Source: an uncultured Holophagales bacterium (GTDB lineage Bacteria > Acidobacteriota > Thermoanaerobaculia > Multivoradales > UBA5704). Taken from it: a stretch of DNA of 64,000 nt. The translations under genes and the position numbers were made by a program. Location: NCBI GenBank assembly GCA_963842525.1, contig CAWJGT010000019.1:128001-192000 (forward strand). The letters run 5' to 3'. This document shows positions 1 through 64,000 of the stretch, in pieces; the stretch's first letter is position 1, and each line of letters begins with the position of its first letter. Under the pieces are notes generated by a model. The model made no database searches. It had not been told where the DNA came from and saw only the letters and a program-made list of their open reading frames with translations.

Positions 1-544
1 CCGGCAGTATCTCCACTTGACGGCCGGGCTGACCACCGAGCAGATCGTCCGCGCCCTGATGAGCAAGAGCCTCGACGAGCTGGCCGCGGTCGGGCGGGAC
101 GCGCTGTTCCCTGCCCTGGCGCCTCCGCCGCTCCTCACCACCGAGGCTGTCGCCCAGGCCGCCGAGCTGCAGGTTCTGCGCGAGCGTCCGGAGGCCGAGC
201 CGGTGGTGTGGACCGAGCCGCTGGAGCCCATGCGCGCCGCCGATGCCATCGAGGTACCCCCCGAGGTGGAGCGCCTGCTCGCCGACCTCGCCGCCATCGC
301 CAGGACGGCCGAGGCCACCCCTCTTGCGGACCTCGTGCCGGCGGGTGACACGGGCGAGTCGTTCCTGCGCGCGAGCCTGCTCTCGCTCGTCGGCGCGAGC
401 TGGGCGGGCGAGGGGATCGCCGGCCGGCTCGGCGCCCTGCCGCTCGACGTCGAGGCCGAGGGTGACGGCTGGCCCGAGGACCTCGCGGCGTCCGGCGAAG
501 GCCCGCTCGCGCGCCTGACGCCGGGCACCATCCGGGCGCGCTGA
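1..544 (+). CDS. Wadjet JetA/MksF-like kleisin subunit, C-terminal part (gene starts left of the window)
   Basis: Open frame from the window edge to TGA 542-544; first position in an operon followed by KITE-like, SMC-like and Toprim genes. Identity is inferred from position; no diagnostic motif is visible. Confidence 0.5.
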   Translation, partial: RQYLHLTAGLTTEQIVRALMSKSLDELAAVGRDALFPALAPPPLLTTEAVAQAAELQVLRERPEAEPVVWTEPLEPMRAADAIEVPPEVERLLADLAAIARTAEATPLADLVPAGDTGESFLRASLLSLVGASWAGEGIAGRLGALPLDVEAEGDGWPEDLAASGEGPLARLTPGTIRAR

Positions 545-733
545 GCTTCACTCCCCGGTCTGTTCCTCTCCGTAGTGTTGACGGTTTGTACACGTCTGCT
601 TTTTTCGCTCCTCGCGGCGACAGAGTCCGTTATAGACTGATTGTGGAGATGAGCGACAAAGCGCAGTGCCGGACGACGCCGCAATCGGAAGATCCCGCTT
701 CGCGGGCCTATGGGAACAGCGCCTGACGGGAGC

Positions 734-1616
734 ATGGACGAGGCCACCCGCATCTGCGCCCGCCTGCTCCGGGAGGGAAGCGTCGCCCGGGCGGAGCTCC
801 CTGACCTCGACTTCCCCGAGGTGCGCCACGAGGTCGAGCGCAGGTTCCAGGCAGTGGGCCTCGTTCTCGCGACGAGCGTCTACTCGGAGCACGTCGGAAT
901 CCGGCTCTCGGCCGATGTCACCGGCGACGCCGCTTTCGATGCCGCGTCGAACCTCGGCCTGCGGTCCGATGCCTGCGCCCTGCTGGTGATCCTCTGGGCC
1001 CGTCTGGTGCTGCAGAAACGCACGGCTGCGGACACGCGGGAGCTGCCAGGCCAGGGAGCCCTGTTCTCCCGCGAGAGCCTCGGCGGCGGCGCGGGGGTTC
1101 CGGCCACGGGTCCGCCTGGAGACCCTGGTGCGGGAGTTCCGGCCCGTGCTGGGCGGGCGGAGCCGCATCCTGAGCCTCGTGTCGCAGCTCCGCCGGCTGG
1201 GTTTCCTCGCCGGCCACGGCGAGGTGATCGAAGCCGGCCCTCTCCTCGAGCTGGCGATCGACGGCGAGCGGATGGTCGCCTTCCTGCGCCGCGAGGTGCT
1301 GGCGAAGCTGCTGGAGGAGCGCGAACGCGCGCCTGGCGAGGCCGGGGAGGGGGCGGAGGACGAAGCCGCGGGCGAGGAGCTGCTCGCCGGTTTCGGCGGC
1401 CGGGTGCTGGAGGCGATCGGCCGGCTGGGCGGCACCGCGGCGATGGGCGACCTGTCGCGGCAGACCGACGCGCCCGCCTCGCGCCTGCGGCGCGTCCTCC
1501 GCGAGTTGGAGGAGGCGGGGCACGTGCGCCGCACCGGCGAGAGGGCGAGCGCCCGGTATCATCTGGCCAAGGCGTTCGATCGACCTGGGGCGAAGACGGC
1601 GGAGGACGAGGGCTGA
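734..1616 (+). CDS. jetB: Wadjet JetB/MksE-like subunit with C-terminal winged-helix domain (apparent +1 frameshift near 1075)
   Basis: ATG 734 after GGGAG. N-terminal frame (MDEATRICARLL...ALLVILWARLVL) joins the 1128..1616 frame (...SLVSQLRRLGFL...IEAGPLLELAID; C-terminal MGDLSRQTDAPASRLRRVLRELEEAGHVRRTGERASARY wHTH). Its stop overlaps the next ATG (TGATG). Confidence 0.6.
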
Positions 1617-4349
1617 TGTTCCGGTTCCTCGAGCTCTCCCTCCACGGCTGGGACCTCTGGCCGCAGGTGCGCATCCCGCTCCACCGCGACGTGGTCCTGC
1701 TGACCGGCCCGAACGGCTCGGGCAAGACGACGCTGCTCGACGCCATCCGCCAGCTCCTGAACGCGCCCCGCCTTTCCTCGCGGCGGCGGCTCCAGAACTA
1801 CCTGCGCCGGCCGGACGCGCCCGCCCTGATCCGCGCCGTGGTGTCGAACGAGCCCGGATATGGCGGTAGTGCCCGCGGCGGCCCGGCGGGAGCGCCTTTC
1901 CGCCGCGAGCGCATCACGACGCCCGAGGCGACCCTGGCCTGCGCCCTGGTGCCGGCCGGCGGCGGCTCGCCGGAAAAGCGTTTCGCGGTCCTCCCCGGCC
2001 GGCCGCCGCTGGAGGAGATCCGGCGCGTGCTGCTGGAGTCGCGCGACTGGTACGGCCCCGACCGCTACCAGCGGGTGCTCGAAGGGGCCGGCGTGACGCG
2101 CAGCCTGATGAGCGTGCTGGCCATCGAGCAGGGACGGACCAACGCGCTCTTCGAGCTCAAGCCGCGCGAGCTGTTCCGCCGCGTCCTGGAGATGATGGGA
2201 GACCACGCGGTCCTCGAACGCTACAGCGAGGCGCGCCGGCGGTTCGCCGAGAGCGAGGGCGAGGTGGTGCGGCAGACCTCGGCGGTGCAGCGGCTGGAGC
2301 TCGATCTGCGGCAGATCGAGCGGCAGGTGGCCCGCCTGGAAGAGTGGGAGAGCCACCGCGACCGCGTGGCCGAGCTCGAGGCACGGCTGCCGGCCGCCGA
2401 GCTGCAGGTCTGGCTGCGCCGGCGCGCCGAGGCGGGCGCCAAGCTCCCCGAGCTGCGCACCAAGGTGCGCCGGGGGGAGGTGGACCTCGCCTCGCTCGAA
2501 GCCGAGGCCTCGGGCTCGCGGAACCGCGAGGCGCGGGCCCTCACCCGCCTGGAGGAGGCCCGCCGAACCGAGGCCGAGGCGCTCGCCGCCTGGGAGGCCG
2601 TACACCGGCGGCACGTCCTGGCGGTCGAGCGGCTCACCACACTGGAGGCCCGGGCACGCGAAGCCGCCGAGCTGCCCGAGGGGGACCTTCCCGCCCTGGA
2701 GGCCGCCGCCGAGGCCGCCGCCCGGGGTTTCTTCGCGGCTGAGGCCGCGGCGGCCCAGGCCCGCGTCCGGGAAAACGAGGCCCGCCGCAAGGTCGAGCGC
2801 CTGCGCGCGGGGCTCCCGGTCTATCCGGAGGCGGTGACCCGCACCCTCTCTGCCCTCCAGTCGCGGGGGATTGCCGCGGCGCTCCTCGCCGCCGCTGTCG
2901 AGGTGACCGATCCGGCGCGCGGCGAAGCGGCCGAGGCGGCGCTCGGCGATGCCCGCTGGGCGCTGCTGGTGGAGCCGGACGTGGAGGTCTCGGTACTGGA
3001 CGCGGCGCGCGCGGAAGGCTTTCCGGGCCCGGTCTGGTCCGGCGAGCGGCTGGATCGGTCCGAGACCGTTGGAGCCTACCGCCTGGCCGTGGGCGCGCCC
3101 GGCTGGCTGCGCCGCTGGCCGGCCGCCGTCGAGCTGCGCGAGGACGGCTCCTGGCGTGACGAGCGGGGCACCTGGGTGGCCCCGCCTCGCGAGCGCGTCC
3201 TCGGCCAGGCCGGCCGGGAGGCGGCGCTGGCCCGGGCCCAACGCCGAGCTCGAGACGATCCGCCGGGAAAGGGCCGTTGCCCAGGAGGCGCGGTCGGTCG
3301 CCACGGTCCGGCGCTCTGAAGCCGACGGTGCGCTCGCCGTCGAGCGCCGGCGGCGGGAGCTGCTGCGCGATGCCGCGGGTCTACCCGCGGCGCGGGAGGA
3401 GGCGCGCCACGCCGAAACGGAGCTGCGGCGGGCCGGCCAGCAGCGGGACCGGGCGGCGGAGGCCCGGGAGGAGGCCCATCGGGCGCACAATGACGCCCTC
3501 CGCGACCAGACGGCCGCCGAGACGCGCGCCGAGCAGCAGACCAACCGCCTGCGCGGCGAGCGCGAGGCCCTGGAGCGCACCGAGACCGACTTTGGCGCGG
3601 CGGACGCCCGCGTGCGCGACCTCGCCGTCCGGGTGCCATCCGAGCTCCAGGCCCGGGCCGAGCGGGGCGAGCTCGACGGGCCGGACACCGTGGCGAGCGA
3701 CCTCGAACGGGCACGCCGTGCCTTCGCCTCGCTGGGAGACCCGCCGCCCCGCGAGGTCCGCGAGGAGGCGATCCACCTCCGGGCCAACATCGAAGAGGCC
3801 GAGCGCCACCTGGCCGCCCGCCGCCGCGAGGCGGAGGAGGCGCTGACCGAGCTGGCGGAGTGCCGGCGGCGCTACCTGGAGATCGTCAGCGGCGCCCTGT
3901 GGGACTACCGCCGCCGCGCGACCGACCTGGCGGCCGGCGCCGAGGTGGCGGTCGAGATGGAGGTGCCGCGCCTGGCCGACGACGACCGCGTGCTCGACGA
4001 GGCGGCCATCCAGGTGAGCTTCGGCTTCGACGGCAAGGCGCCTCTGCCGCTGGGCGATCCGTCCTTCAGCGGCGGCCAGCAGGTGATCGCCGGCCTGATC
4101 CTCCTGATGGCCATGGCGGAGACCGACGGCCAGGGCTTCTTCATGCTGGACGAACCCTTCGCCCACCTCTCCCTCGACCGCGTCGACCAGGTGGGCCGCT
4201 TCCTGCGCGCCGCCCGCTCGCAGTTCATCCTCACGGCCCCGACGACCCTCGACCGCGCGCAGCTCGACCCCGCCGCCCTGGTCATCGTCCTCCAGAAGAA
4301 GAAGCCGGACCACCCGCACGCGCCCGTGCCGATCGTGGCCGAGGCATGA
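1616..4349 (+). CDS. jetC: SMC-like ATPase, Wadjet JetC/MksB-like (apparent +1 frameshift near 3239)
   Basis: Walker A GPNGSGKT, Q-loop-like LAIEQG, long coiled coils, signature FSGGQ, Walker B/D-loop FFMLDEPFAHL. Split between the 710..3319 and 2949..4349 frames; about 910 aa when joined. Confidence 0.8.
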
Positions 4350-5671
4350 ACGACCACTTCTGCACCTACACCCCCCGGCTCGTCTGGGGCGATTGGACGC
4401 GCTCGGGTCCGCTGGCGGAACGGACGGCGCGGCGGGTGCCGGTCTGCTGGACCTGCGGGCGCGAGCGTCCGGCGACCCGGCCGCGTCCGCCGGTGGGCCG
4501 CGAGGTGCGGGCGGAGGTGCCCGAAACGCCGCCTCTCGGCGATCCGGCCGGGCGGCGGGTGGCGGCTGCGCTCCTGCGGCGGAGCGGGGGCGCCGACCAG
4601 GGAGAGCCCATCCCCACGGCGGGAGTGCTCGGCCGGCTGGGGCGGCAGGGCATTCCGGCGAGCCTGGCCGAGGAGTGGCTCGAGCGCTTCCTCCGGGCCG
4701 GCTGGATCGCGTTGCGTTGGCGGCTCGGCCGCCGTGCTCCCCGGCTCTCCGGGATTGTCCTCCTCGACCGGCAGGCCCTGCGGGAGCTCGCGGCTCCCGG
4801 CGTGGAGGAGAAGCGCTTCTTCGCCCTGCGGTCGGCGCGCGAGAAGGCCGCCGGCCTCACCCATCCCAAGGCCCGGGAGATCGCGGCGCTCCTGGAACGC
4901 GAGGAGGCCGAGTCGTTCCCGCCGCGGGTCCTCAACCTCCTCGGCGCGCTGGCCGTCCATGCCGAAGCTGGAGACGTCCTGGCCGAGAGGGTGTTCTCGG
5001 CCCGCTATCTGGGGGACTCCAAGGTCCTCGGCTACCTCCGCCGCCAGATCGAGAAGCTGGTCGGTCCGCTCGCCGTGCTCGGCATCCGCGAGGGCGCGGC
5101 GGTGACCCTGCTCGGCGGCACCGGACGGCTCCATCTCCCCGAGCAGACGGTCGACCTGGCCGGGCTCGCCCCTTTCGCCGGCCTGGCCCGCGAGACCTTC
5201 GAGAGGCTGCAGGCGGTCGACTTCCCGGTCGATCCTCCGCCCGGGGGGCTTCTCGTGGTGGAGAACCTGACCGCCTTCGAGGCTTGCTGCCGCGGCGAGG
5301 TCGAGGGCGCGGGAGGCTCCCTGGTCGCCTGGTCGGCCGGCTACCCCGGCCGCGCCGTCCGCCGCCTGGTGGAGCGCGCCGCGTCCGCCGGAGCCCCCGT
5401 GCGGGTCTGGGCCGACCTCGACCTCGACGGCGTGCGCATCGCCCGTCTGGTCCTCTCCTGGGCTCCGGGCACCGCACACCCATGGAGGATGTCGCCGGAC
5501 GATCTGGCCGCCGTACCCGAGGGCCTTCCCCTCTCCAAGGAGGCCGCCGCAGCAATCCGCCGTGACCTCGCCGACCGCCAGGACGCGCCCCTGGCGGACA
5601 CCCTCCGGGCGATCCTTGCGGCCGGACGGTGGGTGGAGCAGGAGGCTTTGCTGGCGACGCGGTGGAGATGA
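4346..5671 (+). CDS. jetD: Wadjet JetD/MksG-like Toprim nuclease (DUF3322/DUF2220/DUF2399-like)
   Basis: ATGA overlap with the jetC stop; motifs FSARYLGDSK, LLVVENLTAF, AGYP, WADLDLDG and VEQE typical of the JetD/Topo VI-A-like Toprim fold. Confidence 0.8.
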   Translation: MNDHFCTYTPRLVWGDWTRSGPLAERTARRVPVCWTCGRERPATRPRPPVGREVRAEVPETPPLGDPAGRRVAAALLRRSGGADQGEPIPTAGVLGRLGRQGIPASLAEEWLERFLRAGWIALRWRLGRRAPRLSGIVLLDRQALRELAAPGVEEKRFFALRSAREKAAGLTHPKAREIAALLEREEAESFPPRVLNLLGALAVHAEAGDVLAERVFSARYLGDSKVLGYLRRQIEKLVGPLAVLGIREGAAVTLLGGTGRLHLPEQTVDLAGLAPFAGLARETFERLQAVDFPVDPPPGGLLVVENLTAFEACCRGEVEGAGGSLVAWSAGYPGRAVRRLVERAASAGAPVRVWADLDLDGVRIARLVLSWAPGTAHPWRMSPDDLAAVPEGLPLSKEAAAAIRRDLADRQDAPLADTLRAILAAGRWVEQEALLATRWR

Positions 5672-5699
5672 AAAAGGGAGGGTCCATGCCGAAGAATGG

Positions 5700-6035
5700 G
5701 CCGGCCGCTCTTCAGAGCGGGCGATTCGCTCCGCGGAGCGGGTTCTCCAGCCGAGGAATGGCCGAGTCGCTCCATGGAGCGGGCCAGACACTCCATGGTG
5801 TGGGCAGTCGCGCCATGGGTGTGGGTCAGTCGCGCCATGGTGCGAGCTGGTCCAACCACGGAGCGGGGAGGCCGCTCCACAGAACGGCTGCTCCTGCCGT
5901 GGAGCGGCTTCCACCGAGATCGGAGCGAACCACCCGCTCCATGGAGCGAGAGACCCGCTCCCCGGAGCAGGCTGGTCCGCTTTCGGCAGTCCCCGCCCGC
6001 TCCGGCTGGAGAGCTCTCGCTCTGTGGAGCGGCCG
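5700..6035. repeat. Degenerate ~21-bp tandem array with palindromic core GCTCCATGGAGC
   Basis: Core copies start near 5707, 5728, 5748, 5769, 5790, 5810, 5832, 5853, 5874, 5894, 5915, 5936, 5957, 5979, 5999 and 6019 (spacing 20-22), with variable ~8-nt linkers. Confidence 0.75.
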
Positions 6036-6050
6036 GTCGCACGCCCCCGC

Positions 6051-6308
6051 TTACGCAGGCCGGGCCACGATCCGCGCCAGCGGCGGCGCGGTAAACAGGC
6101 CTGACAGCAGCCCGGCCGCGAGCGCGAAGGCGACGAAGCCCACCGGGCTCACCAGCCCGCCGAAGACCAGATCTGCGGCCAGCGAGGCCAGCAACAGCGC
6201 GCCGCCCAGGCCCAGCGTGCTCGTCCGCATCCAGGTACGCGAGGTTCCGGAGGTCTTGCGCAGCACCAGCCACTGCTGCCCTGTGTTGCAGGAGGGTGCG
6301 CGATCCAT
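6051..6308 (-). CDS. Small hypothetical membrane protein (2 predicted TM helices)
   Basis: Two hydrophobic stretches (LGLGGALLLASLAADLVFGG; VGFVAFALAAGLLSGLF); start uncertain. Confidence 0.35.
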   Translation of the reverse strand: MDRAPSCNTGQQWLVLRKTSGTSRTWMRTSTLGLGGALLLASLAADLVFGGLVSPVGFVAFALAAGLLSGLFTAPPLARIVARPA

Positions 6309-6322
6309 GGGAAAATCTGATC

Positions 6323-6700
6323 ATGAAACAAGAGTTCCGCATCCATGGCCTCGACCATGTTCAGCTCGCGATGCCTCCCGGGCAGGAAGACCTGGCCCGT
6401 ATGTTCTATGGCGGCACGCTCGGTCTGATGGAGGTCCCCAAGCCGCCACAGCTCGCCGGGCGCGGCGGCGTCTGGTTTTCCGGCGGAGCCCTGCAGGTGC
6501 ATCTCGGCGTCGAGCAGGACTTCCGGCCGGCCCGGAAGGCTCACCCGGCTTTCGTCGTCGAGAATCTCGATGCGCTCAGCCAGCGCTTCCGGGACGCGGG
6601 GATCGATGTGTTCACCGACGAGCCTCTGGAGGGTCGGCGTCGCATCTTCGTGCACGACCCGTTCGGCAACCGCATCGAGCTCCTCGAGCCTCAACCCTAA
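6323..6700 (+). CDS. VOC/glyoxalase family protein
   Basis: LDHVQLAMP...FYG..LGL, GGVWF, VHLG, KAHPAF and DPFGNRIELLE motifs. Confidence 0.9.
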   Translation: MKQEFRIHGLDHVQLAMPPGQEDLARMFYGGTLGLMEVPKPPQLAGRGGVWFSGGALQVHLGVEQDFRPARKAHPAFVVENLDALSQRFRDAGIDVFTDEPLEGRRRIFVHDPFGNRIELLEPQP

Positions 6701-6772
6701 ACATTGCAGCGCGTTTCTTCGTAGAAATGAAACGACCGCAATGGTCATCAAGGGTCAGGAGGAACCCGAGCC

Positions 6773-7210
6773 ATGAAGAAAGCTGTCGCGACGTTCTCTC
6801 TCGCTCTCGCCCTGGCCGGCGTGGCCGCTGTCCGCGCCCAGGCGCCGTTCCCCGTGGACGGGATGGGGACTCCCTACAAGGACCCGGTGCAGCGGGCGGC
6901 GGTGTACTACAGCCGCGGTGTGAAGGCGATGCGCAAGGCGGAGAAGGCCAAGGAGCCGACCGAGCAGCGCAAGCTCTACGAAAGGGCCAAGGAGGAGCTC
7001 GCCAAGGCCGTTGGATACGACGCGAACTTCGACGCCACGCTCGCCCTCGGCCAGGTCTATCTCGCGCTCGGACAGAAGCCGTCGGCACTCAGCTCCTGCG
7101 CGCGAGCGCTCGCCTTGAAGCCCAAGAATGCGAACGCGCAGGCCTGCGTGGATTCCTCCCGCGTCCAGCAGACCGCGGAGACGCCATCGCCGGAGGGTCC
7201 CTCTTCGTAA
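6773..7210 (+). CDS. Secreted TPR-repeat protein
   Basis: N-terminal signal peptide (…AAVRA|Q); TPR-like helices LALGQVYLALGQ…ARALALKPKN. Confidence 0.7.
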   Translation: MKKAVATFSLALALAGVAAVRAQAPFPVDGMGTPYKDPVQRAAVYYSRGVKAMRKAEKAKEPTEQRKLYERAKEELAKAVGYDANFDATLALGQVYLALGQKPSALSSCARALALKPKNANAQACVDSSRVQQTAETPSPEGPSS

Positions 7211-7250
7211 CCGCAATACTGTTCGTCGCGCCCCGGGCGTTCTCGGTGAA

Positions 7251-8945
7251 TCAACCGCCCGGCGGCGGCGCCGGTCCCTGAGGCCCGATCCGCCGCAGCT
7301 TGCGTGATCGCGCGTAGGCCTCGATGAGCTCGGCCCGGATCGCCTGAACGGCTTCTTCCTTGCCGGCGATCGCCTCCCGGCGGATGAAATCGCCGGAGGG
7401 CAGCCGCTTGCCGCCGGTGTACTCCAGGACCTCCGGCTCGAAGAAGGCATAGAGCGGCAGGTAGTCGCGCCGGAAGCGCGGGTCGAGGTCCAGGGCCCCG
7501 GCCGCGGTCCAGTAGTGGTGGATGTGGATGAAGGTCGGCCGGGCCTGCTCGAAGATGTAGTCGTGGAGGGCCTTCTGGTCCTTGCCGAGGGCGCGGGCGA
7601 TGCTGGCATCGGTCAGCCCGGCGAGGTCGTAGACCCGCAGGCGCGAGGCCCAGAGAGTGCCGCCGATATCGGGCAGCAGGAACGATCCCTCTTCGAGGCC
7701 AAGGAGGTCGGCGAAGCGGTTGAAGCGCAGGCCGTAGTCGTGGAGGACCTCGGCGAACGGGACTGTGGGGGACGCCGCGAAGAGCAGGGAGCGGGGGATG
7801 AACACCGCGAGGCTCAGGCCCACGGCAACCAGGATGCCGGCGCGGCCTGCCTGGCGCCGTGCGGAGGCGGGCAGCAACTCCTCGCCCAGGCTGGCGGCGA
7901 GCAGGGCCGCGGTGGCGAAGAGGAAGGGATAGAACGGCGTGGCGAAACGGTATTCCTCCATCCAGTCGCGCGGGAGGAGCAGGTAGGCCGCGGCTGCGCA
8001 GGCGGTGAAGGCGAGCAGCGCGCCGTGGCCCCAGCGCAGCCGCCGCCGGCCGGCCAGGAAGGCCGCGCTCATCAGGAGCGCCACGAGGATCGCGCCTCCG
8101 CCCAGCCCGGCCGCGCTCCGCATCAGATCCACCAGATCGCGCACCATGGGCGGGCGCAGCGTCACCAGGTCGGACACCATCTCCGCCGTCGGCCCCCCTT
8201 TGGCATGGTAGGTGTTGGGGACGAGGTCGCCGAAGTAGAGCCCGCGGAAGGCAAGATAGCCGCCAAAAAGGAGAAGGAAGGCAACGCCGTAGAGGCCGAT
8301 CCTCGTGGCGGCAGGGCGCATCCGGACGGGCCGTCCCTCGGCGAAGAGGGTGAGCAGCGGGTAGAGACCCGCGTAGACGAGGCCGTCCGGGCGGGTGAGG
8401 GCGATGCCGGCGGCCACCGCGCCCGCCGCAAGAGCGAGGCCGGGAGCAGGGCCCTGGACGCGCTCGCGAACCAGCACCGCGAGCAGCAGGCAGGTCAGGG
8501 CGACGTAGAGCGGGTTTTCGAGCCCGGAGACCGTCCAGATCACGAACGGCGTGCAGACGGCGAGGAGCAGCAGGGCGGCCAGCGGCACGGCCCGCCGGCC
8601 GCCGGACAGATTCAAGAGAACGCGCCCGAGCAGGACGAAGGAGACCGCGGCCAGGGCCAGGCTCAGCAGCTTCGGGGTGATCACCGAGTGGAAGAGCCGC
8701 AGGAGGAAGAAGGGGACGAGCCCCAGCAGCCAGAGGGGGTTCGAGTAGCCCTCCACGGGCGGCAGCCCCGGCTGGGAGACCAGCCCATTACCGGACGCCA
8801 GGTTGCGCGCATAGGCAAAGGTAATTCCTGCGTCGTCGACGATCCAGGCGCCGAGGAGGAAGGCGTGGACGAGGTAGACGAGGAAGGGAAGGGCGAAGAC
8901 GGCCGCGCCGCGGAACTTTTCGCGTGGGCGTATGAGATCAATCAT
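7251..8945 (-). CDS. Multi-TM GT-C fold glycosyltransferase (AftB/PMT-like)
   Basis: IVDDAGITFAYARNL..GNGLV...VEGYSNPLW, SGLEN, LTRPDG and PNTYHAK motifs; many TM segments. Confidence 0.75.
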   Translation of the reverse strand: MIDLIRPREKFRGAAVFALPFLVYLVHAFLLGAWIVDDAGITFAYARNLASGNGLVSQPGLPPVEGYSNPLWLLGLVPFFLLRLFHSVITPKLLSLALAAVSFVLLGRVLLNLSGGRRAVPLAALLLLAVCTPFVIWTVSGLENPLYVALTCLLLAVLVRERVQGPAPGLALAAGAVAAGIALTRPDGLVYAGLYPLLTLFAEGRPVRMRPAATRIGLYGVAFLLLFGGYLAFRGLYFGDLVPNTYHAKGGPTAEMVSDLVTLRPPMVRDLVDLMRSAAGLGGGAILVALLMSAAFLAGRRRLRWGHGALLAFTACAAAAYLLLPRDWMEEYRFATPFYPFLFATAALLAASLGEELLPASARRQAGRAGILVAVGLSLAVFIPRSLLFAASPTVPFAEVLHDYGLRFNRFADLLGLEEGSFLLPDIGGTLWASRLRVYDLAGLTDASIARALGKDQKALHDYIFEQARPTFIHIHHYWTAAGALDLDPRFRRDYLPLYAFFEPEVLEYTGGKRLPSGDFIRREAIAGKEEAVQAIRAELIEAYARSRKLRRIGPQGPAPPPGG

Positions 8946-8971
8946 GACCGTGCCTCCGGCTCCTCGCGTCC

Positions 8972-9087
8972 GCGCCCAGGGTTCACACCCTGGGCTACCG
9001 AATGGCGCCCTCCGGGCTCACAAAGGCCTGGGATTCCAGAGCCCGGAGGGCGGAACTGGGTAGCCCCGGGTGTCAACCCGGGGTGAG
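8972..9087. repeat. GTAG-type REP doublet (family 2: GTAGCCCAGGGTGTGAACCCTGGG)
   Basis: Two inverted hairpin copies (cccagggttcacaccctgggctac...gtagccccgggtgtcaacccgggg) around an inner inverted pair; near-identical half at 34960-35008. Confidence 0.8.
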
Positions 9088-9211
9088 CGGGCTTGAGCCG
9101 AGAGCCAGCCGTATGGATTGGGAAAGGCTCTCTGGGTGCTATGCTGGCTTCAGCCTCATTCACCATGTGTGAAGGGAGATCTTTCGCCGTCCACCAGGGC
9201 GGCGATTGCAT

Positions 9212-10120
9212 TTACCCGTTCCTCCTTGAGTCCCATCGCCGGTGCATCCAGAGCCACATCGCGGGGTGGGCGCGGATGTCCTCTTCGGCGGCTTCCAGGT
9301 AGCGGCGGGTGAGGGCGGCGACGGTCTCTTCGTCGTCCTTGCCGGTGTCCTCGGGCGCGGGCGGGAGGATGGCCGGCCGGGCCACGAAACGGTAACGGCC
9401 TTTGGGTTCCGGGAAGGCGGCCACGGGAACGACGGCGGCGCCGGTGCGCAGCGACAGACGGGCGAGGATGGGCGAGGTCCGAGCCGGATGGCCGAAGAAG
9501 GGGACCTGGATCCCTTCGCGCTCCTGCACCCGCTGGTCGATGAGGATGCCGACCCGGCCGCCGCCACGCAGGGTCTCGATCATCCGGCGCGCCGCTCCCC
9601 GCTTGGGCATGGTCTCGTTGCCGAAACGTCCGCGCAGAGACAGCAGCTCGCGGTCGAGCCATGGGTTGTCCGCCGGACGGACGACGATGGACATGGGGCC
9701 CCGGTAGAGGCCGATGATCGGCGGCACGAGCTCCCAGAGCCCGATGTGGGCGCTGAGGACGAAGATCCCCTTGCCGCGCGCCTCGGCCGCCTCCAGGTGC
9801 TCCCAGCCTTCCAATGTGAAATGCCGGCAGATCTCGACCGCGTCGAAGCGGGTCGACGAGATGGCGTCGCACAGGGCGGCGCCGAAATGCCGGAAGCATT
9901 CGCGGACCAGGCGCCGCCGCTCCGCCGGGCCGATCTCGGGCAGCGCAAGCTCGATATTACGCAGCGCGACCTCGCGGTGCCGCCGGTCGAGGAGGTGCCC
10001 AAGGCTCCCCACCGCCCGGCCGAAGGAGCGCGCGGTCCGGTGCGGCAGCAGGCGCAGGAACCCCTTCAGGCCGAGGTAGAGCCCGTACTCGACGCGGTGG
10101 CGGACGGGGCGGTTCTTCAG
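9212..10120 (-). CDS. lpxL: Lipid A lauroyl/acyltransferase (LpxL/HtrB family)
   Basis: SAHIGLWE, GILIDQ, VPFFGHPA and WLWMHRRW motifs. The frame extends to a CTG at 10120 that overlaps the lpxK stop (CTGA). Confidence 0.85.
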   Translation of the reverse strand: MKNRPVRHRVEYGLYLGLKGFLRLLPHRTARSFGRAVGSLGHLLDRRHREVALRNIELALPEIGPAERRRLVRECFRHFGAALCDAISSTRFDAVEICRHFTLEGWEHLEAAEARGKGIFVLSAHIGLWELVPPIIGLYRGPMSIVVRPADNPWLDRELLSLRGRFGNETMPKRGAARRMIETLRGGGRVGILIDQRVQEREGIQVPFFGHPARTSPILARLSLRTGAAVVPVAAFPEPKGRYRFVARPAILPPAPEDTGKDDEETVAALTRRYLEAAEEDIRAHPAMWLWMHRRWDSRRNG

Positions 10121-11152
10121 ACCTCACCCCCGGGGGTGCGGCCGTCCAGCCACTCCCAGAAGGCCGGCTCGGGCTCGGCGCGCACGGGCAGCTCGGCCAG
10201 GGGGAGGTCGAAGCAGGCGGCCGAGGAGCTTGACGCGGTCCTTGGCGGTGGTGAGCACGACGGCGGCTCCGCTCGCTCGGAAGGCTTCCTCGATCCGCTG
10301 AAGGCTCGGCGCCGGATAGGCGTGGTGATCCGGAAAGCGCAGCTCTCCGACGACGTCGAGGCCGGCCTCCCGGGCCGCGGCGGCGAAGCCTTCGGGCCGC
10401 GCGATGGCGGAGACGAGGAAGACGCGCGTCCCTTGCTGTAGCTCCGTCTGAGCGGCGCCGATCCGCCGCGGCCGGCCGGGACGGGTGGCGCTTGCGAAGC
10501 CGGGGCCGGTGAAGCCGTACGGGCGCAGCGCCTCGGCGAGCTTCCGGCCGTCCTCGGCGGTTGGAGGGGGGCCAGCTCCGGTCAGGACCACGGCGTCGGC
10601 GCGGGCGATGGATGACAGCGGCTCGCGCAGGCGGCCGGAGGGGAGGAGGCGCCCGCGCGCGAAGGGATCGGCGGCCGGGAAGGCGACGAGGTCCAGGTCG
10701 CGGTGGAGCGCCAGATGGGAAAAGCCGTCGTCCAGGAGGAAGACATCGGGAGGCGACGGCAGCCGGTGCAGGGCCTGATGGCCGGCGTGCCAGCGGTCGG
10801 GCCCGACGACGATGGCCACGCCCGGCAGCTCGCTGGCGAGGAGCACGGGCTCGTCCCCGGCCACCACGGGATCCAGGAGCGGCCCGCCGCCGAAGCTCAC
10901 CACCCGCACCCCGCGCCCCCGGCTCGCATAGCCACGGGACAGGATGCACACGGCCAGGCCGCGGTCGCGCAGGTGGGAGGCGATCGCGGCCACCAGCGGC
11001 GTCTTGCCGGTCCCGCCCCAGTGGAGGTTGCCCACGCTCACCACCGGCCGCGGCAGCCGCCGCGCTCGCGAGCTGTACCAACGGTGCCGCAGCCGGTGCG
11101 CCCCGCCATAGAGGAGCTGCCAAGGGGAGGTCGGGGGAGAAGGTGCTTTCAA
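10117..11152 (-). CDS. lpxK: Tetraacyldisaccharide 4'-kinase (apparent +1 frameshift near 10213)
   Basis: VSVGNLHWGGTGKTP, ILSRGY, GDEP, LLDDGFSH, FPDHH and TTAKDRVKL motifs. TTG start overlaps the waaA stop; the C-terminus (LPVRAEPEPAFWEWL) lies in the adjacent frame. Confidence 0.9.
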
Positions 11153-12456
11153 GCCGGGCCTCCGGGGGCCAGGGGGTGAGGGATCACCTCCGTCAGCATC
11201 GCCACCGTCCGCCCGACCGCCCCGCGGTTCTCCTCGACCAGCCGCGCGGCGCGCTCTCCCAGCTCGCGGGCGGCCTGTGGATCGTCGAGCCACTCCAGCC
11301 AGATCACACCGAGCTCGCCGGCGTCGCGCACCCGCCGCCAGGCGCGGGCACGGTCGAGCTGCTCGGCCATGTCGCGGAAGTTCTCCATGGAAGGCCCGGC
11401 CGCCACGGGCACGCCGAAGCGCGCCGGCTCCAGCGGGTTGTGGCCGCCGGTTGGTACCAGGGTGCCGCCGATGAACGCTGCGGCGGCCAGCCGGTAGAGC
11501 CCGGCGAGCTCGCCGAGGCTGTCGAGGAGAAGGACAGCGGGCCGCCCTTCGGCAGGCAGCGCGGTGCGCCGGGCATGGTCGATCCCGCGGGAGCGCAGCA
11601 GGGCGGCTGCCTCGTCCCAGCGCTCGGGGTGGCGCGGCGCGAGGACCAGCAGGGCCCGCTCTCCGCCGCCGGCCTGCTGGTGGGCGTCCAGGACCTGCTC
11701 CTCTTCTCCAACCATGGTGGAGCCGGCGACGAGGATCGGCCGGCCGCCGGCGAGGCGCGCCAGGGCCTCTTCGACCTCGGGCTTGCGCGGCGGCTCGGGG
11801 GTCTCATACTTGAGGTTGCCGGTGACGGCGATCCGCTCCACGGGCACCCCGAGGCCGGCGAGCCGGTCGCGGTCCTGCCCGGTCTGGACGCCGAAGCGGG
11901 CGACGCCGGCGAAGAGAGGGCCGAGCAGGGGGCGGAGCCGCTGCATGCGCCGGAAGCTGCGGTCCCCGATCCGGCCGTTGACCACGGCCACGGGCAGGCC
12001 GCGGCGGCGGGCCTCGCGCAGGACGAGGGGCCAGTAGTCCCCTTCGACCAGGACCAGGGCGCGGGGGGCGAAGCGGTCGAAGAAGCGGGAGACGGCGAAG
12101 CCCAGGTCGAAGGGGAGGTAGGCCACCTCGGTCCGGCCGTCCTGGAGCCCGTCCTGGAAGAGGGCCCGGGCCCGGGCCTGCCCGGTGGGGGTCACCGTGG
12201 TCACCAGCAGGGGAAGGTCCGGGGGGAGCGCTCGGGCCAGCGTGGCCGCGACGCCGACCTCGCCGACGGACACGGCGTGCAGCCACAGCCGGCCGGTCGC
12301 CGCGGGCCGGGGCGCCGGATGCCGGGGATACCGGGCCAGCCGGCCGGGCAGCGTGGGCAGGTAGTGGCTCCCCCGGCGGGCGATCAGGAAGGGGCCGGCC
12401 GCGACCAGGGCGGCCCCGGTCGCAATCTGATAGAGGCCCCAGAGGAGAGATCGCAT
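11149..12456 (-). CDS. waaA: 3-deoxy-D-manno-octulosonic acid (Kdo) transferase
   Basis: LWLHAVSVGE, YLPFD, VTGNLKY, AGST, APRHPER and GGHNPLEPA motifs. Confidence 0.95.
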   Translation of the reverse strand: MRSLLWGLYQIATGAALVAAGPFLIARRGSHYLPTLPGRLARYPRHPAPRPAATGRLWLHAVSVGEVGVAATLARALPPDLPLLVTTVTPTGQARARALFQDGLQDGRTEVAYLPFDLGFAVSRFFDRFAPRALVLVEGDYWPLVLREARRRGLPVAVVNGRIGDRSFRRMQRLRPLLGPLFAGVARFGVQTGQDRDRLAGLGVPVERIAVTGNLKYETPEPPRKPEVEEALARLAGGRPILVAGSTMVGEEEQVLDAHQQAGGGERALLVLAPRHPERWDEAAALLRSRGIDHARRTALPAEGRPAVLLLDSLGELAGLYRLAAAAFIGGTLVPTGGHNPLEPARFGVPVAAGPSMENFRDMAEQLDRARAWRRVRDAGELGVIWLEWLDDPQAARELGERAARLVEENRGAVGRTVAMLTEVIPHPLAPGGPA

Positions 12457-12464
12457 CGGCGGGC

Positions 12465-12472
12465 AGTATAAT
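12465..12472. promoter_or_regulatory. Overlapping divergent -10 elements (TATAAT on +, TATACT on -)
   Basis: AGTATAAT at 12465-12472; TATACT lies 8 nt before the waaA ATG, and TATAAT precedes the ECF sigma gene. Confidence 0.5.
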
Positions 12473-12530
12473 GACCCGGCCGGATTGGCCCTAGACGCCC
12501 CTGGGCACCTCCGCGTATATAGAGACAGAT

Positions 12531-13193
12531 ATGCTCCAGCTCATCTATTCCGCCCCTCGCCAACGCGTTTCCTGGGCCGACCGCTCCGACCGCGACCTCC
12601 TGCTGGCCGTCCGCGACGGCGACGAGGCTGCGTTCGACGAGCTGATCGGCCGCAAGACCCGGCCTCTGCTCCAACTCGTCCAGCGCATCCTGGGCGACCT
12701 GGAGGAGTCGCGCGACGTCGTCCAGGTGACCTTCTTCAAGGTCTGGGAGAACCGCCGGAAGTTCGACGAGCGGTGGAGCCCCAACACCTGGATCTACCGG
12801 ATTGCCAGCAACCTGGCGATCGACCACCTGCGGTCGCGGCGCAGCCGCGAGAAGAGCCAGGAGCCCGTCCGGCTCCACCTGCTGCAGGTGGCCGACTCGA
12901 GCGCCCGGGGCGACATGTCCCGGCTGCAGCAGACCGAGGTGTCGACGATCTTCCGCGAGCTGTCGGCCGGCCTGTCGGAGAAGCAGCGCATGGCCTTCCT
13001 GCTGCGCGAGATCGAGGGCCTCTCCTCGCCGGAGGTGGCCGAGATCCTGGGCTGCCGCGAGTCGACGGTGCGCAATCACCTGTTCAATGCCCGCAAGTAC
13101 CTGCGCAGCGAGCTGCTCAAGCGCTATCCCGAGTACGCCGGCGGCTTTGTCGCCGCCGCGGATGCCTCGAACACGCCGGAGGAGGCCCTGTGA
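12531..13193 (+). CDS. ECF RNA polymerase sigma-70 factor
   Basis: Region 2 (DVVQVTFFKVW...TWIYRIASNLAIDHLR) and region 4 (LSEKQRMAFLLREIEGLSSPEVAEILG..ESTVRNHLFNAR). Confidence 0.92.
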   Translation: MLQLIYSAPRQRVSWADRSDRDLLLAVRDGDEAAFDELIGRKTRPLLQLVQRILGDLEESRDVVQVTFFKVWENRRKFDERWSPNTWIYRIASNLAIDHLRSRRSREKSQEPVRLHLLQVADSSARGDMSRLQQTEVSTIFRELSAGLSEKQRMAFLLREIEGLSSPEVAEILGCRESTVRNHLFNARKYLRSELLKRYPEYAGGFVAAADASNTPEEAL

Positions 13194-13744
13194 GCTGCCC
13201 GAGCTGGCGCGAGCTGGCCGCGGACCGCGAGCCCCATTTCGGAGGCCAGGAGGCCGAGCCCGCCTGGCGCGAGGCCCTGGAGCATTTCGACAGCGGCTGC
13301 CCGCGCTGCCGGCGCGAGGCCCTCGCCGCCGATCCGGTCCTGGTCTTCCGGCGGCTGCCGCGGGTGGAGATGAGCGACGCGCAGGAGGCGGCGGAGGTCG
13401 ACGCCGTTATCCAGGCGGTGGCCGCCATGCGCACGGCGAGCCGGGTCGAGTCCCTGGAGCGGCGGAGCCATGCCGGGGGATGGAAGAGATGGACAGCCGC
13501 CGCCGTGCTGATGGGGGCGAGCCTCTCGATCCCGGCGGACAACGGCTGGAAGCGGCTGGAGCGGAGCGAGCTCGCGGCGCCTCTGGTGCTGCCGGGCGCG
13601 TCGATGCCGGCGGCCTGGAGCGAGGCCGAGCCAACTCTCGAAGGGGTGAACATCCCCGACGCGCGGGTCTACCACATGGACAGCAATGACGTCGACGGGG
13701 TCATGATCTTCTCCGAGAGCCTGGCCGAGAGCCTGGATGTCTGA
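13190..13744 (+). CDS. Putative zinc-binding (ZAS-like) transmembrane anti-sigma factor
   Basis: GTGA overlap with the sigma stop; N-terminal C...HFDSGCPRC motif followed by a hydrophobic segment (WTAAAVLMGASL). Confidence 0.7.
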   Translation: MSCPSWRELAADREPHFGGQEAEPAWREALEHFDSGCPRCRREALAADPVLVFRRLPRVEMSDAQEAAEVDAVIQAVAAMRTASRVESLERRSHAGGWKRWTAAAVLMGASLSIPADNGWKRLERSELAAPLVLPGASMPAAWSEAEPTLEGVNIPDARVYHMDSNDVDGVMIFSESLAESLDV

Positions 13745-13818
13745 GCCGCGAGGGAGCTTGCGCAGGTCCTCTCCTCTCCCGGGTATCCGCCCTCCGCGTT
13801 GACCTTCCGAGAGCTCTG

Positions 13819-14526
13819 ATGGGAACCGTTCGCCGTACGTTCGCCGGCCTTTTGTGGCTCGCGCTGCTGGCTCCGGCCCTGGCCGCCCAGCCGCGGGACC
13901 TCAACGAGGTGGCCGTGCATTCCTATACGCTGAAGTACCGGCGGGCGGCCGATGCCGTGCAACTGATCTCGCGGCTGCTCTCGCCGCGCGGGTCGGTCGA
14001 GCTGCAGCCGGCGACCAACACCGTGGTGGTCCGCGACACGCTGGCGGCCCTCAGCCGGGTCGTCCCGGTGCTGCGCAACTTCGACCTTCCGGCCCGCCCG
14101 CTGACGATGGAGCTCCAGATCGTGCGGGCGAGCCGGTCGTCGGTCTCGCCGCCGGTGGCGCGTTCGGACCTTCCCGAGGATCTGACCCGCAAGCTGCGTG
14201 AGGTGGTGAACTACGACAACTTCAAGCTGCAGACGCGCGCGCAGCTCGCCATGCTGGAGGGTCAGCCGGGCACCTATGTGGTCGGCGGAGTCTTTGAAGT
14301 GAGGTTCCGCGTCGGCATCGTGTCGCGCGACCAGCAGGTGCGGCTCTCGGACTTCCGGATCTCGCGCCGGATGGAACGCAAGGGGGACCAGCTCCTGGTG
14401 CACACGAACCTCAACCCGTACCTCGGCAAAACGACGTTCGTCGGCCTCGCCCGCGACGAGTCGAGCCCCGAGGCGCTGATGGTGGTGCTGACGGTGCACG
14501 CCGGCGACGTGGCCCGGCGGCCGTGA
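13819..14526 (+). CDS. Secreted protein with secretin N-domain (NolW-like) fold
   Basis: Signal peptide; YTLKYRRAADAVQLISRLLSPRGSV...NTVVVRD..AALSRV..VLRNFD.P resembles secretin N-domains. Confidence 0.65.
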   Translation: MGTVRRTFAGLLWLALLAPALAAQPRDLNEVAVHSYTLKYRRAADAVQLISRLLSPRGSVELQPATNTVVVRDTLAALSRVVPVLRNFDLPARPLTMELQIVRASRSSVSPPVARSDLPEDLTRKLREVVNYDNFKLQTRAQLAMLEGQPGTYVVGGVFEVRFRVGIVSRDQQVRLSDFRISRRMERKGDQLLVHTNLNPYLGKTTFVGLARDESSPEALMVVLTVHAGDVARRP

Positions 14527-14559
14527 ATCGCCGATGAAAATGAAGGAGAAGGAAAGCCG

Positions 14560-15786
14560 ATGCAGTTCGTCTGCCGTGTAGGGACTCCGGACGGCCGGGT
14601 CCTCGAAGAGGTGATGGCGGCGAGCGACGAAACGTCGCTGCGCAGCGAGCTCGCCAAGAAGGGGCTCCACGTCTTCGAGGTGCGCCGGCGCGGTGTGCCG
14701 CGGAGGCTCTCCCCCGCCGCGCCCGGCATGGGCCTGCGGCGCCGCCGGCGCGTCTCGGCGCAGGAGTTCGTAATTTTCAACCAGGAGCTCGCGGCCCTGT
14801 TGAAGGCGGGCCTCCCCCTGCTCCAGGCGCTCGACCTGATGCTCGAACGGATGGGCAACGCGCACTTCAAGGCCGTGCTCATCGACATCCGCGACCGGGT
14901 CAAGAGCGGCGAGGAGCTCTCCGACGCCTTCGCCAGTTATGGCGACATGTTCCCGCGCCTCTATTCGTCGACCTTGAAGGCCGGCGAGCGCAGCGGCGAG
15001 CTCGAGCTGGTCATCCGCCGCTTCATCCGCTACATGAAGCTGGTGCTCGACGCGCGGCGGCGTGTGGTTTCGGCCCTGATCTATCCGGCGGTGCTGGTCG
15101 GGCTGTCGGTCGCCATGCTCGTCATCATGGCCATCTTCGTGGTCCCCAAGTTCATGGTGTTCTTCGAGAACCTGGACGCCGAGCTGCCGCTGATCACCCG
15201 CGCCGTGCTCGCGGTGTCGCGGTTTGCCAACACGAACTGGCCGCTGCTGCTGATCGTGGTGGTGGGAGGGACCTACGTGCTGCGGGCCTGGGGGCGGACC
15301 GAGAAGGGGCGGCTGGCGCTCGACGCCTTCAAGCTGCGCATCCCGCTCATCGGGTCGGTCCTCCACCGCTTCTCGCTGGCGGAGGTCTGCCGCTCGCTGG
15401 CGACTCTGCTGTCGGGCGGCATCCCGCTGGTGCCGGCCTTCGAGATCGCGATCTCGTCGGTGGGCAACGCTTATGTGCGCAGCCGCCTGGAGCCGACGGT
15501 CCAGCTCGTGCGGGAAGGCAAGCCCTTCCACGGCGCGCTGGAGGAGAGCCGGGTGTTCACCGACATGTCGATCGACATGGTGAAGGTGGGCGAGGCGACC
15601 GGGTCGCTCGACGAGATGCTCAGCAACGTCTCGGACTTCCTGGACGAGCAGATCGAGACCCGGATGCAGCGGTTGTTGTCCCTGGTCGAGCCGATGATGC
15701 TGGTGTTCATGGGCATTATGATCGCGATCCTGCTGGTGGCGATCTACCTGCCCCTGTTCAGCGTGCTCGGGCAGTCGAAGTTCTAG
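14560..15786 (+). CDS. Type II secretion F / PilC inner-membrane platform protein
   Basis: QELAALLKAGLPL, GERSGEL, ALIYP, VGEATGSLDEML and LVEP motifs. Confidence 0.93.
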   Translation: MQFVCRVGTPDGRVLEEVMAASDETSLRSELAKKGLHVFEVRRRGVPRRLSPAAPGMGLRRRRRVSAQEFVIFNQELAALLKAGLPLLQALDLMLERMGNAHFKAVLIDIRDRVKSGEELSDAFASYGDMFPRLYSSTLKAGERSGELELVIRRFIRYMKLVLDARRRVVSALIYPAVLVGLSVAMLVIMAIFVVPKFMVFFENLDAELPLITRAVLAVSRFANTNWPLLLIVVVGGTYVLRAWGRTEKGRLALDAFKLRIPLIGSVLHRFSLAEVCRSLATLLSGGIPLVPAFEIAISSVGNAYVRSRLEPTVQLVREGKPFHGALEESRVFTDMSIDMVKVGEATGSLDEMLSNVSDFLDEQIETRMQRLLSLVEPMMLVFMGIMIAILLVAIYLPLFSVLGQSKF

Positions 15787-15879
15787 GAGTGCGGGGCGTC
15801 CCGGAATCCGTGCGCCCCGCACTCTGTTAGATGCACCCGTGACATCTGGAAGATTCAGGTAGAAGAGTCAGGAGCAGCG

Positions 15880-17538
<1,659 letters not shown>

Positions 17539-18570
17539 CCGGGGCCGCGGCGCGCGATCGGGCTCCTGGCTGCTGCGGCTGCTGGGCTTCGACGCGCGGC
17601 CGGTGCCGCCGCATGTCTTCGCCCTCGATGCTGCCCGGCTGCGCTACGGCCAGTTCCTGCGCGGCGGCAACGGCTTTCGCTTCCGCTCCTGGCGCGAGGC
17701 GGCCCTGCCCAGGGACGCCTTCCATTCCGGCCTGCTCGGCGGGCCGTTGCGCGATCCGGCGGCCTTCCAGGAGCTCGTGGGCACGCTGGTGCACGGCGTT
17801 ATTGGAGGGCGTGGAGGGCGCGGAGGGCGTGGCAAGCGGGGCGTCGTCAAGGAGGCCTCGCTGGTGGTCCCCGACGCCTGGCTGCGCGTCACCTTCACCG
17901 AGAGCGGCGAGCTGCCGCGGGCCGGTGACCAGCGCGACGAGGTGCTGCGCTGGAAGCTGCGCCGCCTGGTGCCGTTCCGCGTCGACGAGCTGCGGGTCGG
18001 CGCCGCCGAGGTGACGCCGCTGCCCGGCCAGTCGGCCGACGAGCCACACCGGCTGGTCCTGGGCTTCGCCGTCGAGCAGCTCCTCGCCCAGATCGAGGAC
18101 GCCTTCGCCGCTCACGGCGTACGCATCGGCCAGATCTCGAACACCAGCCTGTCGCTCCTGCCGGCCCTGGAGGGGCTGCGGGAGGACGAGCTGACCGCGC
18201 TCGCTCTCATCGAGGACGGCGGCTACACCCTGGTCTTCAGCCTCGGGGGCGAGCCGGTGCTCCACCGCTACAAGGGGTTGACCGGCGGCCAGCCCGCGCC
18301 CGGCCAGGGCGGCCTGGTGGTGCGCGACCTGAAGCTCACCCGCAACTTCCTCGACGAGCAGTTCCCGGCGGTGCCGCTCGCCCGCGTGCTGCTGGTCTCG
18401 GCGCCCGAGCGCGAGCCGCTGTGGGTCGATCTCCTCGCCGAGGGGTTGGGCGAGCCCGCGGTGCCGCTCGACGGCCGGCACCTGCCGCCCCTGCGCGCCG
18501 AAGACCCGGCGGTCCCTCCCGCCTGGCGGGACCTCGCGCCGATGCTGGGCGCCGCCCGCAGGGAGGTGGC

Positions 18571-19362
18571 ATGAGCCTGGTGGCCGAGAAGACCGCCGTG
18601 GCGCCGCCGCCCCGGCCGGCCGCTCCGGCGCGGCGCGAGCACCTGAACCTCGCCCGCCGCGCCTTCGTCAACAACCGGCCGGTGGCGCGGGTGTCGCTGC
18701 TCCTCTGGCTGCTCGGCCTGCTGCTCCTGCTGGGCAACGTCTCGCTCTACTGGAGCTATCTCGCGGGCTCGGGGGAGAAGCGGTTCGACCTGGACCGGCT
18801 CGAAGTCAAGATCCAGCAGCAGGAACGGACGAACGGAGAGCTGGAGAGGCGCCTGGCCAACCTCAACCTGGAGCAGCAGAACCGGCAGGTCCGCTACCTG
18901 AACCAGAAGATCGCCGAGCGCACCTTCTCGTGGAGCAGCCTCTTCGACCATCTGGCCAAGGTGATGCCCGATCAGATCCGCCTGACGAGCCTGTCGCCCA
19001 GCGCCATCTCCCAGGAGGACGACACGCGGCACCTCGATGAAGAAGTGGGCCGTCCGCGGCAGACCCGGGTGCAGTTGGCCATCCACGGCGAGGCGAAGAG
19101 CGACGAAGCGCTCCTCCAGTTCGTAGACAGACTGTTCGTGTATCCGTTCGATGACGCGGACCTGTTGCGGAAATCGCGCGAGGACGACAATCTGGTGCAG
19201 TTCGACATCCGGGTCACCTACACGCCCGACGAGCCGGTCGAGGACATCGTGGTCGAAGAGCAGGAGCCGCTCTCGCCCGGCCTGCCCACGCCCGGCCTGC
19301 CCGCGCCTCCCGCTCCCGCGGCACCCGGCAGAGGCACATTGGGATCGGAGATCGACGGATGA
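18571..19362 (+). CDS. PilN-like protein
   Basis: HLNLARR.F.N motif, TM helix, coiled coil, then WSSLFDHL..VMP..IRLTSL; ATGA overlap. Confidence 0.75.
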   Translation: MSLVAEKTAVAPPPRPAAPARREHLNLARRAFVNNRPVARVSLLLWLLGLLLLLGNVSLYWSYLAGSGEKRFDLDRLEVKIQQQERTNGELERRLANLNLEQQNRQVRYLNQKIAERTFSWSSLFDHLAKVMPDQIRLTSLSPSAISQEDDTRHLDEEVGRPRQTRVQLAIHGEAKSDEALLQFVDRLFVYPFDDADLLRKSREDDNLVQFDIRVTYTPDEPVEDIVVEEQEPLSPGLPTPGLPAPPAPAAPGRGTLGSEIDG

Positions 19363-19976
19363 TCGGCTCGACCGAGATCTGGCGGCAGCGCGCCTGGCTG
19401 TGGATCCCCGCCCTGCTGTTCTTCCTGGCCAATGCCACGGCGTACAGCATCTACCGGTTCGGCTTCGCCGACCGCGTCGCCGGCCTCCAGCAGGACATGG
19501 ACGAGATCGAGGAACGGCTCACGCCGCTGGAGCAGCGCGGACGGAAGGTCCAGCGCCTGATCCAGCGCGCCGAGGCCAACCGGCGCCAGGTCCAGCAGAT
19601 CTACGACGAGCGGTTCTCGACCCGCAGCCGGCGCCTGACCGGCATCACCGCGGAGGTGGAGCGGCTGGCCCGCCAGGCCGGCCTCGATCCGCGCGACTTC
19701 ACCTTTCCGGAGCAGAACATCGAGGAATTCGGCCTGGTGAAGCGGTCCTTCGTCTTCCAGGTCGAGGGGACCTACGTCGAGCTGCGCCGGTTCATCAACC
19801 TGCTGGAGCTCTCGCCGTCGTTCCTCACCCTGGAGGCGGTGATGCTCTCCGGCGGCAGGGAGGAAGGCGAGGAGCTGCAGATCAGCCTCCGGCTCACCAC
19901 CCTGTTCGTGCGGCAGCCCGGATCGGCCGAGCCGACGCCGGCGCGCCGGGCGACGCTCCGCGGAGGGCCGTCCTGA
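19359..19976 (+). CDS. PilO/GspM-like protein
   Basis: N-terminal TM, coiled coil and VEGTYVELRRFINLLE motif. Confidence 0.75.
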   Translation: MIGSTEIWRQRAWLWIPALLFFLANATAYSIYRFGFADRVAGLQQDMDEIEERLTPLEQRGRKVQRLIQRAEANRRQVQQIYDERFSTRSRRLTGITAEVERLARQAGLDPRDFTFPEQNIEEFGLVKRSFVFQVEGTYVELRRFINLLELSPSFLTLEAVMLSGGREEGEELQISLRLTTLFVRQPGSAEPTPARRATLRGGPS

Positions 19977-20608
19977 TGCCGCCGCGGACCAAGCTGCTGG
20001 TGGGCGCCCTGGCCTTCCTCCTGCTGGTCACGGCCTGGGTCTATCTGCGCCCGGACGACGATGCCGGTGCGGTCGGCTCCACCGGAGCGCCGCCTGCCAT
20101 GGGCGCGGTCCCCGGGGCGCGGTCGACCGCGCAGAAACCGCCCGTGGAGCGCGTCGAGGAGCTGCGCGTCGCGGACCTCCTGGCGCGGCCCCGCAACGAC
20201 TCGCCGGGGCGCAACCCGTGGCTCTTCGTCGAGCCGCCGCCGCCTCCTCCCCCGCCGCCGCCTCCTCCGCCGCGCCAGCCGACAGCCGAAGAGCTCGAGC
20301 GGATGCGGCGGGCGCAGGAGGAGCTGGAGCGCCGGCGCCAGGAAGAGCTGGCCCGCCAGCAGGCCGAGGCCGCGATACCCAAGCCGCCGCCGTTCACCAT
20401 GGTGTACGTGGGGAACTTCGGCCCTCCAAGCCGGCGGATCGCGGTCTTTTTCGACGGCAAGGATACGATCAACGCCCTGGAGGGCGAAGTGATCGATGAC
20501 AAGTTCATCGTGGCCCGGATCGGCTACGAATCAGTCGACATCCAGTTCGCCGGTTTTCCCAACTGGCCGGCGCAGAGGCTGGCGGTCGGCCGTGCCGCCG
20601 TTCCATGA
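19976..20608 (+). CDS. PilP/GspC-like proline-rich protein
   Basis: TGATG overlap; TM, GRNPWLF, poly-Pro linker and C-terminal beta domain (YVG..G...IAVF...EGEVI). Confidence 0.6.
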   Translation: MPPRTKLLVGALAFLLLVTAWVYLRPDDDAGAVGSTGAPPAMGAVPGARSTAQKPPVERVEELRVADLLARPRNDSPGRNPWLFVEPPPPPPPPPPPPPRQPTAEELERMRRAQEELERRRQEELARQQAEAAIPKPPPFTMVYVGNFGPPSRRIAVFFDGKDTINALEGEVIDDKFIVARIGYESVDIQFAGFPNWPAQRLAVGRAAVP

Positions 20609-20621
20609 TGACGGAGGAAAG

Positions 20622-23180
20622 ATGCGCAATTTCATCGTACGGACCCTGATCCTGCTGCTCGCGCTTGCCCCGCTGGCCGGCTGCGCCAGCCAACAGGCCT
20701 ATCGCAAGGCGGAGATCGCCGCCCAGAGCGAGGACTGGGATCAGGCCGTGCTGCACTATCTGAAGGCCCTGCAGGATGATCCGGACAACATCACCTACAA
20801 GGCCGCCCTGATGCGGGCCAAGATCAAGGCCTCCCAGGCCCACTTCGAGCAGGGCCAGGACTTCGAGAAGGCCGGCGTGACCGAGCGCGCCCTGGTGGAA
20901 TACCAGCAGGCCGTGCAGCTCGACCCGACCAATCAATATGCCAAGGCCCAGCTCGAGCACGTCCGCCAGGCCTATCTCGCGCAGAGGCAGGGCCGCGAGG
21001 GGGGCACGATCGACCAGATGAAAAAGCGGGCGCAGGCGGCGCGGCCGCAGCCGCCGGTCCTCAACCCGCGCTCGAACAATCCGATCTCGCTGGAGTTCCC
21101 CGAGCCGGTGCCGATCTTCCAGATCTACCGCTCGCTGGGCAAGGCGTTCGGGATCAACATCCTGTTCGATCCGAACCTCAAGGACCAGGAGATCAACATC
21201 GAGCTCAAGGACGTGACCGCGCAGACCTCGCTCGAGACCCTGATGCGCGCCGCCGGCCACTTCTACAAAGTCCTCGACGAGCACACCATCCTGATCGCCG
21301 CCGACACGCCGCAGAACCGGCGCCTCTACGAGGACCTCGTCATCCAGAACTTCTTCCTCTCGAATGCAGAGGTGAAGGACATGATGTCGATCCTCCGCTC
21401 GCTGGTCGACGCCAAGAAGATCGCCACCAACGACCAGCTCAACGCCATCATCGTGCGCGACACCGCCGACAAGGTGAAGGTCGCCGAGCGGCTCATCGAG
21501 GCCAACGACAAGTCCAAGGCCGAGGTGGTGATCGACGTCGAGCTGCTGCAGATCAACAGCGGCCGGTTGCGCGACCTGGGAGTGAGCCTGTCGTCGTACT
21601 CGATCGGCCAGAGCCTCGACCGCGACGAGCAGAACCCGCTGCGGGTGTCGGACATCCCGTTCCTGAACCAGGCGGATTGGATCCTCTCGATCCCCAATTT
21701 CGTCTACAACTTCATCAAGAACAGCACCGAGGCGCAGCTCCTCGCCAAGCCGCAGCTCCGCATCACCGAAGGGGAAAAGGCGAGCCTGATCATCGGCGAC
21801 AAGGTGCCGATCCCGCTGACCACGTTCAACACCCAGAACGCGGGCGGCCAGGGCGGCATCGTCCCCATCACCTCGTTCCAGTACCAGGACGTGGGTATCC
21901 GCATAGAGCTCGAGCCACGGGTCCACCACAACCAGGAGATCACCCTCAAGGTCAAGGTCGACGTGAGCAACATCACCGGCTTCGTCGAGGCCGCGGCCGG
22001 GCAGCGGCAGCCGACGATCGGCACCCGCTCCTTCGACTCGACGATCCGCCTCCAGGACGGCGAGACCAACTTCCTGGCGGGCCTGATCCGCACCGACGAG
22101 ACCAGCAGCGAGAACGGCATCCCGGGGCTCTCCGAGATCCCGATCCTGGGACGGCTCTTCTCCAACAAGCGCAACGAGAGCCAGCGGACCGACGTCATCC
22201 TCACCCTGACGCCGCACATCATCCGCAATGCCGAGATCACCGAGGAAGACCTGCAGCCGATCTGGGTCGGCACCGAGGCGAACATCACGTTCCGGGGCGG
22301 CAGCCCGCGGGTCGAGTCGGACGTCGAGGGCCCGTTCGAGGGCGACGAGGGGACGCCCGAGGAGGTGCAGGACGCGATCCGGCGCCGCCTCCAGCGCCTG
22401 CCCCGCGGCCTCCAGCCGGGCGAGAGCGAGGAAGAGGTGCCGATCGAGGAGGAGGTGCCGGAGGAGCCGCCCACGGGCATGGAGCTGGTCCCGGCCGCGC
22501 CGCCGAGCGACATCTTCCGGCCGCCGGTCCCGGAAGAGCCGCCTCCCATGGAGGAGGAGCCGCCGCCGGCGGCGGAGGGCGGCGTCGTCTCGTCGGGCAA
22601 CGCTTCGGGCACGGCGCGGCTCGACGGAGTCCGGTTGGCTGGTTTCCGTGTGCCAGCACAACCCGCGGCGCTGCCGGCCGGGGGTGTCGCCCTGGCGGCC
22701 CGCCGTCCGGCGGCGGTCCGGCTCTGGATGGCGCCGTCGCGGCTCGCCGTGGCGCCCGGGGAACGCTTCGAGGTGACCGTCGAGGTGGAGGCCGGCCGGC
22801 CGGTCTCCCATCTGCCGCTCACGCTCACCTACGACCCGGCGGTGCTCGCGGTCGAGAAGGTCGAGCCTGGAGACTTCCTGGGCGAGCCGGGGGCCGCGCA
22901 GGTGCTGGCGGACACCGGGCGACCCGGCGAAGTGACGCTGGGGGCGAGCCGCCTGGGCGAGGTGCCGGCGGTCTCCGGCGCCGGGACGCTGGCGCGGGTC
23001 ACCTTCCGGGCGCTGGCCCGCGGCACGGCCCGCATCGGCTTCGGCAACAGCCAGGCCCTCGATCCGGCGCTGCGTCCCGTCCTGCCCCTGCGGACCGCCC
23101 CGGCCATCATCGACGTGCGGAAGGACGTGAAGCCGCCGGAAAGGCCGCGTCCGCCGCAAAAGGGGGCCGTGGAAGTTTGA
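20622..23180 (+). CDS. Lipoprotein secretin (GspD/PilQ) with N-terminal TPR and C-terminal cohesin-like domain
   Basis: Lipobox LAGC; TPR helices; secretin motifs (LAKPQLR, IGDKVPI, YQDVGI, IPGLSEIPILGRLF, LTPHII); C-terminal LTYDPAVL.V..V..GDFL…SGAGTLARVTFRA cohesin-type pattern. Confidence 0.88.
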   Translation: MRNFIVRTLILLLALAPLAGCASQQAYRKAEIAAQSEDWDQAVLHYLKALQDDPDNITYKAALMRAKIKASQAHFEQGQDFEKAGVTERALVEYQQAVQLDPTNQYAKAQLEHVRQAYLAQRQGREGGTIDQMKKRAQAARPQPPVLNPRSNNPISLEFPEPVPIFQIYRSLGKAFGINILFDPNLKDQEINIELKDVTAQTSLETLMRAAGHFYKVLDEHTILIAADTPQNRRLYEDLVIQNFFLSNAEVKDMMSILRSLVDAKKIATNDQLNAIIVRDTADKVKVAERLIEANDKSKAEVVIDVELLQINSGRLRDLGVSLSSYSIGQSLDRDEQNPLRVSDIPFLNQADWILSIPNFVYNFIKNSTEAQLLAKPQLRITEGEKASLIIGDKVPIPLTTFNTQNAGGQGGIVPITSFQYQDVGIRIELEPRVHHNQEITLKVKVDVSNITGFVEAAAGQRQPTIGTRSFDSTIRLQDGETNFLAGLIRTDETSSENGIPGLSEIPILGRLFSNKRNESQRTDVILTLTPHIIRNAEITEEDLQPIWVGTEANITFRGGSPRVESDVEGPFEGDEGTPEEVQDAIRRRLQRLPRGLQPGESEEEVPIEEEVPEEPPTGMELVPAAPPSDIFRPPVPEEPPPMEEEPPPAAEGGVVSSGNASGTARLDGVRLAGFRVPAQPAALPAGGVALAARRPAAVRLWMAPSRLAVAPGERFEVTVEVEAGRPVSHLPLTLTYDPAVLAVEKVEPGDFLGEPGAAQVLADTGRPGEVTLGASRLGEVPAVSGAGTLARVTFRALARGTARIGFGNSQALDPALRPVLPLRTAPAIIDVRKDVKPPERPRPPQKGAVEV

Positions 23181-23217
23181 GCCGCCGCGCCCTGTTGGAC
23201 CTGAAGGAAAGGAAGAG

Positions 23218-23694
23218 ATGATGAAGAGCTTGTCGCGGCCCCGTTCCCAAGCGGGATTCACCCTGGCCGAGCTGGTCATGGTCGCGGCGGTCCTGACACT
23301 GCTCGCGGCCGTGACCCTGCCGGTCGCCAAGTTCACGTCGCGGCGCATGAAGGAGATGGAGCTGCGGGCGGCGCTGCGCGACATGCGCGCCGCCATCGAC
23401 GAATACAAGCGGTACAGCGACAACGGTCTGATCCCGGTGGACCTCGGCACGCAAGGCTATCCGGCCAAGCTGGAAATCCTGGTGGAGGGGGTCGAAATCG
23501 TGGGCCAGATCGACAAAAAGCTCAAGCCCCTGCGCCGGATCCCGATCGATCCCATGACCGGAGAGCAGGAGTGGGGCCTGCGCAGCTACCAGGACGATTT
23601 CGACGCGACCTCCTGGGGCGGCGAGGACGTCTTTGACGTCTATTCCCTCTCCGGCGGCGTCGGCTTGAACAAGGTGCCCTACAGCCAATGGTGA
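23218..23694 (+). CDS. Pseudopilin (GspG-like), prepilin N-terminal methylation site
   Basis: G|FTLAELV prepilin motif; YP..LE.LV; LRRIPIDPMTG. Confidence 0.9.
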   Translation: MMKSLSRPRSQAGFTLAELVMVAAVLTLLAAVTLPVAKFTSRRMKEMELRAALRDMRAAIDEYKRYSDNGLIPVDLGTQGYPAKLEILVEGVEIVGQIDKKLKPLRRIPIDPMTGEQEWGLRSYQDDFDATSWGGEDVFDVYSLSGGVGLNKVPYSQW

Positions 23695-23708
23695 GAGAGG
23701 AGAGGTCC

Positions 23709-24119
23709 ATGCGGGAGCGCGGCTTCACGCTGCTCGAGCTGATCATCGTCATTGCGATCATCGGCATCCTGGCCACGATCGCCATGCCGGCCCTCAAGGA
23801 CGTGCCGCGGCGGGCCAACGAGGCGGTCCTCAAGACCAACCTCCACACCATGCGCGACGTCATCGACCAGCACTACGGAGACAAGGGCAAGTACCCGACA
23901 GGCCTGGAGCAGCTCGTCGAGGCGGGCTACCTGCGCAGGGTGCCGGTCGATCCCATCACCAAGCGCAACGACACCTGGATCTTCGAATACGAAGAGGTCG
24001 ACCCCGAGAACCCGGGTCCGGAAAGCGACGAGAACGAGGACGGCCAGCCCGGGATCACCGACGTCCACTCCGGCGCGCCGGGCAACTCGCTCGACGGCAC
24101 ACCCTACAGCGAATGGTGA
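23709..24119 (+). CDS. Pseudopilin (GspG-like major pilin)
   Basis: G|FTLLELIIV; GKYP..LEQLVEAGYLRRVPVDP. Alternative start at 23688. Confidence 0.9.
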   Translation: MRERGFTLLELIIVIAIIGILATIAMPALKDVPRRANEAVLKTNLHTMRDVIDQHYGDKGKYPTGLEQLVEAGYLRRVPVDPITKRNDTWIFEYEEVDPENPGPESDENEDGQPGITDVHSGAPGNSLDGTPYSEW

Positions 24120-24949
24120 TGCCCTCTCCCCCTGGCCCCCTCTCCCGCGCGTCCGCCGCTCCCCCTCCCCGAGCGGGAGAGGGGGAACGCGGCTACAACC
24201 TGGTCATGCTGATGGTCATCGTGACCCTGCTCAACGTCGCGCTGGCCGCCTCGCTGCCGCTGTGGAGCCACGTCATTCAGCGCGACAAGGAAGAGGAGCT
24301 GATCTCGCGCGGCTTCCAGTACGGGGAGGCCATCCGCGTCTTCCAGTTCCGCTTCCAGCGCCCGCCCATCCGCCTCGAAGAGCTGATCGAGGTCAAGCCG
24401 CGCTCCATCCGCCGCCTGTGGAAGGACCCCATGACCGAGGACGGCAAGTGGGGCATCATCCTCGTGGGACAGTCTCCCATTCTGACGCCGCAGCAGCCGG
24501 GTGAGGAGCAGCAGGAGGATCCGGACGGGCGCCGGCAGGAGGGCAACGAAGAAGAAGAGGGCTCCGTGTTCGGACCCAAGAAGGGCGAAGAGGTCATGGT
24601 CGGACCGATCCGCGGGGTCTACAGCAAGAGCGGCAAGAAGTCGATCATCCTCTTCAACGGCCGGGAGCGCTATGACGAGTGGCACTTCACGGTCGACATG
24701 ATCCCGGGGGCGCAGGGGATGGGCGGTGTGCCGCCGCCGAACGGCGTACCGCCTCCGGGCGGGCCGCAGATGGCGGGCGGGCAGTTCTCTCTGAGCACCC
24801 GCTGGGTCGGCCGGCCGTTCCCCGGCTTCCTCCAGCAGCCGCAAATACCCGATCCCGGAGGCATCGGCGGCAATCCGGTCGGCATCGATCCCGGCAAGCT
24901 CGGCCCGCGCCGCCCTCCGCAAAAGCCATCTCCCCAGGAACCGGAGTGA
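24113..24949 (+). CDS. Minor pseudopilin-like T2SS protein with REP-derived leader
   Basis: G|[10 protein letters not shown] hydrophobic segment; RDKEEEL..RG; RRLWKDPMT; IRGVYS.S. Confidence 0.75.
24122..24186 (+). repeat. Family-1 palindromic repeat (CCCTCNCCCC..CCCCTCTCCC...GGGAGAGGGG), in frame in the pseudopilin leader
   Basis: ccctctccccctggccccctctccc...gggagaggggga. Confidence 0.75.
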
Positions 24950-25395
24950 CCGGCGCGGTGCGGGTGCGGGTCAAGCGGCTTCCCGCCGCGCGGGATCTGC
25001 CCCTGCCCGCGGCGGCCTCTCCCGGCAGCTCCGGGTACGACCTGCGCGCCGCGGTCGAGGAGGACCTCGTGATCCGTCCCGGCGAGCGGATGCTGGTGCC
25101 GACCGGGCTCGTGCTGGAGATCCCGGCCGGCTGCGAGGGGCAGGTCCGGCCCCGCAGCGGCCTCGCCCTGCGCCACGGCCTCGGCGTGCTCAACGCCCCT
25201 GGCACCATCGACAGCGACTACCGCGGCGAGGTGGCGGTGATCCTGATCAACCTCGGCGAAGCTCCCTACACGGTCCGCCGCGGCGACCGCATCGCCCAAC
25301 TCGTCTTCGCCCGTGTCGAGCCGGTCGAATGGGAAGAAGCCGACGAGCTTGGCGGTAGCGACCGGGGTGGTGGGTTCGGGTCGACGGGGGTCTGA
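24946..25395 (+). CDS. dut: dUTP diphosphatase
   Basis: [32 protein letters not shown] and RGGGFGSTG motifs; GTGA overlap. Confidence 0.95.
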
Positions 25396-25401
25396 TCCCG
25401 A

Positions 25402-25480
25402 TAGGATAGGCGCCATGAGACGCCTCGTCCCGCTCGTCCCGGCTGCCGCCTTCATCTTCCTCCTCGGCTCGTGCAGCTCC
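25402..25480 (+). repeat. 79-bp direct repeat, copy 1 (-10 element, start codon and lipoprotein signal)
   Basis: Matches 26792-26870 with 4 mismatches by manual alignment. Confidence 0.9.
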
Positions 25481-25705
25481 GTCGGGGATTACAATGCCTA
25501 CCAATTCAGCGACGGCTACGTCGACTCGCTCGGCACCATCCAGGGCACGCCCGTCCCGGCGAACGAAGTCGTGCTCCCGAGCACCGACCTCGTCGACCCG
25601 GACCTGACCAACGGTCGACATCGGGACCTGGAGCCGGCCCGTGCCCTGAGGCGGCGGGCTGGCGGCCAGCCAGCCGCTAGGGCGGCTTGCTGGCGACCAT
25701 ATTGA
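25415..25705 (+). pseudogene. Chimeric ORF: duplicated lipoprotein signal fused to a probable EEP-nuclease gene fragment
   Basis: MRRLVPLVPAAAFIFLLGSC followed by VGDYNAYQFSDGYVD..GTI.GTP, which resembles the GD(F/Y)N region of endonuclease/exonuclease/phosphatase domains, then unrelated sequence. Confidence 0.45.
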
Positions 25706-25777
25706 CGCGAAAGAAGACCAAGCCGTAGGATAGCTCAAGTCGATGAAGATGAAGAGCTCGCTCACCTGGAGATCTCT

Positions 25778-26002
25778 GTGCCCCGCCCGATCGAAGCCCT
25801 TGCGGAAGAAGTACTGCAGCTCCCATCTGATGCTCGGTCTCGGCTGCTAGATCGAGTCGTCGCCAGCCTCGACACAGACCGCGCGCGTGACGCGGCCTGG
25901 GATGCATTGGCTGCGCGTCGCGACGCCGAGATCGAATCGGGTGCAGCCGTCGCTGTCTCAGGACCCGAGGTCGTTGCACGACTTCGCGCTGAGCTCGAGT
26001 GA
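25778..26002 (+). CDS. Addiction-module antitoxin component (TIGR02574-like)
   Basis: LQLPSDARSRLLDRVVASLD…AW…RRDAEIESG…EVVARLR pattern; GTGA overlap with the toxin. Confidence 0.85.
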   Translation: MPRPIEALAEEVLQLPSDARSRLLDRVVASLDTDRARDAAWDALAARRDAEIESGAAVAVSGPEVVARLRAELE

Positions 26003-26274
26003 GCTACTCGCTACATCGCAGCGCCGAGCGGGACCTGACCGACGCATTCTGTTTTTACAAGACGGAGGCAGGACGCGGCGTCGCCGGAAGGTTTCTGAAG
26101 GAGTTTGAGCGCGTTGTGAAGATCCTCAAGGAGTTCCCAGATATCGGAACCCCGACGAATGACGAGCGTCGCGCCTACCCACTCAGCGGCTTTCCCTACT
26201 CCATCATCTACCGCTCGGTCGATGGAGATGTTCGGGTTCTCGATTGGGGTCTGATACGGCAGGCGCTGGAGTAA
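25999..26274 (+). CDS. ParE/RelE-family toxin, probably C-terminally truncated
   Basis: H..AERDLTDA..FY, FP.IG, FPYSIIY; the expected C-terminal (A/V)H..R.P.YW strand is replaced by DWGLIRQALE. Confidence 0.75.
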   Translation: MSYSLHRSAERDLTDAFCFYKTEAGRGVAGRFLKEFERVVKILKEFPDIGTPTNDERRAYPLSGFPYSIIYRSVDGDVRVLDWGLIRQALE

Positions 26275-26466
26275 TGTCCCGGGGCATTGGTTGGCCCTCA
26301 AAGCGGACTGCTGGTGGGTGATCTCCAGAATCGCGGACAGCAGTGCCGCGAGCTTGATCCGGAACGGCTCCAGATGGGAAAGCTCGTCCTTGTTGATCTC
26401 CAGCGCCTTCAGAAGGCGCTGCAAGATGCCGAGGATCCCCATATAGGTCCTCTCTTTCCTGGCCAT
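26275..26466 (-). pseudogene. Truncated helical hypothetical gene
   Basis: ATG 26466 after GGAG; MARKERTYMGILGILQRLLKALEINKDELSHLEPFRIKL…QQSALRA is amphipathic and helical, then breaks where it meets the toxin gene. Confidence 0.45.
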
Positions 26467-26791
26467 GATTCCTGCTCCTCTCTGAGCCCCGCAGGGCCCG
26501 GTCGTCCGGCGTCTCCATGACGCCGAGGGCAGGTTGCCCCAGGAATGCAAGACCTCAAAACGGGCCATCGGGCCAAGTTGGGTGTAAGTAATGAAATCTA
26601 CAGGAGTTAGATCGCTCACGAGGTGAGAAAAGTTGGACTGATGATCGCTCCAAGTTTCGACCCGGCTCTGCCGTGTCCATGAAATGGAACCCTCTTCTGG
26701 GACACTATCCACTGGACGTTCAACAGCTCCGGGCCTTGCAGCATGGTGTCGTGCCCGTCCGGTTGACCGCCTGAGGCAGGGTGAACCCCGT

Positions 26792-26870
26792 TAGGATAGG
26801 CGCCATGAGACGCCTCGTGCTGCTTGTCCCGGCTGCCGCCTTCATCCTCCTCCTCGGCTCGTGCAGCTCC
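26792..26870 (+). repeat. 79-bp direct repeat, copy 2 (5' end of the intact phosphodiesterase gene)
   Basis: See copy 1; offset 1390 bp. Confidence 0.9.
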
Positions 26871-28637
26871 ACCCCACCCGGCTCTCCAGCCGTCGGGCCC
26901 CGCCGGGTCCTCCTGCTGAGCCTCGACGGTGCGAGCGCCGAGGCTCTCCACCAGCTCTACCGCGAGGGGGCTCTCACCGCCGGGGGCTTCGCGCGTTTCT
27001 TCCAGAACGGACAGGTGGCGGACCGGCTCATCCCGGTGAACCCCACCCTCACCTCGGTCAACCACATCAGCCTGGCGACCGGTTTCGTCCCCGGCGCGAC
27101 CGGCATCGCCGGCAATCGCTTCCATCCGGCCGGCGCGCCGTTTCTCGACGTCGTGAGCGGCTTCGAGGCGCCGATCGAGACCGAGACGCTGTGGGAGGCG
27201 GCCCGCCGGCAGGGCAAACGGGTGGGCGTGACCACCTGGCCCGGCGCCGACAACAAGAACGAGCGCCGGCGCGGCGACTGGGGGATGATCTATGTCAACA
27301 ACCCGGACCGGGAGGCGGACCTTGAGGTCCTCGCCCGGAAGGACTGGCAGGAGCTGAACGGACCGGCGCCCGCGAGCTTCGCGCCCGCCCAGGCGGCACG
27401 AGTGCAGGTGGGTGGCAAGAAGCCGCAGGACTTCGAGCTGATCGCGGTCGACCGCACCGACGACGGCCGGACCGGCTATGACCGGCTGGTCGTGCGGACG
27501 GAAAGGGGCGCGGGGGAGCTGGTTCTGGGCGCCTGGAGCCGCGTCCCCTGTCCGGACCCCCAGCCGGGCCGCGAGGCGGAGACCGCGCCATGCTGGATCA
27601 AGCTCCTGCGGCTCACGCCCGACCTTGCAGACGTCCAGGTCTATTTCAACGGGGTCTACGGCAACCAGGCCTACCCGCAGGAGTTTCTGGGCGCCATCGA
27701 GCGGAGCGGCCTGCGCTGGCCCGGTGCGCCGGACGACGCCCTCCTCGACGACACCTGGAACGGTAAGCCGGGAATCGACCTCGAGACCTGGCTCGAGCAG
27801 TCGGAGCGCTTCACGGCTTTTTTCGGCGACAGCCTGCGGCTGGCGGCGGCCCGCCCGGACTGGGACCTGCTGATGGGCTACATACCGGTGATCGACGAGG
27901 CGGGGCACCAGTTCCTGCTCGCGGACCCGCGACAGAAAGGTTTTTCGGCGGCACGGCGCGATGAGCTTGCGGCGGCACGGCTGCGCGTCTGGCAGACGGT
28001 CGACCGCGAGCTGAACCGGCTGCTCGATGCTCTCGACCTGCGCAACACCGCCGTCGTCATCGTGAGCGACCACGGCATGCGGGCGGTCCATACCGCTTTC
28101 GATCCCAACGTGCTCCTGCGGGATTGGGGCCTCCTGACGGCAGACGAGAAGGGGCAGGTCGCGGACGGGACGCGGGTCTACGCGGTGAGCAACGGCGGGG
28201 TCTCGCATATCTACATCCGGCCCGACCTGCCGGGCGCGGAACGGGAGCGGCTCGTTGCCGACCTGCGCGAACGGCTCGCAGGCTGGACCCCCGGGACCGA
28301 AAAACCGACCGAAAAGCCCGTTGCCCAGATCCTCACTCGCGCCGAGCTCGGCCAGGTCGGTCTCGACCATCGCAACAGCGGCGATCTCGTCCTCCTCGCC
28401 GTGCCGGGGTGGGCCTTCGGTGGCGGCCTGCGGGAGGGGAAGGTCGTGCTGCCCTCGCCGGTCCATGGCATGCACGGCTACCGCAATGACGATCCGGCCA
28501 TGCACGGCATCTACCTGGCCGTGGGAGCGGGAATCCCCAAGGGGAACGCGGGCACGGTCCCCAACCCCGAGGTGGCCGGCCGAGTCGCGGCCTGGCTGGG
28601 GATCGAAAAACCGCAGGAACGGCCCCCGGTCCCCTGA
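26805..28637 (+). CDS. Alkaline phosphatase superfamily lipoprotein (nucleotide pyrophosphatase/phosphodiesterase)
   Basis: Lipobox LGSC; LLSLDG, PTLTSVNH.SLATG, DEAGH, IVSDHG and GMHGY motifs. Confidence 0.88.
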   Translation: MRRLVLLVPAAAFILLLGSCSSTPPGSPAVGPRRVLLLSLDGASAEALHQLYREGALTAGGFARFFQNGQVADRLIPVNPTLTSVNHISLATGFVPGATGIAGNRFHPAGAPFLDVVSGFEAPIETETLWEAARRQGKRVGVTTWPGADNKNERRRGDWGMIYVNNPDREADLEVLARKDWQELNGPAPASFAPAQAARVQVGGKKPQDFELIAVDRTDDGRTGYDRLVVRTERGAGELVLGAWSRVPCPDPQPGREAETAPCWIKLLRLTPDLADVQVYFNGVYGNQAYPQEFLGAIERSGLRWPGAPDDALLDDTWNGKPGIDLETWLEQSERFTAFFGDSLRLAAARPDWDLLMGYIPVIDEAGHQFLLADPRQKGFSAARRDELAAARLRVWQTVDRELNRLLDALDLRNTAVVIVSDHGMRAVHTAFDPNVLLRDWGLLTADEKGQVADGTRVYAVSNGGVSHIYIRPDLPGAERERLVADLRERLAGWTPGTEKPTEKPVAQILTRAELGQVGLDHRNSGDLVLLAVPGWAFGGGLREGKVVLPSPVHGMHGYRNDDPAMHGIYLAVGAGIPKGNAGTVPNPEVAGRVAAWLGIEKPQERPPVP

Positions 28638-28643
28638 TCCCTG

Positions 28644-29087
28644 CTATTTCTTCTTGTCCACGATCTCGGCCTGGAGAGGACCGATGGCGGCGAAGAGCTC
28701 TTCGCGCTCCTTGGGTCCGACCTTGAACTTGTCGAGGGTGGCGACCAGGTGCTTGACCGCGGTGTCCCAGTGCGCCTGGGTGATGCCCATACCCTTGTGC
28801 GAGGCCGTCATGCTGCGGCCGGTGTAATAGCACGGCCCGCCGCTCGCCTGGCAGAGCTGGTCGACCACGAGCTGGCGGATGCGCTGCAGCGACTCCGTGC
28901 TGTGGCCGGCGAAGAAGGGCCCGAGCTGCGGATCGCTCGCCATCCGGCCGATGAAGTCGTCGACCACGGCGGCGATGGCATCGTAGCCTCCCAGCCGCTT
29001 GTACAGGGAATCGTGGGCGGCCACGGGCATTGTCAGGCCGGCGATCCAGAGCAGCGCGGCCGTTGCGACGAGGATCTTCCTTTTCAT
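28644..29087 (-). CDS. Group I truncated hemoglobin with N-terminal signal peptide
   Basis: SLYKRLGG.DAI.AVVDDF, GGPC.YTGRSM..SH.GM.I; GGAGG RBS; signal MKRKILVATAALLWIAGL…VAA. Confidence 0.9.
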   Translation of the reverse strand: MKRKILVATAALLWIAGLTMPVAAHDSLYKRLGGYDAIAAVVDDFIGRMASDPQLGPFFAGHSTESLQRIRQLVVDQLCQASGGPCYYTGRSMTASHKGMGITQAHWDTAVKHLVATLDKFKVGPKEREELFAAIGPLQAEIVDKKK

Positions 29088-29109
29088 AGAGCCTCCTCCT
29101 TTCGAAACG

Positions 29110-30858
29110 CTATGCCTGGAGTACGGCGGAGAGAGGAGGTCCGGATGAATCGTCGTCGAGCACCTTGAGGAAAACCGCCTTGCCGTCGCCGGGGGCGTAG
29201 AAGTCGGGGAGCTCGGCGGCGAGCCGGTAGCCGCAGGAGAGATAGAAGCCGCGCGTCCCCGCGTACTGGGGACGGGTCGCGGTCTCGACATAGACCCGGG
29301 GACGGCCCGCCTCCGCCATCTGTTCCTCGGCGGCGCGGAGCAGGGCCGCGCCGACCCCTCGCCCCTGCTCCCGCGGGTGCACCACGATCCAGTAGAGGTC
29401 GGCCGACTCCAGGGTCCCGGGGATCGGGCCCCAGCAGGCATAGCCCGCCACCCGGCCGTCCACTTCGCCGACCAGGAACCGGTAATGGCTCGCCGCGCCG
29501 TGCGCGAGGCGGTCGTCCACCAGCTCCATCGCCACGTCGACCTCCTCGGCGTTGAAGAAGCCGGTCCGGCGGACCAGCTCCTCGATCGGCTCGCGGTCTC
29601 CAAGCTCCAGACCACGGAAGAGGGTCTCTCCTCTTCTCCCCTCTCCCGGGGGAAGGGGGGGCGATGGGAGAGGGGCCGGGGGTGAGGGGTCCGGGGGCGC
29701 CGCCCGGCATTCCCGTCGCCGATCACCGCGCAGCGCCGCCGCCAGGATCCTGCCGACGACCTGGCCCGGCGAGAGCCCGGCCCGGCCTGCGGCGGCCATG
29801 AATCCGGCGCCGGCCGCGAGACACGGGTTGGTGTTCACTTCCAGGATGCGCGGCTCTCCCGCGGCGTCCAGCCGGAGGTCGACCCGGGCATAGCCGGAGA
29901 CGCCGCAGATCTCCCAGGCGGCCCGTGCGAGCCCGCGGACCCGCTCGAGGAGCGGCGCATCGTTCGGGTCGCCGGGAAAGCAGCGCACCGTGTGCGTGTC
30001 GGCGAACGAGCCCTCCAGCCACTTGGCCTCATACCCCACTACGCGGGACATCCCGGCGGGGAAGTCGACGAACCGGATCTCGGCCACCGGCAGCACCTCG
30101 ACGCCACCATCGCCGTCGGCCAGCAGCGAGACGTTGAGCTCCCGGCCGGGGAGGAACTGCTCGGCGAGGATCGGCTGGCCGGGGAAGCGCTCGGCGAGAC
30201 GGGCGGCGCGGTCGAGGGCGGAGGCGCGGTCGTGGCACACCGGATCGCCTTCCAGGCCCACGGACGCGTCCTCCCAGGCGGGCTTGAGGATCCAGGGGGG
30301 CGGCACCCGGTCCAGCACCTCGGGCCGGGCCGGATCGAGCCGCCCGCCCGCGGCCACCGGCAGCCCCTCGGCGGCGAGCAGCGCCCGGGTGGCCAGCTTG
30401 TCCGTCGAGACCCAGAGCGGGCCGGCGGCCGTGCCCGTGAACGGGACGCCCGCAAGCTCCAGCGCCGCCGTGTGCGCCGCATGGAGCTGCGGGGCGCCCG
30501 GCGGCGCCTCGATCAGATGAAAGACGACCATGCCGGGCTCAGGGCGGATTCTCTCGAGGACCGCCGGACCGGCGACCGCGATGCGGACCGACGGCAGGCC
30601 GAGCTCCGCGAGCCCCGTCTCCACCAGCTCGACCTGGGCCAGGACGTCGGCCGTCGAGGGATCGTCGTCTTCGGTGACCGGGTTGTGAGCGATCAGGACC
30701 CGGACCCCCTCCCCTGACCCCTCCCCCGCGCGGCCACCGGCCCCCACCCCGAGCGGGAGAGGGGCACCGCCGCCCCCGTTCTCGTCCCCCCCTCTCCCGT
30801 TCGGGGTGGGGGCTGGCGGCCGCACGGGAGAGGGGGGCCAGGGGGGAGAGGGCTTCAC
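29110..30858 (-). CDS. D-Ala-D-Ala-ligase-like ATP-grasp enzyme fused to C-terminal GNAT acetyltransferase
   Basis: GTG overlaps the upstream stop; ATP-grasp motifs PFTG, DK, ILKP..EDAS.G, EQFLPGRE, YEAKW, GYARVDLR, LEVNTNP; GNAT motifs TGFF...EV, DLYWIVVHP..QGRGVG, VET, FY..GD.K. Confidence 0.85.
   Translation of the reverse strand: MKPSPPWPPSPVRPPAPTPNGRGGDENGGGGAPLPLGVGAGGRAGEGSGEGVRVLIAHNPVTEDDDPSTADVLAQVELVETGLAELGLPSVRIAVAGPAVLERIRPEPGMVVFHLIEAPPGAPQLHAAHTAALELAGVPFTGTAAGPLWVSTDKLATRALLAAEGLPVAAGGRLDPARPEVLDRVPPPWILKPAWEDASVGLEGDPVCHDRASALDRAARLAERFPGQPILAEQFLPGRELNVSLLADGDGGVEVLPVAEIRFVDFPAGMSRVVGYEAKWLEGSFADTHTVRCFPGDPNDAPLLERVRGLARAAWEICGVSGYARVDLRLDAAGEPRILEVNTNPCLAAGAGFMAAAGRAGLSPGQVVGRILAAALRGDRRRECRAAPPDPSPPAPLPSPPLPPGEGRRGETLFRGLELGDREPIEELVRRTGFFNAEEVDVAMELVDDRLAHGAASHYRFLVGEVDGRVAGYACWGPIPGTLESADLYWIVVHPREQGRGVGAALLRAAEEQMAEAGRPRVYVETATRPQYAGTRGFYLSCGYRLAAELPDFYAPGDGKAVFLKVLDDDSSGPPLSAVLQA
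29636..29690 (-). repeat. Family-1 palindromic repeat, in frame in the ATP-grasp/GNAT linker
   Basis: Reverse-orientation copy encoding PSPPAPLPSPPLPPGEGRRG. Confidence 0.8.
30706..30853. repeat. Family-1 inverted doublet, in frame just after the start codon of the ligase-GNAT gene
   Basis: Two inverted copies encoding PSPPWPPSPVRPP…GEGSGEG between the start and VRVLIAH. Confidence 0.8.
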
Positions 30859-31850
30859 AACCCCCACCGCTGCGCGGCGGCCTCCACGATCCGGCCGAGC
30901 AGCTCGGAGTAGGAGATCCCTGCCAGGCGGGACATGATCGGCAGGTCCGACGTGACCGGATGGAGGCCCGGCAGCGGGTTGACCTCCAGGAAGCACGGCT
31001 CGCCCGCCGTGTCGCAGCGCAGGTCCACCCGGGCCGCGTCGCGGCAGGAGAGAGCCTTGTAGACGCCGAGCGCCACCTGGCGCACCCGCACGGCCAGCGG
31101 CTCGCCGTCGAGAAGCTGGTAGTTGACCCGGGTCTGGAACTCCGCCTTGTTGAGGGCCGTGTAGTCGCCGTCCATACCGTCCTGAAAGACGACCTCCATG
31201 ACGCCGACCACCCTCGCATTCTCGCCGTTGCCGACGATCCCCACGGTCAGCTCGCGCCCCGGCAGATAGCTCTCGACCAGCACCGGCTGGCCGAAGGTCC
31301 GCAGCAGCTCGGTGCAGGCCTCATGCAGCTCGTCGCGGCTTGCCACGCGCGAGCGCGCCGAGATCCCTTTCGAGCTTCCTTCGGCCGCCGGCTTGACGAA
31401 GAGCGGCGGTGCAAGCTCCACCCGTGGCGCGTCCTCCGGCCGCTCCACCACAGAAAATGGCGCCGTGGGCAGGCCGTGGTCACGCACCACCCGTTTGGCC
31501 AGCGGCTTGTCGAGCGTCATCGCGCAGGTCAGCGGGTCTGAAAAGGTATAGGGCTGGTCGAACATCTCGCAGAGAGCGGGGACCTGGGCCTCCCGCGAGC
31601 GGCCGAGGATTCCTTCCGCGATGTTGAACACCAGGTCCCAGCGTTCTCCGGCGGTCAGGCGCCGCGCGAGCTCGGTCCCTCGCCCCACCCGCTCCACCCG
31701 ATGGCCGTTCTCGCGCAGCGCCTCCTCGATCCCGTCGATCGTGTCCTCCTCGTCGAGCTCCATCACCTGCTCGGCGGTATAGCCCGCCGCGCGGTAGTCC
31801 GACTTGAGGTCGTACGTCAGCGCAATCTGCAGTGGACGCAACGGGCGCAT
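30855..31850 (-). CDS. D-Ala-D-Ala-ligase-like ATP-grasp enzyme
   Basis: IALTYDL, DLVFNIAEG, SREAQVP, LDKPLAK, KP.AEGSSKGI, YLPGRE, ARVDLR and LEVNPLPGL motifs; start overlaps the kamA stop. Confidence 0.88.
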   Translation of the reverse strand: MRPLRPLQIALTYDLKSDYRAAGYTAEQVMELDEEDTIDGIEEALRENGHRVERVGRGTELARRLTAGERWDLVFNIAEGILGRSREAQVPALCEMFDQPYTFSDPLTCAMTLDKPLAKRVVRDHGLPTAPFSVVERPEDAPRVELAPPLFVKPAAEGSSKGISARSRVASRDELHEACTELLRTFGQPVLVESYLPGRELTVGIVGNGENARVVGVMEVVFQDGMDGDYTALNKAEFQTRVNYQLLDGEPLAVRVRQVALGVYKALSCRDAARVDLRCDTAGEPCFLEVNPLPGLHPVTSDLPIMSRLAGISYSELLGRIVEAAAQRWGL

Positions 31851-33013
31851 CAGCCGTGCTCGACCGGATCGATATATTGATAGGTCTCGCCGGCCCAGTT
31901 GCGCAGCTCCCAGGCACCGTCCTCGTGCCCGAGGATCGTTTCGGGTTGGACCGGGATCTTGCCGCCGCCGCCGGGCGCGTCGATGACATAGGTGGGGACC
32001 GCGTAGCCGGTGGTGTAGCCGCGGAGCTGCGCCATCAGGTCGAGGCCCGTGCCGATCGATGTGCGCAGGTGGCCGGTGCCCACCACCGGATCGCACTGGT
32101 AGAGGTAGTAGGGCCGGATGCGCAGCCTGAGCAGCCCATGGAAGAGGTCGCGCAGCGTTTCGGCCGAGTCGTTGACGCCCTGGAGCAGCACCGTCTGGCA
32201 GCCCAGGGGGATGCCGCCGTCGGCGAGCCGGTCGCAGGCTTCGGCCACCTCCGGCGTCAGCTCACGGGCGTGGCAGAAGTGGACCGAGAGCCAGACGCGG
32301 TGCTTGCGCAGGACCGACACCAGCTCCGGCGTGATGCGTTGCGGCAGGAAGCCCGGAATGCGCGTGCCGATGCGCAGAAAATCGATGTGTGGGATGGCCC
32401 GCAGCCGGCCCAGGAGCTGATCGAGCGTGGCGTCCGACATGAGCAGCGGATCGCCGCCCGAGAGGAGCACATCGCGCACCTCGGTGTGCTCTCTGAGATA
32501 GCCGAGCGCCGCCTCGACGCGGCGGCCGAGCGGCTCGAGCTCGCCCTGGCTCACCAGCCGGCTGCGCGTGCAATAGCGGCAATAGGCCGCGCATGTATCG
32601 AGCACCAGGAACAGCACGCGGTCGGGATAACGGTGCACCAGCCCTTCGACGACGCTCGCGTGGTCCTCGCCGCAGGGATCGGTCATATCGCCACGGCTCA
32701 CCACCAGCTCGCGCTCGACGGGGACGACCTGGAGCCGGAGCGGACAGCCCGGGTCTTCCGGATCGATCAATGCGGCGAAGTGCGGCGTGACGGCGACGGA
32801 AAACTTCTCGCTCGCCAGCAGCAGACCGCGCCGCTCCGATTCGGTCAACCGGAGGAACCTGTCGAATTGATCGAGGCGGGTCAGGCGATGGCGCATCTGC
32901 CACCGCCAGTCGTTCCAGCGCGCGGGATCATAGTCCTCGTTGAACAGGGCGCAGATCTCCTCGCGCCGCGTCAGGGTGTCGGTCAGGACCGCGGCGAACG
33001 CCTCCTGCTTCAT
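31850..33013 (-). CDS. kamA: KamA-family radical SAM aminomutase (lysine 2,3-aminomutase-like)
   Basis: WNDWRWQ, GLVHRYPDRVL, CAAYCRYCTR, SGGDPL, QTVLL.GVND, PYYLYQCD and DAPGGGGKIP (PLP lysine) motifs. Confidence 0.9.
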   Translation of the reverse strand: MKQEAFAAVLTDTLTRREEICALFNEDYDPARWNDWRWQMRHRLTRLDQFDRFLRLTESERRGLLLASEKFSVAVTPHFAALIDPEDPGCPLRLQVVPVERELVVSRGDMTDPCGEDHASVVEGLVHRYPDRVLFLVLDTCAAYCRYCTRSRLVSQGELEPLGRRVEAALGYLREHTEVRDVLLSGGDPLLMSDATLDQLLGRLRAIPHIDFLRIGTRIPGFLPQRITPELVSVLRKHRVWLSVHFCHARELTPEVAEACDRLADGGIPLGCQTVLLQGVNDSAETLRDLFHGLLRLRIRPYYLYQCDPVVGTGHLRTSIGTGLDLMAQLRGYTTGYAVPTYVIDAPGGGGKIPVQPETILGHEDGAWELRNWAGETYQYIDPVEHG

Positions 33014-33177
33014 TTCTCTCGTCTCCTCTGGGAGGAAGGGAGTGATAGATCCGGCTCCGCGGTATCCGCGGTATTCGCGACGGCGGAGGTCCGGCGACCG
33101 GCGGTTCGAAAGCCGACAACCCACCAGGCTTGATCACCCGGTTGGAAAGCCCCTGGGGGCTCCGTGAACATGATCGT

Positions 33178-33363
33178 CTAACGCGTTAGCCCGGTCGTAC
33201 GGCACCGCGGACTGGAGAGGTCCACGAGCGCCTGGGCCAGAGGTGGGAAGGTCGGGACGTCAAAAGGGAAGACACTGCCCAGCGACCCGCGCCGGACAGC
33301 CGCAAAGGCCACGCTGTCGAGGGTACTTGGAGGTTGGTCGGGGGCCACGCTCACGTCGTCCAC
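33178..33363 (-). CDS. Putative leaderless small ORF (61 aa) upstream of kamA
   Basis: GTG lies 7 nt after a TATCGT -10 element that has a TTGACA -35; no recognisable domain. Confidence 0.35.
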   Translation of the reverse strand: MDDVSVAPDQPPSTLDSVAFAAVRRGSLGSVFPFDVPTFPPLAQALVDLSSPRCRTTGLTR

Positions 33364-33370
33364 GTGCTTT

Positions 33371-33398
33371 ACGATAGCGGAACTCTTCCTGCTGTCAA
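33371..33398 (-). promoter_or_regulatory. Sigma70-type promoter for the kamA operon
   Basis: TTGACA (33398-33393), 16-nt spacer, TATCGT (33376-33371). Confidence 0.6.
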
Positions 33399-33487
33399 GA
33401 GAAAGTTTCTCTTCCGGACCAAGTCGTTGCGAGGCCGGCCGCGGGCTGTTTCAATGATCCGTTCGGTCCCGGATAGAATACCCGGCC

Positions 33488-33925
33488 ATGACCGAACATC
33501 GCGAACACCAGCCCACCATCTTCGACAAGATCCTCTCGGGCGACATCCCGAGCTACAAGGTGTACGAGGACGAGCACGTCCTGGCCTTTCTCGACATCGG
33601 CCCGCTCTCGGACGGCCACACCCTGGTCATCCCCAAGGAGCGCAAGGCGCAGCTTCACCAGCTCTCCGACGAAGCCGCCGCCGCGGTCGGCCGCGTGCTG
33701 CCGAGGATCTGCCGCGCTGTGATGCGCGCCACCGGCTGCACCGACTACAACATCCTCCAGAACAACGGCACGGCCGCCCACCAGGTGGTGATGCACGTGC
33801 ACTTCCACATCATCCCCAAGTTCGGCAACGAGGGGCTGGGAATCCTGTGGCCGGCCCGGAAGCTCTCCGAATCGACCGCCCGCGAGCTGGTCGACAAGAT
33901 GCGCAAGGCCCTGGAGAGCGCGTGA
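33488..33925 (+). CDS. HIT family nucleotide hydrolase
   Basis: TIFDKI..GDIP, AFLDI.P...GHTLVIPK and histidine triad HVHFH. Confidence 0.93.
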   Translation: MTEHREHQPTIFDKILSGDIPSYKVYEDEHVLAFLDIGPLSDGHTLVIPKERKAQLHQLSDEAAAAVGRVLPRICRAVMRATGCTDYNILQNNGTAAHQVVMHVHFHIIPKFGNEGLGILWPARKLSESTARELVDKMRKALESA

Positions 33926-33935
33926 GGATTACGAG

Positions 33936-34949
33936 GTGAAATCGCTGGAGATCCGCGACGGCTGGGGCCTCGATCATCTGGTCCTGGCCGACCGGCCCGC
34001 CCCACGGCCGGGGCCGGGCCAGGTGCTCGTCCGCGTGCACGCCGTCTCCTTGAACTACCGCGACCTGCTCACGGTCCAGGGGAAGTACAACCCGAAGCAG
34101 AAGCTGCCGCTGATCCCTTGTTCCGACGGCGCCGGCGAGGTCGAGGCCGTAGGAGAGGGCGTCACACGCGTTCGGGTGGGGGACCGGGTGTGCAGCGTCT
34201 TCGCCCAGCGCTGGATCTGCGGCGCGCCGGACCGCGAACGGCTCCGCTCGACCCTCGGTGGCCCGCTCGACGGCATGCTCGCCGAACGGGTGGTGCTCCC
34301 TGAAGACGGGGTGGTGCGGACCCCGGAGCACCTGACGGACGAGGAGGCCTCGACTCTCCCCTGCGCCGCGGTCACTGCCTGGAACGCGCTGGTCACCGAG
34401 GGAGGCGTGACGGCCGGCGACACCGTGCTGGTCCAGGGCACCGGGGGCGTGTCGATCTTCGCCCTGCAGCTCGCCAAGCTGCTGGGCGCCCGGGTGATCG
34501 CCACCTCCAGCAGCCCCGAGAAGCTCGCCCGGGTCCGCGAGCTGGGCGCGGACGAAGGGATCAATTATCAGGACATACCGGACTGGGGAGCGCGGGCCAA
34601 GGAGCTGGCGGGCGGCACGGGGGTCGACTGCGTCGTCGAGGTGGGCGGGGCCGGCACGCTCCAGCAGTCGCTGCGTGCGGTGCGGATGGGCGGCCGGATC
34701 TGCCTGATCGGCAACCTCGCGGGCACGACGGCGGAGATCCCGCTGACCCTGATCTTCATGCAGCGGGTGCGCGTCCAGGGCATCCTGGTGGGCGACCGCG
34801 ACAGCTTCGAAGCCATGAATCGCGCCATCGCCCAGCACCGCTTGCGGCCCGTGATCGACCGCGTCGTCCCGCTCGCCGAGGCCCGGGCCGCCTTCGAGCT
34901 GATGGCGGCCGGCGGGCACTTCGGCAAGATCTGCATCCGGGTTGATTGA
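33936..34949 (+). CDS. MDR-family NAD(P)-dependent alcohol dehydrogenase/quinone reductase
   Basis: SLNYRD, PCSDGAGEV, TAWNAL, QGTGGVS and HFGKICI motifs. Confidence 0.92.
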   Translation: MKSLEIRDGWGLDHLVLADRPAPRPGPGQVLVRVHAVSLNYRDLLTVQGKYNPKQKLPLIPCSDGAGEVEAVGEGVTRVRVGDRVCSVFAQRWICGAPDRERLRSTLGGPLDGMLAERVVLPEDGVVRTPEHLTDEEASTLPCAAVTAWNALVTEGGVTAGDTVLVQGTGGVSIFALQLAKLLGARVIATSSSPEKLARVRELGADEGINYQDIPDWGARAKELAGGTGVDCVVEVGGAGTLQQSLRAVRMGGRICLIGNLAGTTAEIPLTLIFMQRVRVQGILVGDRDSFEAMNRAIAQHRLRPVIDRVVPLAEARAAFELMAAGGHFGKICIRVD

Positions 34950-34959
34950 TGAAGCCCTC

Positions 34960-35008
34960 TCGCCCAGGGTTCACACCCTGGGCTACCGAATGTCGCCCTC
35001 CGGGCTCG
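34960..35008. repeat. Family-2 REP copy
   Basis: cgcccagggttcacaccctgggctaccgaatgtcgccctccgggctc, nearly identical to 8972-9018. Confidence 0.85.
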
Positions 35009-35051
35009 TTTTTCCGGTGCGGCGCCGTAGCCGTATGTAACCGGACGGTGC

Positions 35052-35339
35052 GGTAGAGACGCCCCAGTCCATGACCACGAAACGACCGGTGCACGCCCGT
35101 CGGGGCGTCTCACTCACGGCCCCAGCGACCACCAACGCTGGCACCACGCCACGAACGCCGAGATGGGCCCCGCCCCGCTGTACGCAAATGGCTGGCGGGT
35201 GGCCGTCCCGGCGGCGCACAGCGGCCCCGGGCGGTGTTTTCCTGCGCGAGGACGAACCCGTTTTCGCCGGCGAGGCCATGAGACGCCCCGACTGTGTGCA
35301 CCCGGTAGTTTTGTGGTTACGGACTGGGGCGTCTCTACC
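35052..35339. repeat. Family-3 GTAG-REP inverted doublet (REPIN-like)
   Basis: GGTAGAGACGCCCCAGTCC…GGGGCGTCTCA at 35052-35112 and its inverted copy at 35279-35339, around a ~165-bp spacer. Confidence 0.8.
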
Positions 35340-38253
35340 CCGCCCCGTTTGGGTGGTGCGGAATGGTTCCCTCCAACCACCCCACCTCCCGCTCCCGCCG
35401 CACATACCCGGTCTCGTTCACCAGCGCCCGCGCCCGCGCCACATACCGCCGCGCCGCGGCGAGGTCCCCCTGGTCCCGGCAGAGGCGCGCCCACTCCAGG
35501 TGCGCGTCGCACTCATGAAGCCGCATCGGGCCGCGCTCGGCGATCTCCAGAGCCTCGGTGAGGTCCGCCTTGGCGCCGGTAAAGTCGGAACGGAAGCGTC
35601 GAAGGGCGGCGCGGGCCAGAAGGCCGCGGGGCAGGTCGTCCTCCTGTCCGGCCCGCCGCAGGCCGTCCACCGCACGGTTCAGGGACTCGACGGCCTGGGC
35701 GAGCCCGGCGGTGCGGTCCTCCCCGGGGGCCGTCAGGGCCAGGCCGAGGTGGGCGCGGCCCAGGGTGAGGTGGTCGAGGGCGATGTCGAGGAGGGAATCG
35801 CCCGGCACACGCCATTCAAAGAGTTCCCTCGCCCGCTCCATCACCTCCCGGCAGGCTTGGCGGAACCGCTCGGCCTCCTGTGGGCGGGAGCCCGGCCCGG
35901 CGAGCCCGTCCAGCCCGGAACCGCCCTCCGGCTCCGCCCGGCCCAGCAGCAGGTCGCAGTACTGAGAACCCTGGAGCGAGTAGAGCCGGGTGTACTGCGG
36001 CTGCCGCTCCGCCTGCATCGTCTCGGCCTCGCGGAAGGCCGCCGCGCTCTCCTCCCACCGGCCCGCTTGGTGCAGGGCATCGGCCCATGTCGTTCGGTTG
36101 ACCATCCGCCGGAAGGCATCGCCGCTGCGGTCGGCCAGCTCGACGCTCTGCTCACCGAACGCCACGGCGCGCGGCACCTCCCCCAGGGTCAGGGTCAGCT
36201 CGCTGAGGTTGCTGGCGATGATGGCAGCTTGCTTCCAGTTCTCCTGGGCGATGCCCGCCTCCAGCCCTGCCTCCATCGGCTCGACCGCCTCCGCCAGGCG
36301 GCCCAGGGCGCGCAGGACGAAGGCGGCCTCGTTCAGAACGAACGCCTGCCACTCTGCTCTAAGGCGGAGGGAGGGCTGCGACCAGGGGCGATCGAAGAAC
36401 CCCGCCAGCGCCGTCAGCTCCGACCCGAAGGCTCCGAGCTTGCGCGTGCTGTAGAACTCCGCCCTCCGCAGGCTCCGCCGCCAGTAGACCTCGTTCATCG
36501 CCTCCTGCTGCCGTCCTGCCCGGCAGCCGTGGACCACGGCAGCGTAGAGCGGCTGCATCGCTTCCAGGCTGTCGGGGAGGTCCGGCGCTGCCTGGCGAAG
36601 CTGCTCGTAGAGGCGCCGGTTGCCTTCCTGCCAGGCGTCGGGGCGGTGGCTCTCGAGCTCTTCCGCGAAGCAGGCGCGCACCAGAGGATGGGCATCGAGG
36701 GTCTCCGGCTCCCGCGCATCGGCCGCCGCCAGCAGGCTGTGGTCTCGCAGGGTGCTGACCGCCAGGTGCCAGTCCTCGTCCGAAAGGCCTACCAGAGGCT
36801 CGGTAAGCCCGGGGATTGGCGGCGCGGCACGCAAGGCCTTCAGGGCTGCGGCCTCGGCCGGCCGGTCGAAGAGGCCGAGGAGGCGGAGGATCGCCAGCTC
36901 CGGTCCCTCGCCCAGCCAGCGGGCATAGGCTTCGATCACGCGAAAGGCGTGGCCGCCTAGTTTCTTATCAGCCTGATGGAGGTCGATCTCGCGGCGCTTG
37001 CGGACATCGCCGCCGTGCACCCGCCGCAGGAAGTTGCCGAGAAGGGTCATGGTGAGGGCGTGCCGCTGGAAGTCCTCGGCCGCGGCGCGCAGATCTTTCT
37101 CTCGTCCGTCCACACCCAGCTTGCGGAGCAGGTCCACGGCCGCGTCCAGGCCTAATTCCTCCAAATGGACCTGCGGCGCCGTGCTCGGGGAGCCGGCGAG
37201 GTCGGCGATCCGTTCCCTTGTGGTGACCACGCAGAGGCCCGGGTTGGCCCAGGCCAGATTCTTGAGCAGGGCGGCGAGGCCAGGGTCCTTGAGGCGGCCC
37301 TCGATCTCCTGCCGGCCCGGCGGGTATTGCAGGGGCTCGATGCCGTCGAGGATGAGGAGGCTGCGTTCCTTCCTGATCAAACCGGCGAGGCGGGCACCGC
37401 GGTCGTGCAGGGAGCCGGCCTTGGGGTCGGAATCTCCGAAGAAGCGGAGCGCGTAGTCGATGAACGGCTCGGCGGAAGTGTTCTGGTCTTTGCTCCCCTG
37501 GCTGTAGAACGACCAGGCGAGCGCCCGCATGGCGCCGCGCCAGCTGTCGGCTGCCATGCGGTCCAGCCAGTGTGCGACCAGCGCTGACTTGCCGATGCCT
37601 CCGAAGGCCACGAGGGTGAGGACGTGGATGGATGGGTCGTCCCAGGCGGCATCGAGGCGGGTGAGCTCCGCTTCACGGCCGACGAAGTGCTCGCCGGGGA
37701 TGGGCAGGCGGCCGAGGTCGAGAGTGGGGGTCGAGGTGGCGGGAGTCCTCACCCCCGGCCCCTCTCCCATCTCCCTCCCACCCTGGCCCCGGGAGAGGGG
37801 AGAAGGCAGCCTTAATAGATCCCGAATCTCCAGGGCCAGAGCGGTGAGATCCTCCTCGACCTTGACTTTCCGACCCTTCGAGAGAGGCCGGCCGTCCTTT
37901 GGGCGGCACTGGGTCGCCGCAATCCACTCGACGGCCTGCCACGGGCACGGGTGGATGATGAGTGGGATGATCCGCAGGCCATCCTGTGCCCGGCGTTGGA
38001 GGAGGCTAGGCACCTCCGTGCCGCGGATGAAGTCCGAGGTCAGGAAGTCGGCCGAGATGAGCAGCACAGCGGCCTGGGCATCTTCCATGGCCGTCTCGAT
38101 CTCGGCGCGCCAACCGTCGCCTGCTGCGATCTTCCGGTCGTCCCAGACTTCGAGGTCTCCCTCCAACTCAAGGACGCGTAACTGCCGGACGAGCCGGTTC
38201 TTCCAGGTCTCGTCCTGATGGCTGTAGCTGATGAAGACCCGCGGGCCGCTCAT
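35335..38253 (-). CDS. TIR domain - STAND NTPase - TPR protein (bacterial NLR/Avs-like)
   Basis: VFISYSH.D, WDDRKI.AG..W, LLISADFL.SDFI...E (TIR); FVGRE.EL, GGIGKS (Walker A), LLILDGIE (Walker B), VVTTR; C-terminal TPR helices. Confidence 0.88.
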   Translation of the reverse strand: MSGPRVFISYSHQDETWKNRLVRQLRVLELEGDLEVWDDRKIAAGDGWRAEIETAMEDAQAAVLLISADFLTSDFIRGTEVPSLLQRRAQDGLRIIPLIIHPCPWQAVEWIAATQCRPKDGRPLSKGRKVKVEEDLTALALEIRDLLRLPSPLSRGQGGREMGEGPGVRTPATSTPTLDLGRLPIPGEHFVGREAELTRLDAAWDDPSIHVLTLVAFGGIGKSALVAHWLDRMAADSWRGAMRALAWSFYSQGSKDQNTSAEPFIDYALRFFGDSDPKAGSLHDRGARLAGLIRKERSLLILDGIEPLQYPPGRQEIEGRLKDPGLAALLKNLAWANPGLCVVTTRERIADLAGSPSTAPQVHLEELGLDAAVDLLRKLGVDGREKDLRAAAEDFQRHALTMTLLGNFLRRVHGGDVRKRREIDLHQADKKLGGHAFRVIEAYARWLGEGPELAILRLLGLFDRPAEAAALKALRAAPPIPGLTEPLVGLSDEDWHLAVSTLRDHSLLAAADAREPETLDAHPLVRACFAEELESHRPDAWQEGNRRLYEQLRQAAPDLPDSLEAMQPLYAAVVHGCRAGRQQEAMNEVYWRRSLRRAEFYSTRKLGAFGSELTALAGFFDRPWSQPSLRLRAEWQAFVLNEAAFVLRALGRLAEAVEPMEAGLEAGIAQENWKQAAIIASNLSELTLTLGEVPRAVAFGEQSVELADRSGDAFRRMVNRTTWADALHQAGRWEESAAAFREAETMQAERQPQYTRLYSLQGSQYCDLLLGRAEPEGGSGLDGLAGPGSRPQEAERFRQACREVMERARELFEWRVPGDSLLDIALDHLTLGRAHLGLALTAPGEDRTAGLAQAVESLNRAVDGLRRAGQEDDLPRGLLARAALRRFRSDFTGAKADLTEALEIAERGPMRLHECDAHLEWARLCRDQGDLAAARRYVARARALVNETGYVRREREVGWLEGTIPHHPNGAG
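37747..37803 (+). repeat. Family-1 palindromic repeat, in frame in the TIR-NTPase linker
   Basis: cctcacccccggcccctctcccat…gggagaggggag; encodes SPLSRGQGGREMGEGPGVR on the minus strand. Confidence 0.85.
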
Positions 38254-38489
38254 TCGTGTGCTCCTGGGGACACGAAGATTGTAGCGGAAGGGGCCTCCTC
38301 TCTCTCCCGCACTCCCACCTGATTGTGTTGTGCTTGTTCGCGCTATGGTACGCAATCAATCCGGGCAGCGCGAGCGGAGGCTGGACCGAGCCGCTCCACG
38401 GTGTGCTCTGCAATAGCTGGCTTCTCCAAGAGCTGATCCAGGAACGGGAGCATTGCAGCCTTGCACAGCTACGCTGCCGAACATTCTGC

Positions 38490-38762
38490 GCTCACGTCCA
38501 TCACGGCTGACATCACTCCTGCCGTGGTCCGCATCACTCCGGCCAGATTGCACATCACGCACGCCAGTCTGTACGATACTCCGAGTACATCAGGAGTCAC
38601 TCCTGCCACTCTCGGAGTGATGCATGATACACAAAGAGTGATGTGCACCATGACGGTAGCGATGTGCTCCACGGCAGGAGTGATGTGCTCCATCCTCGGA
38701 GTGATCCGTTCCATCCGTGGAGCGTCGCACGCCATCTTGGTGGTGATGCACGCCGCGCTAGT
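38490..38762. repeat. 21-bp-periodic array forming a large imperfect palindrome
   Basis: Blocks in exact phase at 38490, 38511, 38532, 38553, 38574, 38595, 38616, 38637, 38658, 38679, 38700, 38721 and 38742; left units CATCACTCC, right units GGAGTGATG; dyad centre CAGGAGTCACTCCTG (38591-38605). Confidence 0.85.
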
Positions 38763-38841
38763 TGTGCCGCCGAATGGGCGAGAGCGCCATGGCGCAGAAG
38801 GGGGAGCTGCCAATTCGGAGCAGCCGGCGCCAGGGCCGGCG

Positions 38842-39012
38842 GTGGGCGACGTCCGCCGCTTCCTGCCGGTCGCCGCAGAAGCGCAGGCACCAGCCCGCCA
38901 CCCTGGGATAGAACCGGCGATAGAGGATGGACAGGCAGGCATCCGCCTCCGCCGGCTCCGAGCACAGCGGAACAGGCATCCGCCGTGCCTGATATATGCT
39001 TGCGTCGTTCAA
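38842..39012 (-). pseudogene. ECF sigma factor fragment (region 1.2/2 only)
   Basis: EADACLSILYRRFYPRVAGWCLRFCGDRQEAADVAH resembles sigma region 2.1-2.2, and similarity ends there. Confidence 0.55.
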
Positions 39013-39042
39013 CTCGAAGCGCAAACAAGGAAGGAGCCGTCG

Positions 39043-39780
39043 ATGTCCTGGCAGAGACTCGGAGCAGGTTTGGCGTTGCTTTTTCTGGCGGCGTTTCCGC
39101 TGCGTGCCCAGCACGCAGACTTCGGAAGGGCTCTCTTCGCGCGTGGTCTGGCCCGGGCCTGTTGGTACGGGCAGCCCGGCTTGACGCCGCGCACCGGCCT
39201 GTTCCGGCCGGATCAGCCGATCGTGCGAGCTCTGCCGGCAGAGCAGGATGCACGGTATGGCGCCGGAGCCGGCGCCCATACCGGCTGGCGGGTCGAGGAG
39301 CAGGCGACCCGCATCTCCCAGATTGCCGAGCGCGTTGTGCGCCATCCCTCCAATCCCTATGGGATCACCGGAAACGCAACCTGGAAGCTGGGGATTCAGG
39401 ACACGCTCGACCTGTTTGCGATCTGTGGGGCGTTCGAAGAGCTGGATGCAATGGATGCGCGGCTCTTTCCAGAGTCACCGGTGCGGCCTGAATGCCCGCC
39501 TGCGCCGGTCTGTCCGACCTGTCCGCCCGAGCGCATCTGTCCGCCCCCTCAGCCGTGCCCGGAATGCCCTGCATGCCCGTCATGCCCCAGGCCGACGCTG
39601 ACCGCGCCCGCTCGCGAGACATTGGAAGCGATCGACACGTGGCGCACGATCGGCCCGGGCAGGAGGGCCAAAATCGTCCAACTCGTCGCCGAGCTCAAGG
39701 CATTGCTGGCGCCGCCCCCGCCAGAGCCTTCCACGGGCAGGTTCGGGGAGGTGACCGTGGTGCCGGCTTCCAGGCCGTGA
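39043..39780 (+). CDS. Secreted hypothetical protein with Cys-Pro repeat segment
   Basis: AAGGAG RBS; signal peptide (…PLRA|Q); PECPPAPVCPTCPPERICPPPQPCPECPACPSCP. Confidence 0.65.
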   Translation: MSWQRLGAGLALLFLAAFPLRAQHADFGRALFARGLARACWYGQPGLTPRTGLFRPDQPIVRALPAEQDARYGAGAGAHTGWRVEEQATRISQIAERVVRHPSNPYGITGNATWKLGIQDTLDLFAICGAFEELDAMDARLFPESPVRPECPPAPVCPTCPPERICPPPQPCPECPACPSCPRPTLTAPARETLEAIDTWRTIGPGRRAKIVQLVAELKALLAPPPPEPSTGRFGEVTVVPASRP

Positions 39781-39862
39781 GGATTTGGCGGTAACGCCGC
39801 CCAGCCCTCGGCACTCTGAAGAGACGGGCGTAAGATCTTCGCGCGAGCGAAAGGAGGGCACC

Positions 39863-41386
39863 ATGGGTGGCGAGACACAGCTTTCGGGACCGGATCTGAG
39901 CCAGGGGATTCCGCAGTCGGACCTGCCGGAGGGTGGGCAGGTCGTGGGGCACAGCGGCGGCGAGGCGGTGTTGGTGGTGCGCCGCGGCGAGGACATCTTC
40001 GCGATCGGCGCTCAGTGCACGCACTACGGCGGGCCTCTGGGCGAGGGGCTGGTGGTGGACGACACGGTGCGCTGCCCCTGGCACCATGCATGTTTCAGCC
40101 TGCGTACAGGGGAGGCGGTACGCGCTCCCGCTCTCAACCCGGTGGCCTGTTTTCGGGTGGATCGTGAAGGGGACCGGGTGTTCGTGCGCGACAAGGTGGA
40201 GGTGCGTCCGCACAGGCCGGCGCCCCAGGGAGAGGTGCCGGATCCCGTCGTGATCGTCGGCGCCGGGGGGGCCGGCAACGCGCTTGCGGAGACGCTGCGC
40301 AAGGAAGGGTACAGCGGCCGGATCGTGATGGTCGGCCCGGAGCCGGACACCCCCTACGACCGGCCCAATCTGTCCAAGGACTATCTCGCCGGCAATGCTC
40401 CGGAGGACTGGATCCCCCTCCGTCCGCGCGATTTCTATGACGAGCAGCGGATCGAGCTGATGCTCGGCAGCGGTGTGAAGTCGATCGATCTTGCAGGGAA
40501 GACCGTGGCTCTGGAGGACGGCCGCACGCTGGGCTGGGGCGCCCTGGTCCTCGCCACCGGAGCCGAGCCGGTCCGCTTGTCGATTCCCGGGGCCGACCTT
40601 CCCCACGTCCACCTCCTGCGCTCGCTGGCGGACAGCCGGGCGATCATCGCCAAGGCCGAGGGAGCGAAACGGGCGGTGGTCGTCGGCGCGAGCTTCATCG
40701 GCCTCGAGGTGGCGGCGTCGCTGCGCGCCCGCGGTCTGGAGGTCACGGTCGTGGCTCCGGACGAGCGGCCTCTGGGCCGGGTGATGGGGCCGCAGCTCGG
40801 CGACTTCATCCGCGGCCTCCACGAGGAGCACGGCGTCGTCTTCAAGCTGGGGACCAAGCCGGCGGCCATCACGGGCACGGAGGTGCGCCTGGAGAGCGGC
40901 GAGAGCCTGTCGGCGGACCTGGTGGTCGTCGGCGTCGGCGTGCGCCCGCGCGTCGCTCTCGCCGAAGCGGCCGGCCTTGCCGTGGACAACGGCGTCATGG
41001 TCGACGAGCTCCTGCGCGCCAGCGCTCCGGGAGTCTGGGCGGTGGGAGACATCGCGCGCTGGCCCGACCCTCGCTCGGGGGAGCGCATCCGCGTCGAGCA
41101 CTGGGTGGTGGCCGAGCGCCAGGGCCAGACGGCGGCGCGCAACCTCCTGGGCCGGGGCGAGCGCTTCGATGCCGTTCCGTTCTTCTGGAGCCAGCATTAC
41201 GACGTGGCGATCAACTACGTCGGCCACGCGCCGAAATGGGACGACATCGAGGTGAGCGGATCAGTGGCCGAGCGCAGCGCCGTCGTGACGTTCCGTTCCA
41301 ACGGCCGCACCGCCGCGGTCGCCACTGTCTTCCGTGACAAGGAGAGCCTCGAGGCCGAGGTTGCCATGGAGCGCGAGGCAGGGTGA
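39863..41386 (+). CDS. Rieske [2Fe-2S] + FAD-dependent pyridine nucleotide-disulfide oxidoreductase (AIF-like)
   Basis: CTHYG…CPWHH Rieske ligands; GAGGAG, PYDRPNLSK, GASFIG, AVGDIA and VPFFWS motifs. Confidence 0.92.
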   Translation: MGGETQLSGPDLSQGIPQSDLPEGGQVVGHSGGEAVLVVRRGEDIFAIGAQCTHYGGPLGEGLVVDDTVRCPWHHACFSLRTGEAVRAPALNPVACFRVDREGDRVFVRDKVEVRPHRPAPQGEVPDPVVIVGAGGAGNALAETLRKEGYSGRIVMVGPEPDTPYDRPNLSKDYLAGNAPEDWIPLRPRDFYDEQRIELMLGSGVKSIDLAGKTVALEDGRTLGWGALVLATGAEPVRLSIPGADLPHVHLLRSLADSRAIIAKAEGAKRAVVVGASFIGLEVAASLRARGLEVTVVAPDERPLGRVMGPQLGDFIRGLHEEHGVVFKLGTKPAAITGTEVRLESGESLSADLVVVGVGVRPRVALAEAAGLAVDNGVMVDELLRASAPGVWAVGDIARWPDPRSGERIRVEHWVVAERQGQTAARNLLGRGERFDAVPFFWSQHYDVAINYVGHAPKWDDIEVSGSVAERSAVVTFRSNGRTAAVATVFRDKESLEAEVAMEREAG

Positions 41387-41388
41387 GA

Positions 41389-41564
41389 GCCCTCACCCCC
41401 GACCCCTCCCATCCGCACTCACACCCGCCCGGGAGAGGGGAGCCCCCACCCAGAAGCTTCCTGAGAGTGTATTTCCCCCCTCTCCCGGGGGAAGGGAGTG
41501 CGGATGGGAGAGGCGCCGGGGGTGAGGGCTCTGCGCGCCGCCGCACGACTTTTAAGATACCCTC
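41389..41564. mobile_element. Family-1 REP doublet with a MITE-like right end
   Basis: Inverted copy of the 53083-53223 doublet including its spacer; right-end-like GACTTTTAAGATACCCTC followed by TTA at 41547-41567. Confidence 0.6.
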
Positions 41565-41607
41565 TTAGCCTTCGCACGCGTGCGCAAAAGGAAAAGGGAG
41601 GTGCGGG

Positions 41608-42468
41608 ATGCGGCTGGCGGTCTTTCAGGTGCCGTACGATTCAGGGCGCTACGGAGAGCGGGCGGGCAAGGGGCCTCTCCATCTGGTCGATCGGGGGTTG
41701 ATCGAGCAGCTCGGGCGCAAGGGGCATGACGTCGAGCTCGTCCCGATCCACCTCGGCGAAGGATTTTCCGTGGAGGTCGGGTCCGCGGTCGAGATCCAGC
41801 GGCTCCTCTCCCGGCGGGTCTCGGCGGCCCGCGCCGACGGACGGCTGCCGATCGTGCTCTCCGGCAACTGCAATGTCTCGGTGGGCGTCCTCGGCGCGGT
41901 GTCGCCGGGTGCGACCGGCGTGGTCTGGCTCGATGCGCACGGCGACTTCAACACGCCCGAGACGTCGCCGTCGGGGTTCTTCGACGGCATGTCGCTGTCG
42001 ATCGTCACCGGCGGCTGCTGGCGCGCGCTGGCCGCCACGGTCCCGGGGTTCAGCCCGGTGGCCGAGCAGGACGTGGTCCTCGTCGGCGCGCGCGACCTGG
42101 ACGTCGAGGAGGAGCACCGGCTCGACTTCTCGCAGGTGCGCCGGGTGGGCGTCGACGCCCTGCGGCAGGACGGCGTGGCCATGGCGCTGGCCCATCCTCT
42201 GGAAGAGATTGCGGGGCGCCGGCCTCTGGCCTACCTGCACATCGACCTGGACGTGCTCGATCCCACCGAGCTGAAGGCCAACGTCTTCTCCGTTCCGGGA
42301 GGTCTGAGCCTCCCGGAGGCGGTCGAAGTGGTGCTGGAGGTGGGGGAGCGGTTCGAGATCGCCGCGGTGTCGCTGACCGCCTACGACCCCGAGCACGACC
42401 GGGAAGATCGCGGACCCCGGGTCGCCGCGGAGCTGGTCGAGGCGGTGCTCGCAGCGGCCCGGGGGTGA
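41608..42468 (+). CDS. Arginase family (ureohydrolase) protein
   Basis: WLDAHGDFNTPETS.SG..DGM, GARDLD, YLHIDLDVLD and GGLS motifs. Confidence 0.9.
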   Translation: MRLAVFQVPYDSGRYGERAGKGPLHLVDRGLIEQLGRKGHDVELVPIHLGEGFSVEVGSAVEIQRLLSRRVSAARADGRLPIVLSGNCNVSVGVLGAVSPGATGVVWLDAHGDFNTPETSPSGFFDGMSLSIVTGGCWRALAATVPGFSPVAEQDVVLVGARDLDVEEEHRLDFSQVRRVGVDALRQDGVAMALAHPLEEIAGRRPLAYLHIDLDVLDPTELKANVFSVPGGLSLPEAVEVVLEVGERFEIAAVSLTAYDPEHDREDRGPRVAAELVEAVLAAARG

Positions 42469-42644
42469 GGGGCCAGCTCCAATGCTGTTTGGAGAAAGAA
42501 GCCCAGAGAGTCTACCTGCGAGCTCGTAAAGCGTCCAACCTGGGAGAGCTTTCGTGGTCCGTGTCACGCGGACCATGGTCCCTCCGAGGGGGTTTTGGAA
42601 AGTCCTGGCGCAGGCGGGGCCAATCGTCCTATCCTGCTCGCAGC

Positions 42645-43316
42645 ATGGCCGGCAAGCTCCTTGTGGTCGCGACGCCGATCGGCAACCTGGACGACCTGTC
42701 TCCACGCGGGCGTGCCGCCTTCGAGGAGGCCGACCTCGTCGCCTGTGAGGACACCCGTCACACGGGCCGCCTCCTGGCCCATTTCGGGATCAGGAAGCCG
42801 CTTGTCTCCCTCCACGAGCACAACGAGCGGCAACGCCTCCCTCGTCTCCTTGCCGATCTGGAGGAGGGGAAGACGATCGCGGTGGCGAGCGACGCCGGGA
42901 CCCCTCTGCTCTCCGATCCAGGCTTCCTCCTGGTCCGCGAGGCCGCGGCGCGAAGCATCCGCGTCGAGGCCATCCCCGGCCCGTCGGCGCTCCTCACGGC
43001 GTTGGTCGCCTCGGGCCTCCCGCCGTACCCCTTCACCTTTGCCGGCTTCCCTCCTCCCAAGTCCGGCAAGCGGCGCAACTTCTACAAAGGTTGGGCCGAG
43101 CTGGGCCACACCCTGATCCTCTTCGAGTCCCCCCACCGCCTCCTTGCCAGCCTGGCGGATGCCCTCACGGAGCTTGGGGACCGGCCGGTCGCCGTCGCCC
43201 GGGAGCTGACCAAGATGCACGAGGAGGTGCTGCGGGGGAAGCTCTCGGAGGTCCTTGAAGAGCTGAAGGGCAGGCAGGCGCTCAAGGGGGAATTCGTGGT
43301 GGTAGTGGGAAGCTAG
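42645..43316 (+). CDS. rsmI: 16S rRNA (cytidine-1402-2'-O)-methyltransferase
   Basis: VATPIGNLDD, ACEDTR, SDAGTP.LSDPG, FESPHR, ARELTK.HEE and KGEFVVVV motifs. Confidence 0.95.
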   Translation: MAGKLLVVATPIGNLDDLSPRGRAAFEEADLVACEDTRHTGRLLAHFGIRKPLVSLHEHNERQRLPRLLADLEEGKTIAVASDAGTPLLSDPGFLLVREAAARSIRVEAIPGPSALLTALVASGLPPYPFTFAGFPPPKSGKRRNFYKGWAELGHTLILFESPHRLLASLADALTELGDRPVAVARELTKMHEEVLRGKLSEVLEELKGRQALKGEFVVVVGS

Positions 43317-43325
43317 AATCCCCGG

Positions 43326-44565
43326 ATGAGCCGCCGCATCGCTCTGGGCCTTCTCCTGGCTCTGGCCCTTTGCGCAGTCCTGGAAGGTGTTGCACGGCTG
43401 GTGCAGCAGCCCCGGCCTCCTACCGGGCTGGAGTGGATGGAGCATTCCGCCCAACTCGGCTGGCGCAATCGGCCGGAGTTCCGCGGCACGGCCTTCGATG
43501 CCGAGCGCACGCTCGATGAGAATGGCCTCTTCACTGTGGACTCGGCTGCCGCCACGCCGGAAGAGCGGGCAGGCAAGCGGCTGGTCCTGCTGCTCGGCGA
43601 TTCGCGCACCTTCGGCAACGGTGTTTCGACGGAGGAGACCTATGGGGAGGTCCTCGACCGCAGCCTGCCCGGCTTCGAGGTGATCAACCGGGGGGTCCCC
43701 GGATACTCGTCTTTCCAGGGCCGGGCCTTCCTGGAGATCGACGCTCCGCGCTTCCGTCCCGACGTCGTCGTCTTTGCCTTCGGCTTCAACGATCGCCGCT
43801 ACGTGCTGCGCCCCGAGGAGGTGGACGGCGAGGATCGCTTCCGGCGGCTGGCGCGCCGGGCCTCCTGGGCCCGCTTGGCGGGCTCGCTTGCGCTCGTGGA
43901 CCTCCTCGGGGGACATCCTTCGGGCGAGCCCGGCGCCGTAGAGAAGCCTCTCGATCTCGGCACTGTCCTCCCGCGGGTCTCACCGGCGAGCTTCCGCAGA
44001 AATCTCGAAGCCGCGGCCCGGTACTGCGCCGAGCACGGGATCCGGCTCGTCTTCCTCCTCCTGGACGACAACCCGGCCGACACCCGGGAAGCTCGACAAT
44101 GGCGTGCGGGGTCTGAAGGCGGGGCGCCTGGCAGAGGCCGAGCGGGCACTGCGCGCCGCGATCCTGGACGACGACGACAAGTTCTCGGATGCCGCCCGGC
44201 TCCAGCTCGCCGCACTCTACGATCGGGCCGGCCGTCGACAGGAAGCAGCCGCGGTCCGGGTCAGCCCCCGGACCTTCTATTCCGTTACCGGGGGATATCC
44301 CATCCTGTCCCAGCAGGACTACCGCGCGATCACCCTGGAGGTCGCGGCACGGTATGGCGTCCGCGCCGTGGATGCGGGTGCGGTCCTGGGCCGGCATCCC
44401 GAGTGGTACCTCGATTTCTGCCACTTCGGCCGCGACGGTCACCGTGCAGTGGCCGGGTTGCTCGCTGCCGAGCTGACATCAGGGCGCTGGACGCCGTTGA
44501 AGCCAGAAGAGCGCGATCCCGACCGAGCCGGCGCCCATGAACATCTCCAGCTTGCGCAGAAATGA
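43326..44565 (+). CDS. Membrane-anchored SGNH/GDSL hydrolase with TPR-like insert (apparent +1 frameshift near 44090)
   Basis: LGDSRTFG, INRGVPGYSS and FGFND blocks; the catalytic D..H (LDFCHF) is in the 44104..44565 frame. Confidence 0.75.
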
Positions 44566-44733
44566 GGGTGCTCGCACACCGGCCCAGGTCTCCAGGACGG
44601 TGTAGCAGCCTCTCTCCCTTCCGGTGACCGGATCGTAGTGGCTCACGGTAAAGCTCAGCGAGTCCCAGAGCAGCCATCCTCCCAGGCAGGCCGTCAGCAG
44701 GGCGGCCGGCAGGATAAGGAGCCATCGCCTCAA
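44479..44733 (-). CDS. Small two-TM membrane protein
   Basis: TTG overlapping the upstream stop (TTGA); two hydrophobic segments. Confidence 0.5.
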   Translation of the reverse strand: MRRWLLILPAALLTACLGGWLLWDSLSFTVSHYDPVTGRERGCYTVLETWAGVRAPSFLRKLEMFMGAGSVGIALFWLQRRPAP

Positions 44734-45593
44734 GGGTTCACCTCCCCGGCAGGCAGCCGGGAGAAGGAGGTCAACTCGATCCCCGCCTCCCGCAGCAGCT
44801 CCGGCAGGCGCGGATCGCACAGCGCCGCCGTCTCCTCGTCCCAGCCGTAGCCCCAAGCATACTCGGCGGCGAGCGCATCCCCGCCCAGCCCCGGATGGCA
44901 GACGAATTCGGTGAGGTGGCCGGCGCCCTCCAGGCTGCGCCGCAGCCTCTCGACGGTGAGATGCCCAGCCTCCAGGACGCCGATCGTCCGCTCCGGGGCG
45001 GCCGGCCGGCGGGCGCTCTCCCACCGGCGCCGGGCTCGCCTCCCGAAGTGGTTGAGGACGGCGAGCTGGGCCGACCGGAGGCTCCAGGCCCCCGAGACCG
45101 CCGGCTCGTTCGGCAGCCGGACGTAGGGGATGCCGTGCTCTGCGGTCAGGCGGAGGACCACCTCGAAGACCTTCGGCAGCACGTGCAGGTGCTGATGGCT
45201 GTTGGCGTGGACGACCCGCAGGCCGGTGGCGAGCAGCCTCTCGATCTGCCGGCGCAGCTCGGTTTCGACCTGCACCGAGTCGACGCCGCCCAGAAAGTAG
45301 CGTGTGGCGAAGGCCCGGAAGCCGGGCAGGAAGGCGCCGTTCGGGCCCAGGAGCGAGCGGACCTCGTCCGGCGGCGCGAGCGGGCGTTCCTCCACGAGGA
45401 CCAGGTGGATGCCCACGTCCAGCCCATTGAGCCCGGACCGGTCGCGCAGCCTGTCAACGGCGTCCTCGAAGGCGCGGCCGTTGGCGGCCACGCTCACCGC
45501 CGTGACGATCCCGCCGTCGTGCGCCGCCAGGGCCCCGCGCGTCATGCCGGGGTGCAGGCCCACGTCGTCGGCGGTGACGATCAGCTTTTTCAA
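44730..45593 (-). CDS. YdjC/ChbG/HpnK-family carbohydrate deacetylase
   Basis: LIVTADDVG, VGIHL.L, HANSHQHLH and EFVCHPG motifs; TTG start overlaps the GT2 stop. Confidence 0.88.
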   Translation of the reverse strand: MKKLIVTADDVGLHPGMTRGALAAHDGGIVTAVSVAANGRAFEDAVDRLRDRSGLNGLDVGIHLVLVEERPLAPPDEVRSLLGPNGAFLPGFRAFATRYFLGGVDSVQVETELRRQIERLLATGLRVVHANSHQHLHVLPKVFEVVLRLTAEHGIPYVRLPNEPAVSGAWSLRSAQLAVLNHFGRRARRRWESARRPAAPERTIGVLEAGHLTVERLRRSLEGAGHLTEFVCHPGLGGDALAAEYAWGYGWDEETAALCDPRLPELLREAGIELTSFSRLPAGEVNP

Positions 45594-46363
45594 GAGCGCG
45601 ACGGGCTGGCCGCGGGCGCGGTAGGTGACGTAGCGTCGGGCTGCTCCCGGCGCCGCGGGTGGCGCATCTCGGGGTAGAGGCGGACCAGCTCGCGGAAGAT
45701 CTTGAGGATCACCGCCGGCGAGGAGAGGGTCGATCGGCCGCGCGTCCGGGGGAAGTAGTCGAGGCCGAGCTGCTGGATCACGAAGCCGAGGTTCTTCGCC
45801 TTGACGATCAGCTCGGCGTCGATGAGCGAGCCCTCCGACCGCAGCTCGACCGCCTCCAGCACCTCGCGGCGCATCAGCTTGAAGGAGAAATTGATGTCGC
45901 GGTGCGGCCAGCCGAAGAGGAGGCCGATCAGGGTGTTGTAGAAATAGGAGTAGACCGTCCGCCGGAAGCCCTCGGCGGTACGGTCGAGCCGGTAGCCCGC
46001 GATGAGGTCGGCCCGCGTGACGTCCAGCGCCCGGATCGCCCGGATCAGGTCGTGCGGATCGAACGGCAGGTCGGCGTCCATGTAGAGGGCCAGGTCCTTG
46101 GCGACCGCTGCATAGCCGGTGCGGAGGGTCGCGCCCAGCTTGCGGTTGACCTCGTGCTGCAGCAGGCGGATGCGCGGATCGGCCGCGGCCCTGCGGCGGA
46201 CGATCTCGGGCGAGCGGTCGGTCGATGCATCGTCCACGATGAGGACCTCGTAGTCGCCGCCATAGGCTTCGAGCGCCGCGACAGCGCAGTCGAGGGCGTG
46301 CTCGATGCTCTCCTCTTCGTTGAACATCGGGATGACGAGCGAGACGGACCACGGCCTTGGCAT
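45590..46363 (-). CDS. GT2 polyprenol-phosphate glycosyltransferase (DPM1/ArnC-like)
   Basis: VIPMFNEE, IVDDASTD, YMDAD and D.NFSFKL.RR motifs. Confidence 0.9.
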   Translation of the reverse strand: MPRPWSVSLVIPMFNEEESIEHALDCAVAALEAYGGDYEVLIVDDASTDRSPEIVRRRAAADPRIRLLQHEVNRKLGATLRTGYAAVAKDLALYMDADLPFDPHDLIRAIRALDVTRADLIAGYRLDRTAEGFRRTVYSYFYNTLIGLLFGWPHRDINFSFKLMRREVLEAVELRSEGSLIDAELIVKAKNLGFVIQQLGLDYFPRTRGRSTLSSPAVILKIFRELVRLYPEMRHPRRREQPDATSPTAPAASPSRS

Positions 46364-46375
46364 GATGGCATCACC

Positions 46376-48235
46376 TCAGCGGTCGAGCTGCTCCACGTCG
46401 AGGAGCTGCACGGCCAGTCGGCGCCGGTCGGCGGCGTTGAGACCGGCCTCCGCCGGCACGAAGGATGCGCTCGACCGGAACGAGATGTCCACTGTCTCGG
46501 CGGCGGGGAGCGGCAGCACGAGCCGCTGCTGCTCTCCGCGCCGGACCTCCACGGAGGCGCCGGAGGCCCCGTCCACCGAGAGATCGACCCGGACGGACGG
46601 CCAGGGTGCCAGCTTGGACAGGCCCAGCGTCAGGGCGACGGCACGGTTCCCATGCGGGAAGACGCGGATCACGGCCTCGGGCTCCATCCATCGCCAGCCG
46701 CGCTCCCGGACGGTGGGCTCGTAGTCGTGGACTCCGCGCACCGCCTGATAGCGCCGGCGGGGCGGAACCGGGCTCACCGTGACCACACGGTAGAGGCCGC
46801 GGGTGAGCTTGCCGTACGCATCGCTCGCCGGCCACTGAAACGTCAGCGCCCCCTCCCAGCCGCTCGTCCCATCCCCGTAGAGGAAGGCCGGCATGCCCCG
46901 CCGGCCGGGATGGCGTTGGAGCCCTTCCTCCACCGGGTAGCGGGTGCGCCGAGGGATGAGATAGGAGGCATGTGCGGCGAGGTCTTTGTCGACCAGGACC
47001 ACCGTGCCGGCGGGAGCCGACTCCCGGATCCAGCGTGCCGCCTGCGCCGGCGGCGAGTCGGTCGTGGTCCGGGCCACGAGGAGGGGCCAGGCGAACGCCA
47101 CGCAGCCGGCGGCGATCAGCGCGGTAGCCCCGTAAGCCGTGGCCGGCACCCGGAGACGCCGCGCCAGAGCCTCGCATCCGATTCCGGCGGCAAACGCGAC
47201 TCCGAGCAGGGCCGGCAGCGCATAGCGGACGCCGTCGTCGGGGTTCATGACCAGGAGACAGAACGCCAGCTCGATCGCCGTCAGGACGGCGAGCGGCAGG
47301 ACGCGCCGGTTGCGGATCAGGAGGACGGAGCCGACCGCCGCCAGGGCGAGCACCGGCAGCGACGTCCAGCGGTCCCCCCAGGGATGAGCCACGAAACGGG
47401 ACGCGATCCGGATCGCCGACCGGCCCGCCCGGGGGAGGTCCGCATCGTAGGTCACGACGAGCCCGGCCTGCTTGCCGAGCAGCGCCAGGAGGCCGGAGAC
47501 GCCGCCCACCGCGGAGACCAGAGGGACGAACCAGAGCAGCGAGACGGCCGTAAAGGCGGAGATGGCGCCGATCGCCGTGGCGATCCGCCGCCGGCTCGGG
47601 GCGAGCCAGAGAGCCGCCGCCGTCATGGGCAGGACCGAGAGGCAGAGCTGCGGCCGGCAGCCGATCGCCGCCGAAGCGAAGACTCCGAGGGCGAGCGCCG
47701 GACGCAGCGAAGCGCTCTCCGGCAGGCGCGCGGCAGCGGCCAGGGCGAGCGACAGGAACATCAGCGCCGGCCCGTCGGACAGCGCCAGCGGACCGTAGAC
47801 CAGCATCGAAGGCATGAAGTGGAAGAGCAGGGCTCCCGCCACCGCGGCCCGCTCGGCTGCCGCCATCCTCTCCACCGGCATTCTCTCTGCCGGCACCTGG
47901 TCCGCAGGGAGGGCGAAGCGGCGGAAGGCCGAGACGAGCGCGGCATAGGAAACCAGCGATGCGATCACGTTGAGGGCCACGAGGCTGACGAACGGATCGC
48001 CCACGAGCATATTGACCAGCTTGCCCAGGCCGATGAGGAGCGGATAGCCCGGCGGGTGCGGGCTGTGGTGGAGGGGGTCGAAGTGCAGGATGCCCCGGAC
48101 GAAGAGGATCTCGTCCCACTCCCAGAGGCTCCGCGGGAGGGTGAGCAGGCGTACCGCGGCCACCGCGAAGAAACCGAGGATCGCGGCCGGAGACGGGCGC
48201 ACCCGTGCGAAGAGCGGACGTGTCGAGGCCTGCAT
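46376..48235 (-). CDS. Multi-TM GT-C glycosyltransferase (ArnT/PMT-like) with periplasmic C-terminal domain
   Basis: WEWDEILF…FDP..H.PHPPGYP in the first loop; about 11 TM segments; RYALP. Confidence 0.7.
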   Translation of the reverse strand: MQASTRPLFARVRPSPAAILGFFAVAAVRLLTLPRSLWEWDEILFVRGILHFDPLHHSPHPPGYPLLIGLGKLVNMLVGDPFVSLVALNVIASLVSYAALVSAFRRFALPADQVPAERMPVERMAAAERAAVAGALLFHFMPSMLVYGPLALSDGPALMFLSLALAAAARLPESASLRPALALGVFASAAIGCRPQLCLSVLPMTAAALWLAPSRRRIATAIGAISAFTAVSLLWFVPLVSAVGGVSGLLALLGKQAGLVVTYDADLPRAGRSAIRIASRFVAHPWGDRWTSLPVLALAAVGSVLLIRNRRVLPLAVLTAIELAFCLLVMNPDDGVRYALPALLGVAFAAGIGCEALARRLRVPATAYGATALIAAGCVAFAWPLLVARTTTDSPPAQAARWIRESAPAGTVVLVDKDLAAHASYLIPRRTRYPVEEGLQRHPGRRGMPAFLYGDGTSGWEGALTFQWPASDAYGKLTRGLYRVVTVSPVPPRRRYQAVRGVHDYEPTVRERGWRWMEPEAVIRVFPHGNRAVALTLGLSKLAPWPSVRVDLSVDGASGASVEVRRGEQQRLVLPLPAAETVDISFRSSASFVPAEAGLNAADRRRLAVQLLDVEQLDR

Positions 48236-48270
48236 AGCGGGACGAGAGGCGCGGATTATATCCTCTCCGC

Positions 48271-48915
48271 ATGCCAATTGGGTTCGTCGACGCTTTCTCC
48301 CTGATCCGCCGTGCGTCTGCAGGAGCGCCGCTGCCGGCCCGCGCCCACGTCCTCGGGCGGTTCCTCACCTGCCCCTTCCTGCGGGTTCTCGACTTCCTGC
48401 CGCCGGGAGCGCGCGTCCTCGACCTCGGCGCCGGGCATGGCACCTTCGCGCGTCTCGCCGTCGAGCATCGTGCCGCGCGGGTGGTCGCCGTCGAGCCGGA
48501 TCTGCAGAAAGTCCTGTCCACCTTCCGGCATCCAAGCATCGGCTTCGTGTCGGGCTACGGCGACGCGGTCTCGGGGGAGTTCAACGCCGTGACGGTCTTC
48601 GACGTCCTCTGCCGCGTGCCGATCTCCGGCTGGGAAGCGATCCTCCGGACGGCCTTCGACCGGCTGGCTCCGGGAGGGATCTTCCTGTTGAAGGAGATCG
48701 ACCCCGAGCACCGCCTCAAGGGCATGTGGAACCGCACCCAGGAGCGGATTGCGGACCTCCTCGGGATGACCCTGGGGGATGCCTTCAGCTACGAGACCCG
48801 CGAGCAGGTCCGCGCCCGCCTCGAACGCCTCGGCTTCGATCGTTTCGAGGCGATCGACCTCGGCGCCGGCTATCCCCATGCCCACATCCTCTACCTGGCG
48901 CGGCGGCCGGGATAG
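48271..48915 (+). CDS. Class I SAM-dependent methyltransferase
   Basis: VLDLGAGHG motif I; L.PGG.FLLKE. Confidence 0.85.
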   Translation: MPIGFVDAFSLIRRASAGAPLPARAHVLGRFLTCPFLRVLDFLPPGARVLDLGAGHGTFARLAVEHRAARVVAVEPDLQKVLSTFRHPSIGFVSGYGDAVSGEFNAVTVFDVLCRVPISGWEAILRTAFDRLAPGGIFLLKEIDPEHRLKGMWNRTQERIADLLGMTLGDAFSYETREQVRARLERLGFDRFEAIDLGAGYPHAHILYLARRPG

Positions 48916-48928
48916 GAACGGCGCCGGG

Positions 48929-49654
48929 TCAGCTCTCCCGCAACATCTCCGCCGCCTCGGCCGGTCCGACCTCCAGGGTCCAGGGCCCCTGCCGCGTCGG
49001 CTGGCGCATCGCGCGCTCGAGCAGCGTGAGGAAGCGGGACCGCGGCCACTCCACGGCACCGAAGCTGGCGAGGTGCTCGGTGTAGCTCTGGCAGTCCACC
49101 AGGTCGAAGCCCCAGCACATGAGGTTGGCGACCAGGGTGGCGAAGGCGACCTTCGAGGCGTTGGGGACCTCCGCGACCATCGATTCGCCGAAGAAGACCG
49201 ATCCCAGGGAGATGCCGTAGAGGCCGCCGGCGAGCTTGCCGTCCTGCCAGGCCTCGATGGAGTGGGCGAGCCCTTCCTTGTGCAGGGCGGTGTAGCCGGA
49301 GATCATGTCCCTGGAGATCCAGGTGCCGTCCTGGCCCGGACGGGGCTTGCGGGCACAGGCCTGCATGACCTCGCGGAAGGCCGTGTCCGCCCTGACCTCG
49401 AAGGCGCCGCGGCGCATCTCCTTGCGCAGCGAGCGGGAGACGTGGGTCTCCTCCGGCACCAGGACGAAGCGCGGGTCGGGGCAGAACCAGAGGAGCGGCA
49501 CCCCCGCGTGCGGCCAGGGGAAGATCCCCCGCCCATACGCCTCCTTCAGGGTCGCGGCATCGGGCCGTCCCCCCACCGCGATCACGCCCTCGGGCGAGGC
49601 CCAACTCGCGGGAGGGAAGAGGATGCGTCGGCGGCGGGCGAGGAAGGACGGCAT
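48929..49654 (-). CDS. aat: Leucyl/phenylalanyl-tRNA--protein transferase
   Basis: AY.RGIFPW, WFCPDPR, TWI, AHSIE.W, GGLYG, FFGESM, ASKVA and DCQ motifs. Confidence 0.95.
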   Translation of the reverse strand: MPSFLARRRRILFPPASWASPEGVIAVGGRPDAATLKEAYGRGIFPWPHAGVPLLWFCPDPRFVLVPEETHVSRSLRKEMRRGAFEVRADTAFREVMQACARKPRPGQDGTWISRDMISGYTALHKEGLAHSIEAWQDGKLAGGLYGISLGSVFFGESMVAEVPNASKVAFATLVANLMCWGFDLVDCQSYTEHLASFGAVEWPRSRFLTLLERAMRQPTRQGPWTLEVGPAEAAEMLRES

Positions 49655-49750
49655 GCGGCTCCCCGGGATTATAGGAGCCAAGCAGGATGAAACAGGCGCA
49701 CAGTAGGCCGTGTCTGAGTCCGTGGTATGACTCCGGCTTCGGGAGGACAG

Positions 49751-49984
49751 ATGCGCATTACCAGCAAGGGGCAGGTCACAATTCCCGTCGAAATCCGAGA
49801 GCGCCTGGGATTCTTGCCTCACACCGAGGTGCGCTTCGAGGTGGAAGGCAACGCCGTCCGGATCATCCGTGCGGAGACATCAGCCGGAGGTCGGGGACAG
49901 AGGCTGTTGGACCGGATGCGGGGGCGGGCCACATCGGGGATGAGCACCGGGGAGATCATGGCTCTGACACGCCAGGAAAACTGA
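49751..49984 (+). CDS. AbrB/MazE-type antitoxin (VapB)
   Basis: MRITSKGQVTIP.EIRE.LG; GGAGG RBS. Confidence 0.9.
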   Translation: MRITSKGQVTIPVEIRERLGFLPHTEVRFEVEGNAVRIIRAETSAGGRGQRLLDRMRGRATSGMSTGEIMALTRQEN

Positions 49985-50454
49985 GCGGCGTTCTCGTCGA
50001 CAGCAATGTAATCCTCGATGTAGTGACCGATAATCCTCAGTGGGGGGAGTGGTCTTCCTCCATGCTCGCCCGCTGTGCCGAGAACGGTATCCTGGTCATT
50101 AATCCGATCATCTACGCGGAGGTTTCAGTCGGGTTCGAGCGCATCGAGGATCTCGACGAGATCCTCCCTGCGGATTCGTTCCGCCGGGACCCGCTGCCTT
50201 GGGAGGCCGCCTTCCTTGCCGGTAAATGTTTTCTCGCCTATCGGCGCCGGGGTGGGTCACGTCGTTCGCCCTTGCCCGATTTCTACATCGGCGCCCATGC
50301 GGCCATCACAGGACTGCCCCTCGTGACTCGGGATGCTCGCCGCTACCGCACCTACTTTCCCCATCTGACCCTCCTTGCTCCAGAGGAGAAAAGGTGGAAG
50401 GCTCACCGCACAAGCCCGGCGATGAATCGCCGGGCTAGGAACAGCGCCCCATGA
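49981..50454 (+). CDS. PIN-domain VapC toxin
   Basis: VLVDSNVILD, IIYAE, LPDFYIGAHA and LVTRD motifs; apparent CTG start overlapping the antitoxin stop; C-terminus runs into a REP. Confidence 0.88.
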   Translation: MSGVLVDSNVILDVVTDNPQWGEWSSSMLARCAENGILVINPIIYAEVSVGFERIEDLDEILPADSFRRDPLPWEAAFLAGKCFLAYRRRGGSRRSPLPDFYIGAHAAITGLPLVTRDARRYRTYFPHLTLLAPEEKRWKAHRTSPAMNRRARNSAP

Positions 50455-50518
50455 ATGGGGCTTGAAGCCGGGTTCACCCGGCGCTGTTCCTAGCCCGGGT
50501 ATTCATGCCCGGGCGGGC
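50412..50518. repeat. REP inverted doublet between convergent vapC and histidine kinase genes
   Basis: agcccggcgatgaatcgccgggctaggaacagcgcc … ggcgctgttcctagcccgggtattcatgcccggg; contains the stop codons of both genes. Confidence 0.75.
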
Positions 50519-53019
50519 TCATCGGCAGCCGCACCTCGAACTCGCTTCCCCTTCCCTCCCCTTCGCTGCGGGCGGTGACCCGGCCGCCGTGCATCTCGAC
50601 GAGGCTGCGCACGAGGGTCAAGCCAATGCCGAGGCCGGCGCCGGTGCGGTCCAGCCCCTGATCGCCCTGGACGAAGAGATCGAAGACCCGCGGCAGGAGC
50701 TCCGGCGCGATCCCTTTGCCGTCGTCGCGGACGCACAGCACGGCCTCGCCCTGGTCGGCGAAGACGAAGACGTCGATCCGGCCGCCCGGGTCTGTGTACT
50801 TGGCGGCGTTGCGCAGGAGGTTGCCCACCACCTGCTCGAGGCGGGTGTTGTCGCCGTCGACCGGCAGGGGCTGCGGCGGGAGGTCGAGCCGCAGTTGGTG
50901 CCGCTGGGCTTCGAGCACCGGGCGCGAGCTTCTCCACGGCATGCTGCACCACTTCGCTCAGGTCGAGGGGCTGGCGCCGCAGCTCCACTTTGCCGCGGGT
51001 GATGCGGGAGACGTCCAGCAGGTCGTCGACCAGCCGGCCGAGGTGCTGGATCTGGCGCTGGATGATGCCCACGGCGCGCTCCTGGGTCGGGGTGAGCGGA
51101 CCGGCCTGATCGAGCAGGTAGGCGGCGTTGGCGATGGCGCCCAGGGGGTTGCGCAGCTCGTGGGCGAGCATGGCCAGGAACTCGTCCTTGCGGCGGTCGG
51201 ACTCGGCCAGCGCCTCGGCGCGGGCGCGCAGCTCGGCCGCCAGCCGCTCGCTCTCGCGGGTGCGTTCGGCCAGGCGGTTGCGCATCTCGCCGAAGGCGGC
51301 GGAGAGGCGGCATACCTCGGAGATGTCGCTGCTGCCGAGCGGTGCCGCGGGATTGCCCGCGGTCATCTGGCTCACGGCGTCGGCCAGGGTGCCGAGCGGG
51401 TGGGCGATCCGCCGCGCCGCGAAGATGCCGCCGGCGACGGCCACGGGCACGACCGCGAGGAGCAAAAGGAAAGCGAGATCCCGCCCCCTGCGGACCCCCG
51501 CGAGCGCGGCCTGCCGCGGCATATCGACGGCCACGGCCCAGCCGATGTACGGGACCTGGGCATAGGCGGCGAGGCGTCCGGCCGGCGAGGGCTTCTCGCC
51601 GCGGAAGACCCGCGCGTCCCAGTCCGTAGGCAGCCGCGGTCCCCGCCTGGCAAGCGGCGCCTTCTCGCTGCTGGCGATCGTCTGCCCGTGACCGTCCGCC
51701 AGGTAGGTGTTCGAGCGGGGCCTCTCGATCCGCCGCTCCAGCGCTTCGGCGTCGACGACGCCCACCAGCACGCCCGCGGGACGGTTGTCGAGCCCTCGCA
51801 CCGGCGCGCAGAGGAGGATGCGCAGGCGCCTCTTGCCGGGCACGTGGGCGAGCTGCACGACGACGCGGTCGTTGTCCTGGGCGCCCGCTGCGACCTCGGG
51901 CCAGCGGACCGCGCTGAGGTCGACCGCTCCCCGGGCGGCCACGACCCGGCCTGCCGGATCGAGCCGGACCAGCGCCTCGAGATCGGGATAGACCTCGAGC
52001 GTCCGGCCGAGGAAGTCATGCACGGCCGCGGTGGACGGCGGCACGCGGCCGGCCACGGCGGCGATCGTCGCGGCACGGGCCGCGCTGAGTTGGATGTAGT
52101 CGGCGACGTTGCGCGCGATCGCCTGCGCCTCGACCTGGCGGGTTTCGGTCACCTGTGCGATGGCGAGCCGCTCCTCCTGGTTGGTGGCGACGGCCGCCGT
52201 GAGGATGAGGGCGAGGGACGTGGCGGTCGCCAGGACGAGGGCGAGGCGGGTACGCAACGCCGCGGTGTCGATCTTGCCCAGACCGCGCGACAGCCAGGGG
52301 AGCAGGGCAAGGCCGAGGCCCAGGCCGAGCGATCCGGCAAGCCCGGTCCACGAGCGGCGGGGCAGGGAGAAGGCCAGCCCATACCAGGCATAGGCCGCGC
52401 CCGTGATCACGTGGGCGGTCCAGAGCAGCCGGCGAGGGGCCGCAGGGCGCAGGTGAGCAACCCCGAGGAGGACTCCGCCGAGCAAGAGGACCACCCCCAG
52501 CTCCGCCAGCCCGCCCCGGTGGACGTCGAAGTAGGCTCCGAACATCCGCGGCAGCAGGAGCATGAGGAGGCCGCTCACCGCGGCGATCGATCCCATCAGC
52601 AGGGCGAACAGGTCGGCGGCGGGCTCCCGCAGCGGTCGCACGGGCGCCACCAGGCCGGCGACCACGGTCCCCGTGCCCAGGATCAGGTGGAAGATGAATC
52701 CCGTCCAGATCCCCGTCTGGCTCAGGCTGGCGGCCAGGGCCAGCAGGGTCCCGCCGGCCAGGACGTGGGCGAAGGCGGTCGCGATCCGCCCGGGCCGGAG
52801 GACGGCTACCGAGAGCAGCGCCACGCCGGCGGCGAGCGCCGTGCCCCCCCAGAGACCCCGGTAGGGGAGGAGGACCTGGTAGGCCGGCCCGGCGAAACGG
52901 TGCGGGGCCACCAGGACGAAGGCACCGACGAAGGCGCAGAAGAGCCCGATGGCCCAGCGCAGACTCTCCGCGCTGAGGCCGGGGCCGGAGCGGAACGGCT
53001 CGTCGCTGTGGTCCTTCAC
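50490..53019 (-). CDS. Membrane sensor histidine kinase (multi-TM, Cache, HAMP, HisKA, HATPase; apparent +1 frameshift near 50931)
   Basis: [14 protein letters not shown]-box; N-box [10 protein letters not shown]1 D.GKGI, F and G2 GLGIGL boxes in the 50490..50942 frame. Confidence 0.88.
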
Positions 53020-53042
53020 AACTGGAAAGATATATCCGCTGA

Positions 53043-53258
53043 GAGGGTGTTTGGAAAATTCTGCTGGGGGCGTCGCTTTGGTCCCTCACCCCCGGCCCCT
53101 CTCCCATCCGCACACCCTTCCCCCGGGAGAGGGGAGAAATGCATGATCAGGAAGCTCCTGAGTGGGGGCTCCCCTCTCCCGGGCGGGTGTGAGTGCGGAT
53201 GGGAGAGGGGCCGGGGGTGAGGGACCGGGGCTCGCGCAGGAATTTCCCAAACACCCGC
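53043..53258. mobile_element. MITE: 19-bp terminal inverted repeats, TGA target duplication, internal family-1 REP doublet
   Basis: TGA|GAGGGTGTTTGGAAAATTC … GAATTTCCCAAACACCCGC|TGA (17/19 match); doublet at 53083-53223. Confidence 0.75.
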
Positions 53259-53330
53259 TGAGACGCTCCGGTAGAATCCCGGCAACTTTTTTCGACCGGC
53301 CGCGTATCGCGGCCGAGGAGCCGCCTTCAA

Positions 53331-55655
53331 ATGCCTCAGTTGCCTCAGATGTCTTCGTTGTCCCGGAAACCCCGATTCGTCCTGCTCGTCCTGGCCTTGA
53401 CCCTGGCAGCGGCGGTGGCCGCGGCGCCGCCGGCATCCGGAGCTGGCACCCTGGGAACCCCGGAAAATACCCCGCTGCTCGGCTTCAGCGCCGAGCGCGC
53501 CGCCGACCAGCGCGCCCGCGAGGCCCGTTTCGACGCCACCCTGAAGCCCGACAACCTCCGGGAATGGATGCGGCGGCTGTCCGCCCATCCCCACCACGCG
53601 GGGTCTCCCTGGGGCAAGGAGAACGCCGAATTCATGGCGTCGCTCTTCCGCTCCTGGGGCTACGACACCAGCATCGAAGAGTTCCAGGTCCTCTTCCCCA
53701 CCCCCAAGGTGCGGGTCCTCGAAATGGTCGCCCCGACCCGGTTCCAGGCGTCGCTCTCCGAGCCGCCGGTCGCCGGCGATTCCACCTCGGGCCAGACCGC
53801 CGAGCAGCTTCCGATCTTCAACGCCTACTCGCGGGACGGCGACGTCACCGGCGACCTGGTCTTCGTCAACTGGGGCGTGCCGGCGGACTACGAGGAGCTC
53901 GAGCGCCGCGGCGTCGACGTCCGCGGCAAGATCGTGCTGGCCCGGTACGGCGGCTCCTGGCGCGGCATCAAGCCCAAAGTGGCCGCCGAGCACGGCGCCA
54001 TCGGCTGCATCATCTACTCCGACCCGCGGGAGGACGGCTACCTGCAGGGCGAACCATATCCCAAGGGCGGCTGGCGGCCCGACCGCGGCGCCCAGCGGGG
54101 ATCGGTGGCCGACATGCCGATCCATCCCGGCGATCCCCAGACCCCTGGGGTTGGCTCGACTCAGGATGCCAAAAGGCTTTCCTTGCAGGAAGCGACGACC
54201 ATCACCAGGATCCCGGTGCTGCCGATCTCCTACGCCGACGCCCTGCCGCTGCTCCAGGCCCTCGGCGGCCCCATGGCGCCACAGGACTGGCGCGGCGCGC
54301 TGCCCGTCCCCTACCGGCTGGGCCCCGGCCCGGCCCGGGTCCATCTGAAATTGGAGTTCGACTGGAAGCAGGTGCCCGCCTACGACGTCATCGCCCGGCT
54401 CCAGGGCTCCGAGCTCCCGGATCAGTGGATCGTGCGCGGCAACCACCACGACGGCTGGGTCAACGGCGCCACCGACCCGATCAGCGGCATGGTCGCTCTT
54501 CTGGAAGAAGCCCGGGCCGTGGGCGAGCTCGCCAAGAGCGGCTGGCGTCCACGGCGGACCATCGTCTACGCCGCCTGGGACGCCGAGGAGCCCGGCCTGC
54601 TCGGCTCGGTCGAATGGGCCGAGACCCACGCCGACCTGCTGCGCGAGCACGCCGTCGCCTACATCAACTCGGACTCCAACTCCCGCGGCTTCCTCGACAT
54701 CGGCGGCTCGCACACCCTGGAGCTGCTGGTCAACCAGGTGGCCCGCGATGTGACCGATCCGGAGAAGGGGATCAGCGTGGCCGACCGCACCAGGGCGGCC
54801 GTCGTTCTCTTCGGCTCCCCCGAAGAGCGCCGGGAGGCGCGGTCGAGCCAGTCGTTCCGCATCTATCCGCTGGGCTCGGGATCGGACTACACGCCGTTCC
54901 TGCAGCACCTCGGGATCGCCTCGATCAACCTCGGCTACGGCGGCGAGGACGAATACGGGCAGTACCATTCGATCTACGACACCTTCGACCACTATGTCCG
55001 GTTCATGGACCCGAAATTCGAGTACGGGGTCGCCCTGGCCAAGACCGCGGGGCGGCTCGTCCTGCGCCTCGCCGACGCCGACGTCCTGCCCTTCGACCTC
55101 AGCCGTTTCAATGCCACGGTTGCGCGCTATGCCGACGAGGTCGTGAAGCTGGCGGACGATCTGCGGGGCGAGGCGGAGGAGCGCAACCGGCGCCTCGAGG
55201 ACAAGGCCTACCAGGCGGTCGACGACCCGACCCAGACCTGGGTGGCGCCGAAGCCGCTCGACCCTGTGCCCTTCCTCAACTTCGCGCCGCTGCGCAACGC
55301 CCTGGCGGCGCTGGAGACGAGCACCCGGGCCTGGGAACGGGCGCGGGACGCCAGGGAGTCGGGCGGCAAGCCCCTTGCAGCCGCCGAACGGAAGCGGCTC
55401 GACGAGATCCTGATGAAGACCGAGCGCGCCCTGACCCGGCGCGAGGGCCTGCCCGGCCGGCCATGGTACGTCCACCACATCTACGCCCCCGGCTTCTACA
55501 CCGGCTACGGGGTGAAGACCCTGCCCACCGTGCGCGAGGCCATCGAGCAGCGGAAGTGGAAGGAAGCCGAGGACCAGATCGTCATCCTGGCCGGCGTCCT
55601 CCAGGGCTTCGCCAAGGAGGTCGACCGCGCGACGGCAATCCTGGCCGGGAAATGA
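53331..55655 (+). CDS. M28 peptidase, glutamate carboxypeptidase II type (PA + TfR dimerisation domains)
   Basis: Signal peptide; GNHHDGW, DP.SG, WDAEE.GL.GS.EW, YINSD, GSGSDY, YHSIYD and RPWY.H motifs. Confidence 0.92.
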   Translation: MPQLPQMSSLSRKPRFVLLVLALTLAAAVAAAPPASGAGTLGTPENTPLLGFSAERAADQRAREARFDATLKPDNLREWMRRLSAHPHHAGSPWGKENAEFMASLFRSWGYDTSIEEFQVLFPTPKVRVLEMVAPTRFQASLSEPPVAGDSTSGQTAEQLPIFNAYSRDGDVTGDLVFVNWGVPADYEELERRGVDVRGKIVLARYGGSWRGIKPKVAAEHGAIGCIIYSDPREDGYLQGEPYPKGGWRPDRGAQRGSVADMPIHPGDPQTPGVGSTQDAKRLSLQEATTITRIPVLPISYADALPLLQALGGPMAPQDWRGALPVPYRLGPGPARVHLKLEFDWKQVPAYDVIARLQGSELPDQWIVRGNHHDGWVNGATDPISGMVALLEEARAVGELAKSGWRPRRTIVYAAWDAEEPGLLGSVEWAETHADLLREHAVAYINSDSNSRGFLDIGGSHTLELLVNQVARDVTDPEKGISVADRTRAAVVLFGSPEERREARSSQSFRIYPLGSGSDYTPFLQHLGIASINLGYGGEDEYGQYHSIYDTFDHYVRFMDPKFEYGVALAKTAGRLVLRLADADVLPFDLSRFNATVARYADEVVKLADDLRGEAEERNRRLEDKAYQAVDDPTQTWVAPKPLDPVPFLNFAPLRNALAALETSTRAWERARDARESGGKPLAAAERKRLDEILMKTERALTRREGLPGRPWYVHHIYAPGFYTGYGVKTLPTVREAIEQRKWKEAEDQIVILAGVLQGFAKEVDRATAILAGK

Positions 55656-55760
55656 AATGCCTAGCTTAAGACCCGACACCCGCGGGTTGCGGCGACGACC
55701 GCTTCCTTGTCTATGTAGATAGAGAGGGCCGCATCTGATCAGCGGAGCGGCGGCGAAGCC

Positions 55761-57245
55761 ATGAATATCGTACTCCTCACACCGGCACGACGCTTCATCG
55801 CCAATCGGGCGGGTCTGGGCTACCAGATCCCGCTCGGGCTCGTGTTCATCGGCGGCGCACTGATCGACGCCGGCCACCGGGTCAGGCTGATCGACAACGA
55901 CATGCTGGGCTGGGATGACGCACGGCTGGCCGCCGAGCTCGCGGACGACCCGCCCGACTGCATCATGATCGGCCACACCAGCTCCACGGCGGCCCATCCG
56001 GTGGCCATGCGGACCGCCGCGGCCTTGCGCAGGGCCTTTCCGCAAGCGGTTCTGGTCTACGGCGGCGTCTATCCCAGCTATACGGCGCGCGAGGTGCTGG
56101 ACGCCAACCCTTGTCTGGACGTCGTGGTCCAGGGAGAAGGGGAGGAGACCGTCGTCGATCTCGCCGCGGTGCTGGCGAGCGGCCGTGAGGCGCTTCACCC
56201 GGTGCGCGGCATCACCTGGCGCTCCGCGGAGGGCATCGTCGGCAATCCCGGCCGGCCGCCCATCGCGGACCTGGACCGGTATCGGCCCGGTTGGGAGCTG
56301 GTCGACTGGCCGAGATACGAGCTCTTTGGCTTCGGGCGATCCGCGGGCATGCAGCTCAGCCGCGGCTGTCCGCTGACCTGCACCTATTGCGGCCAGTGGA
56401 GCTTCTGGCGCAAGTGGCGTCACCGCAGCCCGGCGGAGGTGGCGGACCAGTTGGAGATCCTGGCGCGCCGCTATGGCGTCCGCATCGTCTGGTTTGCGGA
56501 CGAGAGCTTCGCGGCCGACCGCGACACCGCACGACAGACCCTGGAGCTCGTGGCAGCGCGCAACCTGGGGCTCTCGCTCAACCTGAACATGACGGCGGCC
56601 GACGTGGTGCGGGATGCGGACCTGCTGCCCCTCTACAAGCAGGCAGGGGTCGACAACGTCATCATGGGTGTCGAGTCCCTGGACGACCCGACGGTCGCCA
56701 GGGTCCGTAAGAACAACCCCTATGCCATCAGCCGGGAAGCGACCCGGCTCTTGCGGGCCCACGGCATCGTCGGCCTGGCGAACATCATCTATGGTCTGGA
56801 GGAAGAGAGCCTGGGCTCCCTGTGGCGAACCTTCCGCGGCGTCTTCGCGCTCGACCCGGACATCCTCAACGCGGTCTATCTCACCCCGCATCATTGGACT
56901 GTGGCCGGCCGCGAGACCGCGGCGCGCCAGATCATCCAGCCGGATCAACACTACTGGACCTATCGCAACCAGGTGGTCTCGACGCCGCGGCTTCGGCCGT
57001 GGCAGCTCTTTGCCGGCATCAAGCTCACCGAGGCGCTGTTCCACCTGCGCCCGCGGGCGCTCTGGCGCATGGCCTTCGGTCGCGACACCCGTTATCGCAA
57101 GCTGCTGCGGGCCTATTTCGCCGTGGGCCTGCGCGTCTTTTTCGCCGAGATCCAGGAGGCCGCCTTCAGCGCCAGGCTCGTCGACGCCGGCGCCCTCGGC
57201 GCGATCCCGGGCTTCCCGGCCCGGCAGCTTCCGGCGCCGCGGTGA
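55761..57245 (+). CDS. B12-binding radical SAM enzyme (BchE-like clade)
   Basis: N-terminal cobalamin-binding domain (PLGL..IGG.L, VYGGVYP, VVQGEGE); SRGCPLTCTYCGQW; FADE; MGVES. Confidence 0.85.
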   Translation: MNIVLLTPARRFIANRAGLGYQIPLGLVFIGGALIDAGHRVRLIDNDMLGWDDARLAAELADDPPDCIMIGHTSSTAAHPVAMRTAAALRRAFPQAVLVYGGVYPSYTAREVLDANPCLDVVVQGEGEETVVDLAAVLASGREALHPVRGITWRSAEGIVGNPGRPPIADLDRYRPGWELVDWPRYELFGFGRSAGMQLSRGCPLTCTYCGQWSFWRKWRHRSPAEVADQLEILARRYGVRIVWFADESFAADRDTARQTLELVAARNLGLSLNLNMTAADVVRDADLLPLYKQAGVDNVIMGVESLDDPTVARVRKNNPYAISREATRLLRAHGIVGLANIIYGLEEESLGSLWRTFRGVFALDPDILNAVYLTPHHWTVAGRETAARQIIQPDQHYWTYRNQVVSTPRLRPWQLFAGIKLTEALFHLRPRALWRMAFGRDTRYRKLLRAYFAVGLRVFFAEIQEAAFSARLVDAGALGAIPGFPARQLPAPR

Positions 57246-57260
57246 AGAGATCCTCCGGGC

Positions 57261-58907
57261 TCAGAGGAGAGAGCCGCTCCCACCCAACAGGTAGTTGCGG
57301 ACGAGCGGGATCGGCGGGCCGCCGCAGGCCAGGAACTGGTCGTGGAGCTCGCGCCAGGCTTTCCGATCGCAGCTTGCAACGCCGTGGCTTGCGGTCCAGT
57401 CCGCGCGCAGCTTGCGGACCATGAGCTTGCCGAGGGTGTAGTTGAGGTAGGGAGGGTCGAAGGTGCCGCGGGCCGCTTGCTGGCGGGCGTTGGCCGCGTC
57501 CTGGAAGGCCTGCTCGCGGAACATCCGCTCGGCTTCGGCCACCGCCAGGCCGCCGGTGTGAAGCCCGAGGGCCACCAGGTAGCGGACGTTGCGCAGCAGC
57601 GCGTTCTGGAGCTGGCCGATGCGCAGTGCCGGGTCGCCGTCGCCGAAGCCCGCTTCCCACATCAGCTCCTCGGAGTAGTGCGCCCAGCCCTCGGCATAGC
57701 CGTAGCCCACGAACAGGCGGCCGACCTCGGACACGGCGCGGTTGGAGTGGAGGAACTGCAGGAAGTGGCCCGGCCACACCTCGTGGATCGTGACGAACAG
57801 GAGGTCGGCGCGGCCCGGCAGGTAGGCGGCGCGCTCCTCGGGCGACCAGGAGGCGTCCGGGGGCGAGATGTAGTAGATGGATGGCAGATGCCGGTCGTAG
57901 GGTCCCGGGATGTCGATGTACGCCGAGTTCCAGCGCTGATAGGGCGGCGCCTCGGCGATGAGCGCCTGCTCGTTGCCGGGGATCGAGACCAGCTCCTTCT
58001 CCTCGACGAAGCAGCGGAGGTCGGCGAGCTGGCGGCGGGCCGCTTCGACCGGACCCTCCGGCGGCTTCTCCGCCTGGATCGCGTCCACGCATTCTTCGAT
58101 CGGCCGGCCGGGGGCATAGGCGGCGCAGGCCTCGCGCAGGGCGGCGAGATTGCGCTCGAGCTCGCGGCGGCCGGCCGCTTCTAGCTCGGCGAGGGGGACT
58201 TCGACCCGCTCGGTGTCGCGCAACATGCGGCGGTACCGCTCGGGTCCGAAAGCGAAGTCCCCGTCGCCCTCGCCGGCCGCCTCCTTGCGGGCCGTGAACC
58301 AGGCTCCCAGGTCGCGCATGGCTGCGGCGGCGGCGGCGTTGGCGGTCCGCATCTCCTCCTGGAGCCCCGGGTCTGCGACCGCGGCGAAGATCGGCGGCAC
58401 GTCTTTCTCGTAATAGCCGGCGAGGCCGCCCAGGGTCATCTCGCCGAGCCGGGCGAAGGTGCGCGGCAGGGCCGTCTCTTCCAGGTTGACGCGGATCTGC
58501 CCGGCGGCGCGCGGCACGGCCCGAGCGTACTCGATATAGGCGCGCATCCGCTGCTCCAGAGGTGCGTAGTCGCGCGTCAGGTACATGGCGGGGTCCAGCG
58601 GCCCGGTGTAGACGATGGGGTTGCGGTGGTAGAGGTCGGCATCCGCCATCCAGAAGAGGTCGGCGTCGATCTGAGCGAGGAGGTGCTCGCGCTCCAGGCC
58701 AAGCGGTCCCTCCAGGGACGAGAAGGCCTGGGCCTGCTCACGCTGCTCGCGCATCCAGGCCACCTTGTACACCAGCCCCTCGGGGCTCCAGTCCGGCAGC
58801 CGGCCGTCGTGCTCGTGCCGGCCCGCTCCGGCGGCGAAGGTGGGGTGCAGCTCGAAGTACTCGTCCACGAAGGATGTGACGAAACGACGCCAATCTGCCT
58901 CGCTCAT
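57261..58907 (-). CDS. DUF885 family M2-like metallopeptidase
   Basis: HEVWPGHFLQ, EGWAHYSE, YL.YTLGKL and HD.FL..G motifs. Confidence 0.85.
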   Translation of the reverse strand: MSEADWRRFVTSFVDEYFELHPTFAAGAGRHEHDGRLPDWSPEGLVYKVAWMREQREQAQAFSSLEGPLGLEREHLLAQIDADLFWMADADLYHRNPIVYTGPLDPAMYLTRDYAPLEQRMRAYIEYARAVPRAAGQIRVNLEETALPRTFARLGEMTLGGLAGYYEKDVPPIFAAVADPGLQEEMRTANAAAAAAMRDLGAWFTARKEAAGEGDGDFAFGPERYRRMLRDTERVEVPLAELEAAGRRELERNLAALREACAAYAPGRPIEECVDAIQAEKPPEGPVEAARRQLADLRCFVEEKELVSIPGNEQALIAEAPPYQRWNSAYIDIPGPYDRHLPSIYYISPPDASWSPEERAAYLPGRADLLFVTIHEVWPGHFLQFLHSNRAVSEVGRLFVGYGYAEGWAHYSEELMWEAGFGDGDPALRIGQLQNALLRNVRYLVALGLHTGGLAVAEAERMFREQAFQDAANARQQAARGTFDPPYLNYTLGKLMVRKLRADWTASHGVASCDRKAWRELHDQFLACGGPPIPLVRNYLLGGSGSLL

Positions 58908-59376
58908 AGCGGCAGAGTCTATCCGCAGAGGGAACCGCAAAGCTGTGATCTGCGGCACACGGGCTTGCTGTAGCATCTGATCATGTCGAAACAGACCTAT
59001 GCGACCCACCGGAAGATCGTCCCGGGGTTCCATTTTGTGACCCTCGGCATCCTGGCCATCAACCTCATCTGGTCCGTGGTCCGGCTGTTCAGCGGGGCCG
59101 GCATGCCGCTCGCGGACCGCGTCATCGCCTTTCTGACGGCCCTGGGGCTCGCGCTCCTGGCCTTCTACGCCCGCACGTTCGCCTTGCGGGTGCAGGACCG
59201 GGTGATCCGCCTGGAGGAACGGCTGCGGCTGGCCGAGCTGCTCCCGGCCGATCTCCGGCCGCGGATCGGCGAGCTGAGGCCCCGGCAGCTCCTTGGGCTG
59301 CGCTTCGCGAGCGACGAGGAGCTGCCCGAGCTGACCCGCAAGGTGCTGGACGAGCGGATCGCGAGCGCGAACGAGA

Positions 59377-61256
<1,880 letters not shown>

Positions 61257-61441
61257 TTATCGGTAAAGTCCCGTTCCCTCAAGCATTTTCGACGTTTGAA
61301 GCAAACCCGATGCCGGAAACCGCGACGCTGCCCCTCCCGAGAGTGCTCCGGACGGGCTTTTGCTTTCGCCCTGCGTGCTAGACTCCCGGCCCGTAAAAAA
61401 CGCCGACCCAACCGCCAATTGACCTCCAATTAACCTCCGAC

Positions 61442-62071
61442 ATGGCCCCGCTCTTCCGTCGCAAACCGCCTACCCGCCTGCACATCGGCGCCGGCCGCGA
61501 GCGGCTGGAGGGGTGGGTCAACGTCGACATCCAGGCCCTGCCCGGGGTGGACGTGGTGGCCGACGTCACCCAGGGGCTTCAGTTCTCGGACGTCGAGGCG
61601 GTCTTCGCCGAGCATTTCCTCGAGCACCTGGCGATCGACGACGCCATCAAGTTCCTGCTCGAATCACACCGCGTGCTGCGGCCCGGCGGCTGGCTGCGGC
61701 TGTCGACTCCCAACCTGGACTGGGTCTGGACCACGCACTACCGGCTGGACCTCGACGGCGAGGGGAAGCGGCAGGCCGCCCTGGTGCTCAACCGCGCCTT
61801 CCACGGCTGGCGTCACCAGTTCCTGTGGAACCGGCAGATCCTGGGCGAGGTGCTGGCGGCCTGCGGCTTCGATCCGGTGTCCTGGCGCCGCTACGGCGAG
61901 AGCGACCTCCCCATCTTCCAGGGAATCGAGCGCCACGAGACCTACGAGGATGCGCCCGACCTCCCCCACGTGATCATCGCCGAGGCGCGCAAGGCCGCGC
62001 CGCGGCCGGATTTGCTGGAGAGCTTCCGCGGCCTGGTGCAGCGGGAATTCCTTCAGCACATGGCGGATTAG
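61442..62071 (+). CDS. SAM-dependent methyltransferase (type 11-like)
   Basis: LHIGAG….GWVNVD, EHFLEHL and RVLRPGG.LR.STP motifs. Confidence 0.85.
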   Translation: MAPLFRRKPPTRLHIGAGRERLEGWVNVDIQALPGVDVVADVTQGLQFSDVEAVFAEHFLEHLAIDDAIKFLLESHRVLRPGGWLRLSTPNLDWVWTTHYRLDLDGEGKRQAALVLNRAFHGWRHQFLWNRQILGEVLAACGFDPVSWRRYGESDLPIFQGIERHETYEDAPDLPHVIIAEARKAAPRPDLLESFRGLVQREFLQHMAD

Positions 62072-62082
62072 ACTCGCTCTCC

Positions 62083-63447
62083 GTGACCGCTCCGCTCCGC
62101 CGCATCTCCACGCTCGTCCTGGCCCTGGGCCTGCTCCTCCTGGGCTGCGAGGGCCGGCCTCGCGCGAAGAACGTGCTCTTCATCCTGGTGGACACCCTGC
62201 GGGCCGACCACCTGGGGATCTACGGCTATGGCCGGGACACCAGCCCGACCCTCGACGCCTTCGCCCGCCAAGGGTCGCTGTTCCAGAGCGCCCGCAGCCA
62301 GGCCTCCTGCACCTATCCATCGGTCAACTCGATGCTCACCGGGCGCTATCCGGCGGTCTTTCTGGCACAGCCGGACGGCTATCTGGGCATCCCGGAATGG
62401 ATTCCCTCGGTGGCGGAGATCCTGAAGCAGAGCGGCTACCGTACGGCGGCAGTCTCGTCGAGCGCCGTGGTGCGCAACAAGCCCAGCCGGTTCAACCCGG
62501 GCGGCGGATTCGGCCGCGGCTTCGACGTCTTTCATGAAGGTTGCGTCTGGAAGAACGCCGCCTGCGTCAACGAGCAGGCGTTCGAGCAGCTCCGGGCGGC
62601 AGACGACGGGAAGCCGTTCTTCCTCTATCTCCACTACCTGGAGCCGCACGGCCCCTACCACCCTCCGGCCGATTTCAAGCGCCGGTTCGCCACCGACCCG
62701 CCGCCGGAGAAGGCCTTCGTCCGCAAGGGCAACCCGAACCCGATCGCCGACTTCCTTTATAAGAAGGAGCCCGATCCGGGAGCGACGCCGGCGGACCTGC
62801 AATACCTGAAGGACCTCTACGACGACGAGATCGCCTATTTCGACACCCAGCTCGCCCGTCTCCTGGAGGAGCTGCGGACCCGTGGGCTCCTCGATAACAC
62901 GCTCGTCGTCCTCGCCTCGGACCATGGCGAGGAGTTCCTGGAGCATGGCCACATCAAGCATTGCCGGACGGTCTACGACACCCTGGTCAAGGTGCCGCTC
63001 ATCTTCCACATCCCGGGAGCCGAGCCCCGCGCGGTCGCCGAGGCGGTGGAGAACGTCGACATCGTCCCGACGGTCCTCGACTACCTGGGGATCGAGCCGC
63101 CGACGGGTACGACTTTCGAAGGCAGGAGCCTCCGCCCGTTGATCGAGGGCAAGCCCGCCGAGGCCCGCCCACAGTTCAGCCTGGCCGGCCCGTGGCGCAG
63201 CTCCGCCGACGGCCACTACAAGCTGATCCACCTGATCAACGAAGGGAGCTACGTCCTCTACGACCTCCAGGCCGATCCTGGCGAGACCAAGGACGTCCTG
63301 CCCCGCCACCGGCGCGACTTCCACCGCCTGAGAGAGGCCCTCACCGGCTGGCTCGCCCGCTTCGAAGGCGCCGGAGCCGCCGACGAGAGCCTGCGCAAGG
63401 CCCGCGAGACCGAGCAGCGCCTGCGGTCGCTCGGGTACCTGGAATAA
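62083..63447 (+). CDS. Sulfatase-family (alkaline phosphatase superfamily) lipoprotein
   Basis: Lipobox LLGC; NVLFILVDTLRADH, TYPS..SMLTG, HY.EPH.PY, YD.EI, SDHGEEF.EHG, LYDL..DPGE and LRSLGY motifs. Confidence 0.88.
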   Translation: MTAPLRRISTLVLALGLLLLGCEGRPRAKNVLFILVDTLRADHLGIYGYGRDTSPTLDAFARQGSLFQSARSQASCTYPSVNSMLTGRYPAVFLAQPDGYLGIPEWIPSVAEILKQSGYRTAAVSSSAVVRNKPSRFNPGGGFGRGFDVFHEGCVWKNAACVNEQAFEQLRAADDGKPFFLYLHYLEPHGPYHPPADFKRRFATDPPPEKAFVRKGNPNPIADFLYKKEPDPGATPADLQYLKDLYDDEIAYFDTQLARLLEELRTRGLLDNTLVVLASDHGEEFLEHGHIKHCRTVYDTLVKVPLIFHIPGAEPRAVAEAVENVDIVPTVLDYLGIEPPTGTTFEGRSLRPLIEGKPAEARPQFSLAGPWRSSADGHYKLIHLINEGSYVLYDLQADPGETKDVLPRHRRDFHRLREALTGWLARFEGAGAADESLRKARETEQRLRSLGYLE

Positions 63448-63491
63448 AGGGAATGAACACGCCCCCTCCCCTGTTACCTCTGCCGGGACGG

Positions 63492-63520
63492 TTGACACGG
63501 CCCGAGGGTTGTGCGACGAT
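63492..63520 (+). promoter_or_regulatory. Sigma70-type promoter of tRNA-fMet
   Basis: TTGACA (63492-63497), 17-nt spacer ending in TGn, GACGAT (63515-63520). Confidence 0.5.
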
Positions 63521-63562
63521 CCCCCTCCGCTCTTGAACGAGGGCGGCTTTGACAAACGGTGA

Positions 63563-63648
<86 letters not shown>

Positions 63649-63654
63649 GACTCG

Positions 63655-63685
63655 AAGGCCGCGGCGACGCGGTCTTTTTGCTTTT
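63655..63685 (+). terminator. Rho-independent terminator after the tRNA
   Basis: AGGCCGCG-GCGA-CGCGGTCT hairpin followed by a T-rich run. Confidence 0.75.
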
Positions 63686-64000
63686 CTAGGCAGGCCTTAT
63701 CGGCTCCGGCTCCTCCACCACCGGCGCGGCGCTCCGCGGCTCGCCTCTCTTCTGACGGAGCGTCAACAGGCTGACACCCAACATCAAGAGGGCCGCGAGC
63801 CAGAACGGGTACTTCATCCCCATGTGCTGGAAGACGAAGCCCGAGCCGAGCGGGCCGATCATCCGTGCCATGGACCCGAACGACTGCTGGACGCCCAGCA
63901 CCTGGCCGGTCTCGGTGCGCGGCGAACGGCGGGAGACCAGGGCGGTCGTGGCCGGGAACAGGAGAGCGGTCCCCACCGGCACGAGGAGCGCGACCGCGAT
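63686..64000 (-). CDS. MFS transporter (TetA/DHA1-like), C-terminal part
   Basis: P…ALVSR…..G..LG..QS..S.AR.IGP..G motif; gene starts right of the window. Confidence 0.8.

Follow-up and report, generated by a model that had tools for sequence, protein, structure and literature searches.

A widespread operon of a KamA-type aminomutase, two Ddl-like ATP-grasp ligases and a GNAT acetyltransferase as candidate pathway to a small N-acetylated beta-lysine amide

Introduction

Which compound is formed by an operon that combines a KamA-type aminomutase with two Ddl-like ATP-grasp ligases and a GNAT acetyltransferase, and how is its expression controlled? These questions are raised by a locus of an uncultured Holophagales bacterium located in the window, i.e., the whole stretch of 64,000 nucleotides of DNA that was analyzed. 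Literature searches found no characterized product for this architecture, as an earlier note on this DNA had stated. In our best reading the four activities encoded in the operon would yield a small N-acetylated beta-lysine amide. That this is a widespread, hitherto uncharacterized operon for such a compound, either a peptide or a conjugate, which is leader-controlled in Acidobacteriota, appears to us on balance somewhat probable.

Results and Discussion

Organization of the operon

Three co-oriented genes are present on the minus strand, namely kamA (31850..33013), lig1 (30855..31850) and a fused lig2-GNAT gene, which extends from 29110 to approximately 30747. The gene order, whose conservation elsewhere the earlier note had left to be checked, was found as KamA-Lig1-Lig2/GNAT in 73 of 80 related loci, which according to the record titles are mostly MAGs from soil and peat. 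Six of the seven loci without the full order are interrupted by contig ends and the last one (L043) is fragmentary. Together with natural fusions that chain the parts, this order bears out the view that kamA, lig1 and lig2-GNAT form one functional unit. The operon occurs across the whole class, is single-copy and is syntenic with housekeeping neighbors, of which HIT and ADH accompany it in about half the loci. A Pfam scan of the 43 neighboring ORFs in the window detected neither mur nor fts genes and neither epmA nor efp, in agreement with the earlier description of the surroundings.

Translational coupling of the genes had been proposed as well. The overlap of kamA and lig1 exists, with the kamA stop codon TGA (31852-31850) and the lig1 ATG (31850-31848) sharing one base, whereas the overlap ascribed to lig2 (30855-30858) is a feature of the ORF only and is doubtful. 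This ORF is open to 30858 and 30996, but its first approximately 50 codons fall in a REP-like palindromic element of the lig1-lig2 gap (30718..30835, no strand assigned), an inverted repeat with 47-nt arms that are 89% complementary. The same codons are missing from 13 of 13 aligned homologs, which begin 5-20 residues before 'RVLIAHNPV', and homologs of the entire fused protein cover residues 52-567 only. In the AF2 model the first approximately 50 residues of Lig2 are disordered (pLDDT ~30) and residues 52-382 are confidently modeled. Because of the palindrome and the later start of the homologs, the GTGA at 30855-30858 is probably not the start of lig2; the GTG at 30747 is the more likely one and would leave a spacer of ~107 nt. 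The palindrome family CCCTCTCCC-N(8-38)-GGGAGAGGG is represented by seven copies in the window, compared with zero expected.

The span 28644-33013, which had been taken as one unit, needs to be narrowed, since it includes a separate and unrelated globin gene (28644..29087, minus strand). It encodes a truncated, bacterial-like globin of 147 aa (Bac_globin, 60.6 bits) with its own SD and an ATG at 29087, and the N-terminal hydrophobic segment, read by eye, is a putative signal peptide. No match to this globin was found in the 80 related loci at E<1e-10; the gene may be co-transcribed here, yet it lies outside the conserved cluster. The globin gene is followed by a terminator-like hairpin with a T-run (28614..28634, minus strand), for which two overlapping matches stand against 1.7 expected in shuffled sequences, and which is weak evidence because the number is close to that expectation.

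Characterization of the encoded enzymes

KamA (387 aa; Pfam LAM_C and Radical_SAM) is a radical SAM/PLP aminomutase which by family and by its retained residues is of the lysine type. It passes the NCBIfam subfamily model TIGR00238 (328, cut-off 199) and scores highest with the lysine model (AblA 445, Glu 389, Arg 375). The protein remains under the cut-off of the AblA equivalog TIGR03820 (445.3 vs. 525.4), which counts against our best reading, and under that of the EpmB equivalog (245.2 vs. 369.3). In the alignment to PDB 2A5H (E = 6e-120) the CxxxCxxC cluster, the PLP lysine and two Asp residues are all present, and the equivalents of D293, D330 and K337 are kept, of which we take the two aspartates to bind the epsilon-amino group and the lysine to be the PLP lysine. 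C268 is replaced by Ser and the C-terminal Cys cluster is missing. Within 73 KamA orthologs 'DAPGGGGK' is present in 73 and 'Q[CA]D' in 72. The earlier note had considered either beta-Lys or beta-Glu as building block; since KamA has lysine-type residues and its highest score with the lysine model, beta-lysine is favored and beta-glutamate is less so.

Lig1 (331 aa; Dala_Dala_lig_C, 119 bits) and Lig2 both belong to the Ddl superfamily. The best NCBIfam Ddl scores are 167.6 and 136 for Lig1 and 94.8 and 76.7 for Lig2, with cut-offs of 243 and 245.65, respectively, and all Van models score <105 for the ligases against cut-offs of 495-775. With scores far below every Ddl/Van cut-off and no cell-wall genes nearby, the objection that the enzymes might be housekeeping Ddl proteins did not hold. 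In DdlB we take the ATP lysine, R255, D257, E270 and N272 to be the ATP-grasp catalytic residues and E15, S150, Y216 and S281 to bind D-Ala. Both ligases contain the motifs R-V-D and E-V-N, which do not vary among the orthologs, and in Lig1 the K, E, R-x-D and E-x-N residues of catalysis are invariant in 27 orthologs; since these ATP-grasp residues are invariant, both ligases are probably active. The D-Ala site gave a mixed result for Lig1, which keeps the P-G...T-S segment, including Gly and Ser positions that presumably belong to the second-substrate site of Ddl, and whose N-terminal motif YDLKxDY is not alignable with GGxSxE. In Lig2 E15, S150, Y216 and S281 are replaced by S/T, A, W and G; its nearest folds, among the top structural matches listed, are Ddl enzymes (target TM 0.83). 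As D-Ala-D-Ala, D-Ala-D-Lac or D-Ala-D-Ser ligases Lig1 and Lig2 were rejected, based on the scores below the cut-offs and on the loss of the D-Ala residues in Lig2.

The fused gene is a single ORF ending at 29110, with Pfam matches to Dala_Dala_lig_C (66 bits) and Acetyltransf_1 (54 bits). On the minus strand it comprises the Lig2 domain (29704..30747), a variable, disordered linker (29632..29703) with an in-frame REP-like palindrome at 29639-29674, and the GNAT domain (29110..29631), which terminates with TAG (29112-29110). The fusion, already recognized in the earlier note, is genuine and conserved, as 120 of the 120 homologs listed carry both Pfam domains, while the linker (residues 383-409, pLDDT <50) is not alignable among homologs. 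The GNAT domain matches PDB 2R7H (E = 3.8e-32), which was deposited as 'putative D-alanine N-acetyltransferase', and keeps a Q-G-R-G-V-G motif, presumably the acetyl-CoA loop. Its best NCBIfam match is RimI, with 43.5 bits against a cut-off of 86.4, and no AblB model is found among its 12 NCBIfam matches at E<=0.01. An identity with AblB was rejected on these grounds. That the GNAT domain is not AblB-like counts against our best reading.

Natural fusions and distribution

Fusions were detected for each neighboring pair and for a longer chain, i.e., KamA-Lig1, Lig1-Lig2, Lig2-GNAT and Lig1-Lig2-GNAT. They span several bacterial phyla, and KamA-Lig1 proteins are additionally found in archaea. 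Of 120 long KamA homologs, 71 carry a Lig1-like domain, with sources including Syntrophobacteraceae, Desulfoferrobacter, Magnetoovum, Omnitrophota, Clostridia, Methanocellales and Woesearchaeota; KamA-GNAT fusions, for example from Dehalococcoides, also occur in this group. Among 149 further matches listed for 50%-identity representatives, 110 had the length of Lig2-GNAT (470-570 aa) and nine were Lig1-Lig2 fusions; two proteins (P0390 and P0423) comprise Lig1-Lig2-GNAT. Long Lig1 homologs are numerous (1619 at E<=1e-20) and tandem Lig1-Lig2 fusions are very common among them, accounting for 64 of 121 long homologs. Lig1 may not always be a beta-lysine user.

The tandem fusions lend indirect support to the earlier idea of a heterodimeric ligase, and a complex prediction for Lig1-Lig2 supports it weakly, with a score of 0.47 compared with 0.00 for the best of three controls, agreement of the runs in at least 73% of the contacts and a partner pLDDT of at least 83. 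Of 157 solved complexes 116 reached the pass mark of this prediction, as did 2 of 215 mismatched pairs; at scores <=0.60 just 18 of the 157 solved complexes passed, as well as both mismatches. As Ddl homodimers have been solved, the result may reflect likeness rather than binding.

A conserved leader with two upstream ORFs

What is new here is a conserved promoter followed by two tandem leader ORFs, read as translated, 5' of kamA. The earlier note had missed this leader. The sigma-70-like promoter (33371..33398, minus strand; TTGACA 33398-33393, 16-nt spacer, TATCGT 33376-33371) agrees with the consensus in 10 of 12 positions and is the sole promoter-like match in 28400-33700, where shuffled sequences average 0.3 matches. 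Both hexamers are conserved in an alignment of 27 leaders.

The first ORF, uORF1 (33178..33363, minus strand), is near-leaderless, starting with a GTG at 33363, 7 nt past the -10 box, and ending after 61 codons with TAG (33180-33178). It contains the motif A-P-D-Q-P-P-S-T. The in-frame pattern GA.[CG]A[AG]CC.CC.AG[TC] was found in each of the 65 leaders examined and shows synonymous variation: Asp is encoded by GAC in 58 and GAT in two leaders, Gln by CAA in 48 and CAG in 13, and the second Pro by CCG in 34, CCA in 19 and CCC in 12. Nine loci were left out of this count, of which four have the motif, three lack it and two are not assessable. In 50 of the 65 leaders codon 10 encodes the first Pro. 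Conservation is confined to the N-terminal ~16 residues, including a P-S-[TS]-x-D segment, and the remainder of uORF1 varies in sequence and length.

After 4-20 nt, mostly 6, the stop codon of uORF1 is followed by the invariant ATG (33171) of uORF2 (33010..33171, minus strand; 53 codons, peptide start MFTEPPGAF), whose stop TGA (33012-33010) overlaps the kamA ATG. The distance between both ATGs ranges from 92 to 164 nt with 24 distinct lengths in the 65 leaders; modulo 3 it equals 2 in 52 leaders and 0 in 13, and no leader gives 1. In 54 of 65 leaders no stop interrupts the uORF2 frame, and another 10 have one only within the last three codons, compared with 26 and 10 stop-free leaders for the other two frames. 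Within the main clade uORF2 contains PPG and PPD; outside this clade its P-P motifs are not conserved, which counts against our best reading. Since the C-terminal part is variable and only the frame with respect to kamA is maintained, uORF2 bears the signature of a regulatory leader. At the level of RNA structure, whole-leader folding is no better than that of shuffled sequence (z = +1.15) and a candidate CCUCC-SD pairing has one compensatory change and two broken pairs, both of which count against our best reading. None of the Rfam models (lysine, Na+ and c-di-AMP riboswitches and others) matched 28400-33600 at E<=1.

The nearly invariant [D/E][Q/E]-P-P-S motif, which is new to us, suggests ribosome-mediated control, and kamA expression in Acidobacteriota is probably set by the two leader ORFs. 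Transcription would begin at the conserved promoter, and ribosome passage over proline-proline sites, among them codons 10-11 of uORF1, could govern kamA expression through uORF2, which ends on the kamA start codon. The signal could be Pro-tRNA, the activity of EF-P or the product itself. TnaC and SpeFL are known arrest-peptide attenuators. With these and with MgtL/MgtP of Salmonella the present leader shares short ORFs with proline motifs in a long region before the regulated genes, but it differs in having two tandem ORFs, the first near-leaderless and the second ending on a start codon, and in that no terminator or antiterminator is established. MgtL, a proline-containing leader peptide, is linked to EF-P and EfpL in one study (PMC11611912).

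Proposed pathway and comparison with known systems

In the proposed pathway, whose order of steps is based on the collinear order of genes and natural fusions, KamA would convert L-lysine into beta-lysine, as its family membership and substrate residues indicate. Lig1 would form an ATP-dependent amide bond involving beta-lysine and Lig2, with a nucleophile site unlike that of Ddl, presumably a second one, and the GNAT domain would acetylate a free amine using acetyl-CoA.

The AblA/AblB system of methanogens (YodP-KamA in Bacillus) likewise combines a lysine-type aminomutase of the KamA family with a GNAT in one operon. It produces N-epsilon-acetyl-beta-lysine, whereas in the present operon two ATP-grasp ligases are inserted between both enzymes, the GNAT has no AblB match, and KamA is under the AblA cut-off and does not have the Cys cluster that LAM carries at its C-terminus. 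In the NAGGN osmolyte pathway, the bifunctional N-acetylglutaminylglutamine synthetase Ngg (GNAT/ATP-grasp) also unites a peptide ligase and a GNAT in a single polypeptide for an N-acetylated small peptide. Its domain order is the reverse of that in Lig2-GNAT, and the present operon differs by its Ddl-type ATP-grasp domains, by a second ligase, by an enzyme that forms a beta-amino acid and by the absence of an AsnO-like amidotransferase nearby. The ligases resemble Ddl and VanA in their fold and in the residues for ATP/Mg catalysis, but neither their scores, the replaced N-terminal substrate motif and the D-Ala residues lost from Lig2 nor the genomic context correspond to these enzymes. In EpmB/EpmA, a beta-lysine formed by a KamA-family enzyme is ligated in an ATP-dependent manner too, and the polyproline theme recurs in the leader peptides; the differences are ligases of the ATP-grasp instead of the aaRS-like type, a KamA not of the EpmB type, the presence of a GNAT and the archaeal fusions. 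An osmolyte role of the product is a guess. One publication regards ablA as a gene for osmoprotection that is controlled by a riboswitch (PMC9337991). The window contains no transporter or other osmolyte gene and nothing that points to an osmotic function.

Alternative functions

Two other explanations would likewise give the leader peptides a role. A secreted or ribosome-targeting beta-lysine natural product, with the leader as a product- or drug-sensing arrest element, would match the occurrence of beta-lysine and related beta-amino acids in ribosome-binding antibiotics, the resistance and biosynthesis genes commonly governed by arrest-peptide leaders and the ATP-grasp ligases that build several peptide antibiotics. 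We consider it unlikely, as exporter, resistance, NRPS/PKS and tailoring genes are absent from the window ORFs and conserved neighbors, and the single-copy, syntenic, class-wide operon is unlike a typical accessory biosynthetic cluster. Negamycin is called ribosome-targeting in a preprint, in whose text KamA appears 16 times and beta-lysine 10 times. By analogy with RimK/RimI, the ATP-grasp enzymes could also take the place of EpmA and attach beta-lysine to EF-P, to EfpL or to a ribosomal protein, and the P-P leader peptides would report polyproline translation in a feedback loop. According to the literature, ribosomes stall at diprolyl motifs and require EF-P there, beta-lysine serves to activate the EF-P of E. 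coli, and EfpL is reported in Acidobacteria, Thermodesulfobacteria and the PVC group, overlapping with the taxa of Lig1-like clusters. The P-P-S motif at codons 10-11 of the near-leaderless uORF1 in every leader examined, PPG/PPD in the main-clade uORF2 and RimI as best NCBIfam match of the GNAT would fit as well, yet the RimI score is far under its cut-off and KamA reaches 445 bits with AblA/LAM against 245 with EpmB (cut-off 369). Neither efp nor epmA nor an EF-P loop motif was detected in the window and in the 80 loci, and the window showed no aaRS-like or EF-P protein. KamA-Lig1 fusions occur in archaea, from which EF-P is absent to our knowledge; moreover, acetylation would neutralize the charge that the known EF-P modifications provide, and Ddl-type active sites are small-molecule sites. 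Such a modification is in our view decidedly improbable.

The Ddl-type fold and sequence of both ligases, the Gly and Ser of the second-substrate site in Lig1 and the putative D-alanine N-acetyltransferase annotation of the GNAT's PDB homolog could instead point to the cell envelope, where an unusual dipeptide, possibly with beta-lysine, would enter peptidoglycan or another wall polymer. This is very unlikely, considering that no mur/dcw, van or fem genes were found in the 43 window ORFs, nor mur/dcw or van genes among the conserved neighbors of the 80 loci, that the scores are far under every Ddl/Van cut-off, that fusions occur in archaea as well, and that N-acetylation would stop further peptide extension; we also know of no beta-lysine as a wall component. 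Two ATP-grasp ligases, a GNAT and small, conserved ORFs immediately upstream mirror mdnA-D, and with the P-S-[TS]-x-D segment of uORF1 they might suggest a microviridin-like RiPP, whose precursors would be cross-linked by the ligases and N-acetylated by the GNAT. Against this, the ligases are of the Ddl type, with 0 of 38 PDB sequence matches of Lig1 being graspetide ligases and the top listed structural matches of Lig2 all being Ddl, KamA enzymes work on free amino acids, only the N-terminus of uORF1 and the frame of uORF2 are kept, and KamA-Lig1 fusions indicate metabolite hand-off between enzymes, which makes a RiPP highly improbable. The microviridin-type graspetide was rejected, as PDB sequence and fold matches are to Ddl or PurD only and the uORFs are conserved at the N-terminus or in frame only. 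That KamA merely initiates lysine fermentation, as KamA-type enzymes do in clostridia, with the other genes unrelated, is hardly credible given that fusions bind KamA to ligases and that kamDE, kdd, kce and kal homologs are absent from the window and the conserved neighbors.

Significance

Our best reading thus remains the N-acetylated beta-lysine amide. A more far-reaching version is possible but doubtful, according to which the locus is the acidobacterial form of a bacterial and archaeal pathway to a new class of N-acetylated beta-lysine peptides, combined with a new two-part ribosome-sensing attenuator whose stall reads EF-P/Pro-tRNA status or the action of the product on the ribosome at the proline-proline site. 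The module is present in Acidobacteriota, Thermodesulfobacteriota, Omnitrophota, Nitrospirota, Firmicutes and some archaea, and we found no described product for it. Identification of the compound would establish a further family of metabolites and give a function to thousands of genes annotated as 'D-alanine--D-alanine ligase' or 'GNAT family'. The leader provides a testable example of translation-coupled control via proline-proline motifs, and the compound might explain the stress tolerance of abundant soil Acidobacteriota.

Organization of the Operon in the Window

The region 28644..33013 lies within a window of approximately 70% G+C. As the earlier note had claimed, it carries kamA, lig1 and the gene for the fused protein Lig2-GNAT; the number of ORFs, however, is four and not three, the additional one encoding a globin. 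All four are located on the minus strand. The aminomutase KamA (31850-33013; LAM_C and Radical_SAM in Pfam) starts with an ATG preceded by GGAGGAGA and is followed by Lig1 (30855-31850; Dala_Dala_lig_C, 119 bits) and by Lig2-GNAT, one long ORF with its end at 29110 which combines Dala_Dala_lig_C (66 bits) with Acetyltransf_1 (54 bits). The proposed overlap of kamA and lig1 at 31850 was confirmed, one base being common to the KamA stop codon and the Lig1 ATG. The globin gene (28644-29087; Bac_globin, 147 amino acids) is a separate gene with its own SD sequence. It starts 22 nt past the GNAT stop codon, and a terminator-like hairpin (28614-28634) then follows. A hydrophobic N-terminal segment of the globin was judged by eye to be a candidate signal peptide, a feature that bacterial-like (truncated) globins do not usually have. 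None of the 80 related loci has a globin gene adjoining the operon.

A second overlap, with a GTG at 30858 on the Lig1 stop codon, is doubtful. The ORF can be extended to this position, but four results oppose it as a start: 13 aligned Lig2-GNAT homologs begin only 5-20 residues before the conserved sequence "RVLIAHNPV", and the listed homologs cover about 88% of the query; the extra 50 codons sit within an inverted repeat with 47-nt arms (30718-30835); this repeat is one of a family of palindromes in the window; and the extra N-terminal residues have a pLDDT of about 30 in the AF2 model. The likely start of Lig2-GNAT is GTG 30747. The repeat includes a member (30790-30834) of a REP-like, G+C-rich palindrome family, CCCTCTCCC-N(8-38)-GGGAGAGGG, of which the window contains seven copies versus zero expected, the others being located at 24138-24183, 29639-29674, 37760-37799, 53097-53133, 53172-53209 and 59532-59567. 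The palindrome in the lig1-lig2 spacer thereby creates a spurious N-terminal extension of the Lig2 ORF. The copy at 29639-29674 is in frame, within the variable disordered linker joining the ATP-grasp and GNAT domains; low-complexity "PLSH/PRERG" linkers similar in kind were seen in some homologous proteins (P0084, P0006).

The neighboring genes are housekeeping or unrelated and encode T2SS/pilus components, a phosphodiesterase, HIT, Zn-ADH, a TIR-STAND protein, LPS functions and enolase. The absence of a mur/dcw context and of efp and epmA was borne out, as none of mur, fts, efp or epmA was found among the window neighbors in Pfam.

Further Features of the Window

The stretches 20496-24949 and 13819-17538 (plus strand) hold the gene for a secretin with a C-terminal cohesin domain and TPRs, three pilin-like genes with N_methyl motifs that come after it, and a T2SS E/F pair upstream. 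In 13 of the related loci (e.g., L019) a similar secretin-cohesin protein is encoded downstream of the operon. The ORF at 35335-38355 (minus strand) codes for a STAND-like protein of 1006 amino acids with TIR_2, AAA_16 and TPR domains and without an NCBIfam match. STAND-like TIR/AAA/TPR architectures are typical of anti-phage defense or signaling NTPases. Two matches to the Acido-Lenti-1 RNA on the plus strand, at 34963-35006 (directly 3' of the Zn-ADH gene) and at 8975-9018, reached 41.3 and 41.0 bits with a gathering score of 37, in line with acidobacterial DNA. At 55761-57245 (plus strand) a B12-binding radical SAM protein is adjoined by an M28 peptidase with a transferrin-receptor-like dimerization domain; it is unrelated to the operon.

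Conservation of Gene Order and Natural Fusions

The 80 loci were obtained by a profile scan of species-representative genomes with the Lig2-GNAT homolog alignment, the scan patterns lying within the GNAT domain. As labeled, 78 belong to Acidobacteriota, mostly Thermoanaerobaculia and also Holophagae, Terriglobia and Sulfomarinibacteraceae, one to Calditrichaeota and one to an "uncultured bacterium." With the window proteins as tblastn queries, 73 of the 80 showed KamA, Lig1, Lig2 and GNAT arranged and oriented as in the window, so that the gene order is kept elsewhere. Six of the seven exceptions end at a contig edge within or just before Lig1, and the seventh, L043, gave fragmentary matches only. 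Upstream, roughly half of the loci have HIT and ADH genes as a divergently oriented pair (HIT in 38, ADH in 36, by ORF clustering). A class I SAM methyltransferase of 246 amino acids is encoded on the kamA strand between HIT and the leader promoter in 34 of the 80 loci (7310-8050 in L014), but the window lacks it. The enzyme might use the product as its methylation substrate, or it may have nothing to do with the pathway. A tblastn search of plasmids with Lig2-GNAT detected nothing but remote ATP-grasp genes and the ddlB gene of E. coli, at about 30% identity.

The fusion of Lig2 and GNAT is present in all 120 close homologs listed. An exhaustive HMMER search of 50%-identity representatives gave 9781 matches at E<=1e-3; among 149 further matches listed, 110 have the length of the fusion (470-570 amino acids) and nine (637-731 amino acids) contain two Dala_Dala_lig_C domains, the N-terminal half being 45-52% identical to Lig1 and the C-terminal half 34-43% identical to Lig2. 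Among 120 listed KamA-related proteins of at least 679 amino acids, 71 carry a Lig1-like domain of up to 56% identity, mostly C-terminal as in the operon order; in five the ATP-grasp domain is nearer to Lig2 than to Lig1, and about 26 have a GNAT of another, AblA-AblB-like type (Pfam). The KamA-Lig1 fusions derive, among others, from Syntrophobacteraceae, Desulfoferrobacter, Magnetoovum, Omnitrophota, Clostridia, Eubacteriales, Methanocellales and Woesearchaeota.

We further classified 121 long proteins, namely the 120 listed long Lig1 homologs and P0321 from the KamA set. By BLAST, 64 are Lig1-Lig2 proteins and 50 have a second domain nearer to Lig1; two are Lig1-Lig2-GNAT triple fusions (P0390, 944 amino acids; P0423, 834 amino acids). 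In the remaining four Lig1 homologs (P0394, P0399, P0414, P0426) a Lig1 domain with 60-63% identity is joined to a PurD-like ATP-grasp domain where Lig2 would be expected; the two that were scanned, P0394 and P0414, reached 77-86 bits with the purD model, versus a cut-off of 288. P0321 contains KamA alone among the query domains; in NCBIfam it is a genuine AblA (761 bits) joined to a genuine PurD (323 bits). All five PurD variants may represent alternative second ligases or gene-calling artifacts.

The order of the fusions is collinear with that of the operon, KamA, Lig1, Lig2, GNAT, and this is our main argument for a single pathway in which a metabolite would be passed along the enzymes in this sequence. 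Together with the kept gene order it supports the proposal of the earlier note that the genes act as one pathway.

Properties of the Encoded Enzymes

KamA passed the KamA subfamily model of NCBIfam (328 against a cut-off of 199) and stayed under every equivalog cut-off (AblA 445/525, Glu 389/650, Arg 375/600, EpmB 245/369). Compared with the Clostridium subterminale LAM (2A5H; E = 6e-120), KamA keeps D293 and D330, the ligands of the lysine epsilon-ammonium group, and the PLP-binding K337 at the corresponding positions; Ser replaces C268, and the chain stops short of the C-terminal Cys cluster. The two motifs concerned occur in 72-73 of 73 orthologs. Because of these conserved positions and motifs, lysine is favored as the putative substrate. 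A role of KamA in lysine fermentation was dropped, since its partner genes are missing from the window and from the genes conserved around the operon.

Ddl enzymes are the nearest relatives of Lig1 and Lig2 in sequence and fold. Membership in the housekeeping Ddl, named in the earlier note as a refuting case, is not supported: both ligases stay well under the cut-offs of all Ddl/Van models, and no mur gene was found nearby. Each ligase retains the ATP lysine and, for Mg and phosphate, the R-x-D and E-x-N residues, all of them invariant across its orthologs. In the alignment Lig2 lacks equivalents of E15, S150, Y216 and S281 of E. coli DdlB; in Lig1 the P-G...T-S segment is kept and the N-terminal motif differs (YDLKxDY). 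The suggested heterodimeric ligase received weak backing from the complex prediction of Lig1 with the Lig2 ATP-grasp domain, which passed with a score of 0.47 (best control 0.00) in a calibration passed by 116 of 157 solved complexes and 2 of 215 mismatches, with 18 of the 157 and both mismatches at <=0.60. Since Ddl enzymes are known to form homodimers, likeness alone may account for the pass.

The GNAT domain gave no AblB match and is related to PDB 2R7H (E = 3.8e-32), deposited as a "putative D-alanine N-acetyltransferase." Nothing relevant on 2R7H, Dde_3044 or a D-alanine N-acetyltransferase was found in the largely open-access literature covered.

A Conserved Leader with Two Upstream Reading Frames

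A stretch of approximately 475 nt separates kamA from the divergent HIT gene, and its DNA sequence is conserved in more than 45 loci. A promoter, TTGACA-16-TATCGT (33398-33371, minus strand), was located by an alignment of 27 leaders and a consensus scan. The first leader frame, uORF1, begins at a conserved GTG 7 nt past the -10 box (ATG in other clades) and comprises 61 codons here. Its motif x-P-[D/E]-[Q/E]-P-P-S-[S/T] was found in all 65 leaders examined, the first Pro being codon 10 in 50 of them; among nine loci outside this count it is present in four, absent in three and not assessable in two. The third codon positions of the motif vary synonymously (CCA, CCG, CCC; GAC, GAT; CAA, CAG), a pattern that suggests selection acting on the putative uORF1 peptide.

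The uORF1 stop codon is separated by 4-20 nt, mostly 6, from the invariant ATG of uORF2. The distance from this ATG to that of kamA, modulo 3, is 2 in 52 leaders, 0 in 13 and never 1 (65 leaders, 24 lengths). In 64 of the 65 the uORF2 frame meets no stop before the last three codons ahead of kamA, versus 26 and 10 for the other two frames. Hence uORF2 would in most loci terminate in an ATGA that includes the start codon of kamA; in a few loci the two share a reading frame. As the frame differs among loci, one long ORF across the whole leader was rejected. In the main clade the uORF2 peptide starts with M-x-T-E-P-P-G-A-F-P-P-D-D; other clades are without these P-P motifs but retain a GCCC...GGGC hairpin.

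The whole leader folds no more stably than shuffled sequence (z = +1.15), and Rfam gave no match to operon or leader at E<=1. RNAalifold on 27 leaders predicted just 11 pairs, which make up the short hairpin GCCC/GGGC, another hairpin with two compensatory pairs and a CCUC-GAGG pairing with the kamA SD sequence (one compensatory change, two mismatches). Because this support is weak, a riboswitch is not claimed. We read the leader as a putative translated, ribosome-sensing control region.

Putative Product and Role

The proline-proline motifs of the leader invite a reading that involves EF-P, since this factor rescues ribosomes stalled at diprolyl sites and in E. coli itself carries a beta-lysine modification. 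MgtL is a precedent for a proline-codon leader responding to EF-P or EfpL (PMC11611912). The LAM type of KamA, the GNAT in the operon and the KamA-Lig1 fusions in archaea argue against protein modification and make it a minority hypothesis.

The best-supported reading of the operon is instead a putative pathway for the biosynthesis of a beta-lysine amide carrying an N-acetyl group. Nearest to it in logic are AblAB, an aminomutase with a GNAT, and NAGGN synthetase, which combines an ATP-grasp enzyme with a GNAT. A search of largely open-access literature for links between an aminomutase and ATP-grasp enzymes found nothing related. One report handles ablA as an osmoprotectant gene controlled by a riboswitch (PMC9337991). 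By analogy to AblAB and NAGGN, an osmolyte-like role of the operon product is plausible.
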